Shown here piece after piece: positions 1 through 42,242 of a stretch of DNA of 42,242 bases. Source of the stretch: a phage; sequence record PX871047.1; one strand, written 5' to 3'. How positions within the stretch are numbered: the first letter of the stretch is position 1; the number at the start of each line of letters is the position of its first letter. A program made the translations under genes and the position numbers. The notes beneath the pieces were generated by a model. The model was not told where the DNA came from. It ran no database searches and saw only the letters and a list, made by a program, of their open reading frames with translations.

Positions 1-53
1 GAGGTACGCGCTATCTGCTCACCTAAGCGACTTGGTAAACAGGAGAAGTGATT

Positions 54-326
54 ATGGTACAGAGATACGATTTAAAAGAAGACTGTGTTACAGGGCATAT
101 TGACTTAGAGAAAGACGCAGACGGTGACTGGGTGCGTTATGGGGACTACAAGGAACTGGACGGCAGTTTCCAGGACTACATAACCGCTACGGACATGGAA
201 ATCGAGGGGCTTGTGTCAAGACTGGCAGAAGTAAACGCTGAGTTACAGAAATACAAAGACCAGTTCCCGGATTACGTCGAGTGCGCGAACTGTGGGTCAA
301 TTACACATGTGGAAGGGGTGGTGTGA
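54..326 (+). CDS. hypothetical early protein (MVQRY paralog A)
   Basis: Track ORF 48..326; ATG at 54 preceded by AGGAGA; N-terminus MVQRYD. Confidence 0.5.
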   Translation: MVQRYDLKEDCVTGHIDLEKDADGDWVRYGDYKELDGSFQDYITATDMEIEGLVSRLAEVNAELQKYKDQFPDYVECANCGSITHVEGVV

Positions 327-508
327 TGGTACAGAGATATGAAGTTAGAGGGAGTGAAATTGGAAGTGGCGCGGATTGGGTCGCGGTCGTTACCTATGCG
401 GATTACGTAAAACTTGAGCTTAAGTTACGTAGGCTTGCCAAACAGGTGATAGACCGCCAGTGCGACTGGAAGACGTATGAATTAGCGCGCGAGATTCTCG
501 ACCTATGA
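326..508 (+). CDS. hypothetical early protein (MVQRY paralog B)
   Basis: ATG at 326 overlaps upstream stop (TGATG); GGAAGGGG upstream; N-terminus MVQRYE paralogous to the preceding gene. Confidence 0.5.
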   Translation: MVQRYEVRGSEIGSGADWVAVVTYADYVKLELKLRRLAKQVIDRQCDWKTYELAREILDL

Positions 509-798
509 GCCTCGCAACTGACATCCTGAAACGAAGCGGCCTTACGCCGCTATCACCGAGAGCGAACACCCGGATATACAAGCGCCGCCGTAATTCGCTA
601 TACTCTGAGATTCAGGCCAGACGCAAAGCTGTCCGAGCCTGTGGATTCCAGAACGGGAAGGCCGTGAACCTCGGTGAGTTTAAAACAAAGGAACGCGCCG
701 CAATCGCTAATCGGCTATTTAATTACTGGAAATCGCTGGGGTACGATGATATTCCGACGAAACCGCAGAGACGGCAATACATCTGGAGACACAAATAA
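505..798 (+). CDS. hypothetical basic protein
   Basis: 97-aa ORF, Arg/Lys-rich, start overlaps upstream stop. Confidence 0.5.
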   Translation: MSLATDILKRSGLTPLSPRANTRIYKRRRNSLYSEIQARRKAVRACGFQNGKAVNLGEFKTKERAAIANRLFNYWKSLGYDDIPTKPQRRQYIWRHK

Positions 799-828
799 AC
801 CGTTATTAGGATAATTCCTACCCGTGGT

Positions 829-868
829 ATCCTCCAGTTACTGCATACTTAATACGCACCTGGAGGAT
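829..868 (+). promoter_or_regulatory. stem-loop that would sequester the RBS of the holin-like gene
   Basis: 9-bp inverted repeat ATCCTCCAG (829-837) / CTGGAGGAT (860-868); 3' arm contains the GGAGGA SD for the TTG start at 874. Confidence 0.35.
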
Positions 869-873
869 TCATC

Positions 874-1182
874 TTGGATAAATTTACTGAAACAGTGACA
901 GGCTGGCTTCTGGCTGCCGCGCTAGCCGGAGGGGTAATCGGGCTACGACAACATAAGTCCGCTATTTCCGGCCCTATCGACGGATTCTGCTTTATCGCAA
1001 CTGGCTTCACTTGCGCTGTATTTGGCGCACCTCTTGCCGCTCAATGGTTTGGAATCACGGGCGACCGTGAAATCGCTGGCCTGGGCTTCATTATCGCTAT
1101 TCTCTGGATGCCTATCTATTCCCGTCTCTCCGGTATCGTTGCCGGAGAATACATCGCGCGTCGAGGAGGCACAGATGAATGA
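874..1182 (+). CDS. holin-like membrane protein
   Basis: TTG start 6 nt after GGAGGA; three hydrophobic segments; immediately upstream of lysozyme gene. Confidence 0.55.
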   Translation: MDKFTETVTGWLLAAALAGGVIGLRQHKSAISGPIDGFCFIATGFTCAVFGAPLAAQWFGITGDREIAGLGFIIAILWMPIYSRLSGIVAGEYIARRGGTDE

Positions 1183-1447
1183 GTTATTCTGGTTCGGCGG
1201 TATGCTGGCAATCGGGGGTACATCGCTGTTTAATGTGTACCATCCCAGCGTTGATGACGGGCTGTTCGGCCGGGTGCTCTATATCCTGACTGCTATCGTC
1301 TGCGCCGCCGGATGTATCCACCTGTTACAGGGCAGCATGTCACCAACACTGCCCGAGACATTAATCACATTAGTTGCGCTACGCCAGATTCGCCAGGCGT
1401 GGTTATCGTACGGAGGACATAAGCGTGTCTCGAAACATTTCAGATAA
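1175..1447 (+). CDS. second small membrane protein of the lysis cassette (holin/antiholin-like)
   Basis: ATG 1175 after GAGGAGG; overlaps upstream stop (ATGAATGA); two hydrophobic segments; track ORF begins 1022. Confidence 0.5.
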   Translation: MNELFWFGGMLAIGGTSLFNVYHPSVDDGLFGRVLYILTAIVCAAGCIHLLQGSMSPTLPETLITLVALRQIRQAWLSYGGHKRVSKHFR

Positions 1448-1910
1448 TGGATTGCATTTCACCGCTGCGTTCGAGGGATTCCGCGGGACTGCGTATCGTG
1501 CTACGCCTAACGAGAAGTACCTTACCATAGGCTACGGTAATTACGGCCCGCATGTTAAGGCGGGGCAAACCATCACGCCGGGGCAAGGCCTCCTGTTACT
1601 GAATCGCGATATGGCTAAGGCCGTAGCTGCGGTTGATGCAGCAGCGCACCATTCGCTTACACAGGCACAGTTCGATGCAGTGTGCGACCTGGTGTATAAC
1701 GCAGGTGCCGGCGTGATTGCCGCTACCACTGGTACGGGTAAGGCGCTGCGCACAGGCGATATTGCGACGCTGCGGGCTAAGCTAGCGCTGTTCATAAACC
1801 AGAACGGCAAACCGCTACTCGGCTTGCGTCGCCGTACAGCCGGGAGACTGGCATTATTTGACGGTAAACCGTGGCAAGAGGCTGAGGCTATTGGGAGGGC
1901 TGTTAAATGA
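1425..1910 (+). CDS. endolysin, phage lysozyme-like
   Basis: FEGFRG...YLTIGYGN motif resembling the catalytic region of T4-type lysozymes; GTG 1425 after GGAGGA (track ORF begins 1374). Confidence 0.7.
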   Translation: MSRNISDNGLHFTAAFEGFRGTAYRATPNEKYLTIGYGNYGPHVKAGQTITPGQGLLLLNRDMAKAVAAVDAAAHHSLTQAQFDAVCDLVYNAGAGVIAATTGTGKALRTGDIATLRAKLALFINQNGKPLLGLRRRTAGRLALFDGKPWQEAEAIGRAVK

Positions 1911-2037
1911 TGGACGAATATGAAGGCGTTTAGTAAACTTATCCCTACGCTGCTTGTGCTTGCATACTAAGCCCCGGTAAACCTGAAGCAGCAGCCCAAG
2001 CGGTGGAGACTGCGTAGGGTTCAGGGGCTTATGACCG

Positions 2038-2068
2038 AAACCCGGACCGCGAATCCGGGTTTTATTTT
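2038..2068 (+). terminator. intrinsic terminator
   Basis: AAACCCGGA / TCCGGGTTT stem followed by TATTTT. Confidence 0.6.
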
Positions 2069-2141
2069 ACCAATTGACACCTAAGACTAATCCGACGATA
2101 CTTAAATCACCTCCTGTTCTATCCCTCTGCTCTCCAGTTTT

Positions 2142-2173
2142 ATCCCGGCCCTGACCCAGCCGGGATTTTTTTT
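2142..2173 (+). terminator. intrinsic terminator
   Basis: ATCCCGGC / GCCGGGAT stem followed by seven T. Confidence 0.75.
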
Positions 2174-2195
2174 ATCCATTTTCTGCTATGACTAG

Positions 2196-2224
2196 TTGAC
2201 TATTACCCTCGACCCTATTATATT
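2196..2224 (+). promoter_or_regulatory. sigma70-like promoter for small-gene block 2258-4168
   Basis: TTGACT - 17 nt - TATATT. Confidence 0.5.
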
Positions 2225-2331
2225 TACTCCATCGACAACGAGAACGGAGTAGAGAAGATGAGTAACTTCCATAACGAACATGTGATGCAGTTCTACCGCA
2301 ATAATCTGAAAACTAAAGGAGTGTTTGGAAA

Positions 2332-2481
2332 ATGAAAATCACAGATATCGAAGCATTCAAAGACGCACAACTGATGGCACGTATCGCCGTTAGTAACCTT
2401 AGTAGCAGTATCCCCGCTGACGCGTTCTGGTTCGCTGCGATGCAGACACTTAAAGCAGCATATGCAGGAGAGAAGAAATGA
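2332..2481 (+). CDS. hypothetical small protein (49 aa)
   Basis: ATG after AAGGAG; below track size cut-off; stop overlaps next start. Confidence 0.35.
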
Positions 2482-2675
2482 AAGTTAAAGCAGCTAAAAT
2501 TCTCTGGTTACCCGCCCTTGACTATGTGACAGAGGGTAAAGTGTATGACGTATACAACCCGAAAACTACTGGTTTTGGTTATATAGTTGCCGATGACGGC
2601 TGTGATATTTACATAGACTTTGGTAGCGATGAAGGTGATGGTTTCCACGGCGTTAAATGGGAGATTGTCGAATGA
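2478..2675 (+). CDS. hypothetical protein
   Basis: Track ORF; GGAGAGAAG upstream. Confidence 0.5.
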   Translation: MKVKAAKILWLPALDYVTEGKVYDVYNPKTTGFGYIVADDGCDIYIDFGSDEGDGFHGVKWEIVE

Positions 2676-2827
2676 GCGAACAAACACCAATCAGCCAACC
2701 GTTACGAGTAGGCCGTAAAGTCAGTCACATCCCGTTCCCGACACGCGAGGAACTGATGAAACGTAACAGTTTCCCGGGACCGGACAAGAACAAGTATCTC
2801 AATCGCATGTGGGGAGAGAAGAAATGA
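2672..2827 (+). CDS. hypothetical small protein (51 aa)
   Basis: ATGA overlaps at both ends with flanking genes. Confidence 0.35.
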   Translation: MSEQTPISQPLRVGRKVSHIPFPTREELMKRNSFPGPDKNKYLNRMWGEKK

Positions 2828-3060
2828 CTGACCGTGAATACGAAAAGATGATGGTAGAGGCTGTTAACGGCGGCATAGACATCAGCCACGTGATGCACGT
2901 CCTGAATACTAAAATCGCTGTAGCGGAGCAAATGGTTGAGTCGCTTTATGAGACGCGCCGTGAACTGATTAACCGCTTCAACCTAAATAAGGGGCGCGCT
3001 ATTTCTGATGATTTCGATGGTGATTACCGAAATGGTGATTTTTATGAGGGAGCCGAATAA
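2824..3060 (+). CDS. hypothetical protein
   Basis: Track ORF 2809..3060; ATG 2824 after GGGGAGAGAAG. Confidence 0.5.
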   Translation: MTDREYEKMMVEAVNGGIDISHVMHVLNTKIAVAEQMVESLYETRRELINRFNLNKGRAISDDFDGDYRNGDFYEGAE

Positions 3061-3299
3061 TGCCTAAAATCACAATCGCATCGCTGGAGCGCCGTATTCT
3101 GGTGCTTGAGTCAGAGAAACAGACGTTAGGCGGGCAACTGTCAATTAATGGTGAGTTTCAACTGGAGGCGTTTAAGTTGTTGCTTGATAAGTTGAAAGCG
3201 GACGAAAAGCCTTGCGAGCACGATTACTACCTACATGTGGTTGGTGGATTACATCGGGCCACGTGCATCAAATGCGGTAAAGCGTATGGAGTCGCCTAA
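3060..3299 (+). CDS. hypothetical protein with Cys/His cluster
   Basis: Track ORF; C-terminal CxH...CxxC pattern. Confidence 0.5.
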   Translation: MPKITIASLERRILVLESEKQTLGGQLSINGEFQLEAFKLLLDKLKADEKPCEHDYYLHVVGGLHRATCIKCGKAYGVA

Positions 3300-3468
3300 G
3301 CCGGTAGTTATTGAGGGCGTCCTGTGGAAACCTTACTCGGTTAACCACATCGACGCCGACGGGAAGAAGTTCAGCTTCTACATTTTTGCAATTAGCCGGG
3401 AGCACGCCGCTTGTGTGGTAGACGATATACGAGAAACGGCGTGGCTTGGTGATGAGATAGTGGGGTAA
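3286..3468 (+). CDS. hypothetical protein
   Basis: Track ORF 3235..3468; internal ATG 3286 chosen to limit overlap; start uncertain. Confidence 0.4.
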   Translation: MESPKPVVIEGVLWKPYSVNHIDADGKKFSFYIFAISREHAACVVDDIRETAWLGDEIVG

Positions 3469-3555
3469 GAGTATGAGTCTAGAGGTGGTTATCGGTCTGG
3501 TTGGTCTTAGTTACTTCGTTGGGCTGTTGGTCGGGTTTATGTGGGGTAGATACTA

Positions 3556-3837
3556 ATGGCACGCACTGTTGCATCGAGATTCACTGATATTGAATCTGCG
3601 ATAGAAGAAGCTGTTTATAGCAAATTCTGTAACCCCTCTGCGACCCATAACTATGGGGTTATTATTAAATACGGCAAGTTTGAAATCAGGAGAGTGCGCG
3701 CCGGTCGTCCGCACGAGTTTTTATGGACCACAGAAAGCCTCATCCCGCGATGCCACGTTTACACAAGCGGTGCACATACGATTTTTGTAGACCTGGACAA
3801 GAAAGATATTACTGTCACTAAAGGAGAGACAAATTGA
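3556..3837 (+). CDS. hypothetical protein
   Basis: Track ORF. Confidence 0.5.
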   Translation: MARTVASRFTDIESAIEEAVYSKFCNPSATHNYGVIIKYGKFEIRRVRAGRPHEFLWTTESLIPRCHVYTSGAHTIFVDLDKKDITVTKGETN

Positions 3838-4070
3838 TTACCAGCATCCCTAAACTGATCGAAGAGTACGGCAATATGTCTGAGACATGCCGACAAACCG
3901 GCATCAGCGAAATGACGATTGCGAAGTACCGCAACGACGTGAACTGCGAGCGACATGTAATTTATAACAACCGTCTGATGACACACGTTAAGACAAGCCC
4001 GGTGTTATTCACGCGCCGTGGTATCACTAAAACTGAGCAACGCATTGCTAAAGAGGAGAGCGGGGAATGA
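3834..4070 (+). CDS. hypothetical protein
   Basis: Track ORF; start overlaps upstream stop. Confidence 0.5.
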   Translation: MITSIPKLIEEYGNMSETCRQTGISEMTIAKYRNDVNCERHVIYNNRLMTHVKTSPVLFTRRGITKTEQRIAKEESGE

Positions 4071-4171
4071 AATTGCTAATCATCCCTAACGCTTGGGCTA
4101 TCGCTGTAGCTAACGACCACTACGGCGGCGACGGTAAAAGAGCACCGCGACACGGCCTATATAACTGATAC

Positions 4172-4194
4172 AAGCCCTCTACGGAGGGCTTTTC
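4172..4194 (+). terminator. intrinsic terminator
   Basis: AAGCCCTC / GAGGGCTT stem followed by TTTC. Confidence 0.55.
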
Positions 4195-4224
4195 TGTACA
4201 TCCCGCCCAATCCCCTTATATAAT
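4195..4224 (+). promoter_or_regulatory. possible promoter upstream of terminase genes
   Basis: TATAAT at 4219-4224 with weak -35 (TGTACA/GTACAT). Confidence 0.3.
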
Positions 4225-4289
4225 CCCTTTAGACGCGCAGGGCGCGTCTGGTGCGCTCTGATGGTCAGACGCATATGCAAGGGGATTAT

Positions 4290-4838
4290 ATGAAGCTGAA
4301 ACTCAAGCAGCCATCGCCAGAGGTGGTGCAAGCTGCACATGAAGAAGCTGTTAGCGCAAACCGTCGCCGTAAACGACCGCGCGGTGAACAGAGCCTTTAT
4401 CAATCGTCCCGTAATTCCGCAGCGTTGTGGGACACGGACTATTGCGACGAATTGATTCGTTTCTTCGACCGCACGTCATGGGAGGCTATGCCGACCGGTG
4501 CGCACGGAGACTACAAAGCAGTCATTGCGGATAAACCGCCATCACTGGCTCGCTTCGCCTTACACATCGGTGTCACTATCCCGATTATTAAGCTGTGGCT
4601 GCGTGAGATTCCGGCTTTCGCAGAAGCCTATGAAACTGCACAGGCGCTGGAAGAGGCGTATTTCACCGAGACCGGGGCCGCCGGTATCTCGGCTACGTTT
4701 GCCGCCGCGAAGCTGGGCCTCGGAAAAGAGAAACCAGTTGAATCAAGCGAAGAAACTGCACCTACTGAGATTATTTTCAGTGTTGCAGAGCCCGTGGGTA
4801 AAATCGTAACAACGAATATGGGTGAGGTAGAGGAATGA
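4290..4838 (+). CDS. terminase small subunit (putative)
   Basis: Immediately upstream of and overlapping terminase large subunit; ATG 4290 (track ORF begins 4251). Confidence 0.5.
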   Translation: MKLKLKQPSPEVVQAAHEEAVSANRRRKRPRGEQSLYQSSRNSAALWDTDYCDELIRFFDRTSWEAMPTGAHGDYKAVIADKPPSLARFALHIGVTIPIIKLWLREIPAFAEAYETAQALEEAYFTETGAAGISATFAAAKLGLGKEKPVESSEETAPTEIIFSVAEPVGKIVTTNMGEVEE

Positions 4839-6085
4839 GTATTCAGCTATCCGCCCCGCAGGCACTGTTCCTGAATTGCGATAACAAATACAAGGCCTAT
4901 GTCGGCGGCTTCGGCAGCGGCAAGACATTTGTCGGCTGTCTGGACCTGCTTACTTTTATGCTAAAGCATCCCGGTACGCGCCTCGGTTACTTCGGACCAA
5001 CATACCCGGCCATCCGCGACATCTTCTACCCGACATTCGAGGAAGCGGCTAACCTGCTCGGCCTCGATGTTCTGGTTAAATCCGGAGATAAAGAGGTTGT
5101 TGTTACCCGCGGTAAGACGGTGCTCGGAACTGTTATCTGCCGCTCGATGGATAACCCCGGCTCGATAGTCGGCTTCAAAATCGCGGCTGCGGTCGTGGAT
5201 GAGCTGGACGTATTGAGCCGCGAGAAAGCTGAGCTGGCGTGGAACAAAATCGTAGCCCGTATGCGTCTTGTTATTCCTGGCGTAACCAACCACATCTCTG
5301 TAACCACGACGCCGGAAGGGTTCAAGTTCGTCTACGCCAAGTTCAAAGAGAATCCGACACCGAGTTATTCAATGGTGCAGGCTTCCACTCACGAGAACGC
5401 GCGGTTCCTGCCGCCTGACTACATTAGTTCGCTGACCGAGACTTACCCCGCGCAACTGATTAACGCGTACCTGAACGGGGAGTTCGTCAACCTGACATCC
5501 GGCAGCGTGTACTACGCCTATGACCGCCGTAAGCATCGCAGCAAAGAGACAATTCAACCGGGCGACACGTTGTACATCGGGCAGGACTTCAACGTTACGA
5601 AGAACGCCAGCGCCGTGTATGTACAGCGTAAAGATGGCTGGCACGCGGTGGCGGAACTGAAGGGTCTGTTCGATACGCCAGACACCGTGCGTGTAATTAC
5701 TGAGAAGTGGAAGTCCCAAGGACACCGCATCGTCGTTTACCCCGACGCCAGCGGCAAGAACCGCAAGACAAACTCGGCATCAATCTCAGATATCGCATTA
5801 CTCCAGCAGGCCGGTTTTGATGTTCGCGCTAAACCAGCCAACCCTCCGGTTAAAGACCGTGTTTTAGCAGTGAATACCGCGCTGGAAAAAGGTAAGCTGT
5901 GGGTTAATGACCACTTATGCCCGGAGATAGCCAAGACGCTGGAGCAGCAGGCATACGACGATAACGGAGAGCCCGCTAAAGACGGCGTTATCGACCATAT
6001 GGCGGATGCTCTCGGCTATCCTGTAGTTTACGAGATGCCGGTGGTTAAACCAGTAATCAACATCCCGGTGACTTTCGCACTTTAA
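4835..6085 (+). CDS. terminase large subunit
   Basis: N-terminal Walker A GGFGSGKT; position before portal. Confidence 0.8.
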   Translation: MSIQLSAPQALFLNCDNKYKAYVGGFGSGKTFVGCLDLLTFMLKHPGTRLGYFGPTYPAIRDIFYPTFEEAANLLGLDVLVKSGDKEVVVTRGKTVLGTVICRSMDNPGSIVGFKIAAAVVDELDVLSREKAELAWNKIVARMRLVIPGVTNHISVTTTPEGFKFVYAKFKENPTPSYSMVQASTHENARFLPPDYISSLTETYPAQLINAYLNGEFVNLTSGSVYYAYDRRKHRSKETIQPGDTLYIGQDFNVTKNASAVYVQRKDGWHAVAELKGLFDTPDTVRVITEKWKSQGHRIVVYPDASGKNRKTNSASISDIALLQQAGFDVRAKPANPPVKDRVLAVNTALEKGKLWVNDHLCPEIAKTLEQQAYDDNGEPAKDGVIDHMADALGYPVVYEMPVVKPVINIPVTFAL

Positions 6086-6097
6086 GAGGATTATTCA

Positions 6098-7570
6098 ATG
6101 TTAACTATGAACGGTCAGAATCAGGGTGTTAAGACAAAACACCAGGAATGGCTGCAGCACTTCAATAAATGGCAGAAGGTTCGCCATGCTCTGGAAGGCG
6201 ACCTTATTCGCTATCTTCGCAACGTCGGGAAGAATGAGCCTGACCCGACCTACGCGGCCCAGCGCCAGGAAGAATACGAGAACGGCGCCATCTGCTACAA
6301 CTTCACCAAACGTACCCTGGCGGGGATGGTCGGCAGCGTTATGCGTAAAGACCCCGAGCAGATTATCCCGCCTGAACTGGAGTACCTGTTGCGCAACGCC
6401 GACGGTTCCGGTGTCGGGCTGTGGCAGCACGCGCAGGATACGCTAATGGAGATTGACTCAGTGGGCCGTGGCGGGTTGCTGGTGGACGCCCCGGAGACAG
6501 CCGCAGCAACGGCGGCAGAGCAGAACGCAGGGTTGTTAAACCCGGTCATCGCATTCTACACCGCAGAGAACATCATCAACTGGCGGCTGACACGCATCGG
6601 TTCAGTTAACCGCGTGACGATGGTCGTGCTGCGCGAGGCATGGGAGTACTCAGAACCTGGCGCGGAATTTGATACCAAGTTCGGCGAGCAATACCGCGTC
6701 CTTGACCTGATTGACGGTCGCTACCGCCAGCGCATCTATCGCTTCGATGCCGAAGGTGGCGCTCAGGATGAAGTAATCGAAATATTCCCGGAGCTTGGCG
6801 AACAGTTGCGCGGCAAAATCCCGTTCACGTTCATTGGGGCAAGCAACAACGATGCAACCATTGACGACGCACCTTTGCTGCCGTTGGCTGAGCTTAATAT
6901 TGGGCATTTCCGCAACAGCGCGGACAATGAGGAATCCAGCTTCGTTGTAGGGCAGCCCACTCTGTTCATCGCCCCTGGCGAGAACATGAGCGTGGAACAG
7001 TGGAAAGAAGCCAACCCTCACGGCGTGCGCATGGGGTCGCGCTCAGGCCATAACATCGGTTACGGCGGCAACGCGTTTCTGGTTCAGGCCGGAGAGAACA
7101 ACCTCGCCAAACAGAACATGCTGGATAAAGAGAATCAGGCCATCCAGATTGGTGCGCAGCTTATCACGCCGACGCAGCAGATTACCGCTGAATCAGCCCG
7201 CCTGCAACGTGGCGCTGATACATCCGTAATGGCAACCATTGCGCGTAACGTAAGCATGGCATACACAGAGGCGTTGCGTTGGGTGGCTGCTATGCTTGGG
7301 CTGCGTGAAGGCACGGAGATTGAGTTCAAACTGAACATGGAGTTCTTCCTGCAACCGATGACGGCGCAAGACCGCGCACAGTGGATGGCAGACATTAACG
7401 CTGGTTTACTGCCAGCAACCGCCTACTACTCCGCGCTGCGTAAGGCCGGGGTAACTGACTGGACCGACGAGGATATTCAGAACGCTATCGAAGACGCACC
7501 GCTGCCGTTAGGCGCCGCTTCTCAGGTAGCAGGAGAAATTCCGCAGTCGGCGCAGCAACAGCAGGAGTAA
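6098..7570 (+). CDS. portal protein (putative)
   Basis: 490-aa ORF directly after terminase large subunit; AAGAGGA RBS. Confidence 0.6.
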   Translation: MLTMNGQNQGVKTKHQEWLQHFNKWQKVRHALEGDLIRYLRNVGKNEPDPTYAAQRQEEYENGAICYNFTKRTLAGMVGSVMRKDPEQIIPPELEYLLRNADGSGVGLWQHAQDTLMEIDSVGRGGLLVDAPETAAATAAEQNAGLLNPVIAFYTAENIINWRLTRIGSVNRVTMVVLREAWEYSEPGAEFDTKFGEQYRVLDLIDGRYRQRIYRFDAEGGAQDEVIEIFPELGEQLRGKIPFTFIGASNNDATIDDAPLLPLAELNIGHFRNSADNEESSFVVGQPTLFIAPGENMSVEQWKEANPHGVRMGSRSGHNIGYGGNAFLVQAGENNLAKQNMLDKENQAIQIGAQLITPTQQITAESARLQRGADTSVMATIARNVSMAYTEALRWVAAMLGLREGTEIEFKLNMEFFLQPMTAQDRAQWMADINAGLLPATAYYSALRKAGVTDWTDEDIQNAIEDAPLPLGAASQVAGEIPQSAQQQQE

Positions 7571-7575
7571 AGAAA

Positions 7576-7602
7576 AAGGCCCCTTAAGGGGCCTTAGTTT
7601 TA
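7576..7602. terminator. bidirectional intrinsic terminator
   Basis: AAGGCCCC / GGGGCCTT stem; A-run upstream and T-rich downstream. Confidence 0.65.
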
Positions 7603-7845
7603 TCGCACTCTCATAAATAGCTTACCTTTGCGTTGCAACAAATCCATACCGACAGCACCTTCGCCAGATTTGTTCGGACGGCGCATTAAACTAAAGTTCC
7701 ATACTCTAGCTTTTGAAGCATCTTTCGCATTGCACACCCAAAGTCTACCATTTTCTCTTAGGTCAAATAAGTCCGATATACTGAGATTATTAACCGGTAT
7801 GAAACCGCCAATGAACTCACGTTCGCAACTAGGTAATTCCTGCAT
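7600..7845 (-). CDS. hypothetical protein, reverse-strand gene within the head module
   Basis: AGGAGG 5 nt before ATG; own promoter 7871-7899; ends at the bidirectional terminator; AT-rich. Confidence 0.6.
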   Translation of the reverse strand: MQELPSCEREFIGGFIPVNNLSISDLFDLRENGRLWVCNAKDASKARVWNFSLMRRPNKSGEGAVGMDLLQRKGKLFMRVR

Positions 7846-7870
7846 ACACCCTCCTGTTTAAGTTAACTGA

Positions 7871-7899
7871 ATAGTACCCTATTATATTGGTGTCTGCAA
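7871..7899 (-). promoter_or_regulatory. promoter with embedded AATAG-N4-CTATT dyad (type A)
   Basis: Minus strand reads TTGCAG - 17 nt - TACTAT; dyad at 7870-7883. Confidence 0.55.
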
Positions 7900-7943
7900 A
7901 TATTATTTTTATGCGTTACACTGGCGATACTACAGGAGGGCAT

Positions 7944-8987
7944 ATGAGCTTACTTACATCCCTAATTAGCCACCAGATATGGCTACAACGCACCGCATCC
8001 GGCGAGGTGAAAGACCTTGCGCCGTTCATTCAGGAAATGCGGGACGAAATCAAACGGCAGGTGTTGCTGTTCGGCGACGACGGTCGCAGCACCGCGCGAC
8101 TGAATAAACTGTTACGTGACCTCGAAGAAGCACTGACCGGGCTTACAGGCGACTGGCAAACGAAGCTGACAGAAGACCTAAAGGAACTGGCGGCGTATGA
8201 GGCCGAGTGGAACGTGAAGACACTGACGACTAACGTTAACGCGGAATTTGTTACGCCTACCGCCGAACAGGTGTGGGCCGCTGCCGAGTTTCAGCCCTTA
8301 TCATTAAGTGACAAGCCCGTTGATTTCGCCAAGCTGATGGATGGCTGGGGTGAAACAGAAGTATCGCGACTGGTAACTGGTGTTAAGATGGGTTTCGTTC
8401 AAGGCCAAACCACACGGCAGATTGTTAAAAATGTCGTTGGCGCTGGCGGACTGGCGGACATCTCTGAGCGCAACGCAGCTACGGTAACCCGCACCGCGCT
8501 GTCGCACATATCCAACGAAGCACGCAACGAGACGTACCGTCAGAACGACGACATCATCGAGAAATATGAATGGGTATCGACGCTTGACAGCCGTACCAGT
8601 ACGATTTGCAGAGCCAGGGACGGAATGACGTGGGAAATCGGTAAGGGGCCGATGCCCCCCGCCCATTTTGGCTGCCGAAGCACCACAGCACCTGTAATCA
8701 GTTCAGAATTCGACTTCCTCGATAAAGACGCAAAACGTGCAGCTAAGGGTGCGGACGGCGGAACTCAGGTAAGCGTGGACACCTCTTACTACGAGTTCCT
8801 AAAACAACAACCGGCATGGTTTCAGGATGAAGCACTCGGTCCTGTTCGCGGTAAGATTTTCCGCAACAGCGGTATATCGCCGGAAGAGTTTCGCGTAATA
8901 TCTGTAGATGGTTTCGGGAATCCGCTTACGCTTAAGCAGATGGCGGAACTCGATAAACGTGTTGCTGATTATCTGAAAGGGGAATAA
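7944..8987 (+). CDS. head morphogenesis protein (putative)
   Basis: Position after portal; ATG 7944 after AGGAGG (track ORF begins 7887 inside the promoter motif). Confidence 0.5.
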   Translation: MSLLTSLISHQIWLQRTASGEVKDLAPFIQEMRDEIKRQVLLFGDDGRSTARLNKLLRDLEEALTGLTGDWQTKLTEDLKELAAYEAEWNVKTLTTNVNAEFVTPTAEQVWAAAEFQPLSLSDKPVDFAKLMDGWGETEVSRLVTGVKMGFVQGQTTRQIVKNVVGAGGLADISERNAATVTRTALSHISNEARNETYRQNDDIIEKYEWVSTLDSRTSTICRARDGMTWEIGKGPMPPAHFGCRSTTAPVISSEFDFLDKDAKRAAKGADGGTQVSVDTSYYEFLKQQPAWFQDEALGPVRGKIFRNSGISPEEFRVISVDGFGNPLTLKQMAELDKRVADYLKGE

Positions 8988-9448
8988 TGATGGGCTTTTT
9001 CAAAGTAACTGACGTACCTTCGCGTCGCGTTGTCCAGTTTGCTCGCGTGTCTGGCTCCGGTGAGAACGTGGTGTCTATTGGGGACGAAAGTGTACTAGGT
9101 ACGCCAGTAGATGATATGCCGTTTGCAGATAAGACCGGTATTGCGCTACCCGCCGCGGGGATGCTTTACGAGATTCCGTATCTGGCTGACGCCGGCGACG
9201 TGTATTTCTCTGTGCAACCGCAGGACACGGAACTGGCAGACGGCAGCGCAACTATCACTGTCGAAGTTAAGGCGGGCAAAGCACCGTATGCGCTGACCTG
9301 GTACAAAGACGGGAAGGAAGTGGTAAATGCCCCTGAAGAGGCCTTGTCTCTGACAGTTAATGCGGTCGGCGAATACTTCGTTAAAGTTACTGATGCCGAT
9401 GGTGTGGAGGCTGTTAGTAAAGCGGCGAAGGTCATTAAGCCAGAATAA
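8987..9448 (+). CDS. Ig-like domain virion protein
   Basis: C-terminal APYALTWYKDGKEV...GEYFVKVTD, Ig-like pattern shared with the 12660 protein. Confidence 0.45.
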   Translation: MMGFFKVTDVPSRRVVQFARVSGSGENVVSIGDESVLGTPVDDMPFADKTGIALPAAGMLYEIPYLADAGDVYFSVQPQDTELADGSATITVEVKAGKAPYALTWYKDGKEVVNAPEEALSLTVNAVGEYFVKVTDADGVEAVSKAAKVIKPE

Positions 9449-9452
9449 ACTG

Positions 9453-9477
9453 AAGCCCCGTTAAGGGGCTTTATTTC
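9453..9477. terminator. bidirectional intrinsic terminator
   Basis: AAGCCCC / GGGGCTT stem followed by TATTTCC. Confidence 0.6.
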
Positions 9478-9486
9478 CATCAGAGT

Positions 9487-9582
9487 TCACCATTCCCCTC
9501 TATCTGCATCCTCAACCCCGCTAATAGCCCACACAAACAATCCTAAATTAACCAGTAACACAAATGAAATTGCTATCATCAT
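9487..9582 (-). CDS. small hydrophobic peptide (31 aa)
   Basis: GGAGGT before ATG; MMIAISFVLLVNLGLFVWAISG; own promoter 9609-9637. Confidence 0.4.
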   Translation of the reverse strand: MMIAISFVLLVNLGLFVWAISGVEDADRGEW

Positions 9583-9608
9583 AACCACCTCCACTAGGCA
9601 TTTACTGA

Positions 9609-9637
9609 ATAGTACGCTATTATGTTGGGGTGTGCAA
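9609..9637 (-). promoter_or_regulatory. promoter with embedded AATAG-N4-CTATT dyad (type A)
   Basis: Minus strand reads TTGCAC - 17 nt - TACTAT; dyad 9608-9621. Confidence 0.55.
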
Positions 9638-9689
9638 ACTATTTGTTTACGTATTCCAGTTATTCCGCTCAATTGTAAATGTTGGAATA

Positions 9690-9705
9690 AACTATTCGAA
9701 TAGTT
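9690..9705. repeat. perfect 16-bp palindrome AACTATTCGAATAGTT
   Basis: Self-complementary; same half-site (GAATAGT) as the promoter dyads but in inverted arrangement; abuts -35 of promoter 9704-9732. Confidence 0.6.
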
Positions 9706-9732
9706 GACTTTTCACTAAAAATATGATAAGCT
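9704..9732 (+). promoter_or_regulatory. promoter of ORF-less element, copy 1
   Basis: TTGACT - 17 nt - TAAGCT with TGn extended -10; same arrangement at 40955-40983. Confidence 0.45.
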
Positions 9733-9738
9733 CCACCT

Positions 9739-9940
9739 GAGCTTGTGAAGTATGAACAAGCGACCGCGGCGCGGGCAGGTAACGGAGCGGGACGTAAGTC
9801 CTGAGTGTAGTTACGCTGACGCGTTCGGAAGGGCCGTACCCTATTGCTTGTGTAAAAAGTAACTGGTTTACTGAGATTACGCCGTTTCTATGTTTAAATG
9901 ATAAGGACTAGCGCCCCGCTTTATGGCGGGGCTTTACTTA
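9739..9940 (+). ncRNA. candidate ORF-less structured transcript (putative sRNA or leader), copy 1
   Basis: No conserved ORF; 5' hairpin GCTTGT/ACAAGC (9741-9761); conserved block 9802-9835; terminal hairpin GCCCCGC/GCGGGGC (9913-9932) followed by TTTACTT; paralog at 40990-41234. Confidence 0.35.
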
Positions 9941-9956
9941 TCGAGAAAGGAGAAAC

Positions 9957-10343
9957 ATGAATCTTAAAGCAACTGTCGTAGCGGGGGCATGTTTCATCAT
10001 CCTGGCTTACGCACACGGCATCTACCAGTACCGCAGCGGCTGGAACGAAGGCCGGGCTAATCTAGCTTCACAGCAACAGCGGAAAGCACAGACCGAGTTA
10101 GCGAAGAAAACACAACGGCAGCAGCAGGACGAATCGAAGGCCGCGGCCGCTGACAACGAAGGCAAGACGAAATCAGAGGTAATTACCCGTGAAGTCGTTA
10201 AGTACATTAAAACGCCTGGCCGCAGCGTGTGCACTTTCGACGATGCTCGCGTCCTGCTCAAGTCCCGCGCCGTCACCAACGCCAATTCCATCCCCGGATA
10301 CGACAATGATGCAGCCGCCGTGCAAGCTGGCACCGCCAAGTAG
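9957..10343 (+). CDS. i-spanin (Rz-like)
   Basis: N-terminal TM segment then Gln/Lys/Glu-rich region; contains out-of-frame lipoprotein ORF. Confidence 0.6.
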   Translation: MNLKATVVAGACFIILAYAHGIYQYRSGWNEGRANLASQQQRKAQTELAKKTQRQQQDESKAAAADNEGKTKSEVITREVVKYIKTPGRSVCTFDDARVLLKSRAVTNANSIPGYDNDAAAVQAGTAK

Positions 10344-10452
10344 CGACGCGGACGAGGATTTGGCTATCGACGTTCAGAACGCCGAATGCGTACGGCAACT
10401 GAGACTGAAAGTGTTCATGTTGCAGGATTACGTGAGGAATATTCTGGAATAG
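10189..10452 (+). CDS. o-spanin (Rz1-like lipoprotein), overlapped architecture
   Basis: GTG start; signal peptide with lipobox LAS-C; Pro-rich mature part; starts inside Rz-like ORF in another frame and extends past its stop. Confidence 0.55.
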   Translation: MKSLSTLKRLAAACALSTMLASCSSPAPSPTPIPSPDTTMMQPPCKLAPPSSDADEDLAIDVQNAECVRQLRLKVFMLQDYVRNILE

Positions 10453-10534
10453 TTGCCTTGCATGTTGGAATAATTTATTCTTGACATGTAAATCCGGGTG
10501 GCCCGGGTTCCAACGTCCAGGGGACATACTGACT

Positions 10535-11236
10535 ATGAATCGTTTTTTACGTTATCCGTTCCAGGAAGAAGCTGGGGCAGAAGATAAAGCCGGTGGCGGT
10601 GGCGCACCGAAAATGTTCACCGCTGAAGAAGTTCAGGCGCTGATTGAGAAAGAAGTCGCCGGGCTTAAGGCTAATCAGGAAGCGTTGCTGGCGGAGAAGA
10701 AAGAAGCCGCTCGCAAAGCAAAAGAGGCCGAAGAAGAACGGCAGCGCGCACACCAGGAGGCGTTAAAAGCCGCTGGTAAGATGGACGAGTTCGAAAAAAC
10801 GATTCGTAGCCAGTATGACCCGGTGTTAGCCGAGAAAGATGGTCGCATCTCCAGAATGGCAGAGCGCATCCTCGGCAGCGAACGTAAAGCGGTGTTAGGC
10901 TCTTTCGCGGGTGACTTTATCACCCCGGAAGCAGTGGACATCCTGGCTCCGTTCGTTAAGACTGAGTTTGAAGGCGATGACGTGGTTACTAAGTTTGTCG
11001 GCGCAGACGGCAACGTAATCACGACTGACCCGGAACAGTTCCGCAAATACCTGCGTGAACACAAAGCGTTTTCGCATTTGATTAAAGCAAATGCAGCTTC
11101 CGGCGGCGGGGCTTCCGGTAGCAAAGGCGGCGGGGCCGCACCAGCGTTTAAAGACATGAGCGAAGCGGAGCGTTTAGCTCTGTATAAATCGAACCCTGCC
11201 GAATTTGAACGGCAACTTAAAGCCCTGAGGAAATAA
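10535..11236 (+). CDS. scaffolding protein (putative)
   Basis: Ala/Glu/Lys-rich coiled-coil-like sequence immediately upstream of major capsid gene; ATG 10535 (track ORF begins 10481). Confidence 0.55.
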   Translation: MNRFLRYPFQEEAGAEDKAGGGGAPKMFTAEEVQALIEKEVAGLKANQEALLAEKKEAARKAKEAEEERQRAHQEALKAAGKMDEFEKTIRSQYDPVLAEKDGRISRMAERILGSERKAVLGSFAGDFITPEAVDILAPFVKTEFEGDDVVTKFVGADGNVITTDPEQFRKYLREHKAFSHLIKANAASGGGASGSKGGGAAPAFKDMSEAERLALYKSNPAEFERQLKALRK

Positions 11237-11238
11237 TA

Positions 11239-12288
11239 ATGGCAATTACCACTATCGGCGATATCGTAACTGGCAACATCCCGGTCCTGGCGTCTTACAT
11301 GACCGAGGACCCGGTAGAAAAAACCGCGTTCTTCCAGTCTGGTATCCTTACCCCGACTCCGTACGCTGCCGAGATTGCTCGTGGCCCATCCAACGTCGCT
11401 AATATTCCTTTCTGGAAAGCGATTGATACCTCTATCGAGCCAAACTACTCGAACGACGTATATCAGGACATCGCTACCCCGCGTAACGTGCAGACCGGCG
11501 AGATGATGGCGCGCGTTGCGTATCTGAACGAAGGTTTCGGTCAGGCAGACCTGACTGTAGAACTGACCAGCCAGAACCCTCTGCAATCCGTGGCATCTCG
11601 TCTGGATAACTTCTGGCAGCGTCAGGCGCAACGCCGTCTGATTGCTACCGCGCTCGGTCTGTACAACGACAACGTAGCTGCTACCGACGCATACCACGAG
11701 CAGAACGACATGGTAATCGACGTGTCTGCTACTCTGGGCTTCGACTCCGGCGCATTCATCGACGCTACCCAGACTATGGGTGATGCGCTGATGGGCAACG
11801 GCGGCGAAGTGCTAGGTGCTATCGCGATGCACAGCTTCGTTTATGCGCAGGCTCGTAAGCAGCAGCTTATTGACTTCATCCGCGACGCCGACAACAACAC
11901 CATGTTCGCCACCTACCAGGGCTACCGCGTGATTGTTGACGACAGCATGACCGTAGTCGGTACTGGCCCGGGCCGTAAGTTCATCTCCATCATCTTCGGC
12001 AACGGCGCTATCGGTTATGGTGAAGGCAGCCCGTCCAACCCGCTGGAATACGAACGTGAAGCGTCTCGCGGCAACGGCGGTGGTGTAGAAACCCTGTGGA
12101 CCCGTAAGACCTGGTTGCTGCACCCACTGGGCTACAGCTTCACCAGCGCAGTAATCACTGGCAACGGCACCGAGACCGTCGCACGCTCCGCTTCCTGGCA
12201 GGACCTGGCGAACGCCTCCAACTGGAACCGTGTGGTTGAACGTAAGCATGTACCGATTGCCTTCCTGGTAACTGGTGTCGGGGCTTAA
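11239..12288 (+). CDS. major capsid protein
   Basis: 349-aa ORF after scaffold, strong terminator after stop; TGAGGA RBS. Confidence 0.7.
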   Translation: MAITTIGDIVTGNIPVLASYMTEDPVEKTAFFQSGILTPTPYAAEIARGPSNVANIPFWKAIDTSIEPNYSNDVYQDIATPRNVQTGEMMARVAYLNEGFGQADLTVELTSQNPLQSVASRLDNFWQRQAQRRLIATALGLYNDNVAATDAYHEQNDMVIDVSATLGFDSGAFIDATQTMGDALMGNGGEVLGAIAMHSFVYAQARKQQLIDFIRDADNNTMFATYQGYRVIVDDSMTVVGTGPGRKFISIIFGNGAIGYGEGSPSNPLEYEREASRGNGGGVETLWTRKTWLLHPLGYSFTSAVITGNGTETVARSASWQDLANASNWNRVVERKHVPIAFLVTGVGA

Positions 12289-12304
12289 GGTTAAGCTATA
12301 ATCG

Positions 12305-12333
12305 AGAGGGACTTCGGTCCCTCTTTTCATTTA
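12305..12333 (+). terminator. intrinsic terminator
   Basis: GAGAGGGAC / GTCCCTC stem with TTCG loop followed by TTTTCATTT. Confidence 0.7.
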
Positions 12334-12347
12334 CTAAGAGGTAAATT

Positions 12348-12647
12348 ATGGCCAAGACCGGAAAAGGCTTGCCGCGCAGCCTTCAGAATGTCGATTTCGG
12401 CGACTTTGATATCCCTGTCGCACCAGCTACTACCAGCGTAGTTGGTGGCGTTAAAAAGTCAGCTACTGTAGCCGCACCAGCGGCCATTACCGCTGGTGCG
12501 GGGGTGCAGTCCGCCGCCGCTCCGACTAAGGAAGAGTTCGATGCTCTTGTTGCGGAGTACAACAAACTCCGAACCGATGTTACCGCGCTGCGCACTACCG
12601 TAGCAAATCTGTTGACTGCGCTTAAAAACGCTGGAACTGTAAGCTAA
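12348..12647 (+). CDS. virion protein, possible head decoration/fibre
   Basis: Ala-rich N-terminus, C-terminal heptad-like region; AAGAGG RBS. Confidence 0.45.
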   Translation: MAKTGKGLPRSLQNVDFGDFDIPVAPATTSVVGGVKKSATVAAPAAITAGAGVQSAAAPTKEEFDALVAEYNKLRTDVTALRTTVANLLTALKNAGTVS

Positions 12648-12659
12648 AGGAGCTTAAAA

Positions 12660-13013
12660 ATGGTTGATGTAATTAAACGCCGCATTACCGGTGTCTCCGA
12701 CGACTCCCCTGCCGATGGTCAGGTAGAAATCGACATGGCGAATATCTCGCCAGCATCTTTTTCTACCGCGCTTGCGGCTACTACCGCGGTTACCGCACCT
12801 AACGCGTTAACCCTTACCGTTGCGGTAACTGGCGGTCTGGCTCCTTATTCCTACCAGTGGTATAAGAATAACAACGCCATCGCAGGCGCTACCGAGGCTA
12901 CGTACACCAAGGCCACTACTGTTGCTAATACCGACTCCGGCACGTATAAAGTGGTTGTTCACGATGTGTATGGTAATATTATCTCCAGCAGCACTGTAGC
13001 AACTGTGTCTTAA
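12660..13013 (+). CDS. Ig-like domain virion protein
   Basis: APYSYQWYKNNNAI...GTYKVVVHD Ig-like pattern; AAGGAG RBS. Confidence 0.5.
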   Translation: MVDVIKRRITGVSDDSPADGQVEIDMANISPASFSTALAATTAVTAPNALTLTVAVTGGLAPYSYQWYKNNNAIAGATEATYTKATTVANTDSGTYKVVVHDVYGNIISSSTVATVS

Positions 13014-13049
13014 TACAACGGCCCTTCGGGGCCGTAATAAGGAAAGGTC

Positions 13050-13229
13050 ATGGCAGATAATTATGTAATCCGCGAAAAGTACACCCACGTTGACGTTGTT
13101 GACGGTCAGGTGATGCCTGTTCGCGGTGTTGTAGAAGCGGAAGAACTGGTTGCAACACAACCGGACAACGAAGAAGCGCACAACAACGGCGGTGGTACTA
13201 AGCGTCGTCGCCGTAAGTCAGAGGAATAA
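13050..13229 (+). CDS. hypothetical small protein (59 aa)
   Basis: AAGGAAAGG before ATG; below track size cut-off; C-terminal RRRRK. Confidence 0.4.
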   Translation: MADNYVIREKYTHVDVVDGQVMPVRGVVEAEELVATQPDNEEAHNNGGGTKRRRRKSEE

Positions 13230-13232
13230 TTT

Positions 13233-13745
13233 ATGCCGCTAATCGTGGAAACGGGGGCAATCGTCCCGAATGCTGATTCGTACATCTCACTAGCGGACGC
13301 CCGCGCGTTAGCGGCTAATTATGGCCTTGAGCTACCGGAAGACGATACCGCTGCGGAAGTAGCTTTGCGCAACGGCGCTACTTATGTCGGGCTTGCAGAA
13401 CCTCAGATGTGTGGTCGCCGTGTGTCCGCCGAACAGTCTCTCGCATACCCTCGCACTGGCGTGACGTTGAATGGGTTCCCTGTAGCTAACAACGCCATTC
13501 CAAAACAGGTGATTCTTGCGCAGGTAATCGCTGCCGCTACGTATGGCGCGGGGACTGAGGTACGGGCTAACTCAGACGGGCGCTCCGTGCAGACTGAGCG
13601 TGTCGAGGGCGCGGTAACAGTGACCTACTTCAACAACGGCAGCAGTGGTGCTACGACCGCGATTACCGCTGCTGACGACGCCTTACGCCCGTTACTGTGT
13701 GGCGGTCTTAACAATGGCTTCTCGTTTAACGTGTACCGGGGTTAA
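13233..13745 (+). CDS. head-tail connector/adaptor protein (putative)
   Basis: Position between head and tail genes; GAGGAA RBS. Confidence 0.4.
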   Translation: MPLIVETGAIVPNADSYISLADARALAANYGLELPEDDTAAEVALRNGATYVGLAEPQMCGRRVSAEQSLAYPRTGVTLNGFPVANNAIPKQVILAQVIAAATYGAGTEVRANSDGRSVQTERVEGAVTVTYFNNGSSGATTAITAADDALRPLLCGGLNNGFSFNVYRG

Positions 13746-13747
13746 AA

Positions 13748-14362
13748 ATGGCGAAGACTAAAACAGAGATATTTACGCTAATCGGATCCGAGCTACCCGA
13801 CAACACAACCGGGCTTATCACGCCAGCGAAGTTACGCGGGGTGCTAACACAGATGGCGGACTCGCCTATTTACGCCACTCCCGGTGTTAAAGAGGTTGAG
13901 GTACTACGCGCGGCATCTACTGTCGTCCAGGCCCCGTCCGCGGTTGATACCGCGTTGCAACTAACCTTCGGTGCCGCGCAAGGTAGCACCGCTGACCCGG
14001 TTATGATTAACGCGGTGGGTCTGGTAACTTTCAATACCGCGGGCAACTATGCCGTTCGCATTAAGCTACAGGCCGGGAGAACAGGGGCTAGTGGCACGTC
14101 TATTTTGTTATCGCGCATTCTGGTAAACGGCTCGCAATACGGCTCACCGGCAGCTACGAAACTGGTTAGCGCGGAAACCACCATCCCTATTGAATCCCGA
14201 GTGGTGATTAACCCAACAGCGGGGCAAACATTTGCCGTTCAGATTATGCGTGACAGCGCCGGGACGAACTTCGGCGGCGTATACCCGCAGGCCGCAACCG
14301 TAACCGCGTGGGGTACAGCGCCTTCAGCATTACTGGTTATCTCGAGACTGGAGGCCGCGTAA
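13748..14362 (+). CDS. virion structural protein
   Basis: Track ORF in structural operon. Confidence 0.45.
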   Translation: MAKTKTEIFTLIGSELPDNTTGLITPAKLRGVLTQMADSPIYATPGVKEVEVLRAASTVVQAPSAVDTALQLTFGAAQGSTADPVMINAVGLVTFNTAGNYAVRIKLQAGRTGASGTSILLSRILVNGSQYGSPAATKLVSAETTIPIESRVVINPTAGQTFAVQIMRDSAGTNFGGVYPQAATVTAWGTAPSALLVISRLEAA

Positions 14363-14721
14363 TGAGCACCGCCTTTAGTAAACGTATGCAGGGCGTGGGT
14401 ACACGACTACTAACCAAATTCGGCAGCACGGTATCTCTGGTTCGCGCTGGCTCGAAAGTGTGGGATGAAGTTCTCGGCGAATACATCTGGACCGCAGATG
14501 AGGTGCTGCCGTTGAAAGCAGTACCTGTTCCGGTTAACGCGGGCTTGGTTAACGGTACGACGATTCAGGCCGGAGACATGATTGTTAAAGCGGATTACAG
14601 TGTAGTTCCTAAGATGGAAGACAAGGTGCAATTCGGCGGTGAGCAGTGGTCGGTAGTAGCCATCGAGAAGAAGATGGTTAACGATGACGTTGTGGCTTAC
14701 TTTATTCAGGTGAGAAAATGA
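14362..14721 (+). CDS. head-tail joining protein (putative)
   Basis: ATG 14362 overlapping upstream stop (track ORF begins 14308). Confidence 0.4.
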   Translation: MSTAFSKRMQGVGTRLLTKFGSTVSLVRAGSKVWDEVLGEYIWTADEVLPLKAVPVPVNAGLVNGTTIQAGDMIVKADYSVVPKMEDKVQFGGEQWSVVAIEKKMVNDDVVAYFIQVRK

Positions 14722-15113
14722 GTTTCGCGCTTGATGTATCTAAGTTCGTCGAGAAGGCGAAGAAGAATCCCGAGAAGGTGATGCGTCAGGTGTCTATCAA
14801 ACTGTTTTCCGCTATTATAAAGGCGAGTCCGGTGGACACTGGGCGTTTTCGTATGAACTGGATGGCATCTGGCGGAACTCCGGCTTCTGGAACTACAGAT
14901 GCTACCGACAAGTCCGGCAACACTGCAACCGGGAATGTCACAAATTTCGTACTGAAAGCCGCAGACTGGAAGGAGTTCACGCTGACCAATAACCTGCCGT
15001 ATGCGCAACGGCTGGAGTACGGTTGGTCACAACAGGCCCCAGCCGGGATGGTCAGGACTAACGTGTCTCGCTTCCAGCAACTAATTAACGAAGAAGCCAA
15101 CAAGGTGAAATGA
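14718..15113 (+). CDS. tail/neck assembly protein (putative)
   Basis: Track ORF, translationally coupled. Confidence 0.4.
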   Translation: MSFALDVSKFVEKAKKNPEKVMRQVSIKLFSAIIKASPVDTGRFRMNWMASGGTPASGTTDATDKSGNTATGNVTNFVLKAADWKEFTLTNNLPYAQRLEYGWSQQAPAGMVRTNVSRFQQLINEEANKVK

Positions 15114-15526
15114 TGGGCTACTTTGAGGACTTAACAAAAGCGTTTGACGTGCCGCTGGTATCGTTCGGAACCGCCAACGGCATCAAGGTTGCGCTTGAAA
15201 ACATCGACGCGCCAACGTCAACCAATACCCCGTATCTGGCAAGTTACATGTTGCTCGCTGATACGGAGCAGGCGGATTTGTTCTTCACGGAACAACGCTC
15301 AGGTGTTTATCAGGTCGACATTAACTACGCATCGGTGAAAGGTAGCGCGCCAATCAATAAAATGGCAGACTTACTTAACACGGCATTCAAAGCAGGTAAG
15401 TCATTTTCACGTAACGACATCTGCGCCGAGGTTCAATCGGTTAGCCTGGGGCCACTGATTGTAGAAAACGGATGGGCCAAACGACCATTGTCAATTAACT
15501 TTATTGCATTCACCAAGAGGCTGTGA
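15110..15526 (+). CDS. tail completion/terminator protein (putative)
   Basis: Track ORF immediately before major tail gene. Confidence 0.4.
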   Translation: MMGYFEDLTKAFDVPLVSFGTANGIKVALENIDAPTSTNTPYLASYMLLADTEQADLFFTEQRSGVYQVDINYASVKGSAPINKMADLLNTAFKAGKSFSRNDICAEVQSVSLGPLIVENGWAKRPLSINFIAFTKRL

Positions 15527-16695
15527 ATATGGCTACAACTCCTTTTAAGGGCGCGAATACCGCGCAATTCTATGTGGCGGAAGTGACCCCGGGCGTAACA
15601 CCAAGTAACCCGGTATGGTCGCCGTTGCGCAACACTGGCGGCGTTCCTGCGGTAACCCGCGATGCGCTGACCTCCAACGAACTGGACGGCAGCCGTGAAA
15701 CTACGTCCATCCGCACTGGTAACAAGCAGGTCAGCGGAGAGTATGCCATTGAGCTTAGCTCCCGTAGTCAGGATGATTTCCTCGCTGGTGCGATGACATC
15801 TACGTGGCAGGATGGGGTAGAGATTACGGGTGCAGAAATTACGGTCGCCCCCGTAGGTAAAACATTCACCCGCGCCGCTGGTAGCTTCATTACCGACGGT
15901 GTAGAAGTTGGCGACCTGATTGCGTTCACCGACTTAACCGGCGACAACGCAAAACCGTTTATCGTGACCGCGGTTTCTGCTCTTGTAGTTACGGGCGCGG
16001 GCATTCAGCACACGCTGACAGCAGAGACTGTAACCACCGACGCTAAAACCGGCGACAAACTGGAAACCGGTAACGCATGTAAGACGTTCTCCATCCTGAC
16101 ATGGTTCAAAGGACAGTGCGGGAACCCTGACGCGTACATGTTGACCAAAGGCGTGGAAATCTCCGGTTTCACCATTGAACAGGCCGTAAACGCGATGGTG
16201 ACAGGCAGCTTCCCGTTCATCGGTCTGAGTCAGGAAATTCTTTCCACACCGCCAGCAGGTTCTGATTTCTCTCAGGTGACGTTTACTGATGAGCCGTTCT
16301 CCTCTGTAGATGTGTCTGTGTTCGACGGTTCTACGCCGTTGCGTTGCGATACTCTGACCATCACCAACGACAACGGCGCATCTGCTCAGTTCGAACTCGG
16401 CAACAGCAGCGTTGCGTTCGTGGAACGAGGTCGCGCGGCTAACACCTTCTCCATCTCCGGCAAGCTGTACGACATGGCGATGATTCAGAAGTTTATCAAC
16501 GAACAGCAGGTAGAGATTAACTCTATTCTGGCGGGGGTAAACGGTGCTATGTCTTTCAGTTTGAAACGTGCCGAACTTACGGCGGTCACACCAGAAATAT
16601 CTGGCCCGGAATCAATTACCCAAAGTATAGAAGGGCAGTCCACAGGCAATCAGTACCAGTCGTCTATTGTTATCCAGCGTATCACCTACGCATAA
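15523..16695 (+). CDS. major tail protein (putative)
   Basis: 390-aa ORF, last gene before terminator, upstream of chaperone/tape-measure genes. Confidence 0.5.
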   Translation: MNMATTPFKGANTAQFYVAEVTPGVTPSNPVWSPLRNTGGVPAVTRDALTSNELDGSRETTSIRTGNKQVSGEYAIELSSRSQDDFLAGAMTSTWQDGVEITGAEITVAPVGKTFTRAAGSFITDGVEVGDLIAFTDLTGDNAKPFIVTAVSALVVTGAGIQHTLTAETVTTDAKTGDKLETGNACKTFSILTWFKGQCGNPDAYMLTKGVEISGFTIEQAVNAMVTGSFPFIGLSQEILSTPPAGSDFSQVTFTDEPFSSVDVSVFDGSTPLRCDTLTITNDNGASAQFELGNSSVAFVERGRAANTFSISGKLYDMAMIQKFINEQQVEINSILAGVNGAMSFSLKRAELTAVTPEISGPESITQSIEGQSTGNQYQSSIVIQRITYA

Positions 16696-16700
16696 AACTA

Positions 16701-16723
16701 AGGCCCCGAAAGGGGCCTTTTTC
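16701..16723. terminator. bidirectional intrinsic terminator
   Basis: AGGCCCC / GGGGCCT stem, GAAA loop, TTTTCT; near-identical to terminator at 29235. Confidence 0.7.
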
Positions 16724-16900
16724 TCACTCACTTTTGAATGGCATTTCGTAGAAGTTAGTTAACTGACCTCTGTCACTCCGTTCTGTCATCTCTTTTGTCG
16801 CCTCTTCCTTGCTACCTACGGCGTAAATATCAACCCACTCATCCCATTCTTCGTCATATACGCGGATAACGTATATTGCCCCCATTGTGCCTTCACGCAT
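16724..16900 (-). CDS. hypothetical small acidic protein
   Basis: Last gene of reverse-strand island; track ORF 16724..16930 begins at TTG; internal ATG 16900 chosen, start uncertain. Confidence 0.4.
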   Translation of the reverse strand: MREGTMGAIYVIRVYDEEWDEWVDIYAVGSKEEATKEMTERSDRGQLTNFYEMPFKSE

Positions 16901-17462
16901 TTGGGTAAATCCCCAGGATTCTATTGGCAACCGTGGCCGCGGTTAATGTAATCTCACCAGGAATGATGGCGACGTCATGGCATACTACCCCATCAATATC
17001 GTACAGGTAGCCACGGCTATCCCCGTCAAACGTGTAGCCGTCTCGGTGCAAGCGGACGATTCGCACGTCATGCCCAGCGGCGACGATAGGGGCAACTTCA
17101 CTGGCAAACCCACCGTCGGACACCACAAAAACTTCGTCGCCGTCAGGCAAGTTTTCAGCGAGATACTTACCGAAATAATCATTGCCAAGTACAGGCTTAA
17201 TGAATTGCTCCGAGATAGCAATCATGAACTGACGTCGCGACAACCCATTAAGGAAACATTCTGGCTTTTCTTTCCGTGCCCGGTCGTCGTAGCCGTCGAG
17301 AAATTCGTGGTAAGCATCCGGGCCTAACGCTGCCCGAGCAATATTGAACATTGGATTCTTGAAACTGGTAGTTCCTTTCGCAAAGCCCATTTCTACCATC
17401 GCCATAGCAAGCGTGTCTTTCCCGCAACCCGCAGGGCCATTAAGGATAATTACCTTAGCCAT
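16893..17462 (-). CDS. P-loop nucleotide/polynucleotide kinase-like protein
   Basis: Walker A GPAGCGKDT near N-terminus; start overlaps stop of upstream phosphatase gene. Confidence 0.6.
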   Translation of the reverse strand: MAKVIILNGPAGCGKDTLAMAMVEMGFAKGTTSFKNPMFNIARAALGPDAYHEFLDGYDDRARKEKPECFLNGLSRRQFMIAISEQFIKPVLGNDYFGKYLAENLPDGDEVFVVSDGGFASEVAPIVAAGHDVRIVRLHRDGYTFDGDSRGYLYDIDGVVCHDVAIIPGEITLTAATVANRILGIYPNA

Positions 17463-17947
17463 TATTTATTGCTCCCGTGTGATTTTAAGTGTGTAGAGTT
17501 CCCGTTACAGTCGTATTCAGTAACCGCGTGCGTAGTGACTCCTAAGCCGCGGAAATGCTTAATCACCGCGGGCGAGTCGTCGAATGCGCACAATATTCTC
17601 TCCAGCCCGATAGCACGCAACACCTCTTCTTTAATTACGATGTCTTTTCTGTTGTCGTGTTTGCTGCGCATGATTAGCTGATAAAATTCGACGCGGTGGC
17701 GCTGCAGCCACATTCTGGTTTCTTTTTCTGCATCATCACTGCGGCCCGTTAAAATAATAACGGCATAGCGACGATTAAGGGCGTTACACAGTTCGATGTT
17801 ATCTTTAATGGGCGCGTCATCTTTGCAGGCCATGTTAAAAGGCTTCCACGCCCATGTTTCGTTGTAGTTATCTTTCGGTAGCAGGTGTAAACGATGAGTA
17901 CCGTCCGCCAATGTCCCGTCTAAATCGAAAATCACAATATCTTTCAT
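17462..17947 (-). CDS. HAD-family phosphatase, T4 polynucleotide kinase-phosphatase phosphatase-domain-like
   Basis: N-terminal FDLDGTLA (DxDxT) motif; later TGR...DNRKDIVIKEEV block recalled as similar to T4 Pnkp phosphatase domain. Confidence 0.55.
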   Translation of the reverse strand: MKDIVIFDLDGTLADGTHRLHLLPKDNYNETWAWKPFNMACKDDAPIKDNIELCNALNRRYAVIILTGRSDDAEKETRMWLQRHRVEFYQLIMRSKHDNRKDIVIKEEVLRAIGLERILCAFDDSPAVIKHFRGLGVTTHAVTEYDCNGNSTHLKSHGSNK

Positions 17948-19074
17948 CCCAGCATCTCCGGTGAAATAGTTAAACGTGCAACCTCACCATATTCGGCGCT
18001 ATAAGTAATTACATTTGCACTGCGCCCTGACATCCAACCGCCGCGTGAGGCATAGGCGTCTTTAGCCGCTAAGGTTCGGTGTTGCTCAACAATCATGTTA
18101 CGGCTTTCTACAATCTTCTGATGGTGCAGGTGGCCTACGTGGGCGTAGCTGTAAACACTCTCTCCGAACGCTTTGCGGAACTTAGCAATCATTACCGGTT
18201 CGATAGCGTCGAATCGTGCTTTATGCCCGTGATGGAAGAACAGCGTCGTTTTGCCGTGTTGCACCATCTTGTAAACATCCGGCGACGTATCGACGAACAC
18301 ACGAGGCTCATTGTCGTACAGCGTGCTGAACATCTCAGCCAGCCAAATCATTCCGCTTTCGTCGTGGTTCCCTTGCACGATAAGCAAGCGAACATTTTTA
18401 TGCTTAACGAGTGCCATATCAACAACACGGCGGACCATACGAATCATGTAGCGGACCAGTTTCTGATAGCGCGTGTCCGCGTCAAGAACATGACCACTCG
18501 CTGGCGTAACCGCATCCAGGCTATCGAAGTGTGCAAGGTCACCTAGCAGATTAATAACACCCGTTCCTGCATCCGGCGCTTTCTGAAACGCAGCATCGAA
18601 CCAGCGAGAGAACAGGTCTTCCGCAATCTTCATATCCCAGTCGTCGCCGCTCTCGTCGGCCCAGGCCAGCATACCGAGATGGAAATCAGACACAGTGTAA
18701 AGGTTGAGTAGTTTATCGTCGCGTTTAGCGCGGGCGGCTTTAACAGGCGCAACTGGCGTAATCTCTGACTTCATGCCTTCGATTACGGCTTTCATCAACT
18801 CGACCTGACGTTCGGCGTCAGTGTCTGTCTTAACCCATTGCAACTTAGTGTTGCCGGACTCATCCACCAGGGACGACGTCCCTTTAATCTTGTAGCCGTC
18901 AGGAACAAGGTGACTAACGTCACGCCCGTGACCCACGCCTTTCTTGGCCAGCTTCGCTTTACGGATACGAATAACGCGGTCTGAGATGCCGTATTTACGG
19001 GCAATGTCGATATTCTTCATCCCGGCGTTCAATTCTTCCTGTAACTGTTCGTCGGTTATTTTCTTCCGGGCCAT
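17944..19074 (-). CDS. HTH-domain calcineurin-like metallophosphoesterase
   Basis: N-terminal HTH-like NIDIARKYGISDRVIRIRK; metallophosphoesterase motifs DFHLG, GDLAHFD, GNHD, HHGH, GHLHH. Confidence 0.6.
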   Translation of the reverse strand: MARKKITDEQLQEELNAGMKNIDIARKYGISDRVIRIRKAKLAKKGVGHGRDVSHLVPDGYKIKGTSSLVDESGNTKLQWVKTDTDAERQVELMKAVIEGMKSEITPVAPVKAARAKRDDKLLNLYTVSDFHLGMLAWADESGDDWDMKIAEDLFSRWFDAAFQKAPDAGTGVINLLGDLAHFDSLDAVTPASGHVLDADTRYQKLVRYMIRMVRRVVDMALVKHKNVRLLIVQGNHDESGMIWLAEMFSTLYDNEPRVFVDTSPDVYKMVQHGKTTLFFHHGHKARFDAIEPVMIAKFRKAFGESVYSYAHVGHLHHQKIVESRNMIVEQHRTLAAKDAYASRGGWMSGRSANVITYSAEYGEVARLTISPEMLG

Positions 19075-19112
19075 GCTTATGTCCTCATGTGTAGGATTTG
19101 TCCTATACTAGC

Positions 19113-19304
19113 TTACTTCTCGTTAACATTCGAGTTGCAAGCCCAGATTAAAATAAAGACCCACGGCAGCAGAGCCCAGCCAAGAAACAGGTTAGCCATG
19201 AATATTGCCAACTTCGCTTTATGGCCACGCATATGGGCTACTAAAAACGGGATAAAATAAACTAAAACGATAATGATTAAGAAGAACATAGTAATGCCAG
19301 TCAT
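19113..19304 (-). CDS. superinfection-immunity-like small membrane protein
   Basis: Two TM segments with RGH...NLFLGWALLPW pattern; AGGAGC RBS; first gene after promoter 19346-19374. Confidence 0.5.
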   Translation of the reverse strand: MTGITMFFLIIIVLVYFIPFLVAHMRGHKAKLAIFMANLFLGWALLPWVFILIWACNSNVNEK

Positions 19305-19345
19305 GGTGTAGCTCCTGTTTGAGTTAACATTGTTGGTGTAAGTGA

Positions 19346-19374
19346 ATAGTATCCTATTATGTTGGGGTGTGCAA
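19346..19374 (-). promoter_or_regulatory. promoter with embedded AATAG-N4-CTATT dyad (type A)
   Basis: Minus strand TTGCAC - 17 nt - TACTAT; 33-bp block 19342-19374 identical to reverse complement of 41273-41305. Confidence 0.6.
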
Positions 19375-19481
19375 GTAATGTGTTAGAATTATTTTGCGCC
19401 TAGTGTCGCACACGAAAAGCGGGTGGTTCCCGTCTGGCGCATTCACATTAACCAGTAACCTCTTAACCAAAGGATTAAAGA

Positions 19482-19898
19482 ATGAAACTTTCTGATTTTT
19501 ATTACGAAGCTGAGGCAGAAAAAGGCGCCCGTATGCCGATCCCACTGAAAGACGGCACCGATTCAGGGGAGTGGCTGAACGTTGTTTCACCGGAGGCAGA
19601 CGTTGCCGTTAAAGCTATGAGGGCGTTTACACTTGCGTACCGCGCGGCATTAGGTAAATTGAAACCGCTTCGTGATAAATGCGAGGAACTGAAAGATTTC
19701 TCGGAATACAATATCAAGATGGAAGACGCCGCAACGGACCTTAACCGCCAGTTAGCGCTTGAACTGGTTAACGGTTGGAGTCTCGACGATGAATTTAATA
19801 AAGAGAACCTAAATACTCTTTTCTCACAATATACACGACTCGCTGAACACGTTGTTGTTTTCCACAATGAACAGCTACGCCAATTGCAGGAAAAGTAG
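19482..19898 (+). CDS. tail assembly chaperone (G-like, putative)
   Basis: Acidic 138-aa ORF directly upstream of tape measure; followed by -1 frame ORF. Confidence 0.45.
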   Translation: MKLSDFYYEAEAEKGARMPIPLKDGTDSGEWLNVVSPEADVAVKAMRAFTLAYRAALGKLKPLRDKCEELKDFSEYNIKMEDAATDLNRQLALELVNGWSLDDEFNKENLNTLFSQYTRLAEHVVVFHNEQLRQLQEK

Positions 19899-20263
19899 AC
19901 GCGTTGCTCCAGTTTGCCCGTTGGAACTTCATAACCCGCCACAAACGGCGGGAGTTTGACAGTATCGCAGATGGGCATAAAGCCGCGCTAATTGCTATGG
20001 GGGCTATGCAAGACGCGCCGGAAGCAACGCAGGACACCGGGCCGGAATGCCCCCCTGAACTATTAACCACCTTCGAGAAGTACCGGGAAATCAAATTTAC
20101 CCGCCGAGTGGATGACGACGGCATCAAGATGTACCCGCGCGAACAGTTAAGATGGTCGGATTTAGTGGCATACAGCACCGTTTCAGGCCAGAATATAGGC
20201 ATGTTTGAATCTGACATCATCATGAGCTTAGACGCTATTTTCGAGGGTAGAAACGATGGCTGA
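19889..20263 (+). CDS. tail assembly chaperone frameshift extension (GT-like, putative)
   Basis: ORF in -1 frame relative to 19482..19898, open from 19871; candidate slip site A_AAG at 19892-19895 next to TAG stop. Confidence 0.35.
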   Translation, partial: GKVDALLQFARWNFITRHKRREFDSIADGHKAALIAMGAMQDAPEATQDTGPECPPELLTTFEKYREIKFTRRVDDDGIKMYPREQLRWSDLVAYSTVSGQNIGMFESDIIMSLDAIFEGRNDG

Positions 20264-22592
20264 TGTAGCTAGTTTAGTTGTAAAGGTATCAGAGCAAGGC
20301 GCGAAAGCTACATCTGACCGCCTTGATAATCTCTCCAAGTCGGCAAAAGTAGCAGGGGCAGCCGTAGCTGGCCTCGCTTCCATCGTCGCCGCTACCGCGT
20401 ACAAGGCCGCACAGGAACTGGTAGACTCCCAACGGCAACTGGACAAGATGTCCGCCAGCCTGAAAACGCTAACCGGAAGCACGCAGGGTGCAAGACAGGC
20501 GTTAAGCATCCTGCAAGACTTCGCGCGCGACACTCCGTATGGCCTTGAACAGGCGGTGGAGGGATTCCGCAAACTTGTGGCGCTTGGTCTTACACCGTCA
20601 GAAGAAGCGTTGCGCTCCTACGGAAACACCGCCGCCGCTATGGGTAAAGACCTAAATCAGATGATTGAGGCCGTTGCGGACGCCAGTACATTTGAATTTG
20701 AGCGCCTTAAAGAATTCGGCATCAAGGCCAAGCAAAACAAAGACGATGTTGAATTTACATTCCAGGGCACTACTACGGTGGTTAAGAAGAGCGCTGCCGA
20801 CATCGAGCAATACCTGCTCAACATTGGTAACGTAAACTTCGCGGGGGCTATGGCGGACCAGGCCAACACACTTAACGGGGCCATCGCCAGTGCCAGCGAT
20901 TCCTGGTCGCAGTTAAAAATGACACTGGCTACCAGCCTTGATGTTGGTGCTCTTGCGGGGCCTATCCGGTACATCGATGATTTAATCCAGGAACTTAACG
21001 CACAGGTAGCATCCGGTGAACTCGCCGCCGAGATGCGTATGTGGGGTGTCATCGCGTCGGAAGTAGGAAGCGCGATAGAGATGTCGTTCGATGCGGCATT
21101 TGGTTTCGTAGGTGATGCGATAAATGGACTTAATGAACTTTGGGATTTTAGCAGTAAAAGTATCACCGACAGCGGCGAACAAACGGCGACAACCATCGCG
21201 GAATCAGCTGCCGATGCGCTCGATTTCATCGCAGAAGAATTTACCGCGATGGAGCGCTTCTTTGAAGATATGGTTAAAGGGGCACAGGACGCCGGGCGAC
21301 TAGTGAAAGCAGCCTTCACACCGGGGGAATCTGTAGACGTCGCAAAAAACATTAACTTCCAGCTGGGTATGGCACTGGATACTCAGCGTGATGTTGCGGA
21401 CCTGACCCGTAAAAGTTTCCGCGAACAGGTGGAGGCCCAGCAAAATATTGTCGCGCTTAAACGCGCAGCATATGACATCGACAAAGAAGCCGCTAAGGAA
21501 GAAGGGCTTAGTAAATTTAAGGTAACTGGTACTGGTGGCGGGTCCGAAGATGATAACGCTAGCGCAAAAGCCGCCAAGAAAGCTGCGGATGCGTTCGAGC
21601 GCCAGAAGAAAGCCGCTGAGGATTTCTACTACCAGTCGATTCATCTCAATGATGACGTATTCCAGAAAATAGAAGCCAACCAGGAACAGCAGTTAACCAA
21701 GCTACAGGAGTTTTACGGCAATCAGCTTCTTAGCGACCAGCAATACGAAAACGCCAAAACTCAGATTATGCTGGAAGCGGATACTGCTCGCCAGGAGGAA
21801 CTCGCTAAGCGAGAGAAAGAAAGGCAGGAAAAGAACCAGAAAGGCGAGGACTTCATGGCTCAGATTATGGGCCAGAACGCCGCTGAGCTTGAGCTTCTGG
21901 AGATTCAGGAGCAACAAAAACTTGACGTTGCAGACAAATACCGCGAACAGAACCTTATTAACGAGGAGCAGTACCAAGCAGCGGTTAACGCGATAAATGA
22001 CCAGTACGCATTGAAACGCGCCAACGCGACAGGTAATGCTTTCGGGATGATGGCGGATAATATTAAGTCGTCTCTCGGCGAAGCGTCTACGGCGTACAAA
22101 GCGTTTGCTATCGCCCAGGCCACCATAGCCACATACACATCCGCTATAGAGGCATATAAGTCCGCGTCCGCGATTCCTATTGTCGGCTGGGTGCTCGGCC
22201 CGGTGGCTGCTGCCGCAGCCGTAGCAGCGGGTCTGGCGAACATTGGTAAGATTCGCTCCGCACGTGAACAGGGGGGTAACCTAGCCGCCGGTCAGTTATC
22301 TACCATCGCAGAACGAAACAAACCAGAAGTTATCATGCCAGCAGGCGCATCGCGTGTTCGCACCGCACAGCAAATGAAAGAGATTATGGGCGAGAACGGC
22401 AACAAGTCAGGCGGTGACAGCGTTACAATCGTCAACAACACCACCGGACGTGTTGATTCCGCCGTTACAGAGCGTGACGACGAAGGGCGGTTACGTGTTA
22501 TCATCAGCGAAACAGTATCGGCGGCGTTACAAGACAGCAACAGTGCAATCTCTAAGTCACGCCGTGCTACACGAAACCAGCCGGGGTATTAA
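20256..22592 (+). CDS. tail tape measure protein
   Basis: 778 aa, Ala/Gln/Glu-rich coiled-coil character, position after chaperone pair. Confidence 0.7.
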   Translation: MADVASLVVKVSEQGAKATSDRLDNLSKSAKVAGAAVAGLASIVAATAYKAAQELVDSQRQLDKMSASLKTLTGSTQGARQALSILQDFARDTPYGLEQAVEGFRKLVALGLTPSEEALRSYGNTAAAMGKDLNQMIEAVADASTFEFERLKEFGIKAKQNKDDVEFTFQGTTTVVKKSAADIEQYLLNIGNVNFAGAMADQANTLNGAIASASDSWSQLKMTLATSLDVGALAGPIRYIDDLIQELNAQVASGELAAEMRMWGVIASEVGSAIEMSFDAAFGFVGDAINGLNELWDFSSKSITDSGEQTATTIAESAADALDFIAEEFTAMERFFEDMVKGAQDAGRLVKAAFTPGESVDVAKNINFQLGMALDTQRDVADLTRKSFREQVEAQQNIVALKRAAYDIDKEAAKEEGLSKFKVTGTGGGSEDDNASAKAAKKAADAFERQKKAAEDFYYQSIHLNDDVFQKIEANQEQQLTKLQEFYGNQLLSDQQYENAKTQIMLEADTARQEELAKREKERQEKNQKGEDFMAQIMGQNAAELELLEIQEQQKLDVADKYREQNLINEEQYQAAVNAINDQYALKRANATGNAFGMMADNIKSSLGEASTAYKAFAIAQATIATYTSAIEAYKSASAIPIVGWVLGPVAAAAAVAAGLANIGKIRSAREQGGNLAAGQLSTIAERNKPEVIMPAGASRVRTAQQMKEIMGENGNKSGGDSVTIVNNTTGRVDSAVTERDDEGRLRVIISETVSAALQDSNSAISKSRRATRNQPGY

Positions 22593-22595
22593 CCA

Positions 22596-23978
22596 ATGAG
22601 TGATTTGAGATTCCCTATGTCCCTTCGACCAATAGTGTCGAAGGGGTACTCCCAAACGCGAGGGAGTAATATCTGGCGTACAGAAGTGCAAGGCGGCGTT
22701 CCGCGTCAGGGCCGAGACACATACTTCGAACCGGTGCCGATTAGCGTTACCCTGGTTGTGTCGTCACTAGGCCGCCAGGCTTTCTATAGCTTTCTGAATA
22801 ACATAGACGGCGGGGCGTCTTCGTTCATCATGCCTCACGATACCGGTTTAGGTATCGAAGACCACCAGGTTCTTATTACGTCTGATATTAGCGATAGCAC
22901 TGACGATGGTAAGAACTGGGTGATTACGTTCACTGCTACGGCAGAGAGAACAGCGATTCAGGAAGATACATGCTTTACGAAGAATCTGCCAGATTTGTTC
23001 GGTTGCTACGGCGATTATTTAGGTAGTTTTCTGAAAATATACGCGAACTATGAGACTACGTTCCCGCGCATCTGGAGCGATGAAGGGCCCGCAGGATACC
23101 CGCCGATTAACCTTCTGGCGTCCGCCCTGGATAGCCGCATTGTGTACGACGGGCCGCAGGTTTATTACATCAACCGAAACGGCAATCTTGTGCAGTCCGC
23201 GGCTAATGAATGGCCTCTTACGTTTATTGATGGTGTCGCTGTCGGGCGTGTGCCGCCAGAAGGTGCCTCGCGCAATTTGTACATAAATTCGGAAACATGG
23301 GCAACTGGACTCCAAACATCTGTGCGGAATAATGCCGAAGTATCACCTCGCGGCGATATAACTATGGCGGAAGTCACTGCGACAACTTCAAACTCTGAGC
23401 ATTTCGCTAACGACAGGGCAATAGGGGTGCAGCAAGATGAGCTGTATTCATATTCAATATTTGTAAAAGCCGCTAGCGACCCACTAAACCTTTACCTAAG
23501 GGTGACAGCGGGCACCGTAGCGAGCACAATGTTCAACCCTGTTACTGGCGCATTTGTCGCGAACTTAGGAGTTAATTTTGTATCAAAAAATGCCGTTAGG
23601 GTTTCCGAGGACACATATAGGGTAACAATGGTCTTCCGGGCTGGCGCAACTAGAAACTCTGTTATCCGTGTGCAGCTTGCATCTAGTGTGTCCCCAATAT
23701 TCGCGGGTACTGGGGGAAATGGCATTTATGTATGGGGGGCGCAGTTAGAGAAATCGGCAAATACTACCAGTTACATACAGACATCAGCTATTGCAGGAGA
23801 TAGAGTATCGGCATCGGCAAAAGTAGTAATGAGCGGCGCAACGAGCATTGATATTACCTATTCCGATGGTTCTGTGGTAAACGTTCCGTCTGTTAACGGC
23901 TACGCCACCATTCCGCAGGCCGATTCTGCGTGGGGGAGTAAATATATCACTCGCATTGATTTTAACGTGGACGGTTAA
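22596..23978 (+). CDS. distal/minor tail protein
   Basis: First gene after tape measure. Confidence 0.45.
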   Translation: MSDLRFPMSLRPIVSKGYSQTRGSNIWRTEVQGGVPRQGRDTYFEPVPISVTLVVSSLGRQAFYSFLNNIDGGASSFIMPHDTGLGIEDHQVLITSDISDSTDDGKNWVITFTATAERTAIQEDTCFTKNLPDLFGCYGDYLGSFLKIYANYETTFPRIWSDEGPAGYPPINLLASALDSRIVYDGPQVYYINRNGNLVQSAANEWPLTFIDGVAVGRVPPEGASRNLYINSETWATGLQTSVRNNAEVSPRGDITMAEVTATTSNSEHFANDRAIGVQQDELYSYSIFVKAASDPLNLYLRVTAGTVASTMFNPVTGAFVANLGVNFVSKNAVRVSEDTYRVTMVFRAGATRNSVIRVQLASSVSPIFAGTGGNGIYVWGAQLEKSANTTSYIQTSAIAGDRVSASAKVVMSGATSIDITYSDGSVVNVPSVNGYATIPQADSAWGSKYITRIDFNVDG

Positions 23979-23981
23979 CTT

Positions 23982-24497
23982 ATGAGCCAGGAATCAGTAG
24001 AAGCCGCCTATCGCCGCAAGCTGGCCTCAAATCCCGACGGCGAACTGGACTACATTACTCTTGAAATAACGCACCCGCTTCTCTCGAAGCGGTGGTTGCT
24101 TGTGCGCGGGACGTCTGACCTGACGGCAACGTTAGAGACCGGAGAAGTAGTTACGTTTGAGGCCACACCAATGGAGGCTAAAGGGGCCGCCAACAATAAC
24201 GACATGGACCAGCGGTCGTCGTTCGCATTACCTGATATTGGTAACCAGTTAGATGATGAGATGGACAGGATACCACCGGATAATACGGTGTTGCCTAAGT
24301 TTATATTCCGCCGTTTCGTCAGCACAGACTTAACCTATCCAGCGGATGGGCCTGTTGTTTACGAATTGCAGTCGATAAACCAGGAAAAGGGGATATTCAC
24401 AGCTGACGTCGGCGTCCCTATGTTGAACCAAAGAGCCACCGGTGAACTAATGACCCCTTCGGTAATCCCATTGTTGCGTGGTGTTTTGTCTACATGA
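23982..24497 (+). CDS. minor tail protein
   Basis: Tail-tip cluster position. Confidence 0.4.
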   Translation: MSQESVEAAYRRKLASNPDGELDYITLEITHPLLSKRWLLVRGTSDLTATLETGEVVTFEATPMEAKGAANNNDMDQRSSFALPDIGNQLDDEMDRIPPDNTVLPKFIFRRFVSTDLTYPADGPVVYELQSINQEKGIFTADVGVPMLNQRATGELMTPSVIPLLRGVLST

Positions 24498-24859
24498 ATA
24501 TTAATTCTTATACTGGGTTGCCGTACGATTTTCGCCGTCGTAATTGCTGGCACCACGTGCGTAACGTTCGTACCGACGCTGGTCTTTTTACGCCAGAGTT
24601 TAACGTCGCTTCACCAACACAGATTAACGACGCCTTCGAAGAAGGCCATAAAGACACTAAAGGCCTCGTACGCGTAGAAACTCCGCAAAACTTCGATGCC
24701 GTGCTGATGGCGACACGGCACAGAAACCGTGTAATCTGGCACGCTGGCGTATATTATGATGGTATGGTCAGTCATTGCGAGTTAGCAAGTCGCCAGGTAC
24801 GGTTAGACCGACTGGAAGACTTGCGCGAAACTTATGCGGAGATAGAATTTTGGCGCTGA
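24494..24859 (+). CDS. tail assembly protein, possible Cys/His peptidase-like
   Basis: NCWHH...HAGVYY...SHC residues; position in tail-tip cluster. Confidence 0.35.
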   Translation: MNINSYTGLPYDFRRRNCWHHVRNVRTDAGLFTPEFNVASPTQINDAFEEGHKDTKGLVRVETPQNFDAVLMATRHRNRVIWHAGVYYDGMVSHCELASRQVRLDRLEDLRETYAEIEFWR

Positions 24860-27402
24860 TATTACATTACACCCGTAACGAAGACGGTACTTTTGACCGC
24901 AAACGGTATAACGTACCTCCGATGGAATACGTCGTTGCTAACATCCCAGACGGGGTACCTGTGCGTATTTACCGCGGCGAGATTGGTGATGATACAGACG
25001 TAACGGAAAACTTCGAAGCGCTGAAAGAAGATGACGTTTTCCATATCATCGAGGGCGCTGGCGGCGGTGGTGGTTTTCTTGGTAAACTCCTGGACCCTTT
25101 GGGTGTGCTTAAATTTGTTACCAAGTTGATTTCTCCGTCGCAGAAAACGCCTAAAACGAGTTTAGCGAACCAGCAGGCGGAGTCTCCAAACAACAGCCTG
25201 ACGGACCGAAACAATAAACCGCGTCCGTATGAACGGTCGTATGATATTTGCGGCAGGGTCCAGACTATCCCTAATGACCTCATGACTACGTATAAGGTCT
25301 TCAATGACGCAGGTGTGGTAGTCGAATACGGCTACTATGACGCCGGTCGTGGGTATCTTGATATTAAAGCCGAAGACATCACCGACGGCGATACTAAAGT
25401 GCAGGAGATTACAGGAACTTCTGTAGCGGTATACGCCCCATTTACATCCCCTAACAATACAAATACGCCTCAGCTTCTGGTGGGGGACCCTATCAATCAG
25501 AATCTGTACATAACTATTGCCTCGAACGAGGTAGATGGGGCCGTTCTTAAAGCGCAGAACGATATCAGGGTTAATCCCAGTGATACCGGTGAGATTTCAT
25601 TGCAGGGGGCAACTGGTGTCGTCCGCGATAACACTGGCGACTCTGCTTTCTCTGAGATTTTATCGGTTGGGGACATAGCTGTTTTTAACCTTATTCTGGT
25701 AAAAGACGTGGCTAACGTCAGTGGTAGCTATACTGTTACATACGTAGATGACTTTGAGGTAAGAGTAGCCGCCGGAGGGGTGTTGTCAGAATGGCAAAAA
25801 TTGCCATCGGGGTTCACTCCTTTAACGCAAGGTACCGAAGCATGGATTTCACCGTCGAACACTTACGATAAGTCGTTAACGGACTGGACTACTTTAAACC
25901 GCCTGGAAGTTGAACGCGTAGTAGCCAACATCGCGGCCGCGAATGGTATGTATAAAGACAACGGCAGTAAATTGCGCACGTCGGTAACTGTCGAGCTTCA
26001 GTATCAACTCCTTGATGAAACTGGCGTGCCGTACGGGGATGTTTACTCAAAACAGGCCGTTATATCAGGTCGTTCTGCGGATTACACAGGTGTTACTATT
26101 TACGCCGACTTGCCCATGCGGTCGAAAGTTAGGGTACGGGCCCGCCGTGTTACTAACCTTGACCTTAGTTTCGAGGGGACCGTGGTAGACGAGGTTTCCT
26201 ACATCAACCTTTATGGGCAGGTACGCGACACTACACCGCATTACGGCAACCGTACTACCGTGCACTCCGCACGTAAGCAGACGCCGCGGGCCGCGGAGAT
26301 TAAGCAGCCGCAACTACGTATGGTTGCCACAGAGATGGTGTACAAATACCTCGGCAACGGCGTATTCGACACGGTTATGACACCGAATACTCAGGCGATT
26401 CAGTCCTTAATCCGTCTTGCCCGCGACCCGGTAGTAGGTAATCTCAACCTAACCACATCCAATATGGACAAGTTGTTAGCGACTCAGAACGAGATAGAAA
26501 ACTATTTCGGTAACGCAGAGGCTGGTCAATTCTGCTACACTTTTGACGATTATAAAATGACTATGCAGGACATAATCAGCACAATAGCCGACGCTATTTT
26601 CTGCACACCATATCGTAAAGGGCAAGACATATTACTGGATTTCGAGCGCCCTCGTATGGGGCCGGAGATGGTATTCACCCACCGCAGCAAAACTACCGCG
26701 GCGGAGAAGTGGACGCGCACGTTTAACGACGCACAGGTATACGATAGTCTCAAGTTTTCATACATCGACCCAGATACTAACGTCAAAGAGACTATTAGCA
26801 TCCCGGCCGAAGGAGGTGTTAATACCGAAACGTACGACTCTAAGGGTATCCGTAACTATCGACAGGCGTACTGGGCAGCTTATCGACGTTACCAGAAAAA
26901 CTTGTTGAAGAAAGTCACGGTGTCCTTTACGGCGACAGAAGAAGGAGTTTTTGTGCTGCCTGGTCGCGCAATAAGCGTCGTTAAAGGTTCGCGCGTAGCG
27001 CCTCAAGACGGCTATGTTGTTGCCGTTAATGGTCTTACTCTGACTTTATCACAGCCGGTTACTTTTACCCCCGGAGACGACCACTCATTGATTCTTAAGA
27101 AGCGTGACGGTGGTGTTCAAAGTGTTGCCGTTGTGCCCGGAAGCCACGACCGTGAAGTGGTTATGCTCTCTGCGCCTCAGGAGGCGATATACACAGGGAA
27201 TAGCGCACTAAAAACTGAGTTTTCATTCGGCAACGAAGCAAGGCATAATGCTCAGATGATTCTTGTTTCTACAGTTGACCCTGGAGACGACAGAACGGTT
27301 AAGATTACTGGGATTAACTACGAAGCAGATTTCTATAAATACGACGGCGTCGCACCTTTCGGTAGCGGTTTCTCCGGCGGATTCAGCAACGGTTTTAGTT
27401 AA
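24850..27402 (+). CDS. tail tip / central tail fibre protein (putative)
   Basis: Large ORF in tail-tip cluster; TTG at 24850 after GGAGAT; alternative ATG 24922; track ORF begins 24775. Confidence 0.5.
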   Translation: MALILHYTRNEDGTFDRKRYNVPPMEYVVANIPDGVPVRIYRGEIGDDTDVTENFEALKEDDVFHIIEGAGGGGGFLGKLLDPLGVLKFVTKLISPSQKTPKTSLANQQAESPNNSLTDRNNKPRPYERSYDICGRVQTIPNDLMTTYKVFNDAGVVVEYGYYDAGRGYLDIKAEDITDGDTKVQEITGTSVAVYAPFTSPNNTNTPQLLVGDPINQNLYITIASNEVDGAVLKAQNDIRVNPSDTGEISLQGATGVVRDNTGDSAFSEILSVGDIAVFNLILVKDVANVSGSYTVTYVDDFEVRVAAGGVLSEWQKLPSGFTPLTQGTEAWISPSNTYDKSLTDWTTLNRLEVERVVANIAAANGMYKDNGSKLRTSVTVELQYQLLDETGVPYGDVYSKQAVISGRSADYTGVTIYADLPMRSKVRVRARRVTNLDLSFEGTVVDEVSYINLYGQVRDTTPHYGNRTTVHSARKQTPRAAEIKQPQLRMVATEMVYKYLGNGVFDTVMTPNTQAIQSLIRLARDPVVGNLNLTTSNMDKLLATQNEIENYFGNAEAGQFCYTFDDYKMTMQDIISTIADAIFCTPYRKGQDILLDFERPRMGPEMVFTHRSKTTAAEKWTRTFNDAQVYDSLKFSYIDPDTNVKETISIPAEGGVNTETYDSKGIRNYRQAYWAAYRRYQKNLLKKVTVSFTATEEGVFVLPGRAISVVKGSRVAPQDGYVVAVNGLTLTLSQPVTFTPGDDHSLILKKRDGGVQSVAVVPGSHDREVVMLSAPQEAIYTGNSALKTEFSFGNEARHNAQMILVSTVDPGDDRTVKITGINYEADFYKYDGVAPFGSGFSGGFSNGFS

Positions 27403-27414
27403 AGAGGACTCTAT

Positions 27415-29229
27415 ATGTCAAGCGGATGCGGTGACGTTTTAAGCCTGGCGGATTTACAAACCGCCAAGAAACACCAGATTTTCGAAGCCGAGGTTATCAC
27501 CGGTAAATCCGGCGGCGTTGCTACGGGTGCCGATATTGATTACGCAACCGATGCTGTTACAGGGCAAACCCAGAAAACACTCCCCGCCGTGTTGCGTGAT
27601 GCCGTATTTACTCCGGTTGCGTGGGATTTCTCTACAGGCGGTACGTTAACAGTTAATGACCGCAACAAAGTGGTTTATGACCCGGTGAGCAAAACGTGGT
27701 ACTCGTATGCAGGTACGTTGCCGGTTGTTGTCCCGGCATCGTTTAACCCGGTTGGTAATGCTAACTGGAAGCCACAGACCGACCCTGACTTACGACAGGA
27801 TTTAGCGGCTACTACCGCGCAGAAAGGAGCAAGCCTTGTCGGATATAAATCACCAGTAGCAGGCTCCGTAGCTACGACCTTGCAGTCAAAAGAATCGGAA
27901 TACGTCTCTGTGTATGACTTCGGGGCGAAAGCTGAACCCGGATTTGATAATGCCACGGCATTTGCATTAGTAAAAACTGCCGCGGAAGCAGGTATTACAA
28001 TTTTGTTCCCAGCTGGGACTTATGAAACATCATCCGAGCTTACATTCACGTCAGCAGTTAAACTTGTGGGTATGCCTGGTACACGTATTAAGATAACTGC
28101 ACCAGGAAAAGCTCATGTCATGTGCATTGACCTTCGCGGCCCAGTTGGTGATTACTGGGGTTACGGGGTGCACCTGGAAAACTTCATTCTTGACGGTAAT
28201 GGTAATGCGGTAGATGGATTATCTCTGCGCGGTGTTATCTCATCACGCTTTGTTAATATACGTGCTACTAACGTTACTCGTGCCGGTTTACATCGTTGGT
28301 GGACTCAATTATGTACCTTTGAGAATTTCCAGTGCTCATCTAACGTTGAAGCATTTACTACTACACCTGTTTACGGAATCCTCACTGACTGTGAGTTTGA
28401 TACCGGAAATGACCGTGGAAGCTCTGCAGATACGATTACTAACCCAGAAATAGAGCATGTATCCGGTACAGGCATATGTGGGGTGTTTGAGTCAAACTCC
28501 GTATACATAAACGGTACATCTGAAGGTAATAATATCGGAATAGCTTTCGGTAATACTGATAGCCGAAACCAGTCTGTTAGTAATACTGTAATAGGTATGG
28601 ACCTTGAGGTTAACACGGCTACAGATATTCTACTTTATTCGAACACCTATGCTAACGACTTCATTGGTTTGAAGGCAGGATATAACTCTCCTAGCATCCA
28701 GGTACAAGGTTCTTTTGGGAATAAGTGGCTTGGCGGTTCATGTGCTGGTATTGATTTTTATAGCGAGTCCCATGATAACAGAGTGTATGGTGTTTCACTG
28801 TTAGGCGAGGGGGCTGTAATAACAGATGCGGGGAGCCGCAACAAATACACTGATTGTTTTAATATTTCTACAGCAGCGGTCTCTGTATCAACAAACCCTT
28901 ACCCAAACCGCGGTAATAATGTTCTTGCTGCGAATGCCACCGCAACGATTGACCCTTACCGAGATAATCTTACTGTTGTTACCGCAACAAGTAGCCCTAT
29001 TAATATTGTGTCCTCAACTACACCACTGGACGGCGCAAGAATGGATTTGGTAATCCATAATAAAACTGGGTCGGATACCTTAGTTATCAACTGGTCTTCT
29101 GCGTTCAGGGTTGCTGGTTTTACAGCCCCCGCTGCCGGGAGACATCGTGGTATTTCCCTGGTCTATGATGCCAACTATGGCTACTGGTGTGTTGTTGGGA
29201 TGGCAACGGCTGACGCAGTTAGCGTATAA
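27415..29229 (+). CDS. tailspike / receptor-binding depolymerase with right-handed beta-helix fold
   Basis: VSVYDFGAKAEPGFDNATAFALVKTAAEAGITILFPAGTY resembles N-terminus of pectate-lyase-type beta-helix domains; AAAGAGGA RBS. Confidence 0.6.
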   Translation: MSSGCGDVLSLADLQTAKKHQIFEAEVITGKSGGVATGADIDYATDAVTGQTQKTLPAVLRDAVFTPVAWDFSTGGTLTVNDRNKVVYDPVSKTWYSYAGTLPVVVPASFNPVGNANWKPQTDPDLRQDLAATTAQKGASLVGYKSPVAGSVATTLQSKESEYVSVYDFGAKAEPGFDNATAFALVKTAAEAGITILFPAGTYETSSELTFTSAVKLVGMPGTRIKITAPGKAHVMCIDLRGPVGDYWGYGVHLENFILDGNGNAVDGLSLRGVISSRFVNIRATNVTRAGLHRWWTQLCTFENFQCSSNVEAFTTTPVYGILTDCEFDTGNDRGSSADTITNPEIEHVSGTGICGVFESNSVYINGTSEGNNIGIAFGNTDSRNQSVSNTVIGMDLEVNTATDILLYSNTYANDFIGLKAGYNSPSIQVQGSFGNKWLGGSCAGIDFYSESHDNRVYGVSLLGEGAVITDAGSRNKYTDCFNISTAAVSVSTNPYPNRGNNVLAANATATIDPYRDNLTVVTATSSPINIVSSTTPLDGARMDLVIHNKTGSDTLVINWSSAFRVAGFTAPAAGRHRGISLVYDANYGYWCVVGMATADAVSV

Positions 29230-29234
29230 AACTA

Positions 29235-29260
29235 AGGCCCCGTCTGGGGCCTTTTTTTTT
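29235..29260. terminator. bidirectional intrinsic terminator
   Basis: AGGCCCC / GGGGCCT stem followed by eight T; A-rich upstream. Confidence 0.8.
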
Positions 29261-29398
29261 CTACTCTTCTGATAACTTCTCCAGTACAAACGCCAGTTGC
29301 GCGTTGGCGGCGTCTCTTTGCTGCCGTAATCGTAGGACCTCTTCTTCAAGTTCCTTGATACGTTTTTGCAATGCTGGAATCGGGGCTATGATGTTCAT
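29261..29398 (-). CDS. hypothetical small coiled-coil protein (45 aa)
   Basis: ATGA coupling to upstream gene; ends at terminator; below track cut-off. Confidence 0.35.
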   Translation of the reverse strand: MNIIAPIPALQKRIKELEEEVLRLRQQRDAANAQLAFVLEKLSEE

Positions 29399-29580
29399 TT
29401 CTTACCTTCGCTTTTCTTGAAACTGCGCTTTATATCCGGCGGAGTGTAGCATCGTGAATTTTCGTACTTACCGTCCGAGCTTACCAAAACAAAGCTGTTG
29501 CCGTCTTTTGATATGTACTCGATGGTGAAAGTATTGAATGAATGTACGCTGTATATTTCGTCTCCAACATTAAGTTTCAT
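29395..29580 (-). CDS. hypothetical protein
   Basis: Track ORF, coupled to helicase gene. Confidence 0.45.
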   Translation of the reverse strand: MKLNVGDEIYSVHSFNTFTIEYISKDGNSFVLVSSDGKYENSRCYTPPDIKRSFKKSEGKK

Positions 29581-31007
29581 TTCTTACTCCTACGTTTCAT
29601 GTAATTAAGCAGCTCTTCCTGTACAGATTTCTTCTCATCTGTACGCGCGGCAACAACCTCGTCCAGCGTGTCTTTAGCAACGATGTGATAGAGAAACACC
29701 GGGCGCTCGTGGCCTGCCTGTTTCTGGCGGACCGGGCCTATACGCTCGACAACCTGCAAATAGTGCTCAAGGTTCCAGCCTTGCGAGATGAACGCCAGAT
29801 GATGTCCGCCATCCTGTAAATTCAAACCATGCCCGGCTGACGCAGGGTGTACGCATAAGATTTCTATTTCGCCGCGGTTCCACGCTTCCATCTGCTTATT
29901 ACCCTTAGCACCTTTGGCAAACGCCTGTGCTTGCGGGAATCGTTTAAGGATGCGCTCCAGTTCGTGCTTGAACTGATAGGCTACCAGTAGCGGCGCGCCC
30001 TGTAACTCCTCAACAATTGACTCCAGCGCATCCAGTTTCGTGTCGTGCACTTTCTCCCAGTCTTTTGTCGCTTCTCCGTCTGGTCCCGACACATATACGG
30101 CACCGGATGCAATCTGCAAACACTTCGACGTCTTCGCTGCCGCGTTAGCTGCCTCAACTTCTCCGCTCTCCAGTTCCGCAAATAACTTCTCCTCCATATC
30201 TATGTACGCCTGACGCGCTTTCTTCGGCAGGTCGATTTCAACAGGTACGATAACCGGCGCTTCGCATCCGAACCACTCAGCGGCGTCAATCGTGAGACTG
30301 ATGTCCTTCATCTTCTGGTGGATTTCAGTATCCGCACCCGGGCGGGCGTGGTACTCACGTGCCATAGCCGATTTGCCTTTTTGCACCGAGTTAAACCAGC
30401 GGTCGGTGAATGCCGTGTACGATGAACCAAGTCGCTCGCCTGCGTCGATAAACCAGTTCTGCCCCCACAGGTCTTTGAGGCCGTTTGGCGACGGCGTACC
30501 TGTCAGGTTAATGAACCGCTTAACCTTGCCGAACGCCACTTTGCTGAGTGCCTTCGCGCGCTTGCTGCCGCCAGAACGGCTACGGAAAGATTTAAGTTTC
30601 GTGCTTTCATCGGCAACGATAACCGTAAAAGGCCAGTCGTCTTTGCCGTAGTAGTCAATCAGCCACTCGATAACTTCGTAGTTCGTACACACTACGTTAG
30701 CATCCGACTCCAGCGCCGCGATGCGGCGCTTCTCTGAACCAGTCGCATCGACGACACGCAGACAAGGGAAGTTCCAACGTGCCTGTTCCGCGGGCCACGT
30801 ACCTGACGCAACACGTAAAGGGGCAAGAATTAACACTCGGTCGTCGTCATTAAGTTGCCCATTACGGAACAGTCGATTGAGAACCCACAACGTTGACCCC
30901 GACTTGCCGCTGCCCATCGAAGCCCAAATATTACAGCGAGGGTGCCGCAGCATGAACGAAGTCATGAGCTTTTGGTACTCTCGACGGATAAATTTAGACA
31001 TAATCAA
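29577..31007 (-). CDS. SNF2/DEAD-like superfamily 2 helicase
   Basis: Walker A MGSGKSGST, motif II VADEST, C-terminal helicase-C-like region. Confidence 0.7.
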   Translation of the reverse strand: MIMSKFIRREYQKLMTSFMLRHPRCNIWASMGSGKSGSTLWVLNRLFRNGQLNDDDRVLILAPLRVASGTWPAEQARWNFPCLRVVDATGSEKRRIAALESDANVVCTNYEVIEWLIDYYGKDDWPFTVIVADESTKLKSFRSRSGGSKRAKALSKVAFGKVKRFINLTGTPSPNGLKDLWGQNWFIDAGERLGSSYTAFTDRWFNSVQKGKSAMAREYHARPGADTEIHQKMKDISLTIDAAEWFGCEAPVIVPVEIDLPKKARQAYIDMEEKLFAELESGEVEAANAAAKTSKCLQIASGAVYVSGPDGEATKDWEKVHDTKLDALESIVEELQGAPLLVAYQFKHELERILKRFPQAQAFAKGAKGNKQMEAWNRGEIEILCVHPASAGHGLNLQDGGHHLAFISQGWNLEHYLQVVERIGPVRQKQAGHERPVFLYHIVAKDTLDEVVAARTDEKKSVQEELLNYMKRRSKK

Positions 31008-31198
31008 CCCTTAACGTAGAGCACCAGCTCTTTACGCCCGAACGCCGTAACGTTACCCGTTACATCTTCGATAACCAGTTTACCGTTCGACTCGACGAAC
31101 ACCGTATCAACGGCAACCGGACGTCGGGTCTTAACGTTGAAAATCATGTCGCCCGGTACGATGTCACGTGCGGGTTTGCGGTCATATTCGTGTTTCAT
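31004..31198 (-). CDS. hypothetical protein
   Basis: Track ORF, ATGA-coupled to helicase. Confidence 0.45.
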   Translation of the reverse strand: MKHEYDRKPARDIVPGDMIFNVKTRRPVAVDTVFVESNGKLVIEDVTGNVTAFGRKELVLYVKG

Positions 31199-31237
31199 TT
31201 CTCAATTCCTTATAGTTAAGGCCCCGAAGGGCCTGTA

Positions 31238-31492
31238 TTAGTTAGATAATTCGCCTTGAACTTGCTTAATAAGTTCTCTGGCCGTTGTGAAGTCTACGGA
31301 CAGCCCTTTAGCGACGTCTTCCGCAAGCACCTTGTGGCCAACTGACCCGAAGCCCAGGATACGGTTTACTTCCGAAACCTTCATAGACCATGAGTAATTA
31401 ACTGACGCCCCTGTGTATTTACCGATACGAACAGATGAATCGATTGAACCAATAATCATGGTGTTTACTGACAGTTGAAGTTCGATAGCCAT
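31238..31492 (-). CDS. hypothetical protein
   Basis: Track ORF with own consensus promoter 31527-31555. Confidence 0.5.
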   Translation of the reverse strand: MAIELQLSVNTMIIGSIDSSVRIGKYTGASVNYSWSMKVSEVNRILGFGSVGHKVLAEDVAKGLSVDFTTARELIKQVQGELSN

Positions 31493-31493
31493 T

Positions 31494-31808
31494 TTATAAT
31501 TCCTTATATTGTTGAGGTATGTGCTTACTATAATAGTCTGCTATTAGGGTGTCAATCTGTTTTATCGAACCAACGACAAAAACATTCGCGCCACGTTTAC
31601 GCATCCGCTCGTGCTCGCGTAACTGGTGTGGGTCTGGCTTCGTGCTTTCATCTTTCTTAACCTCAACGAACCAGATGATGCCGCCGGGGAGGATTACCAA
31701 CAGGTCGGGCGCTCCGTTTCGGCCCTCATACACTATCTTACGAACGAGGCCCCCCAGGGCCTCGAATCGGTCTTTCGCGTATTTCTGTACGCGGCCCTCT
31801 TTAGTCAT
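31494..31808 (-). CDS. VRR-NUC domain nuclease
   Basis: GAPDLLVILPGG..WFVEVK...QL pattern typical of VRR-NUC; ATG 31808 coupled to upstream micro-ORF (track ORF begins at TTG 31823). Confidence 0.6.
   Translation of the reverse strand: MTKEGRVQKYAKDRFEALGGLVRKIVYEGRNGAPDLLVILPGGIIWFVEVKKDESTKPDPHQLREHERMRKRGANVFVVGSIKQIDTLIADYYSKHIPQQYKEL
31527..31555 (-). promoter_or_regulatory. promoter with embedded AATAG-N4-CTATT dyad (type B)
   Basis: Minus strand TTGACA - 17 nt - TATAGT; dyad 31532-31545. Confidence 0.6.
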
Positions 31809-31957
31809 GGGCGTAGAACCCAAGTAAGGAAAGCCCCTCCTAGAACGGCAACACCGACAAACTTAAAGAACAGGCCATAACAGAACATCGTGGCTATTCC
31901 CGCCCCGAGTAACAGTGCAAGCATGGTTACTATTGCCCAAAATACAAACATTGTCAT
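31805..31957 (-). CDS. small membrane protein (50 aa)
   Basis: GAGGGG before ATG; two hydrophobic segments; ATGA-coupled at both ends. Confidence 0.4.
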   Translation of the reverse strand: MTMFVFWAIVTMLALLLGAGIATMFCYGLFFKFVGVAVLGGAFLTWVLRP

Positions 31958-32043
31958 AATACACACCCCTCACGTTTCGTGTGCTCAATCCCGCAGCGCG
32001 GACAGATTCGACAGTCTTCTTCATAGAACCAGTAGATTTTCAT
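31954..32043 (-). CDS. Cys-rich micro-protein (29 aa)
   Basis: MKIYWFYEEDCRICPRCGIEHTKREGCVL; ATGA-coupled at both ends. Confidence 0.3.
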   Translation of the reverse strand: MKIYWFYEEDCRICPRCGIEHTKREGCVL

Positions 32044-32171
32044 TCCAGCACCCACAGATAAATTGCGATGAACATACCTAATACGGCTACAATCATGCCG
32101 TATTGGCCCTCGTGACAGTAGACACCGGCGGCAAATCCCGCCAGTACTGTGATAATCAGTTTACTTAGCAT
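32040..32171 (-). CDS. small membrane protein (43 aa)
   Basis: Start overlaps 3' end of polymerase gene; hydrophobic; ATGA-coupled downstream. Confidence 0.35.
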   Translation of the reverse strand: MLSKLIITVLAGFAAGVYCHEGQYGMIVAVLGMFIAIYLWVLE

Positions 32172-34434
32172 AACGGTACACCTCTCCCCCAGCCCATGTT
32201 AACGGGAACCCTTCGGCCCACTCAGGTAATGAGCATAGCAGGTCACCCATCTCTTTAACCGTGTACTCTGGCGTGTCTGGCGTTTCGGCAACACATTCGT
32301 CATGTACGTGGAGTACAATTGGGTAGCCCGCCGCCTCGACCGTCAGGAGTCCGTTAACCAGTAAATCACGGCACAACGCCTGGATGATGTTTTCACACAA
32401 TTTTCCGCCGTGTGTGTACAAAGTTGTCCACTGGCGGGTGGTCTGATTTTCGCCCTGGTATTTAATGCGAACGTTAGTTGTTACACGCCCGTCCTCGTCG
32501 GTCTCTTTAGTGACGCTTAAGCCTATGCCAGGGTAGGACATGATGCGCCCCGACGGCAGCTCCACGCACAACCACCAACCTGGCACAAAGTTACCTTGTC
32601 TGTCTTTCTCCTTAGTACGCCAGATGCGAATAGCTCTGTCGCCGTTGGGGCGGACTCTGGCCCCCGCCCAAAACTCTCGTCCCGGATTTCTAATTGCAGC
32701 AATCACCGAATCCTTAAGGTCGTTCCAGAATTTCACTGTTTCCGGATGGGCCTCACGCCACATGCGCTTGATAGCATCGCAAGTGCGCCAGACTTCTTTA
32801 GGCAGCACATAAGAGGCCCGTTCATCCTTTTTACCGGGTTTTGGGGGCCGCTTAGCCTCCTGAATCCGCGCCCATTCATAGCCTCGGGCAGTGGCGGCCC
32901 ATATATGGTCAGGGAATGTTCCCCGCATTGTCTCCGTCATTTTAAAGAGGTCCAGCCCGTAAGTTTTAGCCATAGTCATGAAGGCCCCCACGCCCCCCTC
33001 GTAGCCGAGGCCGAGCTCGCAACATTTCCCGACCTGTCGCAGGTCTTTACGGGTGGCTTTCAGTTCTATGGGGTCCATACCAAACATCTTGCCCGCAGTG
33101 GCGCAATAAATATCAATCCCCGCGCGGAACGTCTCAAGCGCGGATGTCTCCCCCGCGGTCCAGGCCAACCCGCGCCCTTCTACGTTTGAGTAGTCGGCAA
33201 CGAGCAACTTATTACCCTTTTCAGGGATGATGCAACTGCGAACAGTCGAGGCTGTCAGCTTGGATACGTCGAAACGACGGTGCGCCCGACCCTTTAGCAG
33301 CAGATTGATGCCGAACGATAGGGGGTTGAGACGACGGTTCCAGTCTTCGTCGGACTCCCACGGCTGGCGCACAAGTTTCTTTTCCTCGTTAGTCGGGTCG
33401 TCGTGGTAGTACCCGCGCGACAGGTTCTGCGGTTGGAACCCTTTACCCGCAAATCGTAAAGTGCGCTTTGCCCCACCGTACTGGATGCAACCGCGGCGGC
33501 GGCCGTCTTTGGACCGTCCTAGCAGGAGCGGTTTGTATTTTGTCGACGCCGTGGAGGCCGCGCCGAGGCGCATCTCAATGATTGTGCGCGCATCGTCAGG
33601 TAAGTCGTCGTCCTCTAGCAAACCTTCGAGCGTTGCTTTCTGTGCATTATAGATATTGTAGGCCGGTGCCAGCTCCCGAAGGATTGGCAGGAAGTCTTTA
33701 CCCGTTAGCTTCCCGCCAAATTTAGCCCTGGCCTCGTTTTTTAGCTCTTGCTTGTGGCGTTCAACTGCTGCTACCGCCGCCTCAGCAAGAGCCGCATCAA
33801 CAAAGAAGCCTCGGTCGTTGATTAACTGGTCAAGTTCAAGTACACGGTCCTCGAAATCGGAGTTACCCCAACGTGGCAGCTTATGGAAGACTTCACGCAT
33901 CGCTGTGATGTCGCTCACGGCATACTTGATGAACAGGGCCCACTCGTCAGGGTGAGTTTCTGCGGTGTAGCGGCGGATTTTGTAGTTCTTCGGCGTCGGT
34001 TTAGAGAAACGCTTAATCAGCGCCTTGCCGCGTTTATCTTTTGCATTGTCGGCGGATACGCCCAGCACTTCGCACAATGCGTCAAGTGACCCCGGCAGCG
34101 CGTGACGAAACGCCCAAATCATCGTATCAATGGTGTTGCTTACCGGAATATCAAAGTCCCAGCAGTGCTTCATGACGAGCCTGTCGAACATTGAGCCGTT
34201 GTGCCACACCATCTTAATACGACTGTTTGGCTTAACCAGGCGGCGCAAGGCGCGATGCAAATCCCCCGGCATGTCGCTGCCGTCAGTGCAGTCCCATACC
34301 TGAACAGGCTCGTCATCAAAAGCATAGGTGCAGATGAGCACTTCGGTAGTCGGGTGTTCGGCGTAAGCATAGGAGCCGACTTTCTTCAAATCGGCTTCGG
34401 AGAAGGTTTCAAAGTCTAAGAACAGATAACTCAT
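32161..34434 (-). CDS. DNA polymerase, family A, with 3'-5' exonuclease domain
   Basis: Exo motif LFLDFETFS; pol motifs DYSNVEGR, K...LGLGYEGG, VHDECV. Confidence 0.85.
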   Translation of the reverse strand: MSYLFLDFETFSEADLKKVGSYAYAEHPTTEVLICTYAFDDEPVQVWDCTDGSDMPGDLHRALRRLVKPNSRIKMVWHNGSMFDRLVMKHCWDFDIPVSNTIDTMIWAFRHALPGSLDALCEVLGVSADNAKDKRGKALIKRFSKPTPKNYKIRRYTAETHPDEWALFIKYAVSDITAMREVFHKLPRWGNSDFEDRVLELDQLINDRGFFVDAALAEAAVAAVERHKQELKNEARAKFGGKLTGKDFLPILRELAPAYNIYNAQKATLEGLLEDDDLPDDARTIIEMRLGAASTASTKYKPLLLGRSKDGRRRGCIQYGGAKRTLRFAGKGFQPQNLSRGYYHDDPTNEEKKLVRQPWESDEDWNRRLNPLSFGINLLLKGRAHRRFDVSKLTASTVRSCIIPEKGNKLLVADYSNVEGRGLAWTAGETSALETFRAGIDIYCATAGKMFGMDPIELKATRKDLRQVGKCCELGLGYEGGVGAFMTMAKTYGLDLFKMTETMRGTFPDHIWAATARGYEWARIQEAKRPPKPGKKDERASYVLPKEVWRTCDAIKRMWREAHPETVKFWNDLKDSVIAAIRNPGREFWAGARVRPNGDRAIRIWRTKEKDRQGNFVPGWWLCVELPSGRIMSYPGIGLSVTKETDEDGRVTTNVRIKYQGENQTTRQWTTLYTHGGKLCENIIQALCRDLLVNGLLTVEAAGYPIVLHVHDECVAETPDTPEYTVKEMGDLLCSLPEWAEGFPLTWAGGEVYRYAK

Positions 34435-34453
34435 TATTTTGACCCTTAGTAAA

Positions 34454-34473
34454 AAGGCCCAATAAAGGGCCTT
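34454..34473 (-). terminator. stem-loop, probable partial terminator
   Basis: AAGGCCC / GGGCCTT stem followed on minus strand by TTTTACT; polymerase gene lies just downstream. Confidence 0.45.
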
Positions 34474-34492
34474 AATTAAACAGATTCAGATA

Positions 34493-35125
34493 TTAACCAC
34501 GGCGACGACGTTCGCGGCGCGGTGCTTCATCTTCTTCGTCGTCTTCCAGGTCGTCGGTGCTCGCTACTACACTGGAGCCGCCGAAGCGTTTACCTTCGCC
34601 CATATACTTGATGCCGAGGATGGTAGCGCACAGGTTTTTCCAATCTTTGTGCCACCATAATTCTACAGATACGTTTGCGATACATCCGCTATATACCTGC
34701 TCGCCTTCTATTTCTTTCCCGTCGATGTTGAAATCAGGCTCGGTTTGTTTTTCACCTTTAGCCGATGTCATAATCACCGGTTGGCGGTTGTTTGTAGCGC
34801 GGAAATACAGACCTTCTTCAAAATCCTCAATCGGATTATCTCGCATTGCCAGGTCACGTACACAGCACTTGTCCGCGTGGTGGTCTACGCCGTAGTTGGC
34901 CTTCATCCATTTTTCAGCCGCAGCGGTCCCGATCGCCTCTGTTACAACTTCCAGTGCGGTGTCGTAAAGCGCGTCGATTTGAGGGTGGTCAGGCTGCATA
35001 AGAACCGTAACCTGGTATTTGCCTTTAATCAGTTTACCGGTTTTCTTGTCCTCAGAGTCGGCAGCACGTTCAAATACGTTAACCCATGCAGTGTTTACTC
35101 TACGCAGATTCAGTTTAATACCCAT
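34493..35125 (-). CDS. putative ssDNA-binding / recombination-associated protein
   Basis: Genomic context between PD-(D/E)XK nuclease and polymerase; acidic C-terminal tract; own consensus promoter. Confidence 0.4.
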   Translation of the reverse strand: MGIKLNLRRVNTAWVNVFERAADSEDKKTGKLIKGKYQVTVLMQPDHPQIDALYDTALEVVTEAIGTAAAEKWMKANYGVDHHADKCCVRDLAMRDNPIEDFEEGLYFRATNNRQPVIMTSAKGEKQTEPDFNIDGKEIEGEQVYSGCIANVSVELWWHKDWKNLCATILGIKYMGEGKRFGGSSVVASTDDLEDDEEDEAPRRERRRRG

Positions 35126-35183
35126 CGTGATTTCTCGCTTTTAAGTTTCGTTTACTCCGGGAACTGCCCGGCCAGTGATTAGA

Positions 35184-35212
35184 AATATAATAGCTAACTA
35201 TTCAGGTGTCAA
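35184..35212 (-). promoter_or_regulatory. promoter with embedded AATAG-N4-CTATT dyad (type B)
   Basis: Minus strand TTGACA - 17 nt - TATATT; dyad 35189-35202. Confidence 0.6.
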
Positions 35213-35445
35213 CCCTTCCAGCCAGTTATTTTCTCAACTATCAGTACGTATTCGAAAGGCCACTCCAAATTCTGTACCCATTTAATTTCCTTTGTCGAGT
35301 CCAGTTGCTCGGGGTCTACCGTTTCATACTTAATCGCAACGTAGACCGTGAGTGGGAGAAGGATAATTAGAAGCGGCACTAACATTGCCCAGTAACAAAC
35401 AAATGCCACAAACCCACCAAAAACCCTGAACGTTTTACGAATCAT
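35209..35445 (-). CDS. small membrane protein
   Basis: ATG 35445 overlapping nuclease stop (ATGA); GAGGAGGA RBS; two hydrophobic segments; track ORF begins 35475. Confidence 0.45.
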   Translation of the reverse strand: MIRKTFRVFGGFVAFVCYWAMLVPLLIILLPLTVYVAIKYETVDPEQLDSTKEIKWVQNLEWPFEYVLIVEKITGWKG

Positions 35446-36692
35446 TCCAAATCCTCCTCTGTTACCTGATTCCACTCAGGCCGTTTGTCGTCTGCCGTTG
35501 TGACACATGGCGCGCCTGGCTTACGGGTAATAAACGGCTCAAGCGCGGCCATCTCATCCGCCGAAAGAACTTTTGCTGCCTCCGTAGGGGACATCAATAC
35601 CTCTTTTTTGAGAATGTCGCCGTGTGACACTTCAATCGCATCGGCATCTTTCCACGCACGATTACCTGGGCGGCCTTCAACGAGTTTGTACCCCGGCACT
35701 TTCTTACCAGAATACAAAGCGGCGGCCATAGCTTTCTCAACCTTGTCGATGTGCTGGCGCAACAACGGCAACTTCTCATACTCAGCTACGAGTTGCTCAG
35801 GCGTAAGTTCCAGTGCAAAGTCGTCCTCCAGTTCTTCCGCCAGCACCGCGTTAACCGTCTTTGTACGCGCGGCGCACTGTTCAGAGAACCGGCACCACTG
35901 GCAACCATCGACCGACGGCTTGAAGTCCGACGCTTTAAGGTTCTTCTTGCCGCGGAAATAGGCATCAAGAGCTAACAGCGCGCGTTTGCGTGCGAACTTA
36001 GCGAACAGTTCCAGACCTTCAACCGAGATGTCCCACTCCGACGCACCCCCAGCGTACGGCTGGAAGATGACCAGACGAACAACTGTGATGTTATATCGTC
36101 TCTTGAGGCGGCGATAAACACCGAGAGCGTATAGCATAAGCTGTTTGTTTTCTTTCGCTTCGACACGATGCCGTCCGGTTTTCAGGTCACCAATAATGAG
36201 CATGTGCGCGTCGGTGTTCGCCAGTTCCTGAACAGCAACAAGGTCGGCGGTTCCGAACGTCTCAACGCCTTCATACCCAGGATGCAACACCTCAGTGAGA
36301 TTTACGCGCATTTCTAGCTTGGCGTAAGTCGCTACATCGATAATCGCTTTGCAGTAGTCGGTGTGCTTGCGCACCTGCTCAATCATGTCGGCCGTAATCA
36401 GTACCGCGCCTTTCATAGGGCTGATTAGAGCCTTAATCTGGCCTTTACCCTCGTCCAGCACGTAAGCACCTACTTCACGCTCTAACGGCAACGCAGTGCC
36501 TTTGATGTACTGGTTTAGATGGACCTCTGCTATAGTGTGGCACGCGGTTCCCGTAACGGCGGATTTACCAGATGTATTAGGAATATCTTTTTCACAGGCC
36601 AGTGATGCGGCACAACTCAGCCACTTTTTAGCCCCAGACGGCGACAGCAGGGCGTGCACATCGTTATTGCCGCCGCGTTCCTTTAAAATCAT
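35442..36692 (-). CDS. PD-(D/E)XK nuclease, Cas4/RecB-like with Cys cluster
   Basis: GDLKTG and QLMLYAL motifs; N-terminal Cys plus C-terminal CQWCRFSEQC; ATG 36692 coupled to upstream gene (track ORF begins 36752). Confidence 0.65.
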   Translation of the reverse strand: MILKERGGNNDVHALLSPSGAKKWLSCAASLACEKDIPNTSGKSAVTGTACHTIAEVHLNQYIKGTALPLEREVGAYVLDEGKGQIKALISPMKGAVLITADMIEQVRKHTDYCKAIIDVATYAKLEMRVNLTEVLHPGYEGVETFGTADLVAVQELANTDAHMLIIGDLKTGRHRVEAKENKQLMLYALGVYRRLKRRYNITVVRLVIFQPYAGGASEWDISVEGLELFAKFARKRALLALDAYFRGKKNLKASDFKPSVDGCQWCRFSEQCAARTKTVNAVLAEELEDDFALELTPEQLVAEYEKLPLLRQHIDKVEKAMAAALYSGKKVPGYKLVEGRPGNRAWKDADAIEVSHGDILKKEVLMSPTEAAKVLSADEMAALEPFITRKPGAPCVTTADDKRPEWNQVTEEDLE

Positions 36693-36961
36693 GCTCTGTT
36701 CTCCCACTGGTCGATTAAATGTCGTGTCTTGTGGCCGCAATGTAAGGCCCATCCATACATCGACTCGAAGACATAAAAGTCAGGTTTGGCGAATGTCGTG
36801 CGCTTAATCTGCGACACGTGACGGCCTATATCTTCAGGGCGCGGTACTTTGCCTAAGTACGCCATCTCTTCCATCTGGTGTGCACCGGACGGCGCACGCA
36901 ACAGCCATAGCGCCTCTGTGTTATCCCGCCTGTCCACGGCGCGGTAGAGTTGGTAAATCAT
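36689..36961 (-). CDS. hypothetical protein
   Basis: Track ORF. Confidence 0.45.
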   Translation of the reverse strand: MIYQLYRAVDRRDNTEALWLLRAPSGAHQMEEMAYLGKVPRPEDIGRHVSQIKRTTFAKPDFYVFESMYGWALHCGHKTRHLIDQWENRA

Positions 36962-37200
36962 TCGGCGTCCCTCGCTTCCAGCATTGCATCAGCCATGATG
37001 TACGCCTTTTGCGCTACTTGCGCGGTGTTCCCTGCAGCTACAGGGTGAACTGCATCCGCTGGGTAACTAGCAAGCCACCCTTGAAGGGCTTTAGCCGCGA
37101 AATAATCGCGTAATGTCATGCCATCTTCCGTAGTCCAATCTGAGTTGAAGCCCACGTTACCCAACATAGGGAAAGCCTGTCCGCCTGTATTTTTACGCAT
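36958..37200 (-). CDS. hypothetical protein
   Basis: Track ORF. Confidence 0.45.
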   Translation of the reverse strand: MRKNTGGQAFPMLGNVGFNSDWTTEDGMTLRDYFAAKALQGWLASYPADAVHPVAAGNTAQVAQKAYIMADAMLEARDAE

Positions 37201-37220
37201 AATTCCGACCCTCAGTTAAA

Positions 37221-37236
37221 GCGGCCCGAAGGCCGC
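37221..37236 (-). terminator. stem-loop, probable terminator/attenuator after acidic protein gene
   Basis: GCGGCC / GGCCGC stem with CGAA loop; followed on minus strand by TTTAACTG. Confidence 0.4.
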
Positions 37237-37243
37237 GGGATAG

Positions 37244-37708
37244 TTATTCTTCTTCGAAATACTTGTTCTTGATTGCCGTCAGGCGTTCCAGGTATTCGGC
37301 CAGGTCTTCGTCTTTAATCGCGGCAATCTTCATCTTCTTACCGGTGAACTCTTCCAGCAGTTCGTCAGAATCATCACACGCGGCGTCGCTAGGGCCTTCG
37401 TTGATCGCATCGTCGATAGCCTGAATCTGGTCGCGCAGAGACTGGTAATCGACTTCTTCTTTCTCTTCTTCCGGCTCTGGCGTTGGTTCCTCTACTTTAG
37501 CTTTACGCGGCTTGCGTTTCGGCTTCTCTTCTTCTTCTGCCGGTTTAGTGTCAACGATGTCTTCACCTTCGACCGGGATTTCTTTTGTTGCAACAGTAGG
37601 CGTGATTGTTGCAGTTTCAGCAACGACAACTTGTTTCGCACTGTTCGCGGCAATCAGTTCATGCGCAACTACGAAACGTTCCAGTAATACTAAGAATTTC
37701 TCTAACAT
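37244..37708 (-). CDS. highly acidic early protein
   Basis: Glu/Asp-rich 154-aa ORF; GAGAGGAG RBS; flanked by consensus promoter and hairpin. Confidence 0.55.
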   Translation of the reverse strand: MLEKFLVLLERFVVAHELIAANSAKQVVVAETATITPTVATKEIPVEGEDIVDTKPAEEEEKPKRKPRKAKVEEPTPEPEEEKEEVDYQSLRDQIQAIDDAINEGPSDAACDDSDELLEEFTGKKMKIAAIKDEDLAEYLERLTAIKNKYFEEE

Positions 37709-37739
37709 TATTTATTCTCCTCTCGTTTGGTATGTGCCA

Positions 37740-37768
37740 ACTATAATAGCGAACTATTCACTTGTCAA
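37740..37768 (-). promoter_or_regulatory. promoter with embedded AATAG-N4-CTATT dyad (type B)
   Basis: Minus strand TTGACA - 17 nt - TATAGT; dyad 37745-37758. Confidence 0.65.
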
Positions 37769-37832
37769 TGGGCTTTTCTAAAATAATTAATATGGTACTA
37801 TTCACATATCAACTAACTAAGGAGTAATTGAC

Positions 37833-38048
37833 ATGCAACCATCTGAACTAGGCATCCGTGTAGAACAGCGCCGTAAAGAACTCGGTATCTCTCAGCGCCG
37901 TCTGGCGGTCCTGACCGGGGTTTCCCAGGGCGCAATTAACCAGCTTGCGCTCGGTGTAACTCAGGACGTCCGCCCGGCGACGCTGTTTAAACTGGCGGAA
38001 GTGCTGCAAGTAGACGCCAAGTGGCTGGCGTTCGGTGAAGGGGCTTAA
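37833..38048 (+). CDS. Cro/XRE-like helix-turn-helix transcriptional regulator
   Basis: LGISQRRLAVLTGVSQGAINQL HTH pattern; AAGGAG RBS; only plus-strand gene in the replication block. Confidence 0.65.
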   Translation: MQPSELGIRVEQRRKELGISQRRLAVLTGVSQGAINQLALGVTQDVRPATLFKLAEVLQVDAKWLAFGEGA

Positions 38049-38064
38049 CGCCCCTTTCTTTTTA
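38038..38064. terminator. bidirectional intrinsic terminator
   Basis: AAGGGGC / GCCCCTT stem followed by TCTTTTT. Confidence 0.6.
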
Positions 38065-38065
38065 C

Positions 38066-40333
38066 CTATTCCAAATCCTCCTCTGTCACTATCAGCATTT
38101 CATTCGGCTCGTATATTGTCTTCGGAATCTTGTTATCCGTTATCCTGGTATTAAGCCTGTAACGACCAGGGATTATCTGATTGTTTTCGTCAGTACCCGG
38201 AACAAGATACCCGGCCTCGACCATTTTCTTAATCTTCCCTCGCTCTATGGCTTCTTTGGAGTTAAACGCCTTCGCATTGGGGTCGGACTGTGCGAGCTTA
38301 TTTGCGGCGGCTACCGTGATACCTTCGTTGCCGTTGTAGGTTCCTTCCGCCAGTTCAAACGCGGCCAGTATCGTGGCCTCGGAACTGTTGACGGCGTTCT
38401 CTACGGTTTTACGTACGTTTTCTTTACCTTCCTTTGTTAGCCCTTCTTCGCGCTCTTTTTCCTCGTCGGTTTTGAACGGTTCGAAACCCCACGGCATCAG
38501 CACAAGCGCCTTGTGTGGTTCAGGCAGGTCGAGGTTTACTATTGTGCCGTATTCCTCTGTGCTACCGAGGAACTCAACAGCGCGGTACTCTTTCGGCGGC
38601 GGCGCTTCACGGAACTGTACCGACTCAAGCACCATACCAACCGTCTTCTGTTGAGGCCCGTGCTTAAATTTCGAGTGGTATACGTTTATCTGGCGGTCGG
38701 TCGCGCGTTCAATTGTCAGTTCCACGTCGACGCCAGCATACAGCGCCCCACTACCACGGGCTTTCTTTCCACCCTTCGGCGTATGGTGAACAACGCCTAC
38801 CGCGGCTTTAGTCGCGTCACGCACTTCTTTCAGGATGGCGATAACTTTACCCATGCCGATTGCCGTTGATGAGCTGTTCTCGTCGAACTTATCAATAGTC
38901 AGTGCCAGGGTCTGGTTGAGGGTGTCAAACGCGACCATGCCAATTGGCTCGTCGCCAGCAGTTTCGCGCATTAACTTAATCAGGCTCTTCAGTTTGCCGA
39001 CTTCGCCCATATCGATGACATGTACGTAATCTTTACCCTCTGCGCCGTATTTAGCAGCGAGCGCGTCAATACGTGTACGTGTGGCCGCGCCGCCCTCACC
39101 GTCGATATAGAAGTGGTGGCAACGCTGCGTATCAGCTCCCGCAAACCGGTATCCTGCGGCGCTAAGGTACATCATCCCCAGTGTATAAAACGATTTGTAC
39201 GTGCCAGATTCCCCGACGATATCCCAGATACAATCTGATGGCATGTACCCTTCAACGACGAAATCAGCCTTTACCGGTTCCGGTAACTCATCCTCCTCTG
39301 AGTCCTCGTCGTCTTCCAGGTCGTCGAGGCTGCATGAAACTGATTCACGCGCGCCCCAGCCAATTGCCTCAGCGACTTCACTGAACGGCAGCCCAGTCGC
39401 ATCGCACGCATACTTCCACACCTCTTTCGGTGACATGCCTTCGGTTGCCGTAATGTCGGTGTCGTGAATCATGGTTACGTTAGGCGCTTCATATCCTTCG
39501 CGTGGGAAGCACAGCAGGAAGTCGTCCGGGCGCGGGGTAGGGTCACTGTAGTTTTCGGCGTGTTCTGGTGTGGCTGGCATTTTCAGGCCGCGGGGCGTCA
39601 GGACTCCGCCGTACTCGAACGCCAGTGCTTCGAACGCATCAGTAAACGCTGTGCGCAGTTCTTCCGGTATCTGGTAGTCAGATGCGCTGCTCACCTCGTA
39701 ATCCGGGGTGCCTTCCAGTAACTCGTCCGGGTCAATCAGGTCGTTGCGGCGCGACCAGATAACGGTAGCGCCGACAGGAGGCAGGTACATCGGCTGGGAC
39801 AGGGTAAAACCGCTGCGGTCGGCGCCCATGCCCTTGAAGAAGTGCTCCAGCAGACCGTGGCGGACGCGGATGATATCACCGCCTTCTACCGGGCGCGCCA
39901 GCGGCATGACGACACGGAAACGCGGCGATTCGTCAGTGTGCGATGCCGTAGTGTACAGGCACAACGCTACACGACTGCGCTTAACCAGACGCACAGCCTC
40001 CTGATACTCTTCCGGTGTTGCGCTGTCGAAGTCCAGATACGCCAGCGACGATTCGCTTACAGACGCGTCACAACGGTAGAAGAAGCCTTTACGCGCTTGC
40101 TTAAAGTCACCGGTTTCCGGGTCTTTTACGGTGCTGTGCGTTGAGTCGCACGCGGCGGTAATGTAGCCCGGCGCGGTCTTTGGGTTAATCCCGTCACGAA
40201 CAGCATCTAGCGGCTGGATTAACTCTTTCAGGTCGTCCAGTGTTGCCGTGTGCGTGGTTCTGACGTTTATATCCTTTTTCTCCGCCCGCGCGTTGCGACG
40301 AGACCATGAATAGGATAAAATTACATCGGACAT
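38066..40333 (-). CDS. primase-helicase (AEP-type primase/polymerase domain fused to RecA-like helicase domain)
   Basis: N-terminal LDFD-containing primase-polymerase-like region; C-terminal Walker A GESGTYKS and RecA-like core. Confidence 0.6.
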   Translation of the reverse strand: MSDVILSYSWSRRNARAEKKDINVRTTHTATLDDLKELIQPLDAVRDGINPKTAPGYITAACDSTHSTVKDPETGDFKQARKGFFYRCDASVSESSLAYLDFDSATPEEYQEAVRLVKRSRVALCLYTTASHTDESPRFRVVMPLARPVEGGDIIRVRHGLLEHFFKGMGADRSGFTLSQPMYLPPVGATVIWSRRNDLIDPDELLEGTPDYEVSSASDYQIPEELRTAFTDAFEALAFEYGGVLTPRGLKMPATPEHAENYSDPTPRPDDFLLCFPREGYEAPNVTMIHDTDITATEGMSPKEVWKYACDATGLPFSEVAEAIGWGARESVSCSLDDLEDDEDSEEDELPEPVKADFVVEGYMPSDCIWDIVGESGTYKSFYTLGMMYLSAAGYRFAGADTQRCHHFYIDGEGGAATRTRIDALAAKYGAEGKDYVHVIDMGEVGKLKSLIKLMRETAGDEPIGMVAFDTLNQTLALTIDKFDENSSSTAIGMGKVIAILKEVRDATKAAVGVVHHTPKGGKKARGSGALYAGVDVELTIERATDRQINVYHSKFKHGPQQKTVGMVLESVQFREAPPPKEYRAVEFLGSTEEYGTIVNLDLPEPHKALVLMPWGFEPFKTDEEKEREEGLTKEGKENVRKTVENAVNSSEATILAAFELAEGTYNGNEGITVAAANKLAQSDPNAKAFNSKEAIERGKIKKMVEAGYLVPGTDENNQIIPGRYRLNTRITDNKIPKTIYEPNEMLIVTEEDLE

Positions 40334-40391
40334 GTGTATATTCCTTCAGCAAGTAATTTAGCCTCGGCGTTCACCGCGTCGGGGCTTTCTT

Positions 40392-40682
40392 TTAACGTTT
40401 AGCCAGACATTCCATTAAATGTGAATATTTTCTGTAATAGCAAGGAACTAAATCACACCCAAAATAATGATAAACATAAGCCAAGTGGTCAGTAACATCT
40501 ATAGCGGCTGACATTGTGCTAAGACGGCGAAGGCTAATCAACTGTAATTCTTCCGTAATGCAAAATGGTTCATACGTATCAAGTTTGCAAGAAACGTTAA
40601 AACACAGAGCATAGCCGTCTTGTGCGGAGTAGACCAGAAATGCGCTGTCGTTCTCTTTATCGTGAAAAATTACACCTTTCAT
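40392..40682 (-). CDS. hypothetical protein
   Basis: Track ORF; AAGGAGA RBS; AT-rich. Confidence 0.45.
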   Translation of the reverse strand: MKGVIFHDKENDSAFLVYSAQDGYALCFNVSCKLDTYEPFCITEELQLISLRRLSTMSAAIDVTDHLAYVYHYFGCDLVPCYYRKYSHLMECLAKR

Positions 40683-40849
40683 TTCACATTCTCCTTAACC
40701 CACGCTTCTACTTTATTTCGGTCAAACGTACCCGGCATACGGCGGCCCATTACTTTAACGCTGCAATCAGGAAACTTCCCGCTTTTAATCCAGTTATTTA
40801 TTGTCTGACGAGTAACTCCGATTAATTCTGCAACCTCGTTTATAGTCAT
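40679..40849 (-). CDS. AlpA/excisionase-family HTH regulator (putative)
   Basis: MTINEVAELIGVTRQTINNWIKSGKFP; AGGAGA RBS; ATG 40849 (track ORF begins 40939). Confidence 0.55.
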   Translation of the reverse strand: MTINEVAELIGVTRQTINNWIKSGKFPDCSVKVMGRRMPGTFDRNKVEAWVKENVK

Positions 40850-40878
40850 TTCACGATCTCCTGTGTAAGATGTAGTGA

Positions 40879-40907
40879 AGTATAAAGCGGTAACTTTGTA
40901 AAAGCAA
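40879..40907 (-). promoter_or_regulatory. promoter of replication operon
   Basis: Minus strand TTGCTT - 17 nt - TATACT. Confidence 0.5.
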
Positions 40908-40954
40908 CCAAAACAACACACAAAGCCACTAAGATACAAAAGATGCTACTGGGA

Positions 40955-40983
40955 TTGACTTTTACTTAAAAATGTGCTAAGCT
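40955..40983 (+). promoter_or_regulatory. promoter of ORF-less element, copy 2
   Basis: TTGACT - 17 nt - TAAGCT with TGn; paralog of 9704-9732. Confidence 0.45.
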
Positions 40984-40989
40984 TCACTG

Positions 40990-41234
40990 AGCTTGTGAGA
41001 TATCGCAAGCGACCGCGGAGCGGCAGGGAACGCAACGCGTGCCATTAGGCACTTGAGTGTAGTTCCGCTGGCGCTTTCGGAAGGGCCAAAGTCTATTGTT
41101 AATCCCGCCTAAATACCCAAGTCACTGATAATTAAAGTTTCTATAGTTGCCGTAAGCGAGGTAGAGAGTACTTCACTCCGCTGTGGTGGGCTAACGCCCA
41201 CCCACTGCGTTGCGTACTCTTTTAAGAAACGAAA
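40990..41234 (+). ncRNA. candidate ORF-less structured transcript (putative sRNA), copy 2
   Basis: No ATG-initiated ORF; 5' hairpin GCTTGT/GCAAGC (40991-41010); conserved block 41064-41097; nested terminal hairpins AGAGTAC...GGTGGGC/GCCCACC...GTACTCT then TTT. Confidence 0.35.
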
Positions 41235-41272
41235 GAATCACAACGGCAACGTAACTATTCTCTTGCACACCC

Positions 41273-41301
41273 CAACATAATAGGATACTATTCACTTATC
41301 G
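41273..41301 (+). promoter_or_regulatory. early promoter with embedded AATAG-N4-CTATT dyad (type A)
   Basis: TTGCAC - 17 nt - TACTAT; dyad 41289-41302. Confidence 0.6.
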
Positions 41302-41325
41302 AAACGAGACAGAGGAGTGAGGGTT

Positions 41326-41517
41326 ATGTTTAAAAAGGGTCAGTTGGTTAAAAGTGCCGACGGTAAACACGGCATAATTGAATTAAAATCATCTTTATTT
41401 CCCGGGCAGTACGTAGTGACTGTGCAAAAGGTGAGAGGTGTAAATTCGAAAACATACGTAGCAGAGAGGAACTTAGAACTCATCGGCAACAATTTTAAAT
41501 TCAAAGGGGCGAAGTGA
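41326..41517 (+). CDS. hypothetical early protein
   Basis: ATG after AGAGGAG (track ORF begins GTG 41317). Confidence 0.5.
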   Translation: MFKKGQLVKSADGKHGIIELKSSLFPGQYVVTVQKVRGVNSKTYVAERNLELIGNNFKFKGAK

Positions 41518-41717
41518 TGGAAGAATTATTTGAAGAACTGAAACATCATAAACTGGAGAAAGTACATTTCCAGGTAAACAGGTACGAGGTTGTTATTTTA
41601 GATGGAAAAACAATTATCACAGATTCTGCCAGGAGAATGCTTCATATTCTACGCTTCATACGAACGGCATCGAATCATGATGCTCGTGCCTACGACTCTG
41701 AGGGAGGTTGCCGTTAA
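41514..41717 (+). CDS. hypothetical early protein
   Basis: Track ORF, ATGA-coupled. Confidence 0.5.
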   Translation: MMEELFEELKHHKLEKVHFQVNRYEVVILDGKTIITDSARRMLHILRFIRTASNHDARAYDSEGGCR

Positions 41718-41908
41718 TGAGAATTCGTATAACTGATGTTGATTATGTTCCGCCGCCGGATTATGGCGACCCTTCGTTACGTGACTTCGGTATCTCAGTC
41801 GGAGATGAGTTCGAGGTCACATTCAGTAATGTTTATGGTCACCTAGTTGAACACCGTGGCGAGGAACTGTTAATACGCGACCGTGAATGCGAAGTTCTGG
41901 AGGACTAA
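41717..41908 (+). CDS. hypothetical early protein
   Basis: ATG 41717 after GAGGGAGG (track ORF begins 41708). Confidence 0.5.
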   Translation: MRIRITDVDYVPPPDYGDPSLRDFGISVGDEFEVTFSNVYGHLVEHRGEELLIRDRECEVLED

Positions 41909-41911
41909 GTT

Positions 41912-42055
41912 ATGAGAGAAGCATTCGAACGGTGGGCGGTAGTCGAGGGTCTGCCGGTTAACAAGGGTTCAAAGAAAGAGTACCTGAATGTTAAGACGCG
42001 TCTCGCGTGGCGGGCGTGGAAAGCTGGTGTTTTGTTTATCGCGAATCAGAGGTGA
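41912..42055 (+). CDS. hypothetical small protein (47 aa)
   Basis: ATG after GGAGGA; below track cut-off. Confidence 0.35.
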   Translation: MREAFERWAVVEGLPVNKGSKKEYLNVKTRLAWRAWKAGVLFIANQR

Positions 42056-42058
42056 GAT

Positions 42059-42242
42059 ATGAGCGAGTGGGTTAAGTGTAGTGAGCGGATGCCGATGGCG
42101 TGCCGTGACGTAATAATAACCGACATGGATATGGTTTCCAGAGTGGCATGGTTCAACGATAGAAATGACGCCTGGTATGTCACAGGGGTTGGGTGGTTTT
42201 CACGTGATGAAGTGACGCACTGGATGCCGTTACCAGAGCCGC
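42059..42242 (+). CDS. hypothetical early protein, 5' partial at window edge
   Basis: ATG after GAGGTGA; ...VTHWMPLPEP pattern; ORF runs off the window. Confidence 0.45.
   Translation, partial: MSEWVKCSERMPMACRDVIITDMDMVSRVAWFNDRNDAWYVTGVGWFSRDEVTHWMPLPEP

Follow-up and report, generated by a model that had tools for sequence, protein, structure and literature searches.

The 63-aa product of a small minus-strand gene, here called imm, is correctly placed, on profile and alignment evidence, in the family of the T4 superinfection immunity protein Imm (PF14373). The gene lies in a stretch of 42,242 nucleotides of phage DNA (record PX871047.1), which was analysed at its full length and is referred to below as the window. 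The imm gene would be transcribed as the first of an accessory operon, and the most likely function of its product, which we consider reasonably probable, is to block the entry of DNA from later phages of the same group at the inner membrane. By sequence, the carrier is a Kagunavirus-like virulent siphophage (Guernseyvirinae), and for this phage group imm is an ordinary gene that is already known by annotation.

The imm gene and its product

19113..19304, minus strand: imm, encoding a 63-aa predicted small inner-membrane protein of PF14373 (T4 Imm family); evidence from reading frame, profile, BLASTP, AlphaFold2 model and dN/dS
19312..19316, minus strand: ribosome-binding site AGGAG, 7 nt 5' of the ATG, read from the sequence

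The reading frame opens with an ATG at 19304 and ends at 19113, and its 63 codons specify MTGITMFFLIIIVLVYFIPFLVAHMRGHKAKLAIFMANLFLGWALLPWVFILIWACNSNVNEK. An earlier note on this DNA, made from the letters alone, had placed a 63-aa ORF at 19113-19304; this is confirmed, on the minus strand and with a ribosome-binding site, and the residue pattern quoted there corresponds to Imm residues 20-48. Hydropathy gives two hydrophobic stretches (residues ~4-23 and 32-56), between which lies a basic loop, H24-K31, with H24, R26, H28, K29 and K31. The GC content of imm is 40%, against 51% for the whole window. Since GC3 is 53%, the low value is attributed to hydrophobic codons and not to a foreign origin. 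Comparisons with relatives gave dN/dS values of 0.03-0.22, and imm is therefore under purifying selection.

Family assignment and predicted structure

Imm matched the Pfam model PF14373 (Imm_superinfect) with E=4.5e-14 and 52.5 bits over profile positions 1-42 of 42, well above the curated gathering cut-off of 27.9 bits, and PHROG 1039 'immunity to superinfection' with E=3e-23. T4 Imm (comparison sequence NC_000866 26373-26624) matched the same Pfam model with E=7e-16 and likewise PHROG 1039, and the two proteins could be aligned directly by pairwise BLASTP (28% identity over 54 aa, E=3e-12). The earlier note had described the product as a protein of the superinfection-immunity type and had named a profile search as a check; run here, that search returned the immunity families PF14373 and PHROG 1039, and together with the T4 Imm alignment it bears the description out.

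The family is large. When 1.84 billion representatives, clustered at 50% identity, were searched exhaustively with phmmer, 6527 family clusters were recovered at E<=1e-3, while a word-indexed homologue search with Imm found 9 close relatives only. Longer, multi-domain members of 140-333 aa also occur, some of them fused to a zinc ribbon, and therefore not all members need be exclusion factors. A 40-sequence family alignment defined the motif YF-P...A..R.H...I...N...GW....W.....W, every residue of which is present in Imm (Y16, F17, P19, A23, R26, H28, I34, N38, G42, W43, W48 and W54). In the pairwise alignment R33 of T4 Imm corresponds to R26 of Imm and W50 to W43, two positions that are each at least 90% conserved in the 40-sequence alignment.

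With the same 40 sequences as input, AlphaFold2 gave a model of Imm with a pLDDT of 95.7 and a pTM of 0.77. It consists of four helices (2-16, 18-26, 31-41 and 45-55) with kinks at P19 and at G42-W43. The two transmembrane segments proposed in the earlier note stand as two hydrophobic stretches, but the model splits them into four short helices; the proposal is a fair first description of the topology. When the model was compared with BFVD using Foldseek, the matches were all phage 'superinfection immunity' proteins, with TM-scores of 0.68-0.78. Searches of the PDB by sequence and by fold and of NCBIfam returned no match to Imm, and PADLOC-DB gave 0 families at E<=0.01. Membership of DUF3302 (PF11742) was considered and rejected, the weak overlap at residues 6-56 reaching 23.6 bits, below the curated cut-off of 32.

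Carrier phage and conserved genomic slot

E. coli phages such as EC3-1 and vB_Eco_ORH_001 share about 90% identity with the window, which carries its own replication genes. Jerseyvirus relatives have been reported to lack integrase and excisionase genes (PMC8425127).

Imm homologues are encoded in about 378 GenBank phage records, and the slot in which the orthologues lie is common to hundreds of E. coli and Salmonella phages. An orthologue occupied the same slot in 36/36 IMG/VR loci (these loci having been recovered with the Imm protein), and in Salmonella phage wksl3 it likewise lies beside the tail assembly chaperone (TAC) and tape measure genes. The annotated Kagunavirus and Jerseyvirus orthologues, such as those of K1ind1-3, Golestan, wksl3, SE2 and SETP13, share both slot and strand with imm, between the metallophosphoesterase and chaperone genes, and their proteins are 70-97% identical to Imm. 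The exact sequence of Imm differs from those annotated and is new, the best database match being 95-97% identical; relative to the annotated orthologues, what marks the window is that the N-terminal helix of Imm and the tape measure module are both of 'type A' (see below). Many of the GenBank orthologue records are already titled 'superinfection immunity protein'.

Published accounts of imm in relatives conflict with one another. In PMC8425127 it is a Jerseyvirus core gene with a mechanism called unknown, in phages that stay lytic; PMC12645636 describes the homologue as 'involved in cell lysis' and PMC9825357 as 'likely involved in gene regulation', neither of which finds support in the family evidence.

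The minus-strand accessory block

Imm is encoded by the first ORF of a minus-strand block (19304..16724), flanked by the major tail gene (15523-16695) on one side and by the chaperone (from 19482) and tape measure genes (together 19482-22592) on the other. After imm the block comprises:

19075..19112, minus strand: 38-nt gap between imm and the metallophosphoesterase gene, without a terminator-like site
17944..19074, minus strand: metallophosphoesterase ('DNA repair exonuclease', PHROG 704) with an N-terminal HTH-like region; conserved neighbour of imm
17462..17947, minus strand: HAD-type PNKP-like phosphatase (Pfam PF25109, E=4e-19; PHROG 415); accessory
16893..17462, minus strand: P-loop kinase, dNMP-kinase-like (PHROG 139); accessory, co-occurring with the phosphatase
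16724..16930, minus strand: 68-aa ORF, the last gene of the block, present in a few relatives
16700..16719, minus strand: intrinsic-terminator-like hairpin closing the block (8 pairs, 6 of them G-C, and a T-rich tail)

The minus strand holds no terminator-like site between imm and the hairpin at 16719..16700, and read-through from imm into the metallophosphoesterase gene is likely. The phosphatase gene overlaps the metallophosphoesterase gene by 4 nt. Pfam and PHROG profile searches with the 68-aa ORF found no family match.

The earlier note had seen an unusual combination in the co-transcription of imm with phosphoesterase, phosphatase and kinase genes. For the phosphatase and kinase this does not hold up, as the two genes are present in 11/36 related loci and in no Jerseyvirus locus, and their presence is independent of the Imm type (Fisher p=1.0). 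In other relatives an HNH endonuclease, Ant or other genes stand in their place, and the only conserved adjacency in the block is that of Imm and the metallophosphoesterase. On this distribution, the idea that Imm works together with the phosphatase and kinase was rejected. In the block, variable accessory genes share one transcription unit, and they do not form a functional module centred on Imm.

The metallophosphoesterase, the HAD PNKP-type phosphatase and the P-loop kinase (16893-19074) are themselves reminiscent of T4 Pnk split into separate proteins, and the three ORFs resemble a nucleic-acid end-healing toolkit. Scans of the window found no tRNA gene and nothing in Rfam.

A repeated promoter-like element 5' of imm

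19345..19374, minus strand toward imm: promoter/operator-like element, candidate imm promoter, from repeat analysis

Repeat analysis of the window revealed a 30-nt element, AATAGTATCCTATTATGTTGGGGTGTGCAA, in three copies where none would be expected:

9608-9637, plus strand, with two mismatches
19345-19374, plus strand
41263-41292, minus strand

The strands given for the copies are those of AATAGTATCCTATTATGTTGGGGTGTGCAA as written; the promoter-like arrangement TTGCAC-17-TACTAT lies on its reverse strand. Toward imm the element thus presents TTGCAC (19374..19369), a 17-nt spacer and TACTAT (19351..19346), about 40 nt 5' of the imm ATG, and a palindrome, AATAG-N4-CTATT, overlaps the -10. Within ~14-35 nt of each copy, in the TTGCAC-17-TACTAT orientation, there is a ribosome-binding site and the ATG of a small gene: beyond the copy at 41263-41292 a small ORF starts at 41326, and the copy at 9608-9637 precedes a 31-aa hydrophobic peptide (9581..9487) with its own terminator hairpin. 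Conservation of the element and of the remainder of the intergenic region between imm and TAC is 83-100% across all Kagunavirus loci and partial in Jerseyviruses. A scan for consensus sigma-70 sites 5' of imm on the minus strand found none, and the element was not called because its -35 is poor, matching at only 3/6 positions.

From its repetition and placement, the element is probably a shared promoter or operator, and it may work bidirectionally or as an operator. The earlier note had also called imm the promoter-proximal gene of the island; imm is indeed the first ORF and has a conserved candidate promoter-like element 5' of it, so 'promoter-proximal' is a plausible reading of the sequence.

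Several further observations concern the element and its surroundings. A 36-nt stretch at the element has a counterpart in Salmonella phage PK1 as well, in a region without annotation. The copy at 9608-9637 is part of a minus-strand mini-unit (9445-9637) that sits antisense within the head/lysis gene block and consists of the element, GGAGGTG, the hydrophobic 31-aa peptide (MMIAISFVLLVNLGLFVWAISGVEDADRGEW, 9581..9487, minus strand) and AAGCCCCTTAACGGGGCTT, a terminator-like hairpin with a T-rich tail behind it. Matches to the mini-unit were found in 113 phage records, only 4 of which have the peptide part, the rest having the element alone. On the other side of the imm element, the intergenic leader 5' of the tail assembly chaperone gene (19383-19501) exceeds both the neighbouring 5' end of imm and the TAC coding sequence in conservation: its identity is 83-100% throughout the Kagunavirus loci, and Jerseyviruses retain it in part. 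The leader holds a small hairpin, CGGGAACCACCCG followed by CTTTTCG (minus strand, ~19431..19412), with no match in Rfam.

N-terminal mosaic patch and tape measure types

19235..19323, minus strand: mosaic patch comprising the ribosome-binding site and imm codons 1-23 (N-terminal helix), defined by identity profile, alignment and synonymous sites
20256..22592, plus strand: tape measure protein (TMP), 778 aa; the incoming phage's copy is the putative target of Imm, by analogy with T4

Kagunavirus Imm proteins fall into two types, A and B, which differ almost only in codons 1-23. Between the types the mosaic patch has 31-63% nucleotide identity, against 83-100% in both flanks, and residues 24-63, the Imm core, are nearly invariant. 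Diversifying selection on the N-terminal helix was considered and ruled out by the synonymous sites, which are saturated in codons 2-23 (pS 0.8-1.0) compared with a dS of ~0.3 in codons 24-63. This pattern indicates that the patch is an old mosaic replacement and not the product of fast adaptive change.

In 23/25 Kagunavirus genomes the Imm type agreed with the TAC/TMP type (Fisher p=5e-5, with no correction for relatedness), the remaining two, L007 and L024, being recombinants; it did not match the type of the major tail gene (Fisher p=0.11). Functional matching of Imm and TMP by co-evolution may play a part, but the agreement was not accepted as evidence for it. The variable segments lie only ~180 nt apart and the core, as defined in T4, is nearly identical between types, so that linkage is the simpler explanation of the co-variation.

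In the tape measure protein, residues 29-50 and 636-664 form hydrophobic segments, the second of them within the C-terminal third. Guernseyvirinae TMPs are mosaics in which identity between types falls to 2-47% over the N-terminal and middle parts (residues ~153-470), while the C-terminal third (511-778) is 60-90% conserved across three otherwise divergent types, and 70-90% through residue 710. Comparison of TMP with T4 gp29 detected no similarity (best pairwise E=0.51), and the two belong to different Pfam families. Therefore the target of Imm cannot simply be transferred from T4.

An alternative occupant of the slot

About 99 Guernseyvirinae records, including NTEC3, BASEL Bas70 and the type phage Jersey, have an unrelated 108-aa protein in the imm slot, always between the TAC and metallophosphoesterase genes. 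It belongs to PHROG 14165 and begins with a signal-peptide-like sequence; Pfam, NCBIfam and PADLOC searches gave no match. Three of its loci were examined:

L001, 3591-3917: phage NTEC3
L041, 3001-3330: phage Jersey
L042, 3001-3327: third locus

Imm was absent from all three, and these phages carry further chaperone/tape-measure types. Since about 99 records, Jersey among them, are without Imm, the published statement that all Jerseyviruses carry imm (PMC8425127) is not strictly right and is contradicted by phage Jersey itself.

Judging from its N-terminal sequence and position, the 108-aa protein could be an alternative periplasmic exclusion factor. A more far-reaching and, in our estimate, improbable idea is that the position 5' of TAC/TMP is an exchangeable 'entry-exclusion slot' in the Guernseyvirinae, whose occupant (type A Imm, type B Imm or the 108-aa protein) fits the phage's own TMP type, with the Imm helix or the 108-aa protein setting which TMPs are excluded. 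If this were true, the T4 mechanism involving Imm and TMP would extend to siphophages and a specificity module would be revealed.

Proposed function and comparison with T4 Imm and HK97 gp15

The 'immunity' in the name of the family is taken from T4, where imm is expressed early and where Imm has been studied in a 2026 preprint, bioRxiv 10.64898/2026.03.06.709160. In that work T4 Imm co-purified with gp29, the T4 tape measure protein, whose helical-bundle domain it bound, and this binding is proposed to shut the DNA conduit in the inner membrane. Plasmid-expressed T4 Imm, with no other phage gene, lowered the plating of incoming T4, and the substitutions R33A and W50A weakened exclusion. T4 Imm has been compared with colicin immunity proteins, and the authors drew a parallel with HK97 gp15 (bioRxiv 10.64898/2026.03.06.709160).

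Imm has the same Pfam domain over its full length as T4 Imm, the founding member of PF14373 (83 aa). In both proteins the conserved core comes after a hydrophobic N-terminal helix, and both are encoded by virulent phages. In contrast, T4 Imm is 20 aa longer and has a charged C-terminal tail that is missing from Imm; Imm is carried by a siphophage whose TMP has no sequence similarity to gp29; and imm adjoins tail genes, whereas T4 imm is found in the early replication-gene region. HK97 gp15 resembles Imm in other respects, being a 62-aa membrane protein, a moron-encoded superinfection exclusion protein whose gene is flanked by those for the tail assembly chaperone and the tape measure protein. 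As cited in bioRxiv 10.64898/2026.03.06.709160, an interaction of gp15 with TMP has been reported and the proposal is alike, namely that TMP-dependent DNA entry is blocked. Unlike Imm, gp15 is expressed from a prophage, and its single hydrophobic helix precedes a charged C-terminal region. Homology between Imm and gp15 was ruled out by profile-profile comparison (hhalign probability 0.7%).

We propose the following sequence of events by analogy with T4. The imm gene would be transcribed, probably from the conserved upstream promoter-like element, as the first gene of the minus-strand accessory operon, and the protein would take up a position in the inner membrane of the infected cell. [quoted passage not shown] This reading is supported by the family match, by the conservation in Imm (R26 and W43) of the residues whose substitution weakens exclusion in T4, by the retention of the genomic slot and by the C-terminal third of TMP, which contains the hydrophobic segment 636-664 and, like the Imm core, is conserved across types; imm is in addition under purifying selection. 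When imm is expressed, whether it excludes other phages and whether it acts on their tape measure protein are matters of inference. Our literature search on Guernseyvirinae Imm found no experiment or exclusion phenotype. In the transcriptome of a related Kagunavirus the imm homologue was expressed late, peaking after 100 min, in a study whose time scale and annotation are weak (PMC12645636); late expression would be poor timing for exclusion.

Alternative functions

One alternative is that Imm is a generic small membrane protein, with some other or only marginal function in the membrane, belonging to a family that was named from a single member. This would sit well with the size and make-up of the family, as many of its 6527 cluster representatives come from unannotated metagenomic sequence and some are longer with zinc ribbons, with the lack of PADLOC and NCBIfam matches, and with the roughly 99 related phages, Jersey included, that have an unrelated gene in place of imm. 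However, both residues needed for T4 Imm activity are conserved, purifying selection on imm is strong and hundreds of virulent phages infecting hosts of two genera have kept the slot, so that we regard this alternative as unlikely.

The proximity of imm to the chaperone and tape measure genes, which are divergently transcribed from it, raises a second alternative, in which Imm is self-protective and shields the inner membrane from the phage's own newly made TMP or from 'lysis from without', exclusion being a by-product. The agreement between the N-terminal type of Imm and the phage's own chaperone/TMP type in 23/25 genomes would be expected if this were so, as would the late expression reported for the homologue (PMC12645636), and T4 Imm both binds a TMP and has been compared with colicin immunity proteins (bioRxiv 10.64898/2026.03.06.709160). 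The agreement of types can, however, be explained by linkage over the ~180 nt between the variable segments, and T4 Imm alone, expressed from a plasmid, lowers T4 plating, exclusion therefore being a direct activity of the prototype. Self-protection as the primary role is, in our view, improbable.

Imm is small and has two hydrophobic stretches, as might a holin- or antiholin-like protein that sets the timing of lysis. Holins typically have a charged C-terminal tail, though, and Imm has none; nor does it match a holin family in Pfam or PHROG, and imm is not beside the lysis genes, an Rz-like spanin being encoded at 9957-10343. The source given in PMC12645636 for describing the homologue as 'involved in cell lysis' is the T4 imm paper, whose subject is exclusion, and papers on relatives place dedicated lysis genes elsewhere, including a class II holin (PMC9825357, PMC8425127). 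A role in lysis timing is thus very unlikely.

The shortness of imm and its low GC relative to the window might suggest a spurious ORF, a chance frame in AT-rich intergenic DNA. Conservation across two phage genera and a dN/dS far below 1 already refute this reading, which also stands against strong profile E-values and a ribosome-binding site and has practically no chance of being right; the GC3 value traces the low GC to hydrophobic codons.

Implications

With these alternatives weighed, blocking of DNA entry by Imm is the function that we favour. The finding itself is of small added value, as the label is correct and is already in GenBank and in at least one paper. Phages of the genera Kagunavirus and Jerseyvirus are popular candidates for therapy and biocontrol, where the practical relevance of imm is modest; if it works as an exclusion gene, it would bear on how related phages behave together in cocktails and in co-infections. 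Since the Imm core is near-invariant, the TMP types are distinct, and natural recombinants as well as replacements by the 108-aa protein exist, this phage group offers a convenient siphophage system in which to test the generality of the T4 mechanism involving Imm and the tape measure protein.

Follow-up and report, generated by a model that had tools for sequence, protein, structure and literature searches.

A conserved, putative non-canonical slip site between two tail chaperone reading frames of a Kagunavirus, and the -1 frameshift it suggests

In the phage studied here, two overlapping tail assembly chaperone reading frames, ORF1 and ORF2, are very probably joined by a -1 ribosomal frameshift at the tetramer A_AAG (19892-19895; positions are those of the window, i.e., the whole 42,242-nt stretch analysed). 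The predicted fusion, join(19482..19895,19895..20263), would be 260 aa long, with a junction that reads ...LRQLQEK and then VDALLQFARWNF... In 68 distinct relatives the nucleotides of the putative slip site are kept more strictly than the encoded protein alone would require. Frameshifting of this kind is well known, and close relatives have been predicted to use it before; the present analysis adds the comparative, sequence-based proof of selection on the predicted slip site, together with the definition of its non-canonical anatomy.

Layout of the chaperone genes and their neighbourhood

The source phage is a Kagunavirus (Guernseyvirinae). Its chaperone region is 97% identical to those of the Escherichia phages Schulenburg, Snoke, Shashou (96.6%) and Sciku, all Kagunavirus. 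Phage records that match it number 348 by DNA and about 490 by protein comparison, mainly Salmonella Jerseyvirus and Escherichia Kagunavirus.

Direct reading of the sequence confirms the coordinates and terminal codons originally given for ORF1 (19482..19898, ending GAA AAG TAG): the last codons are CAG (19887), GAA (19890), AAG (19893) and TAG (19896), and the protein ends ...LRQLQEK. The downstream frame likewise lies, as had been described, at -1 and is open from 19871. It follows a TGA at 19868-19870 and runs up to a TGA at 20261-20263, so that the two open frames overlap by 28 nt (19871-19898).

Both products belong to chaperone families. In Pfam, ORF1 matches Phage_TAC_4 (E = 2e-8; 34.9 bits against a cutoff of 21.1) and ORF2 matches Phage_TAC_18 (E = 1e-18; 67.5 bits against a cutoff of 27). 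A single PHROG profile of 259 positions, phrog_15027 ('tail assembly chaperone'), covers both frames, with ORF1 aligning to positions 1-138 and the -1 ORF to positions 136-259; fused products must therefore already be present in phage protein collections. The tape measure ATG at 20256 overlaps the end of ORF2 as ATGGCTGA, ORF2 ending 8 nt inside the tape measure gene, and this overlap is also kept in relatives. A chaperone pair upstream of the tape measure gene, as the original prediction had it, is thus borne out by both Pfam families, by the profile that spans them and by the tape measure gene that follows. A sequence search of the PDB returned no meaningful relative of ORF1, and an AlphaFold2 model built from a 4-sequence alignment (mean pLDDT 58, pTM 0.34) was too poor for a fold search.

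The chaperone pair does not lie directly 3′ of the tail tube gene. Four minus-strand genes (∼2.8 kb, 16893-19304) intervene where the tail tube, chaperone and tape measure genes usually follow one another; a position 3′ of the tail tube gene is a habit of synteny without functional requirement. Because the minus-strand genes interrupt this order, the chaperone-tape measure operon has its own leader, and it probably has its own promoter. The plus-strand leader that separates the ORF1 start from the divergent superinfection immunity gene (19393-19457) matches the int-alpA RNA of Rfam (RF02996) over the full model, with 32.4 bits against a gathering score of 35.8 (E = 1.4e-4). Matches to RF02996 stand at the equivalent position in five divergent relatives (L015:305-369, L014:319-383, L016:307-374, L100:1412-1476 and L018:315-359), one of which reaches the gathering score. 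This RF02996-like element may provide the tail operon with a 5′ leader that is both structured and conserved. Further downstream, the program-made ORF for a J-like tail tip protein (24775-27402, plus strand) opens with a TTG and shares 85 nt with the gene before it (24494-24859). In Shelanagig the corresponding overlap is only about 10 nt, and the true start of the tail tip gene is probably further downstream.

Table 1. Features at and around the chaperone junction, in window coordinates
Feature	Position	Strand	Remarks
Tail terminator gene	15110-15526
Tail protein gene, 390 aa	15523-16695
Four genes: dNMP kinase, polynucleotide kinase, SbcD-like exonuclease, T4 Imm-like superinfection immunity	16893-19304	-
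ORF1, gpG-like tail assembly chaperone, zero-frame product of 138 aa	19482..19898	+	Pfam Phage_TAC_4; phrog_15027 1-138
Putative slip site G_GAA_AAG	19889..19895	+	AAG 68/68, GAA 55/55, G before GAA 55/55
Invariant core A_AAG	19892-19895	+	Kept in 68/68 distinct relatives
ORF1 stop TAG; its TA completes the first -1 codon GTA (Val)	19896..19898	+	Stop directly after AAG in 67/68
ORF2, -1 frame segment, 122 codons plus stop, gpT-like domain	19895..20263	+	Pfam Phage_TAC_18; phrog_15027 136-259
3′ block GCGTTG (family GCGYUG), 6-11 nt after the slip site	19901..19906	+	Ala GCG 68/68, Leu only YTG
Candidate clade-specific long stem, low confidence	19901..19988	+	MFE -37 kcal/mol, z = -3.09
TTG, conserved Leu codon of the -1 frame; ORF2 start in many GenBank records	19904..19906	+
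Tape measure protein gene, 778 aa	20256..22592	+	phrog_1538, E = 2e-197

Nucleotide conservation at the junction

We compared the junction among relatives from GenBank (L001-L020 and L103-L108) and 79 IMG/VR loci. The IMG/VR loci were picked by peptide patterns inside ORF2, so their choice carries no bias towards the junction. After deduplication the set comprised 52 distinct junctions and 68 distinct ORF1 plus ORF2 pairs, with ORF1 identities as low as about 42%. All 68 have ORF2 in the -1 frame, and every ORF1 ends in NNA_AAG. A stop follows the AAG directly in 67 (TAG in 51, TAA in 16, TGA in none), the exception reading AAG TTA TAG, and the base after the ORF1 stop is A or C in 66 of 68. 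Conservation in 68 distinct genomes excludes a sequencing error or a pseudogene as the origin of the split frame. A non-functional ORF2 is likewise excluded by amino acid conservation combined with free synonymous change.

The penultimate ORF1 codon varies by lineage. It is GAA in 55 relatives, GCA in nine, AAA in two, TCA in one (Serratia phage Eta) and GGA in one (Raoultella phage RP180); where it is GCA or TCA, only the tRNA-Lys can re-pair. When this codon encodes glutamate it is always GAA and never GAG (55/55), and the base before it is always G (55/55), contributed by CAG, TCG, GCG, ATG, AAG, TTG and also CTG codons; elsewhere in ORF1 the third position is G in only 26%. Canonical heptamers occur at the homologous position in three of 68 relatives: A_AAA_AAG in two environmental loci (L064 and L066) and G_GGA_AAG in RP180. 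The source phage's own G_GAA_AAG is no canonical X_XXY_YYZ heptamer, and a scan of the 28-nt overlap for Z_ZZN tetramers found none besides A_AAG. The -1 frame is open for just 15 nt before the junction in several relatives, which confines the shift to the last five codons.

Codon use argues that selection here acts on the nucleotides. The 68 sequences have 56 alignment columns in which the amino acid is at least 95% conserved and its codons are degenerate. All but two of these columns show more than one codon; the two exceptions lie at the junction and are the terminal Lys of ORF1 and the third codon of the -1 frame, Ala GCG. The terminal Lys is AAG throughout, against a 64% share of AAA among Lys codons elsewhere. 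For the junction Val, 67 of 68 relatives have GTA, and other conserved Val columns use all four codons. Whichever base stood in the middle of the stop, the -1 frame would still read Val, so selection must act on the stop codon or on GUA itself. The 20 sequences that share the TTG homologous to 19904 show no variation at positions -9 to +11 relative to the slip G, and their codons just upstream vary synonymously. The original prediction had called the site non-canonical and A_AAG followed by a stop a plausible slippery sequence. The comparison upholds both points, with A_AAG as the sole invariant part, the stop adjoining it in nearly all relatives and the synonymous sites frozen.

The same fusion could in principle arise by slippage of RNA polymerase rather than of the ribosome, since the site contains a short A run (GAAAAG) and transcriptional slippage would have the same -1 outcome. 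The run is just four A long here and three A long in the GCA_AAG and TCA_AAG lineages, and productive transcriptional slippage requires longer homopolymers. The strict G after the run and the adjoining stop would also go unexplained, and we regard this route as hardly credible.

The frequency of A_AAG in the source phage's own genes was also recorded. There are 22 in-frame occurrences among 10,537 codons (0.21%), where codon frequencies predict 46; this roughly halved frequency across 33 long ORFs is consistent with avoidance of shift-prone sites. Only the ORF1 copy among the 22 adjoins a stop, and TAG is the rarest stop codon in these genes (3/33). Three further in-frame copies of the longer G_GAA_AAG lie at codon 525 of the tape measure gene, codon 135 of 23982-24497 and codon 351 of 32161-34434, which indicates that the motif by itself is not very shifty.

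Initiation of ORF2, timing of the proposed slip and possible stimulators

If ORF2 were translated separately, its first start-type codon would be the TTG at 19904. Initiation there could be supported by the AGGA at 19888-19891, 12 nt upstream, whose homologue is marked as a ribosome-binding site (RBS) in the Schulenburg record, or could follow termination at the TAG 5 nt upstream by reinitiation; in either case no fusion would be made. Most GenBank records annotate two ORFs in keeping with this. However, the TTG is replaced by CTG in 48 of 68 relatives and kept in 20. The first ATG, GTG or TTG after the junction lies, by lineage, at 9, 30, 36, 84, 93, 96, 102, 141, 150, 171, 282 or 324 nt, and a start at the far end of this range would leave some relatives with only about 13 codons. 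Moreover, protein conservation begins three codons upstream of the TTG. Conservation in the ORF2 alignment sets in with the very first residue (V-x-A-L-[YLF]-x-[FY]-A-x-W), and the stretch V-x-A-L-Y-x-F-A-x-W begins exactly at the junction whatever the distance to a start codon; likewise, each of the 491 records whose tblastn match spans 80% or more of the query is matched from the junction Val onwards. Separate initiation would also leave unexplained the invariant choice of AAG over AAA, the A that precedes it and the G before GAA. We therefore consider a wholly separate ORF2 very unlikely, though initiation at the TTG is conceivable as a minor route in the source phage's clade. The earlier statement that ORF2 has no RBS-supported start accordingly holds in part: the first start-type codon is indeed merely a TTG, but an AGGA does stand upstream of it, at a spacing that is long.

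Under the favoured ribosomal frameshift, the tRNA-Lys on AAG (19893-19895) would slip back one nucleotide and re-pair with AAA (19892-19894). The ribosome would then read GUA (Val, 19895-19897) in place of UAG, continue through GAC-GCG-UUG and go on to 20263. A small fraction of ribosomes would slip in this way, giving a G-T-type fusion of 260 aa beside an abundant short form of 138 aa. As in lambda, the N-terminal part common to both forms would be expected to bind the tape measure protein, with the T-like extension serving to recruit the tail tube protein. That slippage occurs, how often and at which step of elongation, we infer from the comparison. A slightly favoured timing would place a slow stop codon in the A site, the tRNA-Lys in the P site and the tRNA-Glu, re-pairing from GAA to GGA, in the E site. 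Such a post-translocation slip would fit the adjoining stop, the use of TAG (otherwise the rarest stop in the source phage's genes) and TAA but never TGA, and the A or C after the stop. The alternative timing is classical P/A-site tandem slippage during translocation. The adjacent stop codon probably assists the slip.

The shift could instead be real but dependent on a lineage-specific RNA structure, a stem at 19901-19988 acting as a roadblock for P/A-site tandem slippage, with the stop serving only to end ORF1. The 95 nt downstream of the slip site do fold at -37 kcal/mol (z = -3.09), the stem begins 5 nt after the site, a canonical spacing, and GCGYUG has a predicted pairing probability of about 0.75; the conserved G before GAA further suggests re-pairing of two tRNAs. 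Relatives give this candidate little company. RNAalifold on 54 sequences of the downstream region returned -0.76 kcal/mol, three pairs and no covariation, i.e., no consensus structure; the source phage's stem pairs are paired in 61% of cells in relatives against 58% in shuffles. Across 21 lineages the 45-nt downstream folds have a mean z of +0.2, and the 95-nt folds a mean z of -1.2, no better than the -1.1 of a control region inside ORF2. The predicted partners of GCGYUG differ between lineages, the GCA and TCA lineages are unable to re-pair the second tRNA, and the middle base of the stop is under selection, as the junction Val codon attests. We consider a structure-dependent shift somewhat unlikely. 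The original prediction had envisaged a downstream stimulatory structure as a point to check, and the outcome is mixed: a candidate stem is present in the source phage, and family-wide support for it was found neither by RNAalifold nor in pair counts or z-scores.

Other stimulators were sought as well. No Shine-Dalgarno (SD)-like stimulator was found upstream, nothing being conserved among relatives upstream of position -7. Rfam has no frameshift element matching the slip site; its sole match is the int-alpA-like leader described above. The GCGYUG block is synonymously invariant without a conserved pairing partner, and protein coding does not account for it. The block could stimulate the shift itself or form the 5′ boundary of a structure. 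It is tempting to combine these elements into a linear cassette, NNA_AAG-UAR-NN-GCGYUG, that would work without RNA structure: slow termination by RF1 would compete with -1 slippage of the P-site tRNA-Lys, and GCGYUG would be a sequence stimulator of a new type that may act, e.g., via contacts in the mRNA entry channel. We offer this cassette tentatively and think it unlikely to be correct as a whole. If it were, termination kinetics would set the G:GT ratio and hence tail assembly, and the natural 5′ codons GAA, GCA, TCA, AAA and GGA would be a ready-made test set.

Known recoding systems, existing annotation and significance

Reporter studies in E. coli frame what may be expected of such a site. 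A_AAG is by far the most shift-prone tetramer there, yet tetramers without a stimulator stay at background (about 0.15%) and shift appreciably only with a downstream stimulator; the best heptamers are G_GGA_AAG, A_AAA_AAG and C_CCA_AAG (PMC4066793). NNA_AAG is used naturally by IS1222, and its efficiency varies with the 5′ codon; lambda G/GT needs merely a low shift rate, at a ratio of about 30:1 (PMC5009743).

The closest parallel is the lambda G/GT chaperone frameshift (Levin et al. 1993; Xu, Hendrix and Duda 2004, 2013, 2014, as cited in PMC5009743). As in lambda, an overlapping ORF pair lies directly upstream of the tape measure gene, with the second ORF in the -1 frame and without a start of its own; tRNA-Lys would slip on ...A_AAG without need of a strong stimulatory structure, and a low-level long fusion is expected beside an abundant short form. 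The relative RP180 even has lambda's exact G_GGA_AAG. The systems differ in the heptamer (G_GAA_AAG here, G_GGA_AAG in lambda) and in that the slip codon here is the last sense codon, abuts the stop and is followed by the GCGYUG block. About 2.8 kb of opposite-strand genes separate the pair from the tail tube gene here, the Pfam families are TAC_4 and TAC_18, and the frameshift is predicted from sequence.

The site also resembles the NNA_AAG -1 sites of IS1222 (G_CGA_AAG) and Bacillus subtilis cdd (A_CGA_AAG), as described in PMC5009743 and in Licznar et al. 2003 as cited there. Only A_AAG appears strictly required, the 5′ codon varies (GAA, GCA or TCA here) with limited or no re-pairing, and the shift would rely on a single tRNA-Lys that reads both AAA and AAG. 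Unlike those sites, the junction here has no conserved downstream hairpin or pseudoknot 5-9 nt away and has an adjacent stop instead. Likewise, dnaX of E. coli (A_AAA_AAG) shares the A-site codon and the tRNA-Lys, and its heptamer is the one carried by L064 and L066. However, dnaX has an upstream SD-like element, a downstream hairpin and about 50% shifting, and no such stimulators were found here; the shifted frame of dnaX also terminates quickly, whereas the shifted frame here adds 122 residues.

A further resemblance is to 'shifty stop' systems. Stop-dependent -1 shifting was reportedly described by Weiss et al. in 1987, and an E/P-site post-translocation model is said to have been put forward by Horsfield et al. 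in 1995. The stop next to the shift site is conserved here and appears selected, with TAG and TAA both tolerated. In contrast to such systems, the stop here could be kept only to set the C-terminus of the short form, and dependence on a release factor is putative. The frameshift site of pea enation mosaic virus also has a nearby stop (PMC5009743).

Annotation of the junction is uneven. Among 15 annotated records inspected, 13 give ORF2 an arbitrary start or omit it and two give a fusion. ORF2 starts in records and gene callers range from 8 to 170 nt after the ORF1 stop, and no ORF2 is called in PSDA-2 or in the Logan contig L100. The two fusions, in Salmonella phage Shelanagig (MK931446) and Escherichia phage fFiEco03 (MT711524), are joined as 'tail assembly chaperone frameshift product' and have the same length as the 260-aa fusion predicted here; the Shelanagig junction, CAATTGCAGGAAAAGTAGACGCGTTG, is identical to that of the source phage over 26 nt. 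A search of a large protein database with the 260-aa fusion returned five matches and no fused entries, a result that is uninformative on the extent of fusion annotation. Published genome announcements conflict on the slippery sequence: that of Shelanagig reports one for a G/GT-like product (PMC6763656), and that of Shashou reports 'no canonical slippery sequence' (PMC6776780), though both appeared in the same year and acknowledge the same NSF award. Our literature search found no paper reporting experimental evidence for a chaperone frameshift in Guernseyvirinae.

About 490 GenBank records could share one consistent gene model if the frames were joined by rule at the terminal A_AAG that precedes the stop. 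The parts of the site that are conserved are the tetramer, the adjoining stop and the short 3′ block, and the 5′ codons differ by lineage. The general picture of tail chaperone frameshifting is unchanged, and these phages, as a natural case of a presumably productive -1 site, offer a convenient system for learning what stimulates low-level tetramer slippage in enterobacteria.

Follow-up and report, generated by a model that had tools for sequence, protein, structure and literature searches.

Genomic context of the tailspike gene

The window, which is the whole stretch of 42,242 nucleotides of phage record PX871047.1, contained an ATG-initiated ORF encoding the tailspike of a Kagunavirus coliphage (Table 1). 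Flank similarity and synteny assign the window genome to the siphophages of the genus Kagunavirus (Guernseyvirinae), the flanks being 87-95% identical at the nucleotide level to the classified Kagunaviruses AV104 and BUCT789, in which the genes follow the same order. Directly upstream of the tailspike ORF, a gene coding for a TipJ-family central tail fibre (J-like; 24850-27402; E 9.6e-113 against NF040662 TipJ) was found. Published work on Kagunavirus places the tailspike immediately behind the J-like fibre and describes a dependence of these phages on surface glycans (PMC11990801). The tailspike matched PHROG 18522 ('tail protein') with an E-value of 9.5e-180, residues 77-602 covering profile positions 80-611 of 612. 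The NCBIfam search returned no family for the tailspike, and searching the window for tRNAs and Rfam families gave no hits.

Near-identical proteins, both annotated as 'tailspike' and both encoded by Kagunavirus-type genomes, occurred in vB_EcoS_GZMU_E2010 (PV845598; 97% amino acid identity over the full length) and hz69 (ON556632; 94.5% over the full length), at the same locus as in the window, with the J-like fibre gene on one side and the terminator and helicase on the other. Compared with GZMU_E2010, the window displayed a clustered divergent patch (28555-28880; 75-93% nucleotide identity), the rest of the gene being almost identical. No host serotype or substrate was found in the literature for hz69 or GZMU_E2010.

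Table 1. Features of the tailspike locus, in nucleotide positions of the window (tailspike residues in brackets)
Feature	Position	Strand	Remark
Tailspike ORF (604 aa)	27415..29229	+	Closes the tail operon of the + strand; PHROG 18522 match
Anchor sub-module 1 (aa 1-62)	27415..27600	+	Conserved across Guernseyvirinae; largely disordered or of low confidence in the monomer model
Anchor sub-module 2 (aa 63-125), small beta domain of Tail_spike_N type	27601..27789	+	PF18668 match, modelled strands
5' junction zone, neck helix motif LRQDLA(A/S) (aa 126-136)	27790..27822	+	Homology ends or starts here in relatives
Exchangeable receptor-binding cassette (aa ~137-602)	27823..29220	+	AT-rich, GC 0.45, GC3 0.37
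Cap motif PF12708 (aa 164-330)	27904-28404	+	Pfam, below cutoff
Right-handed beta-helix (aa ~195-480)	27997-28854	+	Predicted fold
C-terminal beta-sandwich (aa ~499-600)	28909-29214	+	Part of the cassette
3' junction, last two codons and stop (GCG TAT AA context)	29221..29229	+	Kagunavirus homology resumes; alignment A3
Palindromic intrinsic terminator AAGGCCCC-GTCT-GGGGCCTT, then T-run	29234..29262	.	Terminator scan, both strands

The N-terminal anchor and the junctions of the cassette

The N-terminal part of about 130 residues (up to aa 1-143) is conserved, at up to 87% amino acid identity, in hundreds of Kagunavirus and Jerseyvirus records whose C-terminal modules differ from that of the window. 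The conserved anchor domain claimed in the first-pass annotation was thus retrieved, but the anchor is composite in turn, as it has breakpoint clusters of its own. Mapped over 509 phage records, these clusters were situated at ~27602 and ~27660-27675, the latter in K1H-type and other records, and the DNA homology of most Jerseyvirus records ended at query position 401-405, corresponding to ~27600-27604 in the window. The first anchor sub-module was 85.5% identical in amino acids to that of a distant Guernseyvirinae locus (L007), and residues 1-39 had a pLDDT below 50 in the monomer model. The second sub-module matched PF18668 (Tail_spike_N, TSP1/Gp66 N-terminal domain; aa 77-112, E 1.9e-5) above the gathering cutoff, yet marginally (25.1 vs 25 bits) and partially (profile positions 19-54 of 70). 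In the same model, this sub-module displayed beta strands at residues 66-120 (pLDDT 78-92), followed by a neck helix at residues 124-131. The motif D..LRxDLA...KG was found in PF18668-type homologues.

Homology to AV104 and BUCT789, as determined with blastn, stopped at 27805 and resumed at 29220-29223, and that to the sister Kagunaviruses overall ended at 27785-27818. In the opposite sense, the similarity of the window to L005, which has a Swiduovirus-like siphophage backbone, was confined to 27790-29242 (70% nucleotide identity), and that to L006, which has an HC6/ST1UNAM-like siphophage backbone, to 27822-29220 (84%). A junction was expected near 27900 (residue ~150) from the first inspection; a junction does exist, but the homology junction lies at 27806-27822 (aa ~131-136), about 100 nt further upstream. 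The 17-mer TTACGACAGGATTTAGC was common to the window and L005 at the 5' junction (alignment A2). It was rejected as a widely conserved exact crossover site, its 10 IMG/VR matches being roughly at chance level for a collection of such size and including a single tailspike, namely that of a near-identical Kagunavirus contig. At the 3' side, the terminator is located at the convergent junction with the replication genes on the minus strand. It forms a conserved 3' flank of the cassette, as it was found at the same place in L001-L003, and it was missing from the Kuttervirus locus L004; its stem occurred in three copies in the window vs zero expected by chance.

Distribution of the cassette among other phages

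Residues ~131-604 recurred behind unrelated N-termini in Swiduovirus-like and HC6/ST1UNAM-like siphophages, Kuttervirus myophages, P22-like prophages, and T7-tail-type proteins. This RBD family was found behind N-termini of PF18668, PF09008, PF03906, and PF12218; at 43-56% amino acid identity, the cassette was present behind P22 head-binding, T7-tail, and Kuttervirus N-termini. Together with the junctions at 27805 and 29220, this occurrence behind unrelated N-termini and in unrelated backbones bears out the earlier proposal of an exchanged module on a conserved anchor. Within the cassette, a recent exchange between the window and the L006 lineage is evident at the sequence level, as their two genes, 84% identical on average, share uninterrupted matches of 98 and 108 nt as well as blocks of 97-100% identity. 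An exact run of such length was obtained in none of 2000 permutations. Among 5,426 complete E. coli genomes, a single weak prophage match (66% nucleotide identity, 43% coverage) was retrieved, from which no serotype could be inferred.

As for the Kutterviruses, tail spike protein 2 of Salmonella phage PhiSH19 and its relatives was homologous over residues 77-597 (43% amino acid identity) and the TSP of E. coli phage vB_EcoM_JN03 over residues 24-603 (47.5%). These proteins have the pectate-lyase-clan beta-helix in common with the tailspike of the window, and module exchange has been reported as the basis of their host range. However, they belong to a myovirus scaffold of branched TSPs, have longer N-termini (724 aa), and display almost no DNA similarity. 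A recent transfer from known Kutterviruses was rejected, as the DNA likeness to JN03 was limited to stretches of 50-218 nt at 66-78%. The Kuttervirus subtype paper gives no receptor for PhiSH19 Tsp2.

Base composition and codon usage

The segment downstream of ~27900 had been described as more AT-rich than the N-terminal part, and computation confirmed this, the GC content being 0.516 for nucleotides 27415-27900 and 0.448 for 27901-29229, compared with 0.510 for the whole window. The value of 0.448 belongs to the lowest 3% among all windows of 1329 bp, and the bin 28001-29000 (GC 0.437) had the lowest GC content among all 42 bins of 1 kb. The compositional shift is mostly situated at synonymous sites, since GC3 decreased from 0.49 to 0.37 across the tailspike and GC at the first and second codon positions only from 0.53 to 0.49. 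Expressed per module, the first ~130 codons had a GC of 0.52 and a GC3 of ~0.50, and the remainder a GC of 0.45 and a GC3 of 0.37, below which none of the 32 major genes fell. The N-terminal value is close to those of the J-like gene (0.517) and gene 22596-23978 (0.495), in agreement with the compositional likeness to neighbouring tail genes noticed beforehand. The 15 lowest GC3 values of 244 windows of 150 codons in the 32 major genes were all located in the tailspike ORF, from codon ~100 onward (0.33-0.41, vs a mean of 0.593 and a standard deviation of 0.065 for the other genes). The enrichment in Gly, Asn, Thr, and Ser ascribed to the beta-helix was real but modest, the summed fraction being 0.29 for residues 1-130, 0.37 for residues 131-604, and 0.39 for the beta-helix.

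The within-gene change point taken alone is modestly significant. The maximum likelihood change point in GC3 was codon 172 (nt 27928; support interval codons 104-192; permutation p 0.028), and a weaker change point at the nucleotide level, computed over the tailspike and J genes together, was nt 27942 (p ~0.09). As the latter is non-significant by itself, the argument is carried by the synonymous-site and genome-wide tests. In the codon-usage likelihood comparison, the cassette favoured the L006-type model by +0.081 per codon, in total +37.3 lnL (bootstrap interval 18-56), vs -0.161 to +0.007 per codon for the 31 other genes of the window, and the N-terminal 130 codons fitted the backbone of the window better. 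The codon usage of the cassette thus fits siphophages of ~46% GC better than its own genome. The cassettes of AV104 and BUCT789 were likewise AT-richer than their own anchors (GC3 of 0.45 and 0.44 vs 0.585 and 0.54, respectively), and AT-richness may be partly generic to the RBD gene pool.

Predicted fold and function of the cassette

The central domain of the cassette is modelled as a right-handed parallel beta-helix. The pectate-lyase-type motif recorded at first pass stood in part: PF12708 (Pect-lyase_RHGA_epim, formerly Pectate_lyase_3) was matched by 55 of the 76 aligned homologues at E ≤ 0.001 (best E 3e-21), but the score of the tailspike itself (23.2 bits, E 6.9e-5) was below the gathering cutoff of 27 bits. 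'Pectate lyase' is here the name of a fold superfamily only and does not denote lyase chemistry. The pectin-lyase-like superfamily (PF12708; the A-module of mannuronan C5-epimerase AlgE4 (2pyg), RbmB lyase, and polygalacturonases) spans hydrolases, lyases, and epimerases. Seven acidic residues (D260, E312, E347, E370, D396, E398, and D404) form a ladder on successive rungs of the predicted helix, and each is invariant or at least 96% conserved over the 76 homologues, which share only 36-60% identity; conservation of this kind is commonly seen in active-site grooves.

A single-sequence search of the PDB sequences yielded no relative at E ≤ 0.01, and the profile-to-PDB alignments were limited to the cap (profile positions ~145-275) and never reached the catalytic rungs. 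As these matches are restricted to the N-terminal cap, they do not distinguish between hydrolase, lyase, and binding-only functions. The solved tailspikes CBA120 TSP3 (5w6f), Sf6 (2vbk), Det7 gp208 (6f7k), and phi29 gp12 (3gq7) were only 12-18% identical, with catalytic residues that could not be aligned. The protein, the single tailspike of the phage, presumably acts as a trimer in receptor binding; it would recognise an E. coli surface polysaccharide (O-antigen or capsule) and probably cleaves it.

Origin of the cassette

The tailspike is a mosaic, and very probably its cassette was brought in by recombination onto a Kagunavirus anchor. Three layers may be distinguished, namely an N-terminal particle anchor that is conserved in the genus (aa 1-62), a widely shared small domain of Tail_spike_N type ending in the neck helix (aa 63-~130), and an exchangeable cassette (aa ~131-604) composed of the predicted right-handed beta-helix, with conserved carboxylates in its groove, and of a beta-sandwich at the C-terminus. 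The upstream crossover would have occurred in the short patch coding for the neck helix (27790-27822) and the downstream one at the stop codon and the conserved terminator (29220-29253). Since the AT-richness and codon usage of the cassette are foreign to Kagunavirus and match those of siphophages of ~46% GC, the donor was probably an enterobacterial siphophage of this type with the same cassette, or else a common pool of low-GC genes. Recombination inside the cassette is ongoing. The two outcomes regarded beforehand as contrary to an exchange, namely a uniform composition and whole-length homology to a single tailspike lineage, were both looked for and neither was found.

The opposite direction, whereby the cassette family would be an ancestral trait of Guernseyvirinae that passed from the Kagunavirus lineage to the siphophages of ~46% GC, is rather unlikely; the AT-richness would then be a general RBD property, resulting for example from relaxed codon selection, fast turnover, or diversifying selection. 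This would agree with the AT-richer RBDs of AV104 and BUCT789 and with the distant Guernseyvirinae contig L007, which carries a collinear whole-length homologue of native-like composition at 63-75% nucleotide identity, near the backbone divergence (67-71%). The RBD family is thus not foreign to Guernseyvirinae overall, and the direction of transfer is read from composition only. Similarly, the L005 copy of the cassette has a Guernseyvirinae-like codon usage, so export from Guernseyvirinae seems to occur. However, no segment of the window genome fits worse than the cassette, whereas the L006 cassette (GC3 0.366) suits its own anchor (0.39) and is nearer to its own backbone (J-like gene 0.46). 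Furthermore, the window cassette is much nearer to L006 (84% nucleotide identity, with patches of 98-100%) than to L007 (63.5%), and vertical descent in genomes of comparable GC would leave without explanation a fall of 0.2 in GC3 from the 0.568 of the L007 cassette. This last value, found for a homologous cassette with the same fold, also argues against the absence of any transfer, in which case Gly/Asn/Thr/Ser-rich beta-helix repeats would have forced AT-rich codons. Although the rise in these residues and a GC at the first and second codon positions locally down to 0.435-0.47 around residues 300-450 would fit such a by-product, the shift is mainly a third-position one, and the homology breaks and cross-backbone sharing reveal the exchange without any need of composition. 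Amino acid composition was therefore rejected as the cause of the AT-richness, and an explanation without transfer is highly improbable.

As to function, it is about as improbable as a Kagunavirus donor that the C-terminal module is a non-catalytic, binding-only RBD or an esterase/deacetylase instead of a glycan-cleaving depolymerase. The PF12708 score below cutoff and the lack of catalytic residues alignable to a characterised enzyme are in line with this, as are the structural neighbours of the beta-helix, which include adhesins (PfbA) and epimerases besides hydrolases and lyases. Against it stand the conserved acidic ladder and the nearest phage structural matches, which are the enzymatically active CBA120 TSP3, Sf6, and Det7 gp208. 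In addition, no SGNH or esterase domain was detected in domain searches of the tailspike and its homologues.

Beyond the import of a cassette onto a Kagunavirus anchor, the neck-helix patch (27790-27822) and the genome-standard palindromic terminator (29234-29253) might form a dedicated cassette-exchange system, as opposed to ordinary domain boundaries on which selection has acted as a filter. These flanks would then be preferred crossover sites for phage recombinases, sustaining an ongoing two-way RBD traffic between Guernseyvirinae and enterobacterial siphophages of ~46% GC, and the cassette might also represent a glycanase family that has so far escaped characterisation and has a specificity of its own, new to this fold. 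This extension is speculative and unlikely to hold. If it were true, the reciprocal codon-usage mismatches (window vs L006; L005 vs Guernseyvirinae) and the 98-100% patches would be traces of that traffic.

Significance for host range

Near-identical tailspikes are present in GenBank (97% amino acid identity), and the modularity has already been described for Kagunavirus by Pas et al. (2023). These authors reported that the modular O-antigen-specific receptor-binding proteins of lytic coliphages swap RBDs between genera, Kagunavirus among them, and that conserved DNA motifs flank the exchanged part (PMC10408124). The hallmarks that the paper describes for such proteins were all present in the window. 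They used a nominal cutoff of 150 residues, whereas the junction in the window is situated at residues ~126-136. The present locus is an ordinary case that establishes no new principle; it is clean and well-bounded, with a plausible donor pool and a recent cross-genus exchange. Receptor-binding modules of tailspikes determine the O-antigen or capsule types that are open to infection by a phage. Exact boundaries, here at residues ~126-136 and at the stop codon and terminator, are practical for host-range engineering in a small Kagunavirus chassis and are also useful to predict the host serotype from sequence.

Locus and genome identity

The window is essentially a Kagunavirus genome with the ORF studied here as its tailspike gene, since window 24775-31007 matched 480 phage records by megablast, mostly Salmonella and Escherichia Guernseyvirinae, the top matches being vB_EcoS_GZMU_E2010 (PV845598; 94.7% nt) and hz69 (93.4% nt), followed by classified Kagunaviruses, such as AV104 (OR352935) and BUCT789. 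The encoded protein matched PHROG 18522 (profile match, E 9.5e-180) and showed amino-acid identities of 97% with the tailspike annotated in GZMU_E2010 and 94.5% with that annotated in hz69. Kagunaviruses require surface glycans, and in their genomes the gene for the J-like fibre immediately precedes that for the tailspike (PMC11990801). The mechanical ORF list opens this J-like gene with a TTG (24775), which gives an 85-nt overlap with the gene before it; in annotated relatives, it begins about 75 nt further downstream (window ~24850). Genes beyond the tailspike terminator lie on the opposite strand; beside the helicase gene, GZMU_E2010 carries a homing-endonuclease gene of about 0.5 kb (L001, its locus, 7038-7547), which is absent from the window (~30996-31022), the flanks aligning on both sides.

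Three copies of one palindromic terminator stem, AAGGCCCC-N4-GGGGCCTT, are present (7576-7595, 16700-16719, and 29234-29253), compared with none expected in shuffles. All three lie only a few bases away from a + strand stop codon, those of 6098-7570, 15523-16695, and the tailspike gene, respectively. The copy at 16692-16722 (TAAAACTAAGGCCCCGAAAGGGGCCTTTT) is identical, loop included, to the terminator that follows the AV104 and BUCT789 tailspike loci.

Features of the tailspike locus and of the modelled protein
Feature	Position	Strand or orientation	Remarks
TipJ host-specificity family gene	24850-27402	upstream of tailspike ORF	NF040662, E 9.6e-113
Tailspike ORF	27415-29229	+	ATG start, 604 aa
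Palindromic intrinsic terminator with T-run	29234-29253	3' of tailspike ORF	terminator scan
SNF2-type helicase gene	29577-31007	opposite strand to tailspike	past terminator
N-terminus	aa 1-39		low confidence in model
Small beta domain (neck helix follows at aa 124-131)	aa ~43-120
Long beta-helix	aa ~195-480		pLDDT mostly >95
C-terminal beta-sandwich	aa ~499-600

Junctions of the exchanged module

AV104 and BUCT789 are about 93% identical to the window up to 27805 and then show no similarity until 29220-29223 (blastn). It is only within this gap of Kagunavirus homology that two metagenome-assembled siphophage loci with unrelated backbones match the window, namely L005 (27790-29242, 70% nt), with a Swiduovirus-like backbone (about 90% nt to Salmonella phage CF-SP1), and L006 (27822-29220, 85% nt), with a backbone 86-89% identical at nucleotide level to the unclassified ~47-kb phages ST1UNAM, NX263, and HC6. 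Together, these ends place the 5' junction within 27790-27822, which encodes LRQDLA(A/S), in the AlphaFold model a short helix (aa 124-131) that joins the small beta domain of the N-terminus to the beta-helix. Read from the alignments, the 3' junction lies where the gene ends, at its final two codons, its stop codon, and the adjoining terminator; this terminator is kept in Kagunaviruses and differs in L005 and L006. Domain-wise homology supports the exchanged module on a conserved anchor proposed in the first-pass annotation, with the boundary moved from ~27900 to 27806-27822.

Homology ends, mapped over 509 matching phage records chosen as a spread sample, fell into three clusters, at ~27602 (most Jerseyviruses), ~27660-27675 (K1H-type and others), and ~27785-27818 (E. 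coli Kagunaviruses), indicating that the anchor itself is layered. A dedicated, sequence-specific exchange site is argued against by the exact 17-nt junction sequence, as only one of its ten matches in IMG/VR was related. In AV104, a further ORF of 105 aa with a hypothetical annotation (L002, the AV104 locus, 5124-5441) and a shorter tailspike (490 aa) lie between anchor and conserved terminator, so that the exchanged unit can hold two genes in some Kagunaviruses.

Composition and probable source of the cassette

The GC content drops from 0.516 (27415-27900) to 0.448 (27901-29229), against 0.510 for the window. The latter part ranks among the lowest 3% of windows of its length, and 28001-29000 is the most GC-poor of all 42 1-kb bins. 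This shift is mainly synonymous, GC3 decreasing by more (0.49 to 0.37) than GC at positions 1 and 2 (0.53 to 0.49). When GC3 was taken over 150-codon windows (244 in total, from 32 major genes), the 15 windows with the lowest values (0.33-0.41, versus 0.593 +/- 0.065 elsewhere) all fell within the tailspike ORF from about codon 100 on. A GC3 likelihood change-point was located at codon 172 (nt 27928; support interval codons 104-192, permutation p 0.028); a total-GC test over the J gene and the tailspike gene was weaker (p ~0.09). The non-uniform composition noticed on first reading was hence real, as was the likeness of the N-terminal part (GC3 ~0.50) to the adjacent tail genes (0.517 and 0.495); the Gly, Asn, Thr, and Ser enrichment was genuine too, albeit modest (0.29 to 0.37-0.39). 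Further AT-rich stretches, mostly outside large ORFs, occur at 40001-42000 (GC 0.445-0.451), 19001-20000 (0.449), and 2001-4000 (0.463-0.470); for windows of 500 nt, the GC minimum (0.394) lies near 41250.

When the likelihood of synonymous codon choice was calculated under each genome's gene model, the first 130 codons fitted the window's own genes best, whereas the cassette (aa ~131-604) fitted the L006 and L005 backbones better than its own genome. For the cassette, the L006 model exceeded the window model by 0.081 per codon (sum +37.3 lnL, bootstrap interval 18-56), versus -0.161 to +0.007 for the other 31 window genes. In L006, cassette GC3 (0.366) is near that of its own anchor (0.39) and nearer its backbone (J-like gene 0.46). 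Codon fit and this GC3 make a ~46% GC phage of the L006 kind, or a shared low-GC pool, the more likely source. A collinear homologue in L007, a distant Guernseyvirinae contig, is compositionally native (GC3 0.568), and AV104 and BUCT789 carry unrelated cassettes that are likewise AT-richer than the respective anchors, so that the direction of transfer is inferred rather than demonstrated. The reverse mismatch occurs in L005 (6001-7815; Logan SRR18474651 contig), where the cassette has a GC3 of ~0.5 against a backbone of 45% GC whose J-like gene has a GC3 of 0.41. This cassette also fits Guernseyvirinae codon usage more closely than its own backbone's. Together, this hints at cassette traffic in both directions.

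Protein fold and predicted function

The AlphaFold2 model (76-sequence alignment, mean pLDDT 87, pTM 0.72) and the top-ranked Foldseek matches in the PDB (CBA120 TSP3, Sf6 tailspike, and CBA120 TSP1) indicate a right-handed parallel beta-helix of the pectin-lyase-like superfamily. PF12708 remained sub-threshold for this protein (23.2 bits versus a cutoff of 27) and was clear at family level. The pectate-lyase-type motif of the first-pass annotation corresponds to a cap motif (aa ~165-205); its name denotes the fold only, not lyase chemistry. Across the 76 homologues, seven acidic residues (D260, E312, E347, E370, D396, E398, and D404) either do not vary or are conserved to at least 96%, which suggests an active-site groove. 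No host serotype for cassette relatives was found in the literature on hz69, GZMU_E2010, and PhiSH19 Tsp2 or among 5,426 complete E. coli genomes.

Spread and recombination of the cassette

In a search of 5.8 billion proteins, residues ~72-604 or ~121-604 had homologues (40-64% identity) whose N-termini are quite different. Pfam scans of the 76 aligned members yielded PF12708 (55), PF18668 (13), PF09008 (P22 head-binding domain; 8), PF03906 (T7 tail-fibre N-terminus; 3), and PF12218 (endosialidase N-extension; 1). Among GenBank phages, the module is present in Kuttervirus tail spikes at 43-47.5% aa identity (PhiSH19 Tsp2 and relatives, and a TSP of JN03).

Between the window and L006 cassettes, runs of 98 and 108 nt match exactly and identity reaches 97-100% in certain 60-nt blocks, the remaining blocks being only 65-88% identical; such run length was reached in none of 2000 permutations of mismatch positions. 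GZMU_E2010, the closest GenBank relative, differs by one mismatch over 27607-28538, by 7-25% of nucleotides (75-93% identity) over 28555-28880, a ~330-nt patch inside the beta-helix, and is 93-100% identical again afterwards; this patch looks like a small intragenic recombination within the receptor-binding domain. This pattern indicates that recombination also shuffles segments inside this domain.

The architecture is exactly that of the Kagunavirus tailspikes of Pas et al. (2023), described for this genus and five other lytic coliphage genera (PMC10408124), and the same point was made in 2011 for the Kuttervirus homologue in the PhiSH19 paper (PMC3220722). Near-identical genes annotated as tailspikes are also deposited. 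The finding is already known, and the locus illustrates well, with clear boundaries, an established phenomenon, the exchange of receptor-binding modules on a conserved anchor.

Follow-up and report, generated by a model that had tools for sequence, protein, structure and literature searches.

Three overlapping micro-ORFs between the DNA polymerase I and VRR-NUC genes of a Kagunavirus-like phage

Co-directional gene pairs with -4 overlaps have been studied in E. coli, where the tested pairs showed strict termination-reinitiation coupling and a variable contribution of the Shine-Dalgarno (SD) sequence (Huber et al. 2019 PMC6728339; 2023 PMC10666635). The locus described here lies in a window of 42,242 nucleotides (the whole stretch of DNA that was analysed; sequence record PX871047.1) and carries three micro-ORFs, which we call orfA, orfB and orfC. 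It shares with those pairs the co-directional arrangement, the -4 overlaps, the SD-less downstream genes (orfB and the VRR-NUC gene) and a geometry that survives a GTG start. It differs from them in that coupling is predicted from sequence, in that SD-driven genes (orfA and orfC) alternate with SD-less ones (orfB and VRR-NUC), and in that the upstream partners are optional cassettes instead of fixed subunits of a complex. The second arrangement to which the locus can be compared is the intergenic hotspot, flanked by conserved phage genes, into which free-standing HNH homing endonucleases and small morons insert. As in such hotspots, HNH genes occupy the same slot in relatives and mosaic breakpoints fall at gene borders; unlike in them, the window has no such endonuclease, the HNH genes of relatives are only putatively homing, and the cassettes are joined start codon to start codon, preserving the coupling.

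All three genes are already catalogued. They match function-unassigned PHROG families over their full length (phrog_10404, phrog_38225 and phrog_14925, E 1e-22 to 1e-32), of which the window genes are ordinary members, and relatives list them in GenBank as hypothetical proteins at the same position and with the same length and overlaps (hz69 UTQ77376-UTQ77378, Bas70_0039-0041, CPT_Sciku_038/039). We found no mention of orfA, orfB or orfC in the Guernseyvirinae/Jerseyvirinae literature. What we add is a worked example in which ATGA-chained phage ORFs of at most 50 codons appear to be real and a 29-codon gene, orfB, is universal in its clade yet often unannotated, together with the findings that orfA and orfC are optional and that phrog_38225 represents the A'-B fusion form of orfB. 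These data point to no new biological principle. As phages of the Guernseyvirinae are in wide use as biocontrol and therapy candidates against Salmonella and E. coli, small membrane-active or host-directed peptides encoded in them are worth knowing.

Gene layout, packing and selection

The window belongs to a Kagunavirus-like (Guernseyvirinae) phage, in which the micro-ORFs sit between the DNA polymerase I and VRR-NUC genes, all on the minus strand. The features of the interval, with the evidence for each, are as follows.

32161..34434, minus strand: DNA polymerase I gene, 757 aa (ORF list; same annotation in relatives)
32181..32187, minus strand: SD sequence of orfA, GGAGAGG, within the polymerase coding sequence (sequence; anti-SD duplex energy -8.8 kcal/mol)
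32040..32171, minus strand: orfA, 43 aa, hydrophobic, MLSKLIITVLAGFAAGVYCHEGQYGMIVAVLGMFIAIYLWVLE (phrog_10404; omega; 42/51 loci)
31954..32043, minus strand: orfB, 29 aa, polar and containing Cys/His, MKIYWFYEEDCRICPRCGIEHTKREGCVL (phrog_38225; omega; 51/51 loci)
31966..31971, minus strand: SD sequence GAGGGG, which coincides with codons E25-G26 of orfB and serves the gene next after orfB, here orfC (-8.8 kcal/mol)
31805..31957, minus strand: orfC, 50 aa, very hydrophobic, MTMFVFWAIVTMLALLLGAGIATMFCYGLFFKFVGVAVLGGAFLTWVLRP (phrog_14925; omega; 23/51 loci)
31494..31808, minus strand: VRR-NUC nuclease gene, 104 aa (matches to phrog_93 and phrog_5702)

The preliminary description had reported ORFs of 43, 29 and 50 codons linked by ATGA to one another and to the VRR-NUC gene, and both the coordinates and the links proved exact: at the orfA/orfB, orfB/orfC and orfC/VRR-NUC junctions alike, the start codon overlaps the preceding TGA stop. 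The polymerase/orfA junction, which it had passed over, is not ATGA and consists of an 11-nt overlap (ATGCTAAGTAA) that is kept in 50 of the 51 loci compared. At the other end of the interval, the VRR-NUC N-terminus, MT(K/P)EG, is conserved as far as outgroups. Two competing ORFs were rejected, namely an antisense ORF of 63 aa (31890..32081, plus strand), the length of which varies from 52 to 97 codons among relatives, and a same-strand alternative beginning MKKTVESV, which is variable in length, broken in relatives and has a frame omega above 1.

The claim that such a chain is unlikely by chance holds in one respect and fails in another. When the region was dinucleotide-shuffled 20,000 times, chains of three NTGA-linked ORFs arose in 62 cases, counting ORFs of at least 25 codons under lenient criteria, and against this background the chain is indeed unusual. 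Set against the phage's own gene packing, it is not. In the close relative hz69, ATGA overlaps join 19 of the 67 same-strand adjacent gene pairs (28%), three ATGA junctions follow one another in two further places, and 19 of 76 genes encode 60 aa or fewer. Since more than a quarter of the gene pairs are joined in this way, the pattern is ordinary packing. The chain is normal for this phage type; it marks real genes and is no special device.

Selection was examined on unique sequences drawn from 51 related loci (37 for orfA, 42 for orfB and 17 for orfC), with the polymerase C-terminus as the control. In pooled pairwise comparisons, which ignore phylogeny and recombination, in-frame omega was 0.205 for orfA, 0.079 for the orfB core and 0.155 for orfC, and the polymerase C-terminus gave 0.077. 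Values in shifted frames were 0.9-3.1 (1.0 and 2.0 in the case of orfA), and most of these frames contained stops. None of the unique sequences of the three ORFs has an internal stop, and each ORF keeps its length from locus to locus. Variation falls mainly on third codon positions in orfB (7/5/18 variable sites at positions 1/2/3) and orfC (16/7/30); the third-position excess is weak in orfA (21/19/30). The PHROG profiles cover orfA from end to end (E=1.7e-30, residues 1-43 on positions 1-43 of phrog_10404), residues 1-28 of orfB (E=2.5e-22, positions 5-32 of 36 in phrog_38225) and residues 1-49 of orfC (E=2.8e-32, positions 1-49 of 50 in phrog_14925), and the micro-ORFs carry CDS annotation in hz69, Bas70 and Sciku. 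Conservation of the frames and overlaps in relatives, which the preliminary description had proposed as a check, was thus borne out by purifying selection, constant lengths and kept junctions, and these comparisons indicate that the three ORFs are genuine small protein-coding genes. It is hardly conceivable that the ORFs lie in a non-coding spacer and are open by chance. Their shortness, the absence of an orfB annotation from several GenBank records and the lack of an orfA or orfC annotation in some would suit that idea, but the evidence from selection, length, junctions and distribution contradicts it, and the shuffle test produced a chain in only 0.3% of trials even under its lenient criteria. 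The explanation that we consider likely as a whole is that the micro-ORFs are real genes of a leftward replication operon with coupled expression, in which orfB would encode a metal binder and orfA and orfC accessory membrane peptides.

Translation signals and proposed coupling

The two kinds of gene in the chain are distinguished by their initiation signals. Anti-SD duplex energies have a median of -6.9 kcal/mol over genes, and the background is -2.2 kcal/mol. The values are -8.8 kcal/mol for both orfA and orfC, -3.7 kcal/mol for orfB and -3.1 kcal/mol for VRR-NUC, meaning that orfA and orfC have strong SD sequences here and orfB and VRR-NUC have none. The VRR-NUC value depends on the architecture, with a median of -8.8 kcal/mol where the gene directly follows orfB versus -3.1 kcal/mol in the arrangement of the window. 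The GAGGGG motif in orfB precedes VRR-NUC, orfC, X64, HNH or tm peptides, according to the architecture, and the SD of orfA serves the A'-B fusion instead in relatives that lack orfA. The codons GAG-GGG that form the motif (E25-G26) are near-invariant, with one exception in 42 at G26; R24, T22 and G18 use four codons each. The -4 geometry is kept at the orfA/orfB junction in 42 of 42 loci and at every junction between orfB and the following cassette, and NTGA overlaps are retained even where the ATG start has changed to GTG. Between the polymerase and VRR-NUC genes, a minus-strand consensus scan gave no terminator-like site, a negative that is in itself no proof, and just one promoter-like match, a weak one (9/12) at 31957..31929.

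The coupling put forward in the preliminary description is plausible because SD sequences are absent at orfB and VRR-NUC and strong at orfA and orfC. We infer from these signals that orfB and VRR-NUC are translated by termination-reinitiation, to which weak non-SD initiation at the two genes may be an alternative. In the scheme we propose, one polycistronic mRNA would carry all the genes. Ribosomes would load at the strong SD in the 3' end of the polymerase gene and translate orfA, and termination at the orfA UGA would lead to reinitiation at the overlapping AUG of orfB. The second strong SD, contributed by the conserved Glu-Gly codons of orfB, would load ribosomes for orfC, and termination at the orfC UGA would pass them on to the AUG of VRR-NUC. 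A cassette inserted after orfB would take over the original ribosome-binding site of VRR-NUC, and its ATGA junction would restore expression of the nuclease. This gives a testable picture, in which cassettes are inserted between a ribosome-binding site and the nuclease gene and expression is rescued by the stop/start overlap.

An improbable variant of this scheme is that only translation across the interval matters, with the ORFs delivering ribosomes to VRR-NUC and the peptides, at least those of orfA and orfC, having no function of their own. It would account for the very different cassettes that share one slot and one ATGA geometry (orfC, a 64-aa protein, 23-25-aa peptides, an HNH gene or an HNH remnant) and for the missing SDs of orfB and VRR-NUC. 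However, the amino-acid sequences of all three ORFs are under purifying selection (omega 0.08-0.21), a relay does not require conserved lengths of 43 or 50 codons, and VRR-NUC has a strong SD of its own where no cassette is present and no relay is needed.

orfB, a Cys/His mini-protein

orfB is present in 51 of 51 loci and in approximately 445 phage genomes. It is the only universal gene of the three and a core gene of the Jerseyvirus/Kagunavirus clade; none of the three was found outside Guernseyvirinae-type phages. In a spread sample of tblastn matches, it is unannotated in 20 of 49 annotated records. The product has the layout EED-C-RI-CPRCG-IE-H-TKREG-C, with four Cys, one His and one CPxCG knuckle. 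C14 and C27 are conserved in 51/51 loci (C27 is R in P0011), C17 and H21 in 50/51, and C11 in about 43/51. The middle ORF had been described as Cys-rich, which is right in that its Cys and His residues are conserved; C11, the first Cys in that description, is the least conserved of the ligands. The natural variants C11R/S/F, C17Y, H21Y and C27R each leave four of the five ligands in place, and the observation that two are never lost together is statistically non-significant at these numbers. The frame and the ligands persist in every architecture; this holds also for the in-frame A'-B fusion, the Jersey-type form of which is described by the 36-position profile of phrog_38225.

The closest described proteins are those with CPxCG (rubredoxin-type) zinc knuckles or ribbons, such as the C-terminal knuckle of COX5B, Nop10 and RNA polymerase subunit M. 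As in these proteins, a hydrophobic and probably strand-forming stretch of orfB is followed by CPRCG and further Cys/His within 14 residues. Unlike them, orfB has only one canonical knuckle, its ligand set (C-x2-C-x2-C-x3-H-x5-C) contains one to spare, and at 29 aa it is below the typical size of a ribbon; zinc binding is putative. No significant similarity links them either, as the best hits with orfB were E=0.22 in Pfam and E=0.3 in a PDB sequence search, the latter to the strand and knuckle of COX5B and useful as a lead only. A single-sequence AF2 model reached a pLDDT of 60 with no secondary structure. HMMER against 1.84 billion representatives returned two clade members and one repeat-inflated spurious match, P0012, and a homology search with three concatenated natural orfB variants yielded nothing but assembly gene calls in which A-B or B-C had been fused by a frameshift, and no Rosetta-stone fusion. 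A relationship to the Cys4 Lar-like protein that adjoins VRR-NUC in outgroups was rejected (hhalign probability 4.5%).

Judged by its motif, orfB would be a metal-binding mini-protein of about 3.5 kDa with a CPxCG knuckle and Cys3His or Cys4 coordination, and its conserved position suggests the neighbouring replication/recombination proteins as its most likely partners. A bolder version, which we offer as speculation and think rather unlikely, is that orfB is the smallest core gene of the clade, encoding a zinc-binding peptide of 29-36 residues that is a dedicated subunit or cofactor of VRR-NUC (or the polymerase). Its codons would double as the ribosome-binding site of the next gene, and it would be followed by a start-codon-precise cassette slot exchanging membrane micro-proteins and homing endonucleases with expression of the nuclease intact.

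Two readings that would deprive orfB of a separate protein product were weighed against these data. The first, which attributes its conservation to DNA or RNA acting in cis (for example as an endonuclease target, an origin or a structured RNA), finds some footing in orfB being the most conserved part of the interval, in its containing the SD of the next gene and in the near absence of synonymous variation at E8, E9, I13, K23, E25 and G26 (at G26, one exception in 42 sequences). It is nevertheless very improbable, given that 18 of 23 third positions in orfB vary, pS is 0.41 against a pN of 0.045, several codons use all four synonyms, an Rfam scan of 31000-33000 gave no match, and the frame and ligands are kept in every architecture, the A'-B fusion included. 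The second reading makes orfB a C-terminal extension of the polymerase produced by stop-codon readthrough. In the window, the two share a frame that is open from the polymerase TAA through the whole of orfA, and gene callers often give products of 68-73 aa in this frame or A-B frameshift fusions. On the other hand, translation stops efficiently at TAA, 39 codons would stay open by chance about 15% of the time, the frame has an omega of 2.0 across the orfA region, and phages that lack orfA fuse orfB to the orfA start in a frame other than that of the polymerase. With the frame relation not conserved and an omega of 2.0, we rejected readthrough, to which we attach practically no probability, and retain orfB as a protein-coding gene in its own right.

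orfA and orfC, optional hydrophobic peptides

In contrast to orfB, orfA and orfC are optional. orfA was found in 42 of 51 loci and approximately 224 phage genomes and orfC in 23 of 51 loci and approximately 122 genomes, so that orfA is missing from roughly half of the relatives and orfC from roughly three quarters. The 51 loci show 13 architectures, distributed patchily relative to the polymerase tree. Where orfC is absent, the slot after orfB can hold an HNH endonuclease, a 64-aa protein or 23-25-aa peptides instead. In relatives, HNH genes of 163-231 aa or a 43-aa HNH remnant lie after orfB, and in one case the slot after the polymerase gene is occupied in this way. This comparison shows orfA and orfC to be optional cassettes at a hypervariable site bounded by the polymerase and VRR-NUC genes. 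As they are both optional and replaceable, a stoichiometric partnership with the replication proteins is unlikely.

That two of the three ORFs are hydrophobic, as first described, was confirmed by GRAVY values of 1.47 for orfA and 1.74 for orfC. orfA has two hydrophobic segments split by the loop CHEGQYG, whereas orfC is hydrophobic over residues 1-48, and the segments of both are long enough to span a bilayer. AF2 modelled orfC as one helix of 47 residues (residues 2-48, pLDDT 94), to which a hairpin may be an alternative topology. With 43-50 aa, an almost wholly hydrophobic composition and predicted helicity, the two peptides resemble holins, superinfection-exclusion peptides and type I toxins, from which they differ in having no sequence relationship to them and in lying outside the lysis cassette. 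Nor does their location suit a holin, since orfA and orfC are flanked by the polymerase gene and the nuclease gene; the endolysin of hz69 and its neighbouring small genes are at 38225-39261, approximately 29 kb from the micro-ORF locus. We propose that orfA and orfC would be small helical membrane peptides with an accessory role, directed at the host or at competing phages, and not a role in replication.

A more specific reading, in which we place slightly less than even confidence, is that orfA and orfC are cargo, selfish or accessory, with no part in replication (serving superinfection exclusion, host takeover, anti-defence or toxicity), recombined into a hotspot shared with homing endonucleases, and that only orfB belongs to the replication module. 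Their patchy presence and absence in both Escherichia and Salmonella phages is consistent with this, as is the occurrence of HNH endonucleases and decayed HNH in the same slot. A sharp mosaic breakpoint at the polymerase/orfA border, with an A-B-C block more homogeneous than the 3' end of the polymerase gene, points in the same direction. Against it, Pfam, NCBIfam and PADLOC gave no significant match for orfA, orfB or orfC, and hence no homology of the cassettes to known exclusion, toxin or anti-defence families. The cargo reading agrees with what our preferred explanation says of the accessory genes, and sharpens it.

Gene layout and coding status of the three small ORFs

Three micro-ORFs, orfA, orfB and orfC, lie between the DNA polymerase I gene and the VRR-NUC gene on the minus strand:

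34434..32161, minus: DNA polymerase I gene, 757 aa, stop TAA at 32163..32161
ATG at 32171, TGA at 32042..32040, minus: orfA, 43 aa
32043..31954, minus: orfB, 29 aa
31957..31805, minus: orfC, 50 aa
31808..31494, minus: VRR-NUC gene, 104 aa

Rechecking the ORF positions and ATGA junctions on this strand gave matching coordinates, and the preliminary description was therefore right in positions, lengths and sequence features. Its sole gap concerns the polymerase/orfA junction, which is an 11-nt overlap (ATGCTAAGTAA) and not ATGA. At the orfB, orfC and VRR-NUC starts, the TG of each ATG forms the opening bases of the previous TGA.

The comparison set comprised 51 loci, namely the window itself, 8 GenBank records and 42 IMG/VR contigs, and in every one the end of the polymerase gene and the start of VRR-NUC were mapped. 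Pooled Nei-Gojobori estimates gave an in-frame omega of 0.205 for orfA, 0.079 for the orfB core and 0.155 for orfC, with 0.077 for the last 60 codons of the polymerase; the two shifted frames gave 0.9-3.1 and mostly contained stops. Variable sites are concentrated at third codon positions in orfB (7/5/18) and orfC (16/7/30). The excess is weaker in orfA (21/19/30), as would be expected of I/V/L/M exchanges in hydrophobic stretches. orfA, orfB and orfC keep lengths of 43, 29 and 50 codons (orfB has 32, 33 or 36 in other architectures), and the -4 geometry, in which the start codon shares bases with the previous stop, is kept in 42/42 orfA/orfB junctions (as GTGA in two) and at all junctions between orfB and a following cassette. 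The 51-locus comparison thus revealed the conservation of frames and overlaps that had been proposed as a check. Judged by this comparison, orfA, orfB and orfC are all real coding genes. An antisense 63-codon ORF and a same-strand alternative ORF were rejected as genes, as neither is conserved in length across relatives, and an Rfam search of the region returned no match.

The coupling pattern had also been called unlikely by chance. This holds against random sequence, a three-ORF NTGA chain arising in 62 of 20,000 dinucleotide shuffles under deliberately lenient criteria (ATG, GTG and TTG starts all allowed, at least 25 codons), but not against the habits of this phage type. In the relative hz69, ATGA overlaps link 19 of the 67 adjacent gene pairs on the same strand (28%), 37 of the 67 show an overlap of any kind, two further runs of three consecutive ATGA junctions occur, and genes of 60 aa or less make up a quarter of the total. 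The ATGA chain is a sign of genuine, densely packed genes and not of a special mechanism.

Escherichia phage AV104 and several Kagunavirus records are 99% identical to the region, and 245-448 Guernseyvirinae records (Kagunavirus, Jerseyvirus) match it at lower identity. With the same overlaps, all three ORFs are already annotated as hypothetical proteins in hz69 and Bas70, and orfA and orfB in Sciku; LSPA1 is annotated without orfB, phiEc3 with orfA only, and Jersey strain UPWr_S1 with none. PHROG families of no assigned function match all three (E 1e-22 to 1e-32), and Pfam, NCBIfam and PADLOC profiles gave no significant match to any. The three genes fall into existing phage protein families, all uncharacterised, in which they are ordinary members, and they are annotated in relatives already. 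The -4-type overlap is, moreover, the commonest prokaryotic gene junction. The finding is therefore genuine but of an already known kind. The modest additions made here are that orfB is clade-universal yet often unannotated, that Shine-Dalgarno (SD) strength alternates along the chain, that cassettes (optional genes after orfB) are joined start codon to start codon, and that the Cys/His ligands of orfB are redundant.

Distribution and candidate zinc ligands of orfB

orfB is present in 51/51 loci and, by tblastn, in about 445 of ~448 region-matching phage records, the next-best hits being noise (E ≥2). When 1.84 billion representative proteins were searched exhaustively with HMMER, the only matches were clade members plus one repeat artefact; in 5.8 billion clusters searched by word index, the only matches were frameshift-fused orfA-orfB or orfB-orfC gene calls. 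orfB is therefore clade-specific and universal within the clade. It is missing from outgroups that carry a related nuclease. Dhillonvirus has the VRR-NUC start overlapping the polymerase stop directly, and the position is held by an unrelated 114-aa gene in Klebsiella phage VLCpiS11a and by unrelated small ORFs in a Cornellvirus-like phage. No feature is annotated under orfB in 20 of 49 annotated records, a spread sample of the tblastn matches. Standalone orfB is mostly missing from protein databases, and 68-79-aa gene calls from public assemblies (P0001-P0010) are frameshift fusions with orfA or orfC. Since the orfB frame stays open throughout orfA, a single-base indel or error is enough to yield a fused call.

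The product is polar, with the core EED-C11-RI-C14-PR-C17-G-IE-H21-TKREG-C27, in which CPRCG is a classical rubredoxin-type knuckle. Among the candidate ligands, C14 and C27 are kept in all 51 loci, C17 and H21 in 50 of them, and C11 in about 43, with R, S or F in its place elsewhere; one database variant (P0011) carries C27R. Every orfB variant retains four of the five, which is suggestive but not significant at these counts. The best PDB alignment, a non-significant one (E=0.3), covers a strand and the CPRCG knuckle of cytochrome oxidase subunit 5B, and a single-sequence AF2 model was uninformative (pLDDT 60). Zinc binding by orfB is likely from its residue pattern, and its conserved position suggests that it may act with the neighbouring replication/recombination proteins.

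Directly downstream of VRR-NUC, the outgroups VLCpiS11a, Maverick and SaI_NFG_5579 (L052-L054) encode a small Cys4 'Lar-like restriction alleviation' protein, which is unrelated to orfB on profile comparison. The window has 84-aa and 64-aa genes there, unrelated to the Lar-like protein.

orfA, orfC and the cassette slot

orfA occurs in 42/51 loci (about 224 genomes) and orfC in 23/51 (about 122 genomes), both in phages of Escherichia and of Salmonella. In orfA a conserved CHEGQYG loop separates two hydrophobic segments; orfC is hydrophobic throughout and was predicted by AF2 as a single helix (residues 2-48, pLDDT 94). Phages of the orfA-less Jersey, AG11 and f18SE type retain only seven codons from the start of orfA (MLSKLII), joined in frame to orfB residue 4; the resulting reading frame encodes 33-36 aa and keeps the 11-nt overlap with the polymerase gene. 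The slot between orfB and VRR-NUC is empty in some loci, where orfB overlaps VRR-NUC by 13 nt, and otherwise holds orfC, a soluble protein of 64 aa that orfC may or may not follow, 23-25-aa single-helix peptides, a 163-165-aa HNH endonuclease or a 43-aa HNH remnant. Altogether, 13 architectures were found in the 51 loci, interleaved on the polymerase 3'-end tree.

A sharp mosaic breakpoint lies at the polymerase/orfA border (window ~32160-32200; L002, L003, L012, L040). Compared with the window, LSPA1 shows 93-95% identity over the final 600 nt of the polymerase gene but 79% in orfA and 76% in VRR-NUC; for Bas70 the figures are 66% at the polymerase 3' end and 93% in orfA. The polymerase C-terminus falls into two diverged allele types, and the orfA-orfB-orfC block is more homogeneous. 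The patchy distribution of orfA and orfC, their replacement by other cassettes, the sharing of the slot with homing endonucleases and this breakpoint argue for an accessory role rather than one in replication.

HNH genes occur at the junction in L004 (Sciku), L032, L034 and L049, the 163-165-aa forms in the orfC slot; in L034 a 231-aa HNH-like gene separates the polymerase gene from orfA, and L049 has a 43-aa N-terminal remnant. The pattern suggests that homing endonucleases have repeatedly invaded this junction and decayed. The soluble, Cys-containing cassette protein of 63-64 aa (MSNKPFSKKLAALVDMPEWEFIMVMGDGFF..CAGCTHKG..; L007, L010, L011, L023, L029, L039, L045) is ATGA-coupled to orfB, with orfC behind or absent, and has no NCBIfam match. 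The peptides of 23 and 25 aa in L044 and L033 (MITIIAVLVALLLGAAIFSRIIG; MTMLTTIMIIVAVFLGVAVLSKVTD) have an upstream ATGA junction and a 1-nt overlap with VRR-NUC.

Translation and transcription signals

Anti-SD duplex energies were computed over the 18 nt preceding every start codon, with the annotated genes of hz69 (median -6.9 kcal/mol) and the genome background (-2.2) as references.

SD energies (kcal/mol) in the window and as the median across loci
orfA start: window -8.8, median -6.6
orfB start: window -3.7, median -3.7
orfC start: window -8.8, median -8.5
VRR-NUC start after orfC: window -3.1, median -3.1
VRR-NUC start directly after orfB: arrangement absent in the window, median -8.8

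At the end of orfB, AAACGNGAGGGGTGY-NNN(N)-ATG is always the SD and start of the next gene, whatever its identity, and the GAG-GGG codons (E25-G26) are invariant among neighbouring codons with up to four synonyms. A cassette inserted here would therefore capture the ribosome-binding site of the nuclease gene, whose start then sits on the cassette stop codon (ATGA or GTGA). In E. coli, native pairs with a -4 overlap showed strict termination-reinitiation coupling, which ~20 nt of spacing was enough to abolish, and the SD contribution differed by gene pair (PMC6728339, PMC10666635). The best-supported model from these signals is a relay, in which an SD would load orfA, reinitiation from orfA would serve orfB, the SD inside orfB would load orfC, and reinitiation from orfC would serve VRR-NUC.

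A sequence scan found no minus-strand terminator-like site between the polymerase and nuclease genes, and a strong sigma-70-like site lies upstream of the operon (35212..35184). A second strong site, a near-consensus sigma-70-like promoter (31555..31527, minus; TTGACA-17-TATAGT, 11/12), lies in the VRR-NUC 3' end, upstream of the 84-aa ORF (31492..31238), and a promoter is annotated at the corresponding position in AG11. The end of the tailspike gene (29229) and that of the leftward replication operon are separated by a strong terminator-like hairpin that is bidirectional (29234..29253; 8 bp with 6 GC and a plus-strand T-run).

Follow-up and report, generated by a model that had tools for sequence, protein, structure and literature searches.

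The replicative helicase-primase and the DUF2800 PD-(D/E)XK nuclease of this Kagunavirus-type siphophage end in the same seven residues, V-T-E-E-D-L-E, and comparison with related phages suggests that TEEDLE-COOH is a short linear protein motif, probably a common docking tag on the replication and recombination proteins of this phage. On the comparative evidence the signal is in the protein, not in the DNA. The genes and elements concerned are listed in Table 1; "the window" is the whole 42,242-nt stretch analysed (PX871047.1).

Table 1. Genes, motif copies and other elements of the replication region.
Feature	Position	Strand	Basis or remark
Family A DNA polymerase gene, 757 aa	32161..34434	-	Pfam
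gp2.5/Enc34-ORF6-type SSB gene, 210 aa	34493..35125	-	Pfam PF10991; phrog_112
Acidic box (T190)-D-D-L-E-D-D-E197, SSB, motif copy 4	34536..34556	-	directly after OB fold
Small gene, 78 aa, one strongly hydrophobic (transmembrane-like) segment	35209..35445	-	hydropathy
Nuclease tail V-T-E-E-D-L-E, motif copy 2	35442..35465 (residues 35465-35445, TGA 35444-35442)	-	kept in orthologues
Shine-Dalgarno GAGGAGGA within E-E-D codons of nuclease tail	35452..35459	-	6 nt upstream of next gene's ATG
DUF2800 PD-(D/E)XK nuclease gene, 416 aa	35442..36692	-	Pfam, PHROGs; fold comparison
HTH regulator gene	37833-38048	+	convergent with helicase-primase gene
Intrinsic terminator GAAGGGGC-TTAAC-GCCCCTTT + T run	38037..38065	+	serves convergent HTH regulator gene
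Helicase-primase tail V-T-E-E-D-L-E, motif copy 1	38066..38089 (residues 38089-38069, TAG 38068-38066)	-	kept in orthologues
Acidic box D337-D-L-E-D-D-E343, helicase-primase linker, motif copy 3	39306..39326	-	21-nt repeat with SSB gene
Replicative helicase-primase gene, 755 aa	38066..40333	-	Pfam AAA_25; phrog_3228 E=6e-286

An earlier note on this DNA had described the shared VTEEDLE-stop and an identical 19-nt block beneath it, and the coordinates (35444-35462 and 38068-38086) and reading frames were all confirmed. The block, ATTCCAAATCCTCCTCTGT on the + strand, occurs exactly twice when both strands of the window are searched, as a direct repeat with no inverted copy; about 0.003 exact 19-nt direct repeats would be expected by chance in 42 kb (N^2/2 x 4^-19). 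Both copies are in frame and encode TEEDLE-stop, the nuclease gene ending on the - strand in ...cag GTA ACA GAG GAG GAT TTG GAA TGA and the helicase-primase gene in ...ata GTG ACA GAG GAG GAT TTG GAA TAG. The "similar flanks" that the note also mentioned are similar only in a weak sense: identity widens to 21/24 nt (GTR before, T after) and there is none beyond. The window has 480 stop-to-stop frames with a length of 40 aa or more, and among them just these two real genes have an acidic ..DL. tail. A second exact repeat, of 21 nt and absent from the earlier note, is read in frame as DDLEDDE both in the helicase-primase linker and in the SSB tail. The motif core, [TS]-[DE]-x-D-L, is thus present in four copies in three proteins (twice in the helicase-primase, once each in the nuclease and the SSB).

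The linker copy comes after the N-terminal primase region and before the AAA_25 helicase domain; the SSB copy is followed by EDE and then a basic end, APRRERRRRG. The nuclease has a Cas4/AddB/AdnAB/MGME1-like fold with four invariant Cys, and its start codon (ATG at 36692) overlaps the upstream gene's stop as ATGA. The polymerase, with a conserved, non-acidic C-terminus (..YRYAK), is the one core protein of the module that never carries the tail. Downstream of the nuclease, the ribosome binding site and overlapping start reported earlier are both present: GAGGAGGA (35459-35452) precedes an ATG (35445-35443) that overlaps the nuclease stop codon, again as ATGA, and the 78-aa product, with its transmembrane-like hydrophobic segment, has no match in PHROG or Pfam. 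This gene, a variable insert, separates the nuclease gene from the promoter preceding the SSB gene (TTGACA-17-TATATT, 35212-35184); in relatives without it, the nuclease TAA is followed directly by TTGACA. At the other tail site the terminator lies immediately next to the helicase-primase stop codon, and the helicase-primase thus has no translationally coupled gene in this genome.

Examination of orthologues, as the earlier note had proposed, found the tail to be widely kept. The core plus 0-3 residues forms the end of 114/117 helicase-primases and 110/117 nucleases, in at least six genera, with identity falling to 45% and codons that differ. Among other reading frames, just 2/5207 end this way. 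Entropy is zero in the D and L columns, and D416 and L417 are invariant among nine nucleases that are 41-51% identical. Among Kaguna-, Jersey-, Cornell-, Dhillon- and Eiauvirus and Klebsiella phage 37P2, the helicase-primases end in VTEEDLE, TTEGDLE, SEEDDLEN, ASDEDLNS, ATDDDLKD or ATNSDLED and the nucleases in VTEEDLE, VSEEDLE, TEDDLEA, ATDSDLDD, ASDEDLS, ATDEDLSNE or VKDDDLVD. Both synonymous and non-synonymous DNA changes are seen beneath the kept peptide, and the motif is shown to be under purifying selection as protein. The nuclease copy is not strictly essential, since there are viable natural variants: K1H-type nucleases end in SEEDSE, with the Leu lost, SS3e-type ones in TEDDLEALTS, and one lineage is truncated. 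The internal copies are also kept. In related phages the linker box reads C[QT]DEDLxDEP or CDEEDLDDEE, and it is duplicated in L031 and eiAU-183; all near-clade SSBs have A[TS]D[DN]DL[DG]DDD at the same place after the OB fold, with the motif internal and the extreme C-terminus basic rather than acidic.

Primase, nuclease and SSB tails co-vary genome by genome in the phages compared. In more remote phages that share the module of primase, nuclease, gp2.5-SSB and PolA, the tails differ between genomes and match within them (…DDEI, …DEV, …DDLLG, …DDL). Examples are vB_C4 (YDDEEI, WDDDEI, EDDDEI and EEDDEI), ER24 (DDEDEV, DDDEV and WEDEV), L145 (DDLLA, DDLLG and DDLLG), L141 (DDL three times) and BIP-1 (EDLV and ADLV). 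Permutation of tails among 56 de-replicated genomes, which are related and not fully independent samples, gave p=2e-5 for nuclease and SSB, p=4e-5 for primase and SSB, and p=7e-4 for primase and nuclease, while the polymerase controls in the same permutation were not significant (p=0.39 with nuclease, p=0.12 with SSB). The best local 6-mer shared by nuclease and SSB gave p<5e-5, against p=0.86 for the polymerase control. Co-variation within genomes extends to the residues on either side of the DL of helicase-primase and nuclease (p=5e-5, 7e-4 and 0.012 when de-replicated at three levels). For the tail of the SNF2-like helicase, co-variation with the SSB was not significant, and it is matched in a few lineages only.

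These patterns bear on whether the DNA rather than the peptide is what is kept. Gene conversion or short-homology recombination, or some DNA or RNA element, might hold the 19-nt and 21-nt copies identical, with the peptide incidental; the earlier note had offered gene conversion of a coupling signal as its alternative. Identical codons at all six positions are indeed improbable given identical peptides and the codon usage of the window (P ~0.004 for TEEDLE, ~0.009 for DDLEDD), and variable gene cassettes border both tail sites in relatives. However, the helicase-primase and nuclease 18-mers differ by 3.50 nt within genomes and 3.49 between them (28 distinct allele pairs, p=0.57), with just 2/28 pairs identical, and the SSB and linker boxes by 1.69 and 1.74 (p=0.59). 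Gene conversion is not supported, because the two sites are no more alike in nucleotides in the same genome than across genomes. Repeat identity also ends exactly at the peptide edges, distant genera hold the peptide with quite different DNA, the block has no third occurrence on either strand of the window, and what adjoins its helicase-primase copy is a terminator, not a coupled gene. This explanation is largely refuted and retains hardly any probability. Only a little less improbable is that the tail is kept for the Shine-Dalgarno sequence in its GAG/GAT codons and the ATGA overlap of the downstream gene, the amino acids being passengers. Translational coupling at the nuclease site, as the note supposed, is borne out in relatives, where GAGGAGGA is found in 11/15 ATGA-coupled nuclease alleles and 0/10 uncoupled, TAA-ending ones (Fisher p=5e-4). 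Genes of this operon generally overlap as ATGA (the arrangement at 35442-35459 and two further junctions), and GAGGA precedes the overlapping start in 37P2 and SO-1 as well. The arrangement at 35442-35459 is exactly that of known ATGA coupling with a Shine-Dalgarno sequence inside the upstream gene, but what it explains is codon choice, at one of two sites only, and not the conserved peptide. Uncoupled nuclease alleles still encode SEEDLE, through GAA GAA; the helicase-primase tail is present despite the terminator after it, and persists in VSiP and SO-1 although gaps of several hundred nt follow; GAGGAGGA at that site does not track coupling (7/13 vs 8/22); and the invariant Leu, the SSB copy and the linker copy cannot serve as ribosome binding sites. 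Most likely the 19-nt identity is a by-product of identical peptides, to which codon choice adds because GAG GAG GAT also serves ATGA-coupled genes downstream as their Shine-Dalgarno sequence.

A common docking motif, also put forward in the earlier note, is favoured by conservation, recurrence and co-variation, and by analogy with T7. It would consist of an acidic run and a Leu anchor, with the core near the free C-terminus, and a single basic receiver site would be contested by all four copies, by analogy with T7. The predicted receiver is most likely the family A polymerase, a candidate because it is tail-less, and/or the SSB, a candidate through its OB groove and itself a motif carrier; the polymerase is too divergent from T7 gp5 for a basic patch to be mapped by sequence. 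Each acidic tail might instead be a DNA mimic, folding back on the DNA-binding surface of its own protein with no common partner. Auto-inhibition by an acidic tail has been described for gp2.5, gp32 and bacterial SSB, and the tails here are acidic. Enc34 SSB without its tail has altered DNA selectivity (PMC5686142), and in an AlphaFold2 model the last residues of the nuclease form a short helix at moderately high confidence (about 81), which would agree with cis packing, so that this tail may be packed on its own protein rather than free. Self-inhibition as the whole explanation is nonetheless unlikely: identical genome-specific terminal residues (I, V, L, LLG) would be a surprising requirement for folds so unrelated (OB fold, Cas4-like nuclease, primase/helicase, SNF2 helicase), within-genome co-variation points to one shared reader, and the core, with its invariant Leu and conserved Thr/Ser, is more than negative charge. 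Recruitment of a host protein (processivity factor, clamp, SSB partner or chaperone) would have precedents in T7 polymerase, which employs host thioredoxin, and in bacterial SSB tails, which recruit many host enzymes; Firmicute-type SSBs of the module have the ending ..DDDFL[SGA], which resembles the tips of bacterial SSBs. It is nevertheless very doubtful, since tail types differ by phage on the same hosts, E. coli and Salmonella (EEDLE, DDDLKD and DEDEV, with DGDF and DTDF in T7), which argues for a phage-encoded, co-evolving receiver, as does the divergence of tails between close phage lineages whose tails match within each genome.

Several known systems resemble the proposed docking tag in part. 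In lambda Exo and Red-beta, as in RecE and RecT, a PD-(D/E)XK 5'-3' resection nuclease adjoins the gene for a single-strand binding or annealing protein, and lambda Exo and RecE are among the structural relatives of the nuclease found by Foldseek. In lambda the annealase's C-terminal domain binds the nuclease directly (PDB 6m9k), whereas here nuclease and SSB have a peptide in common, the former being an Fe-S enzyme of Cas4/AddB type. T7 gp4 and gp2.5 have acidic ...DF tails that bind basic patches of gp5 DNA polymerase/thioredoxin and compete with each other for the front one (PMC12339929; bioRxiv 10.64898/2026.05.20.726333); that of gp2.5 is also found in the DNA-binding groove of the SSB itself. 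There too a helicase-primase and a second replication protein share an acidic end with a hydrophobic anchor (..DTDF and ..DGDF, both xDF, compared with ..EEDLE twice here), the SSB is of the same structural family (PMC5686142), and the obvious partner without a tail is a family A polymerase. The parallel is imperfect, because the SSB motif is internal here and the SSB end basic. The anchor is also Leu plus 0-3 residues where T7 has a terminal Phe, the other C-terminal copy belongs to the Cas4-like nuclease (T7 gp6 exonuclease has no tail), there is an extra copy in the helicase-primase linker, and the helicase-primase is of AAA_25 type, not homologous to gp4. Enterobacter phage Enc34 has an SSB of the same family (DUF2815/PF10991), the ORF6 protein, whose acidic tail is unstructured and, in the crystal, docks into an adjacent SSB molecule's groove (PMC5686142); in T7 the acidic tail of this family is the partner-binding element (PMC5686142; PMC12339929; bioRxiv 10.64898/2026.05.20.726333). 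The duf2800-gp2.5-polA module has the same neighbourhood of nuclease, SSB and PolA (PMC8093625). These papers cover the SSB tail and the gene module, and neither in them nor in literature searches was a report found of a tail common to nuclease and primase, or co-varying between genomes.

The tip of bacterial SSB (..DDDIPF) is similar in having an acidic run and hydrophobic residues at a free C-terminus. It is an interaction hub, read by pockets on many genome-maintenance enzymes. In bacteria the tip is on the SSB only and the pockets on the enzymes, whereas here the enzymes bear the SSB's tip, which implies competition for one receiver rather than hub and spoke. Such competition would provide for the recruitment and handover of polymerase, primase-helicase, nuclease and SSB on single-stranded DNA.

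The helicase-primase (HP, 755 aa) and the DUF2800 nuclease (NUC, 416 aa) of the window both end in VTEEDLE, as the earlier note had recorded, and the 19-nt repeat behind the two tails, ATTCCAAATCCTCCTCTGT, is found exactly twice in the window. Each copy encodes TEEDLE and the first base of the stop codon; the preceding Val is GTA in one and GTG in the other, and the similar flanks also described in that note hold only weakly, the similarity ending where the peptide ends. Chance alone would give ~0.003 repeats of this kind, and no other real gene of the window has a TEEDLE-like end. A second exact direct repeat, of 21 nt (TCGTCGTCTTCCAGGTCGTCG on the + strand), encodes DDLEDDE in frame at both of its sites, in the SSB just after the OB fold and in the linker between the two halves of HP; these are two further copies of the tail motif. 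The acidic segment after the OB fold of the SSB reads TDDLEDDEEDE, and the last 10 residues are basic (APRRERRRRG). Since the SSBs of the clade end in a basic stretch, this copy of the motif is internal.

Genes of the replication region, with repeats and gene overlaps in the window
Feature	Coordinates	Strand	Family matches or site
Family A DNA polymerase (PolA)	32161-34434	-	
SSB, Enc34/T7-gp2.5-type	34493-35125	-	PF10991 E=2.9e-11; phrog_112 E=1.8e-31
Small 78-aa hydrophobic protein	35209-35445	-	
DUF2800/PD-(D/E)XK nuclease (NUC)	35442-36692	-	PF12705, PF10926
Three small genes	between NUC and HP	-	
Replicative helicase-primase (HP)	38066-40333	-	AAA_25; phrog_3228
19-nt repeat ATTCCAAATCCTCCTCTGT	35444; 38068		NUC and HP tails
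21-nt repeat TCGTCGTCTTCCAGGTCGTCG	34536-34556; 39306-39326	+	SSB and HP linker
21-nt repeat CTATTATGTTGGGGTGTGCAA	9617-9637; 19354-19374		
17-nt repeat ATAAAACTAAGGCCCCG	16692-16708; 29226-29242		hairpin terminators
ATGA stop/start overlaps	35442-35445; 36689-36692; 36958-36961		successive operon junctions

The region is ~90% identical at the nucleotide level to Kagunavirus siphophages (K1G, K1H, K1ind, and relatives; subfamily Guernseyvirinae). The genes for the DUF2800 nuclease, the DUF2815 SSB, and the family A polymerase are adjacent and all on the - strand, as in the duf2800-gp2.5-polA gene module already described (PMC8093625), and their order is the same in all relatives fetched. In the NUC alignment D150, D169, and K171 are invariant, as are C27, C264, C267, and C273; the AlphaFold2 model has a pLDDT of 90.8, and its top Foldseek matches are Cas4-family ACE1, AdnAB, MGME1, Dna2, Exo5, and AddAB. 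With the nuclease core and the four-cysteine cluster both present, NUC is a predicted Cas4/AddB-type Fe-S PD-(D/E)XK nuclease. One 758-aa representative (P0133) is a fusion: an uncharacterised stretch of ~350 residues comes first, and the DUF2800 nuclease makes up the C-terminal half (residues 354-756), with the end ..SVTDDDLSD. At 37833-40333 the HP gene is co-oriented with the nuclease operon and converges on an HTH regulator gene, with a terminator common to both. In Cornellvirus, Dhillonvirus, Eiauvirus, and Klebsiella 37P2 (L043-L047) the HP gene is encoded by the other strand and lies downstream of the HTH gene, and this difference indicates an inversion or rearrangement at the HP locus in the Kaguna/Jersey lineage. 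The window SSB is ~61-66% identical to that of most Kagunavirus loci compared (L001-L039) and 95% identical to that of L016, so the genus is mosaic for this gene, with at least two alleles in circulation, and both of these retain the acidic box as well as the basic end (..DDLEDDEEDEAPRRERRRR).

The survey of near-clade tails covered 117 related loci, drawn from IMG/VR and from GenBank, and took other frames of at least 100 aa as background. The pattern [DE]xDL plus 0-3 residues forms the end of HP in 114/117 loci and of NUC in 110/117, compared with 2/5207 other frames, so that the tail is indeed kept in orthologues, as the earlier note had proposed to check. The motif survives at protein identities as low as 45%, encoded by unrelated codons, and when nine nucleases of 41-51% identity are aligned its D and L are invariant columns, like the catalytic residues. 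The internal copies are conserved equally, as A[TS]D[DN]DL[DG]DDD right after the OB fold of the SSB and as C[QT]DEDLxDEP, sometimes doubled, in the HP linker. Because the peptide persists with unrelated codons and also occurs internally, the conserved unit is the peptide [TS]-[DE]-x-D-L, present in four copies in three proteins. Departures are seen in NUC: the K1H type (L002/L085) ends in SEEDSE, with Leu changed to Ser; the SS3e type (L032/L092) has lost its stop and gained four residues, reading TEDDLEALTS; and the L021/L129 lineage ends ~60 residues early (..SHGVCF). These variants may be useful natural experiments on tail dispensability. The SSB tails of Dhillonvirus, Eiauvirus, Cornellvirus, and Klebsiella 37P2 (L044-L047, L053-L131) are long polyampholytes of repeated units, for example KPRKSKKSKRRDDDDEDD, ending in RRRR; this low-complexity expansion sits after the conserved TDDDL box.

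Two sites encoding one peptide should agree in all six codons in only ~0.4% of cases, and gene conversion, one of the explanations offered in the earlier note, was therefore tested. HP and NUC 18-mers (28 distinct allele pairs) are 3.50 nt apart within genomes and 3.49 between genomes (p=0.57), and just two of the 28 pairs are identical; SSB and linker boxes are 1.69 nt apart within and 1.74 between genomes (p=0.59). With no homogenisation within genomes, gene conversion or concerted evolution is rejected for the 19-nt and 21-nt repeats alike. A chance origin of the shared tail is rejected on the ~0.003 repeats expected, the 2/5207 background frames, and the permutation tests described below.

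The suggestion that the block serves as a ribosome binding and translational coupling signal stands for the NUC copy and falls for the HP copy. The tail codons of the window NUC contain an SD sequence, GAGGAGGA, 6 nt upstream of the ATG of the overlapping 78-aa gene, and ATGA overlaps occur at three successive junctions, each preceded by a GGAG-type SD, making coupling the rule in the nuclease operon. Across NUC alleles, ACA GAG GAG GAT TTR GAA goes with a TGA stop and an A-TGA overlap starting the next gene, and AGT GAA GAA GAT TTR GAA with a TAA stop that has a TTGACA promoter box immediately after it; 11/15 coupled alleles contain GAGGAGGA, compared with 0/10 uncoupled ones (Fisher p=5e-4). 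The HP copy in the window has no coupled gene, its TAG being followed at once by the terminator of the convergent HTH regulator gene. Coupling accounts for codon choice at the NUC site only, and it was set aside as the cause of conservation of the peptide. Since there is no homogenisation and NUC codon choice follows the downstream context, the 19/19 identity is a coincidence, in which a NUC allele with SD-type codons meets an HP allele with the same codons. For annotation, the exact DNA repeat is neither a mobile nor a regulatory element.

The window holds other repeats as well. Similarity between the copies of a third exact direct repeat, CTATTATGTTGGGGTGTGCAA, reaches upstream (TGAATAGTAnn) to give a shared element of ~33 nt containing the near-palindrome AATAG-N4-CTATT; the structural and late genes may have a regulatory site or operator here. 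Two near-identical GGCCCC hairpin terminators with T runs, located after genes ending at 16695 and 29229, have the 17-nt repeat ATAAAACTAAGGCCCCG as their 5' half.

More distant NUC relatives were collected by exhaustive search of representative proteins and by tblastn against annotated phages; homologue listings otherwise gave only near-identical proteins. Beyond a conserved DDKRP motif, DUF2800 proteins generally (150 representatives) have a short tail that is acidic and contains a hydrophobic anchor. In a wider set of phages and prophages with a primase (PRIM), a DUF2800 nuclease, a gp2.5-type SSB, PolA, and sometimes an SNF2-like helicase, the tails vary from genome to genome and match inside each genome. 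A second box common to nuclease and SSB, [DE][DE]F[DE][DE][LIV][ST], comes after the globular domains of both proteins in, for example, Jess A, APSE-3, BIP-1, Staphylococcus IPLA35, and Paenibacillus Rosalind.

C-terminal tails of replication proteins in near-clade relatives (first four rows) and in the wider module
Phage or locus	HP or PRIM	NUC	SSB	SNF2-like helicase
VSiP (Cornellvirus)	SEEDDLEN	ATDSDLDD		
Klebsiella 37P2	ASDEDLNS	ASDEDLS		
SO-1 / SECphi4 (Dhillonvirus)	ATDDDLKD	ATDEDLSNE		
eiAU-183 (Eiauvirus)	ATNSDLED	VKDDDLVD		
Aeromonas vB_C4	YDDEEI	YWDDDEI	WEDDDEI	AEEDDEI
Chi-like ER24	FDDEDEV	DDEDDDEV	DWEDEV	VWDDEE
L145	DIDDLLA	DVDDLLG	GDDDLLG	not matched
L141	..DDL	..DDL	..DDL	not matched
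L226	DSLI	DSLV	GGLI	none found
Burkholderia AH2	ECDL	FDDL	ADGL	not matched
Bordetella BIP-1	not matched	VEDLV	AADLV	not matched

Matching was assessed by permutation of last-five-residue identities, with each of 56 polymerase clusters, made at 70% identity, represented by a single genome; single linkage at 50% polymerase identity leaves nine clusters and loses power, so the figures are for the 70% level. Across the 56 clusters, whose genomes are still phylogenetically related, tails match between NUC and SSB (p=2e-5), PRIM and SSB (p=4e-5), and PRIM and NUC (p=7e-4), while the polymerase controls are not significant (POL-NUC p=0.39, POL-SSB p=0.12). In 20 proteobacterial-type lineages the last residue is the same in NUC and SSB in 55% of cases vs 17% expected (p=2e-5). 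The best local 6-mer between NUC and SSB tails scores 20.4 vs 16.8 +/- 0.5 (p<5e-5; polymerase control p=0.86). In the near clade, residues flanking the DL co-vary between HP and NUC, with p from 5e-5 to 0.012 depending on the level of de-replication. Co-variation of the SNF2-like helicase tail is seen in ER24, vB_C4, and SNUABM08 and is not significant overall.

Some NUC and SSB tails have other forms. In Jess A (Caulobacter; L132 6995-8365) and Erwinia SNUABM08 (L137 4026-5219) NUC holds the motif of its genome internally, followed by 6-10 unrelated residues; the Jess A protein ends ..PEPDGV-RSGSSPHPFR, vs ..DDDGV in the primase and ..DDDQV in the SSB. This suggests loss of a stop codon, a frameshift, or a sequencing error. 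Firmicute-type phages and prophages (L146-L217, L227-L298) have two classes of SSB tail, ..DDDFL[SGAN] and a non-acidic ..[DN]P[IVL]TG.P[ILMY]; nucleases in genomes of the second class do not match the SSB tail, a hint of a different partner logic.

Conservation, recurrence, and co-variation of the tail are shown, and they favor the docking motif proposed in the earlier note; binding of the motif to a partner, and the choice of that partner, are inferred. The closest studied system is T7, where the tails of gp4 and gp2.5 bind a front basic patch of the polymerase and a patch on its thioredoxin-binding domain, competing with each other (PMC12339929; bioRxiv 10.64898/2026.05.20.726333), and where the gp2.5 tail is needed for stimulation of the gp6 exonuclease (PMC4124056). 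Like T7, the window phage has a gp2.5-type SSB (T7-like OB fold) with an acidic segment after the OB fold, and its HP tail motif is common to another replication protein, NUC, conserved and co-varying in the clade. However, the window tails end in ..D-L-E with an invariant Leu at -2, whereas T7 has a terminal Phe anchor (gp4 and gp2.5 end in ..DTDF and ..DGDF), and HP is not homologous to gp4, a DnaG-like primase plus DnaB-like helicase; it has AAA_25 as its only Pfam match, falls in phrog_3228, and has D5/primase-type relatives. PolA matches solved family A polymerases over motif A only, T7 gp5 not being among the matches, and with just motif A aligning the T7 front basic patch cannot be mapped by sequence onto the window polymerase. 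The window SSB is of the same structural family as that of Enc34, in whose crystal the acidic tail is unstructured and inserted into the groove of a neighboring SSB (PMC5686142).

Most economically, the motif's four copies would act as interchangeable plugs that fit a single socket. First among the candidates for this receiver is the polymerase, because no other core protein of the module is always without the tail; the SSB groove is second, and both may apply, as in T7. A phage-encoded socket is likelier than a host-encoded one because phages of the same hosts have different tails. Some packing of the NUC tail in cis is also possible, since AlphaFold2 models it as a short helix with moderately high confidence. 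Overall, the comparisons support probable acidic-tail docking of the T7 kind, which here has Leu as the anchor, four copies of the motif, and a recombination nuclease as one of the tailed proteins. Open-access literature text describes the module (PMC8093625) and the SSB tail (PMC5686142), but no account of tails that are shared or co-vary was found in it.

More tentatively, and at somewhat less than even probability, there could be a genome-specific "tail code," in which every enzyme working on SSB-coated DNA has its own copy of the C-terminal peptide of the SSB and the tails co-evolve with a single receiver encoded by the phage, a patch on the polymerase or the groove of the SSB. It would extend over the widespread module of primase, DUF2800 nuclease, gp2.5-type SSB, and PolA, with or without the SNF2 helicase, in sets of two to four tails; Kagunavirus TEEDLE would be one dialect. 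Such a code would give each phage a private wiring of its replisome and its recombination machinery, orthogonal to that of the host and of co-infecting phages.

Acidic tails are textbook replisome "Velcro" in T7, T4, and bacterial SSBs. To our knowledge very few systems have been investigated for them, and work on T7 has covered the SSB and helicase-primase only. The principle apparently extends to a Cas4-like recombination nuclease and to internal linker copies and, in relatives, to primases of other families and an SNF2-like helicase, with tail matching within genomes spanning Guernseyvirinae, Dhillonvirus, Casjensviridae, Rauchvirus, and many prophages. A shared tail would explain the functional membership of the nuclease in the replisome. 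The observation is of moderate interest in itself, and of more if tail matching is a general wiring principle of the module. The matched tails give a cheap, sequence-only handle on likely interaction partners in the replication module of thousands of phages. If the tail code is true, it would become possible to predict replisome partners with nothing but sequence and to re-wire replisomes through tail swaps.

Follow-up and report, generated by a model that had tools for sequence, protein, structure and literature searches.

The 71-residue helix-turn-helix protein encoded at 37833..38048 is probably a dimeric repressor of the phage 434 Cro type, acting on promoters that carry the inverted repeat AATAG-N4-CTATT and limiting its own synthesis. 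The window, by which we mean the whole stretch of 42 242 nucleotides analysed, is a Kagunavirus genome (Guernseyvirinae; virulent siphoviruses), that of an E. coli phage, and the 1.3 kb around the locus is 90–93 % identical to the Kagunavirus genomes K1G, K1ind, phiEc3/4 and Shashou and 80–90 % identical to Jerseyvirus genomes, with 446 matching phage records in total. A conserved regulon of 8–10 putative operators is a useful and modestly new result; the mechanism is a textbook one. The features of the locus are as follows.

Positions 37244..37708, minus strand: acidic protein of 154 amino acids (PHROG 3127), first gene of the divergent operon.
Positions 37740..37768, minus strand: predicted divergent promoter, with -35 TTGACA at 37768..37763, a 17-bp spacer and -10 TATAGT at 37745..37740 (11/12 consensus).
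Positions 37745..37758: putative operator O1, the perfect dyad AATAG-CGAA-CTATT, AATAGCGAACTATT.
Positions 37789..37802: putative operator O2, the 9/10 dyad AATAT-GGTA-CTATT, AATATGGTACTATT.
Positions 37793..37801, plus strand: predicted cro promoter, an extended -10, TGGTACTAT (TG-G-TACTAT).
Positions 37819..37824, plus strand: Shine–Dalgarno sequence AAGGAG of cro, 8 nt before the ATG.
Positions 37833..38048, plus strand: cro-like gene, encoding a single-domain XRE/HTH_3 protein of 71 amino acids with a predicted recognition helix S31-Q32-G33-A34-I35-N36-Q37.
Positions 38037..38065, plus strand: intrinsic terminator of the cro transcript, a hairpin at 38037–38057 followed by CTTTTTAC.

The first-pass annotation had seen here a Cro/XRE-like regulator of 71 residues, the lone plus-strand gene in a minus-strand replication block, and both observations are borne out, the former by conservation and by a match to Pfam HTH_3 over residues 11–65 (E 1e-12, 48.2 bits against a cut-off of 23), the latter by the same layout in annotated relatives. 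The best sequence match in the PDB is phage 434 Cro (E 2e-6, 36–39 % identity over residues 6–68), which is also 71 residues long and collinear with the phage protein over that range. An AF2 model (pLDDT 77) consists of five helices (residues 5–17, 21–28, 32–39, 48–57 and 62–66), and a Foldseek search with this model gave 2cro as the top match (TM 0.73/0.79), with restriction–modification (R-M) controller proteins also among the matches. The protein therefore has the single DNA-binding domain of about 70 residues that defines a 434-Cro-type repressor; a C-terminal S24/LexA-like domain is absent, since the chain ends at residue 71 and Pfam returned HTH families only. There is no divergent cI partner, the opposite gene being that of the acidic protein, and tblastn found no second XRE match in full genomes of relatives. 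A toxin partner of the HipB/HigA type is likewise absent, as cro is monocistronic and is followed by the primase gene in convergent orientation, and the neighbours of cro are the genes for the primase-helicase and the acidic protein, not those expected beside an R-M controller.

The protein is at least 94 % identical across Kagunavirus, and the gene is a core gene found in about 480 Guernseyvirinae records, its promoter, operator, Shine–Dalgarno sequence and terminator being conserved with it; the first gene behind the divergent promoter differs among Kagunaviruses. The gene call and family are already public, because the annotation of relatives carries both: the gene is labelled ‘transcriptional repressor DicA’, ‘repressor’ or ‘XRE family’, while the Shashou record calls it ‘transcriptional regulator cro’ and notes the similarity to 434 Cro. 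Such labels can be misread as markers of a temperate lifestyle, in phages (Kagunaviruses and Jerseyviruses) that rank among the most frequently isolated for phage therapy and for biocontrol in food. Annotated relatives lack both CI and integrase, so that no lysogenic switch is indicated, as had been supposed from the window. In our view the gene more likely regulates the lytic cycle than confers immunity, because it encodes a stand-alone Cro-type protein and the putative operators lie on early and middle promoters of the phage itself. In one Jerseyvirus genome paper both CI and Cro are said to be missing. No description of an operator or regulon for Guernseyvirinae was found in the literature searched; that search had incomplete coverage and does not prove novelty.

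The control region contains two dyads. O1, AATAGCGAACTATT, was found exactly where a dyad had been reported (37745–37758); it occupies the spacer of the divergent promoter, touching its -10, and this promoter is predicted to drive the gene for the acidic protein and the replication genes downstream, its transcript being expected to begin near 37733. The ‘extra half-site’ ACTATTC described at 37797–37803 is indeed present, but it is not isolated, being the right half of the 9/10 dyad O2. The one ‘defect’ of O2, a G-to-T change in its left half, creates the TG (37793–94) of the extended -10, whose hexamer TACTAT lies at 37796–37801; O2 therefore overlaps cro's own -10. No -35 is recognisable at this promoter in Kagunavirus, TGn-TACTAT is kept in all Kagunavirus loci examined, and the cro transcript is predicted to start near 37808. 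At the orthologous position Jerseyvirus has TTGCAC-17-TACTAT with ATTACTGTACTATT, in the register that we call class B below. The best plus-strand candidate in the promoter scan was a different one, TTCACT-16-TAAAAT; we rejected it because its -35 is placed in the least conserved part of the region, where there is also a 1-nt indel, and replaced it by TGGTACTAT, which matches the Jerseyvirus TTGCAC-17-TACTAT. Putative operators are thus present on both the gene's own predicted promoter and the predicted divergent promoter, the arrangement of a 434-Cro-type repressor. As O2 is imperfect and lies on the cro -10, negative autoregulation would be expected.

The dyad is not confined to this locus. 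AATAG-N4-CTATT occurs in seven perfect copies in the window against 0.02 expected, and with up to one mismatch in 11 copies against 1.05 expected; in an unbiased count of all 5-N(0–8)-5 palindromes it ranks first, above the GC-rich terminator hairpins. All seven perfect copies lie inside sigma-70-like -35/-10 pairs and between them take two registers or more; a further, third register is seen in three of the four one-mismatch copies. Promoters and transcription starts are consensus predictions throughout. In class A (the three minus-strand promoters with dyads at 31532, 35189 and 37745) the arrangement is TTGACA-N4-AATAG-N4-CTAT followed directly by TATAGT, so that the 17-bp spacer is taken up by the dyad, which reaches the -10; no other promoter in the window matches 11/12 of the consensus. 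In class B (7870, 9608 and 19345 on the minus strand, 41279 on the plus strand) it is TTGCAC-N10-AATAG-N2-TACTAT, the right half-site being the -10, and class C (2191 and 9699) comprises one-mismatch dyads centred on a TTGACT -35. Besides the divergent promoter, the sites are the following.

Positions 31527..31555, minus strand: class A promoter TTGACA-17-TATAGT with the dyad at 31532–31545, upstream of small genes and an SNF2 helicase gene.
Positions 35184..35212, minus strand: class A promoter TTGACA-17-TATATT with the dyad at 35189–35202 in its spacer, upstream of the gene for a ssDNA-binding protein.
Positions 7870..7899, minus strand: class B promoter TTGCAG-17-TACTAT with the dyad at 7870–7883, ahead of an 81-aa ORF at 7845..7600.
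Positions 9608..9637, minus strand: class B promoter with a perfect dyad at 9608–9621, ahead of a small minus-strand ORF.
Positions 19345..19374, minus strand: class B promoter with -35 at 19374..19369, -10 at 19351..19346 and the dyad at 19345–19358.
Positions 41263..41292, plus strand: class B promoter TTGCAC-17-TACTAT with the dyad at 41279–41292, its right half being the -10, ahead of small early genes.
Positions 2191..2224, plus strand: candidate class C site ACTAG-TTGA-CTATT on the -35 of TTGACT-17-TATATT.
Positions 9699..9732, plus strand: candidate class C site AATAG-TTGA-CTTTT over the -35 of TTGACT-17-TAAGCT.

The promoter at 19345 would drive a minus-strand island where relatives carry Imm-like and phosphatase genes, and the arrangement at 2191..2224 is conserved in Kagunavirus and Jerseyvirus genomes. 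A dimer bound to the dyad would be expected to block polymerase, because every copy overlaps a -10, a spacer or a -35. Since the dyad sits in three registers, we favour steric occlusion over an element read by polymerase or an activator site; an activator role was set aside, as the sites overlap -10, spacer or -35 at normal 17-bp spacing.

Conservation of the dyads was examined by aligning 35 Kagunavirus loci on the cro ATG. Neither O1 nor O2 varied in its half-sites in any of the 35, while the N4 spacer of O1 exists in six versions, at least 10 loci differ in the three bases that separate O1 from the -35 and the third-codon positions of cro vary widely; the Shine–Dalgarno sequence is nearly invariant, a single locus varying at 37824. 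In a lineage whose Cro is 77 % identical and has the same recognition helix, the DNA between the operators has diverged and O1, O2 and TGn-TACTAT are kept. O1 and O2 lie 43–45 bp apart, start to start, in Kagunavirus; in Jerseyvirus the distance is 55 bp. Genome-wide, AATAG-N4-CTATT is the top palindrome in all five Kagunavirus genomes searched (6–8 perfect copies each) and in all three Jerseyvirus genomes (3–5 perfect copies), with the same promoter contexts in both genera. The Cornellvirus SP-031, in which the primase gene is co-directional with cro, has no AATAG-N4-CTATT; its motif is shifted to ATAATA-N6-TAATAT, and ATWWTA-N6-TAAT[AC][TC] occurs at seven distinct intergenic sites against 0.035 expected, including the position homologous to O1 and promoter contexts like those of classes A, B and C.

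Across these genera the identity of Cro falls to about 50 % between Kagunavirus and Jerseyvirus and about 41 % between Kagunavirus and Cornellvirus, and the recognition helices read SQGAINQ, SQSLITH and TQSAISH in Kagunavirus, Jerseyvirus and Cornellvirus, respectively. Gln32 is invariant in all three, and at the homologous operator position all three retain the outer A of the half-site. In the alignment with 434 Cro, Gln32 falls opposite the first Gln of that protein's QQS recognition-helix motif, a residue (Gln28 in 434 repressor numbering) that in 434 reads the outer adenine. A clean covariation of helix and operator was sought and found only in part: in Cornellvirus both have changed, but the Jerseyvirus helix differs with the core dyad unchanged, which is the opposite of simple covariation. 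A wider search for homologues returned only Kagunavirus-like lineages, and these could not discriminate the binder, because helix and dyads were identical in all of them.

That the 14-bp dyads would be bound by Cro is our reading of these patterns, and it has to be weighed against others. One is that another phage protein binds the dyads, the role of Cro being local or unrelated, and the likeliest such protein is the following.

Positions 40679..40849, minus strand: HTH_17 protein (Xis/MerR-like) of 56 amino acids, first gene of the primase operon, behind a promoter without the dyad.

This protein would be made early from an operator-free promoter, as no dyad was found in the primase operon promoter upstream of 40849. 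Its distribution is that of AATAG-N4-CTATT itself, since it is present in Kagunavirus and Jerseyvirus and was not found in Cornellvirus by tblastn, nor was any HTH found by Pfam in ten small Cornellvirus ORFs; moreover it is 77–79 % identical between the two genera that share the dyad, for which the figure for Cro is only about 50 %. In the time course of the Kagunavirus K1B4, a gene annotated ‘Helix-turn-helix domain’ (008) is among the four earliest genes, and by gene order this entry is probably HTH_17. The lack of a dyad at its own promoter can also be counted in its favour, but the absence of any dyad near the gene can be held against it, whereas the cro control region has two operators. 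The putative recognition helix of HTH_17 differs between Kagunaviruses (TRQTINNW, TRRTLNNW, SPMTLNRW), whose dyads nevertheless remain perfect, with eight perfect copies in L059. The nearest relatives of HTH_17 are excisionase-type proteins; one report (PMC7498355) describes the RDF Apl of phage 186 as binding direct repeats one helical turn apart, and repeats of the type described there are unlike 14-bp palindromes. Finally, Cornellvirus keeps homologous operators within its promoters without HTH_17, and Cro is the sole candidate present in all three genera. We therefore regard HTH_17, or any other phage protein, as an unlikely binder of the dyads.

It is also conceivable, if quite improbable in our judgement, that no phage repressor is involved, the dyad being intrinsic to a copied promoter cassette or read by a host protein. 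All copies do lie within promoters, the right half of class B doubles as the -10 TACTAT, and the three class B promoters in which about 30 bp are near-identical may for that reason be paralogous copies; the class C sites contain ACTAGTTGACTATT, which presumably resembles the trp operator of E. coli. Against a cassette stand the position of the left half-site in the spacer, outside what sigma-70 reads, the three registers that the dyad takes relative to -35 and -10, the class A promoters, which have only the dyad and the hexamers in common, the drift of N4 spacer and flanks around two fixed half-sites, and the retention of the distal half-site of O2, for which the promoter has no need. A host factor is disfavoured because the Cornellvirus motif differs although its host, Salmonella, is the same as that of Jerseyvirus. 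There is very little to recommend the last reading, that cro is a leftover of the immunity region of a temperate ancestor or acts mainly against superinfecting or resident phages. Outside Guernseyvirinae the closest relatives of the protein come from temperate phages, where they are CI, Cro or immunity repressors, and the names ‘DicA’ and ‘repressor’ given to the gene in relatives would suit such an origin; however, this is a core gene with conserved control elements, its presumed operators sit on the phage's own promoters, and the relatives have neither integrase nor CI.

If the dyads are the operators of Cro, the circuit might run as follows. Host sigma-70 polymerase would fire the strong class A and class B promoters and the operator-free primase promoter, to judge from their consensus matches, and cro would be made from its weak extended -10, TGGTACTAT, as a monocistronic mRNA of roughly 250 nt ended at the plus-strand terminator. 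The Cro dimer would then bind the 14-bp AATAG-N4-CTATT sites, filling the perfect operators first and occluding polymerase. Its targets would be the three class A promoters of the replication block, the divergent one included, and the four class B promoters, which would drive plus-strand early genes and three minus-strand islands; the three minus-strand class B promoters that face late plus-strand genes would be turned down, and two more promoters may be hit through one-mismatch sites over their -35. The imperfect O2 would fill later, at a higher level of the protein, capping cro synthesis. We infer both the repression and this order of affinities, and the net effect would be to lower early and middle transcription as infection proceeds, with neither a CI partner nor lysogeny. 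The autoregulatory arrangement first proposed fits this circuit, with two operators in place of one, but the early timing implied by ‘early-gene repressor’ is less secure: in the K1B4 time course the gene labelled ‘specific DNA binding’ (004), which adjoins the AAA-domain gene (005), belongs to the middle class, and by gene order 004 is probably, if tentatively, cro, and 008 HTH_17. A map of 8–10 operators and their promoters should be usable for engineering and for the interpretation of transcriptomes.

Among known systems the closest is phage 434. The operators of 434 are 14 bp long. The likeness extends to the size of Cro (71 residues), the five-helix HTH_3 fold with 36–39 % sequence identity, the conserved Gln that opens the recognition helix, the 14-bp operator with an outer A in each half-site as in OR, and operators placed over a back-to-back pair of promoters that includes cro's own, with what we infer to be the stronger site on the divergent promoter and the weaker on its own. 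The differences are that the present phage is virulent and has no cI partner and no tripartite OR, that the half-site is AATAG, not ACAA, that operators are spread over at least eight promoters genome-wide, and that cro is monocistronic, with the replication genes not following it. The lytic role proposed here, turning down early promoters and limiting its own synthesis, is that of lambda Cro, which, however, has a helix-plus-beta fold, 17-bp operators and two control regions only (OL and OR). Like the C proteins C.AhdI and C.Esp1396I, this would be a small XRE dimer bound to palindromes over its own promoter with timed feedback, but R-M genes are absent, the C-box differs in sequence and architecture and activation is not indicated. 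Scattered genome-wide sites for a single phage repressor recall gp71 of mycobacteriophage L5, whose many ‘stoperators’ are asymmetric and lie inside transcription units; gp71 is a temperate immunity repressor, whereas the sites described here are palindromes within promoters. DicA, the Qin prophage repressor, shares the XRE-family HTH but is longer and controls dicB/dicF; we found no specific relationship to it, the name stemming from automatic transfer of annotation.

The terminator begins within the last codons of cro, and the stop codon sits in its loop. It had been described as bidirectional, a description that we could not support, because the U-tract follows the stem on the plus strand only: the terminator scan found the T-run on that strand, CTTTTTAC, and after the stem the minus strand reads UUCACCGAAC, so that a minus-strand RNA has the same stem followed by UUCACC. 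PVP-SE2 and Shashou annotate this terminator on the cro strand only, whereas other terminators in these genomes are marked on both strands. With a terminator for the plus strand only, transcripts of the primase operon therefore probably run antisense through cro.

A broader and frankly speculative extension, which we think unlikely to hold in full, is that Guernseyvirinae run a lysis-only programme in which a Cro-type silencer of nearly all early and middle promoters is combined with two cis-acting, put-like antitermination leaders (9739–9835 and 40989–41087). Both parts would have been taken from temperate phages; the three antisense promoters in the late region would be silenced, and leader RNAs behind promoters without a perfect operator would let polymerase pass hairpin terminators into the late genes.

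As a separate observation, two plus-strand promoters TTGACT-N17-TAAGCT are each followed by an element of about 100 nt (9739–9835 and 40989–41087), the two copies being about 72–78 % identical across the aligned element and flanks. Both fold into a common two-hairpin shape, the sequence of the apical stem being entirely different, and ten Kagunavirus variants of the leader give 27 consensus pairs, seven of them with compensatory double changes. Rfam recognised no known RNA family in the window, these elements included. A conserved 5' leader motif, AAACGAGA..GAGG, had a single match in the window and was dropped. A covariance model located a single copy in every Jerseyvirus genome, in the head-operon leader; in the window the first copy is followed by a strong terminator just ahead of the head genes. 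In phage HK022, the downstream regions of early promoters encode putL and putR, a pair of similar RNAs of about 70 nt with two stems each (PMC9378689), and the leaders described here may be likened to them in layout, as a resemblance only.

The promoter carrying O1, a candidate operator of the 434-Cro-like HTH gene cro, is followed by different first genes in different kagunaviruses (window 37709-37735; orthologous loci L004-L037), so that several unrelated gene 5' ends lie to the left of the conserved leader cctctcgtttggtatg at these loci. Because the first genes vary behind a leader that is itself conserved, the promoter-operator unit is a conserved module, and the sequence comparison places its recombination junction at the ribosome-binding site. 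No minus-strand intrinsic terminator was found for the primase-helicase operon at window positions 38025-38075, and its transcripts probably run antisense through cro into the region of O2, the second candidate operator, and O1. Such read-through, if real, could disturb cro expression.

The predicted Cro operator AATAG-N4-CTATT (the dyad) also occurs as class B sites, in which its right half doubles as the -10 hexamer. At some of these (window 19345-19358; 27255-27303 in the related genome L002) the opposite strand carries CCTATTAT, which holds a -10-like hexamer, TATTAT, directed toward the late genes, and the annotation of PVP-SE2 places a promoter on that same strand. At these sites the dyad may sit between two face-to-face promoters, though the one on the late-gene side has a poor -35. 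Candidate class C sites are one-mismatch dyads centred on the -35 hexamer TTGACT, with the sequence ACTAGTTGACTATT:

window 2191-2204, class C dyad
window 9699-9712, class C dyad
L002 1537, class C dyad

These resemble ACTAGTTAACTAGT, the core of the E. coli trp operator, a likeness that may be fortuitous.

AATAG-N4-CTATT is absent from the Cornellvirus SP-031, where ATWWTA-N6-TAAT[AC][TC] was found at seven intergenic sites (0.035 expected), in promoter contexts equivalent to those of the dyad:

SP-031 3831, intergenic site
SP-031 10987, intergenic site
SP-031 14680, intergenic site
SP-031 17747, intergenic site
SP-031 25391, intergenic site
SP-031 26543, intergenic site
SP-031 33279, intergenic site

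The gene for HTH_17, the Xis/MerR-like rival candidate for dyad binding, was not found in SP-031, and the primase gene is inverted there, lying downstream of cro on the same strand.

A structured leader RNA of approximately 100 nt is present in two copies, each preceded by a TTGACT-N17-TAAGCT promoter of its own:

9704-9835, plus strand, promoter and leader RNA copy 1
40955-41087, plus strand, promoter and leader RNA copy 2

Both copies share a two-hairpin fold with differing apical stem sequences, and compensatory changes affect 7 of its 27 pairs among 10 Kagunavirus variants. A covariance model search of Jerseyvirus genomes gave a single hit in each, located in the leader of the head operon. 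An Rfam search of the window returned no match to the element. Downstream of copy 1, immediately ahead of the head genes, lies a strong terminator (9910-9938). The element may be a put-like antitermination RNA.

Among the palindrome families of the window, the one that ranks next in frequency after the dyad consists of four near-identical AGGCCC-N6-GGGCCT hairpins:

7577, hairpin
16701, hairpin
29235, hairpin
34455, hairpin

They lie at or near the borders of opposed gene blocks or, at 34455, inside the replication block; the copy at 7577, the only one inspected, has an A-run on one side and a T-run on the other, the layout that a bidirectional terminator would show.
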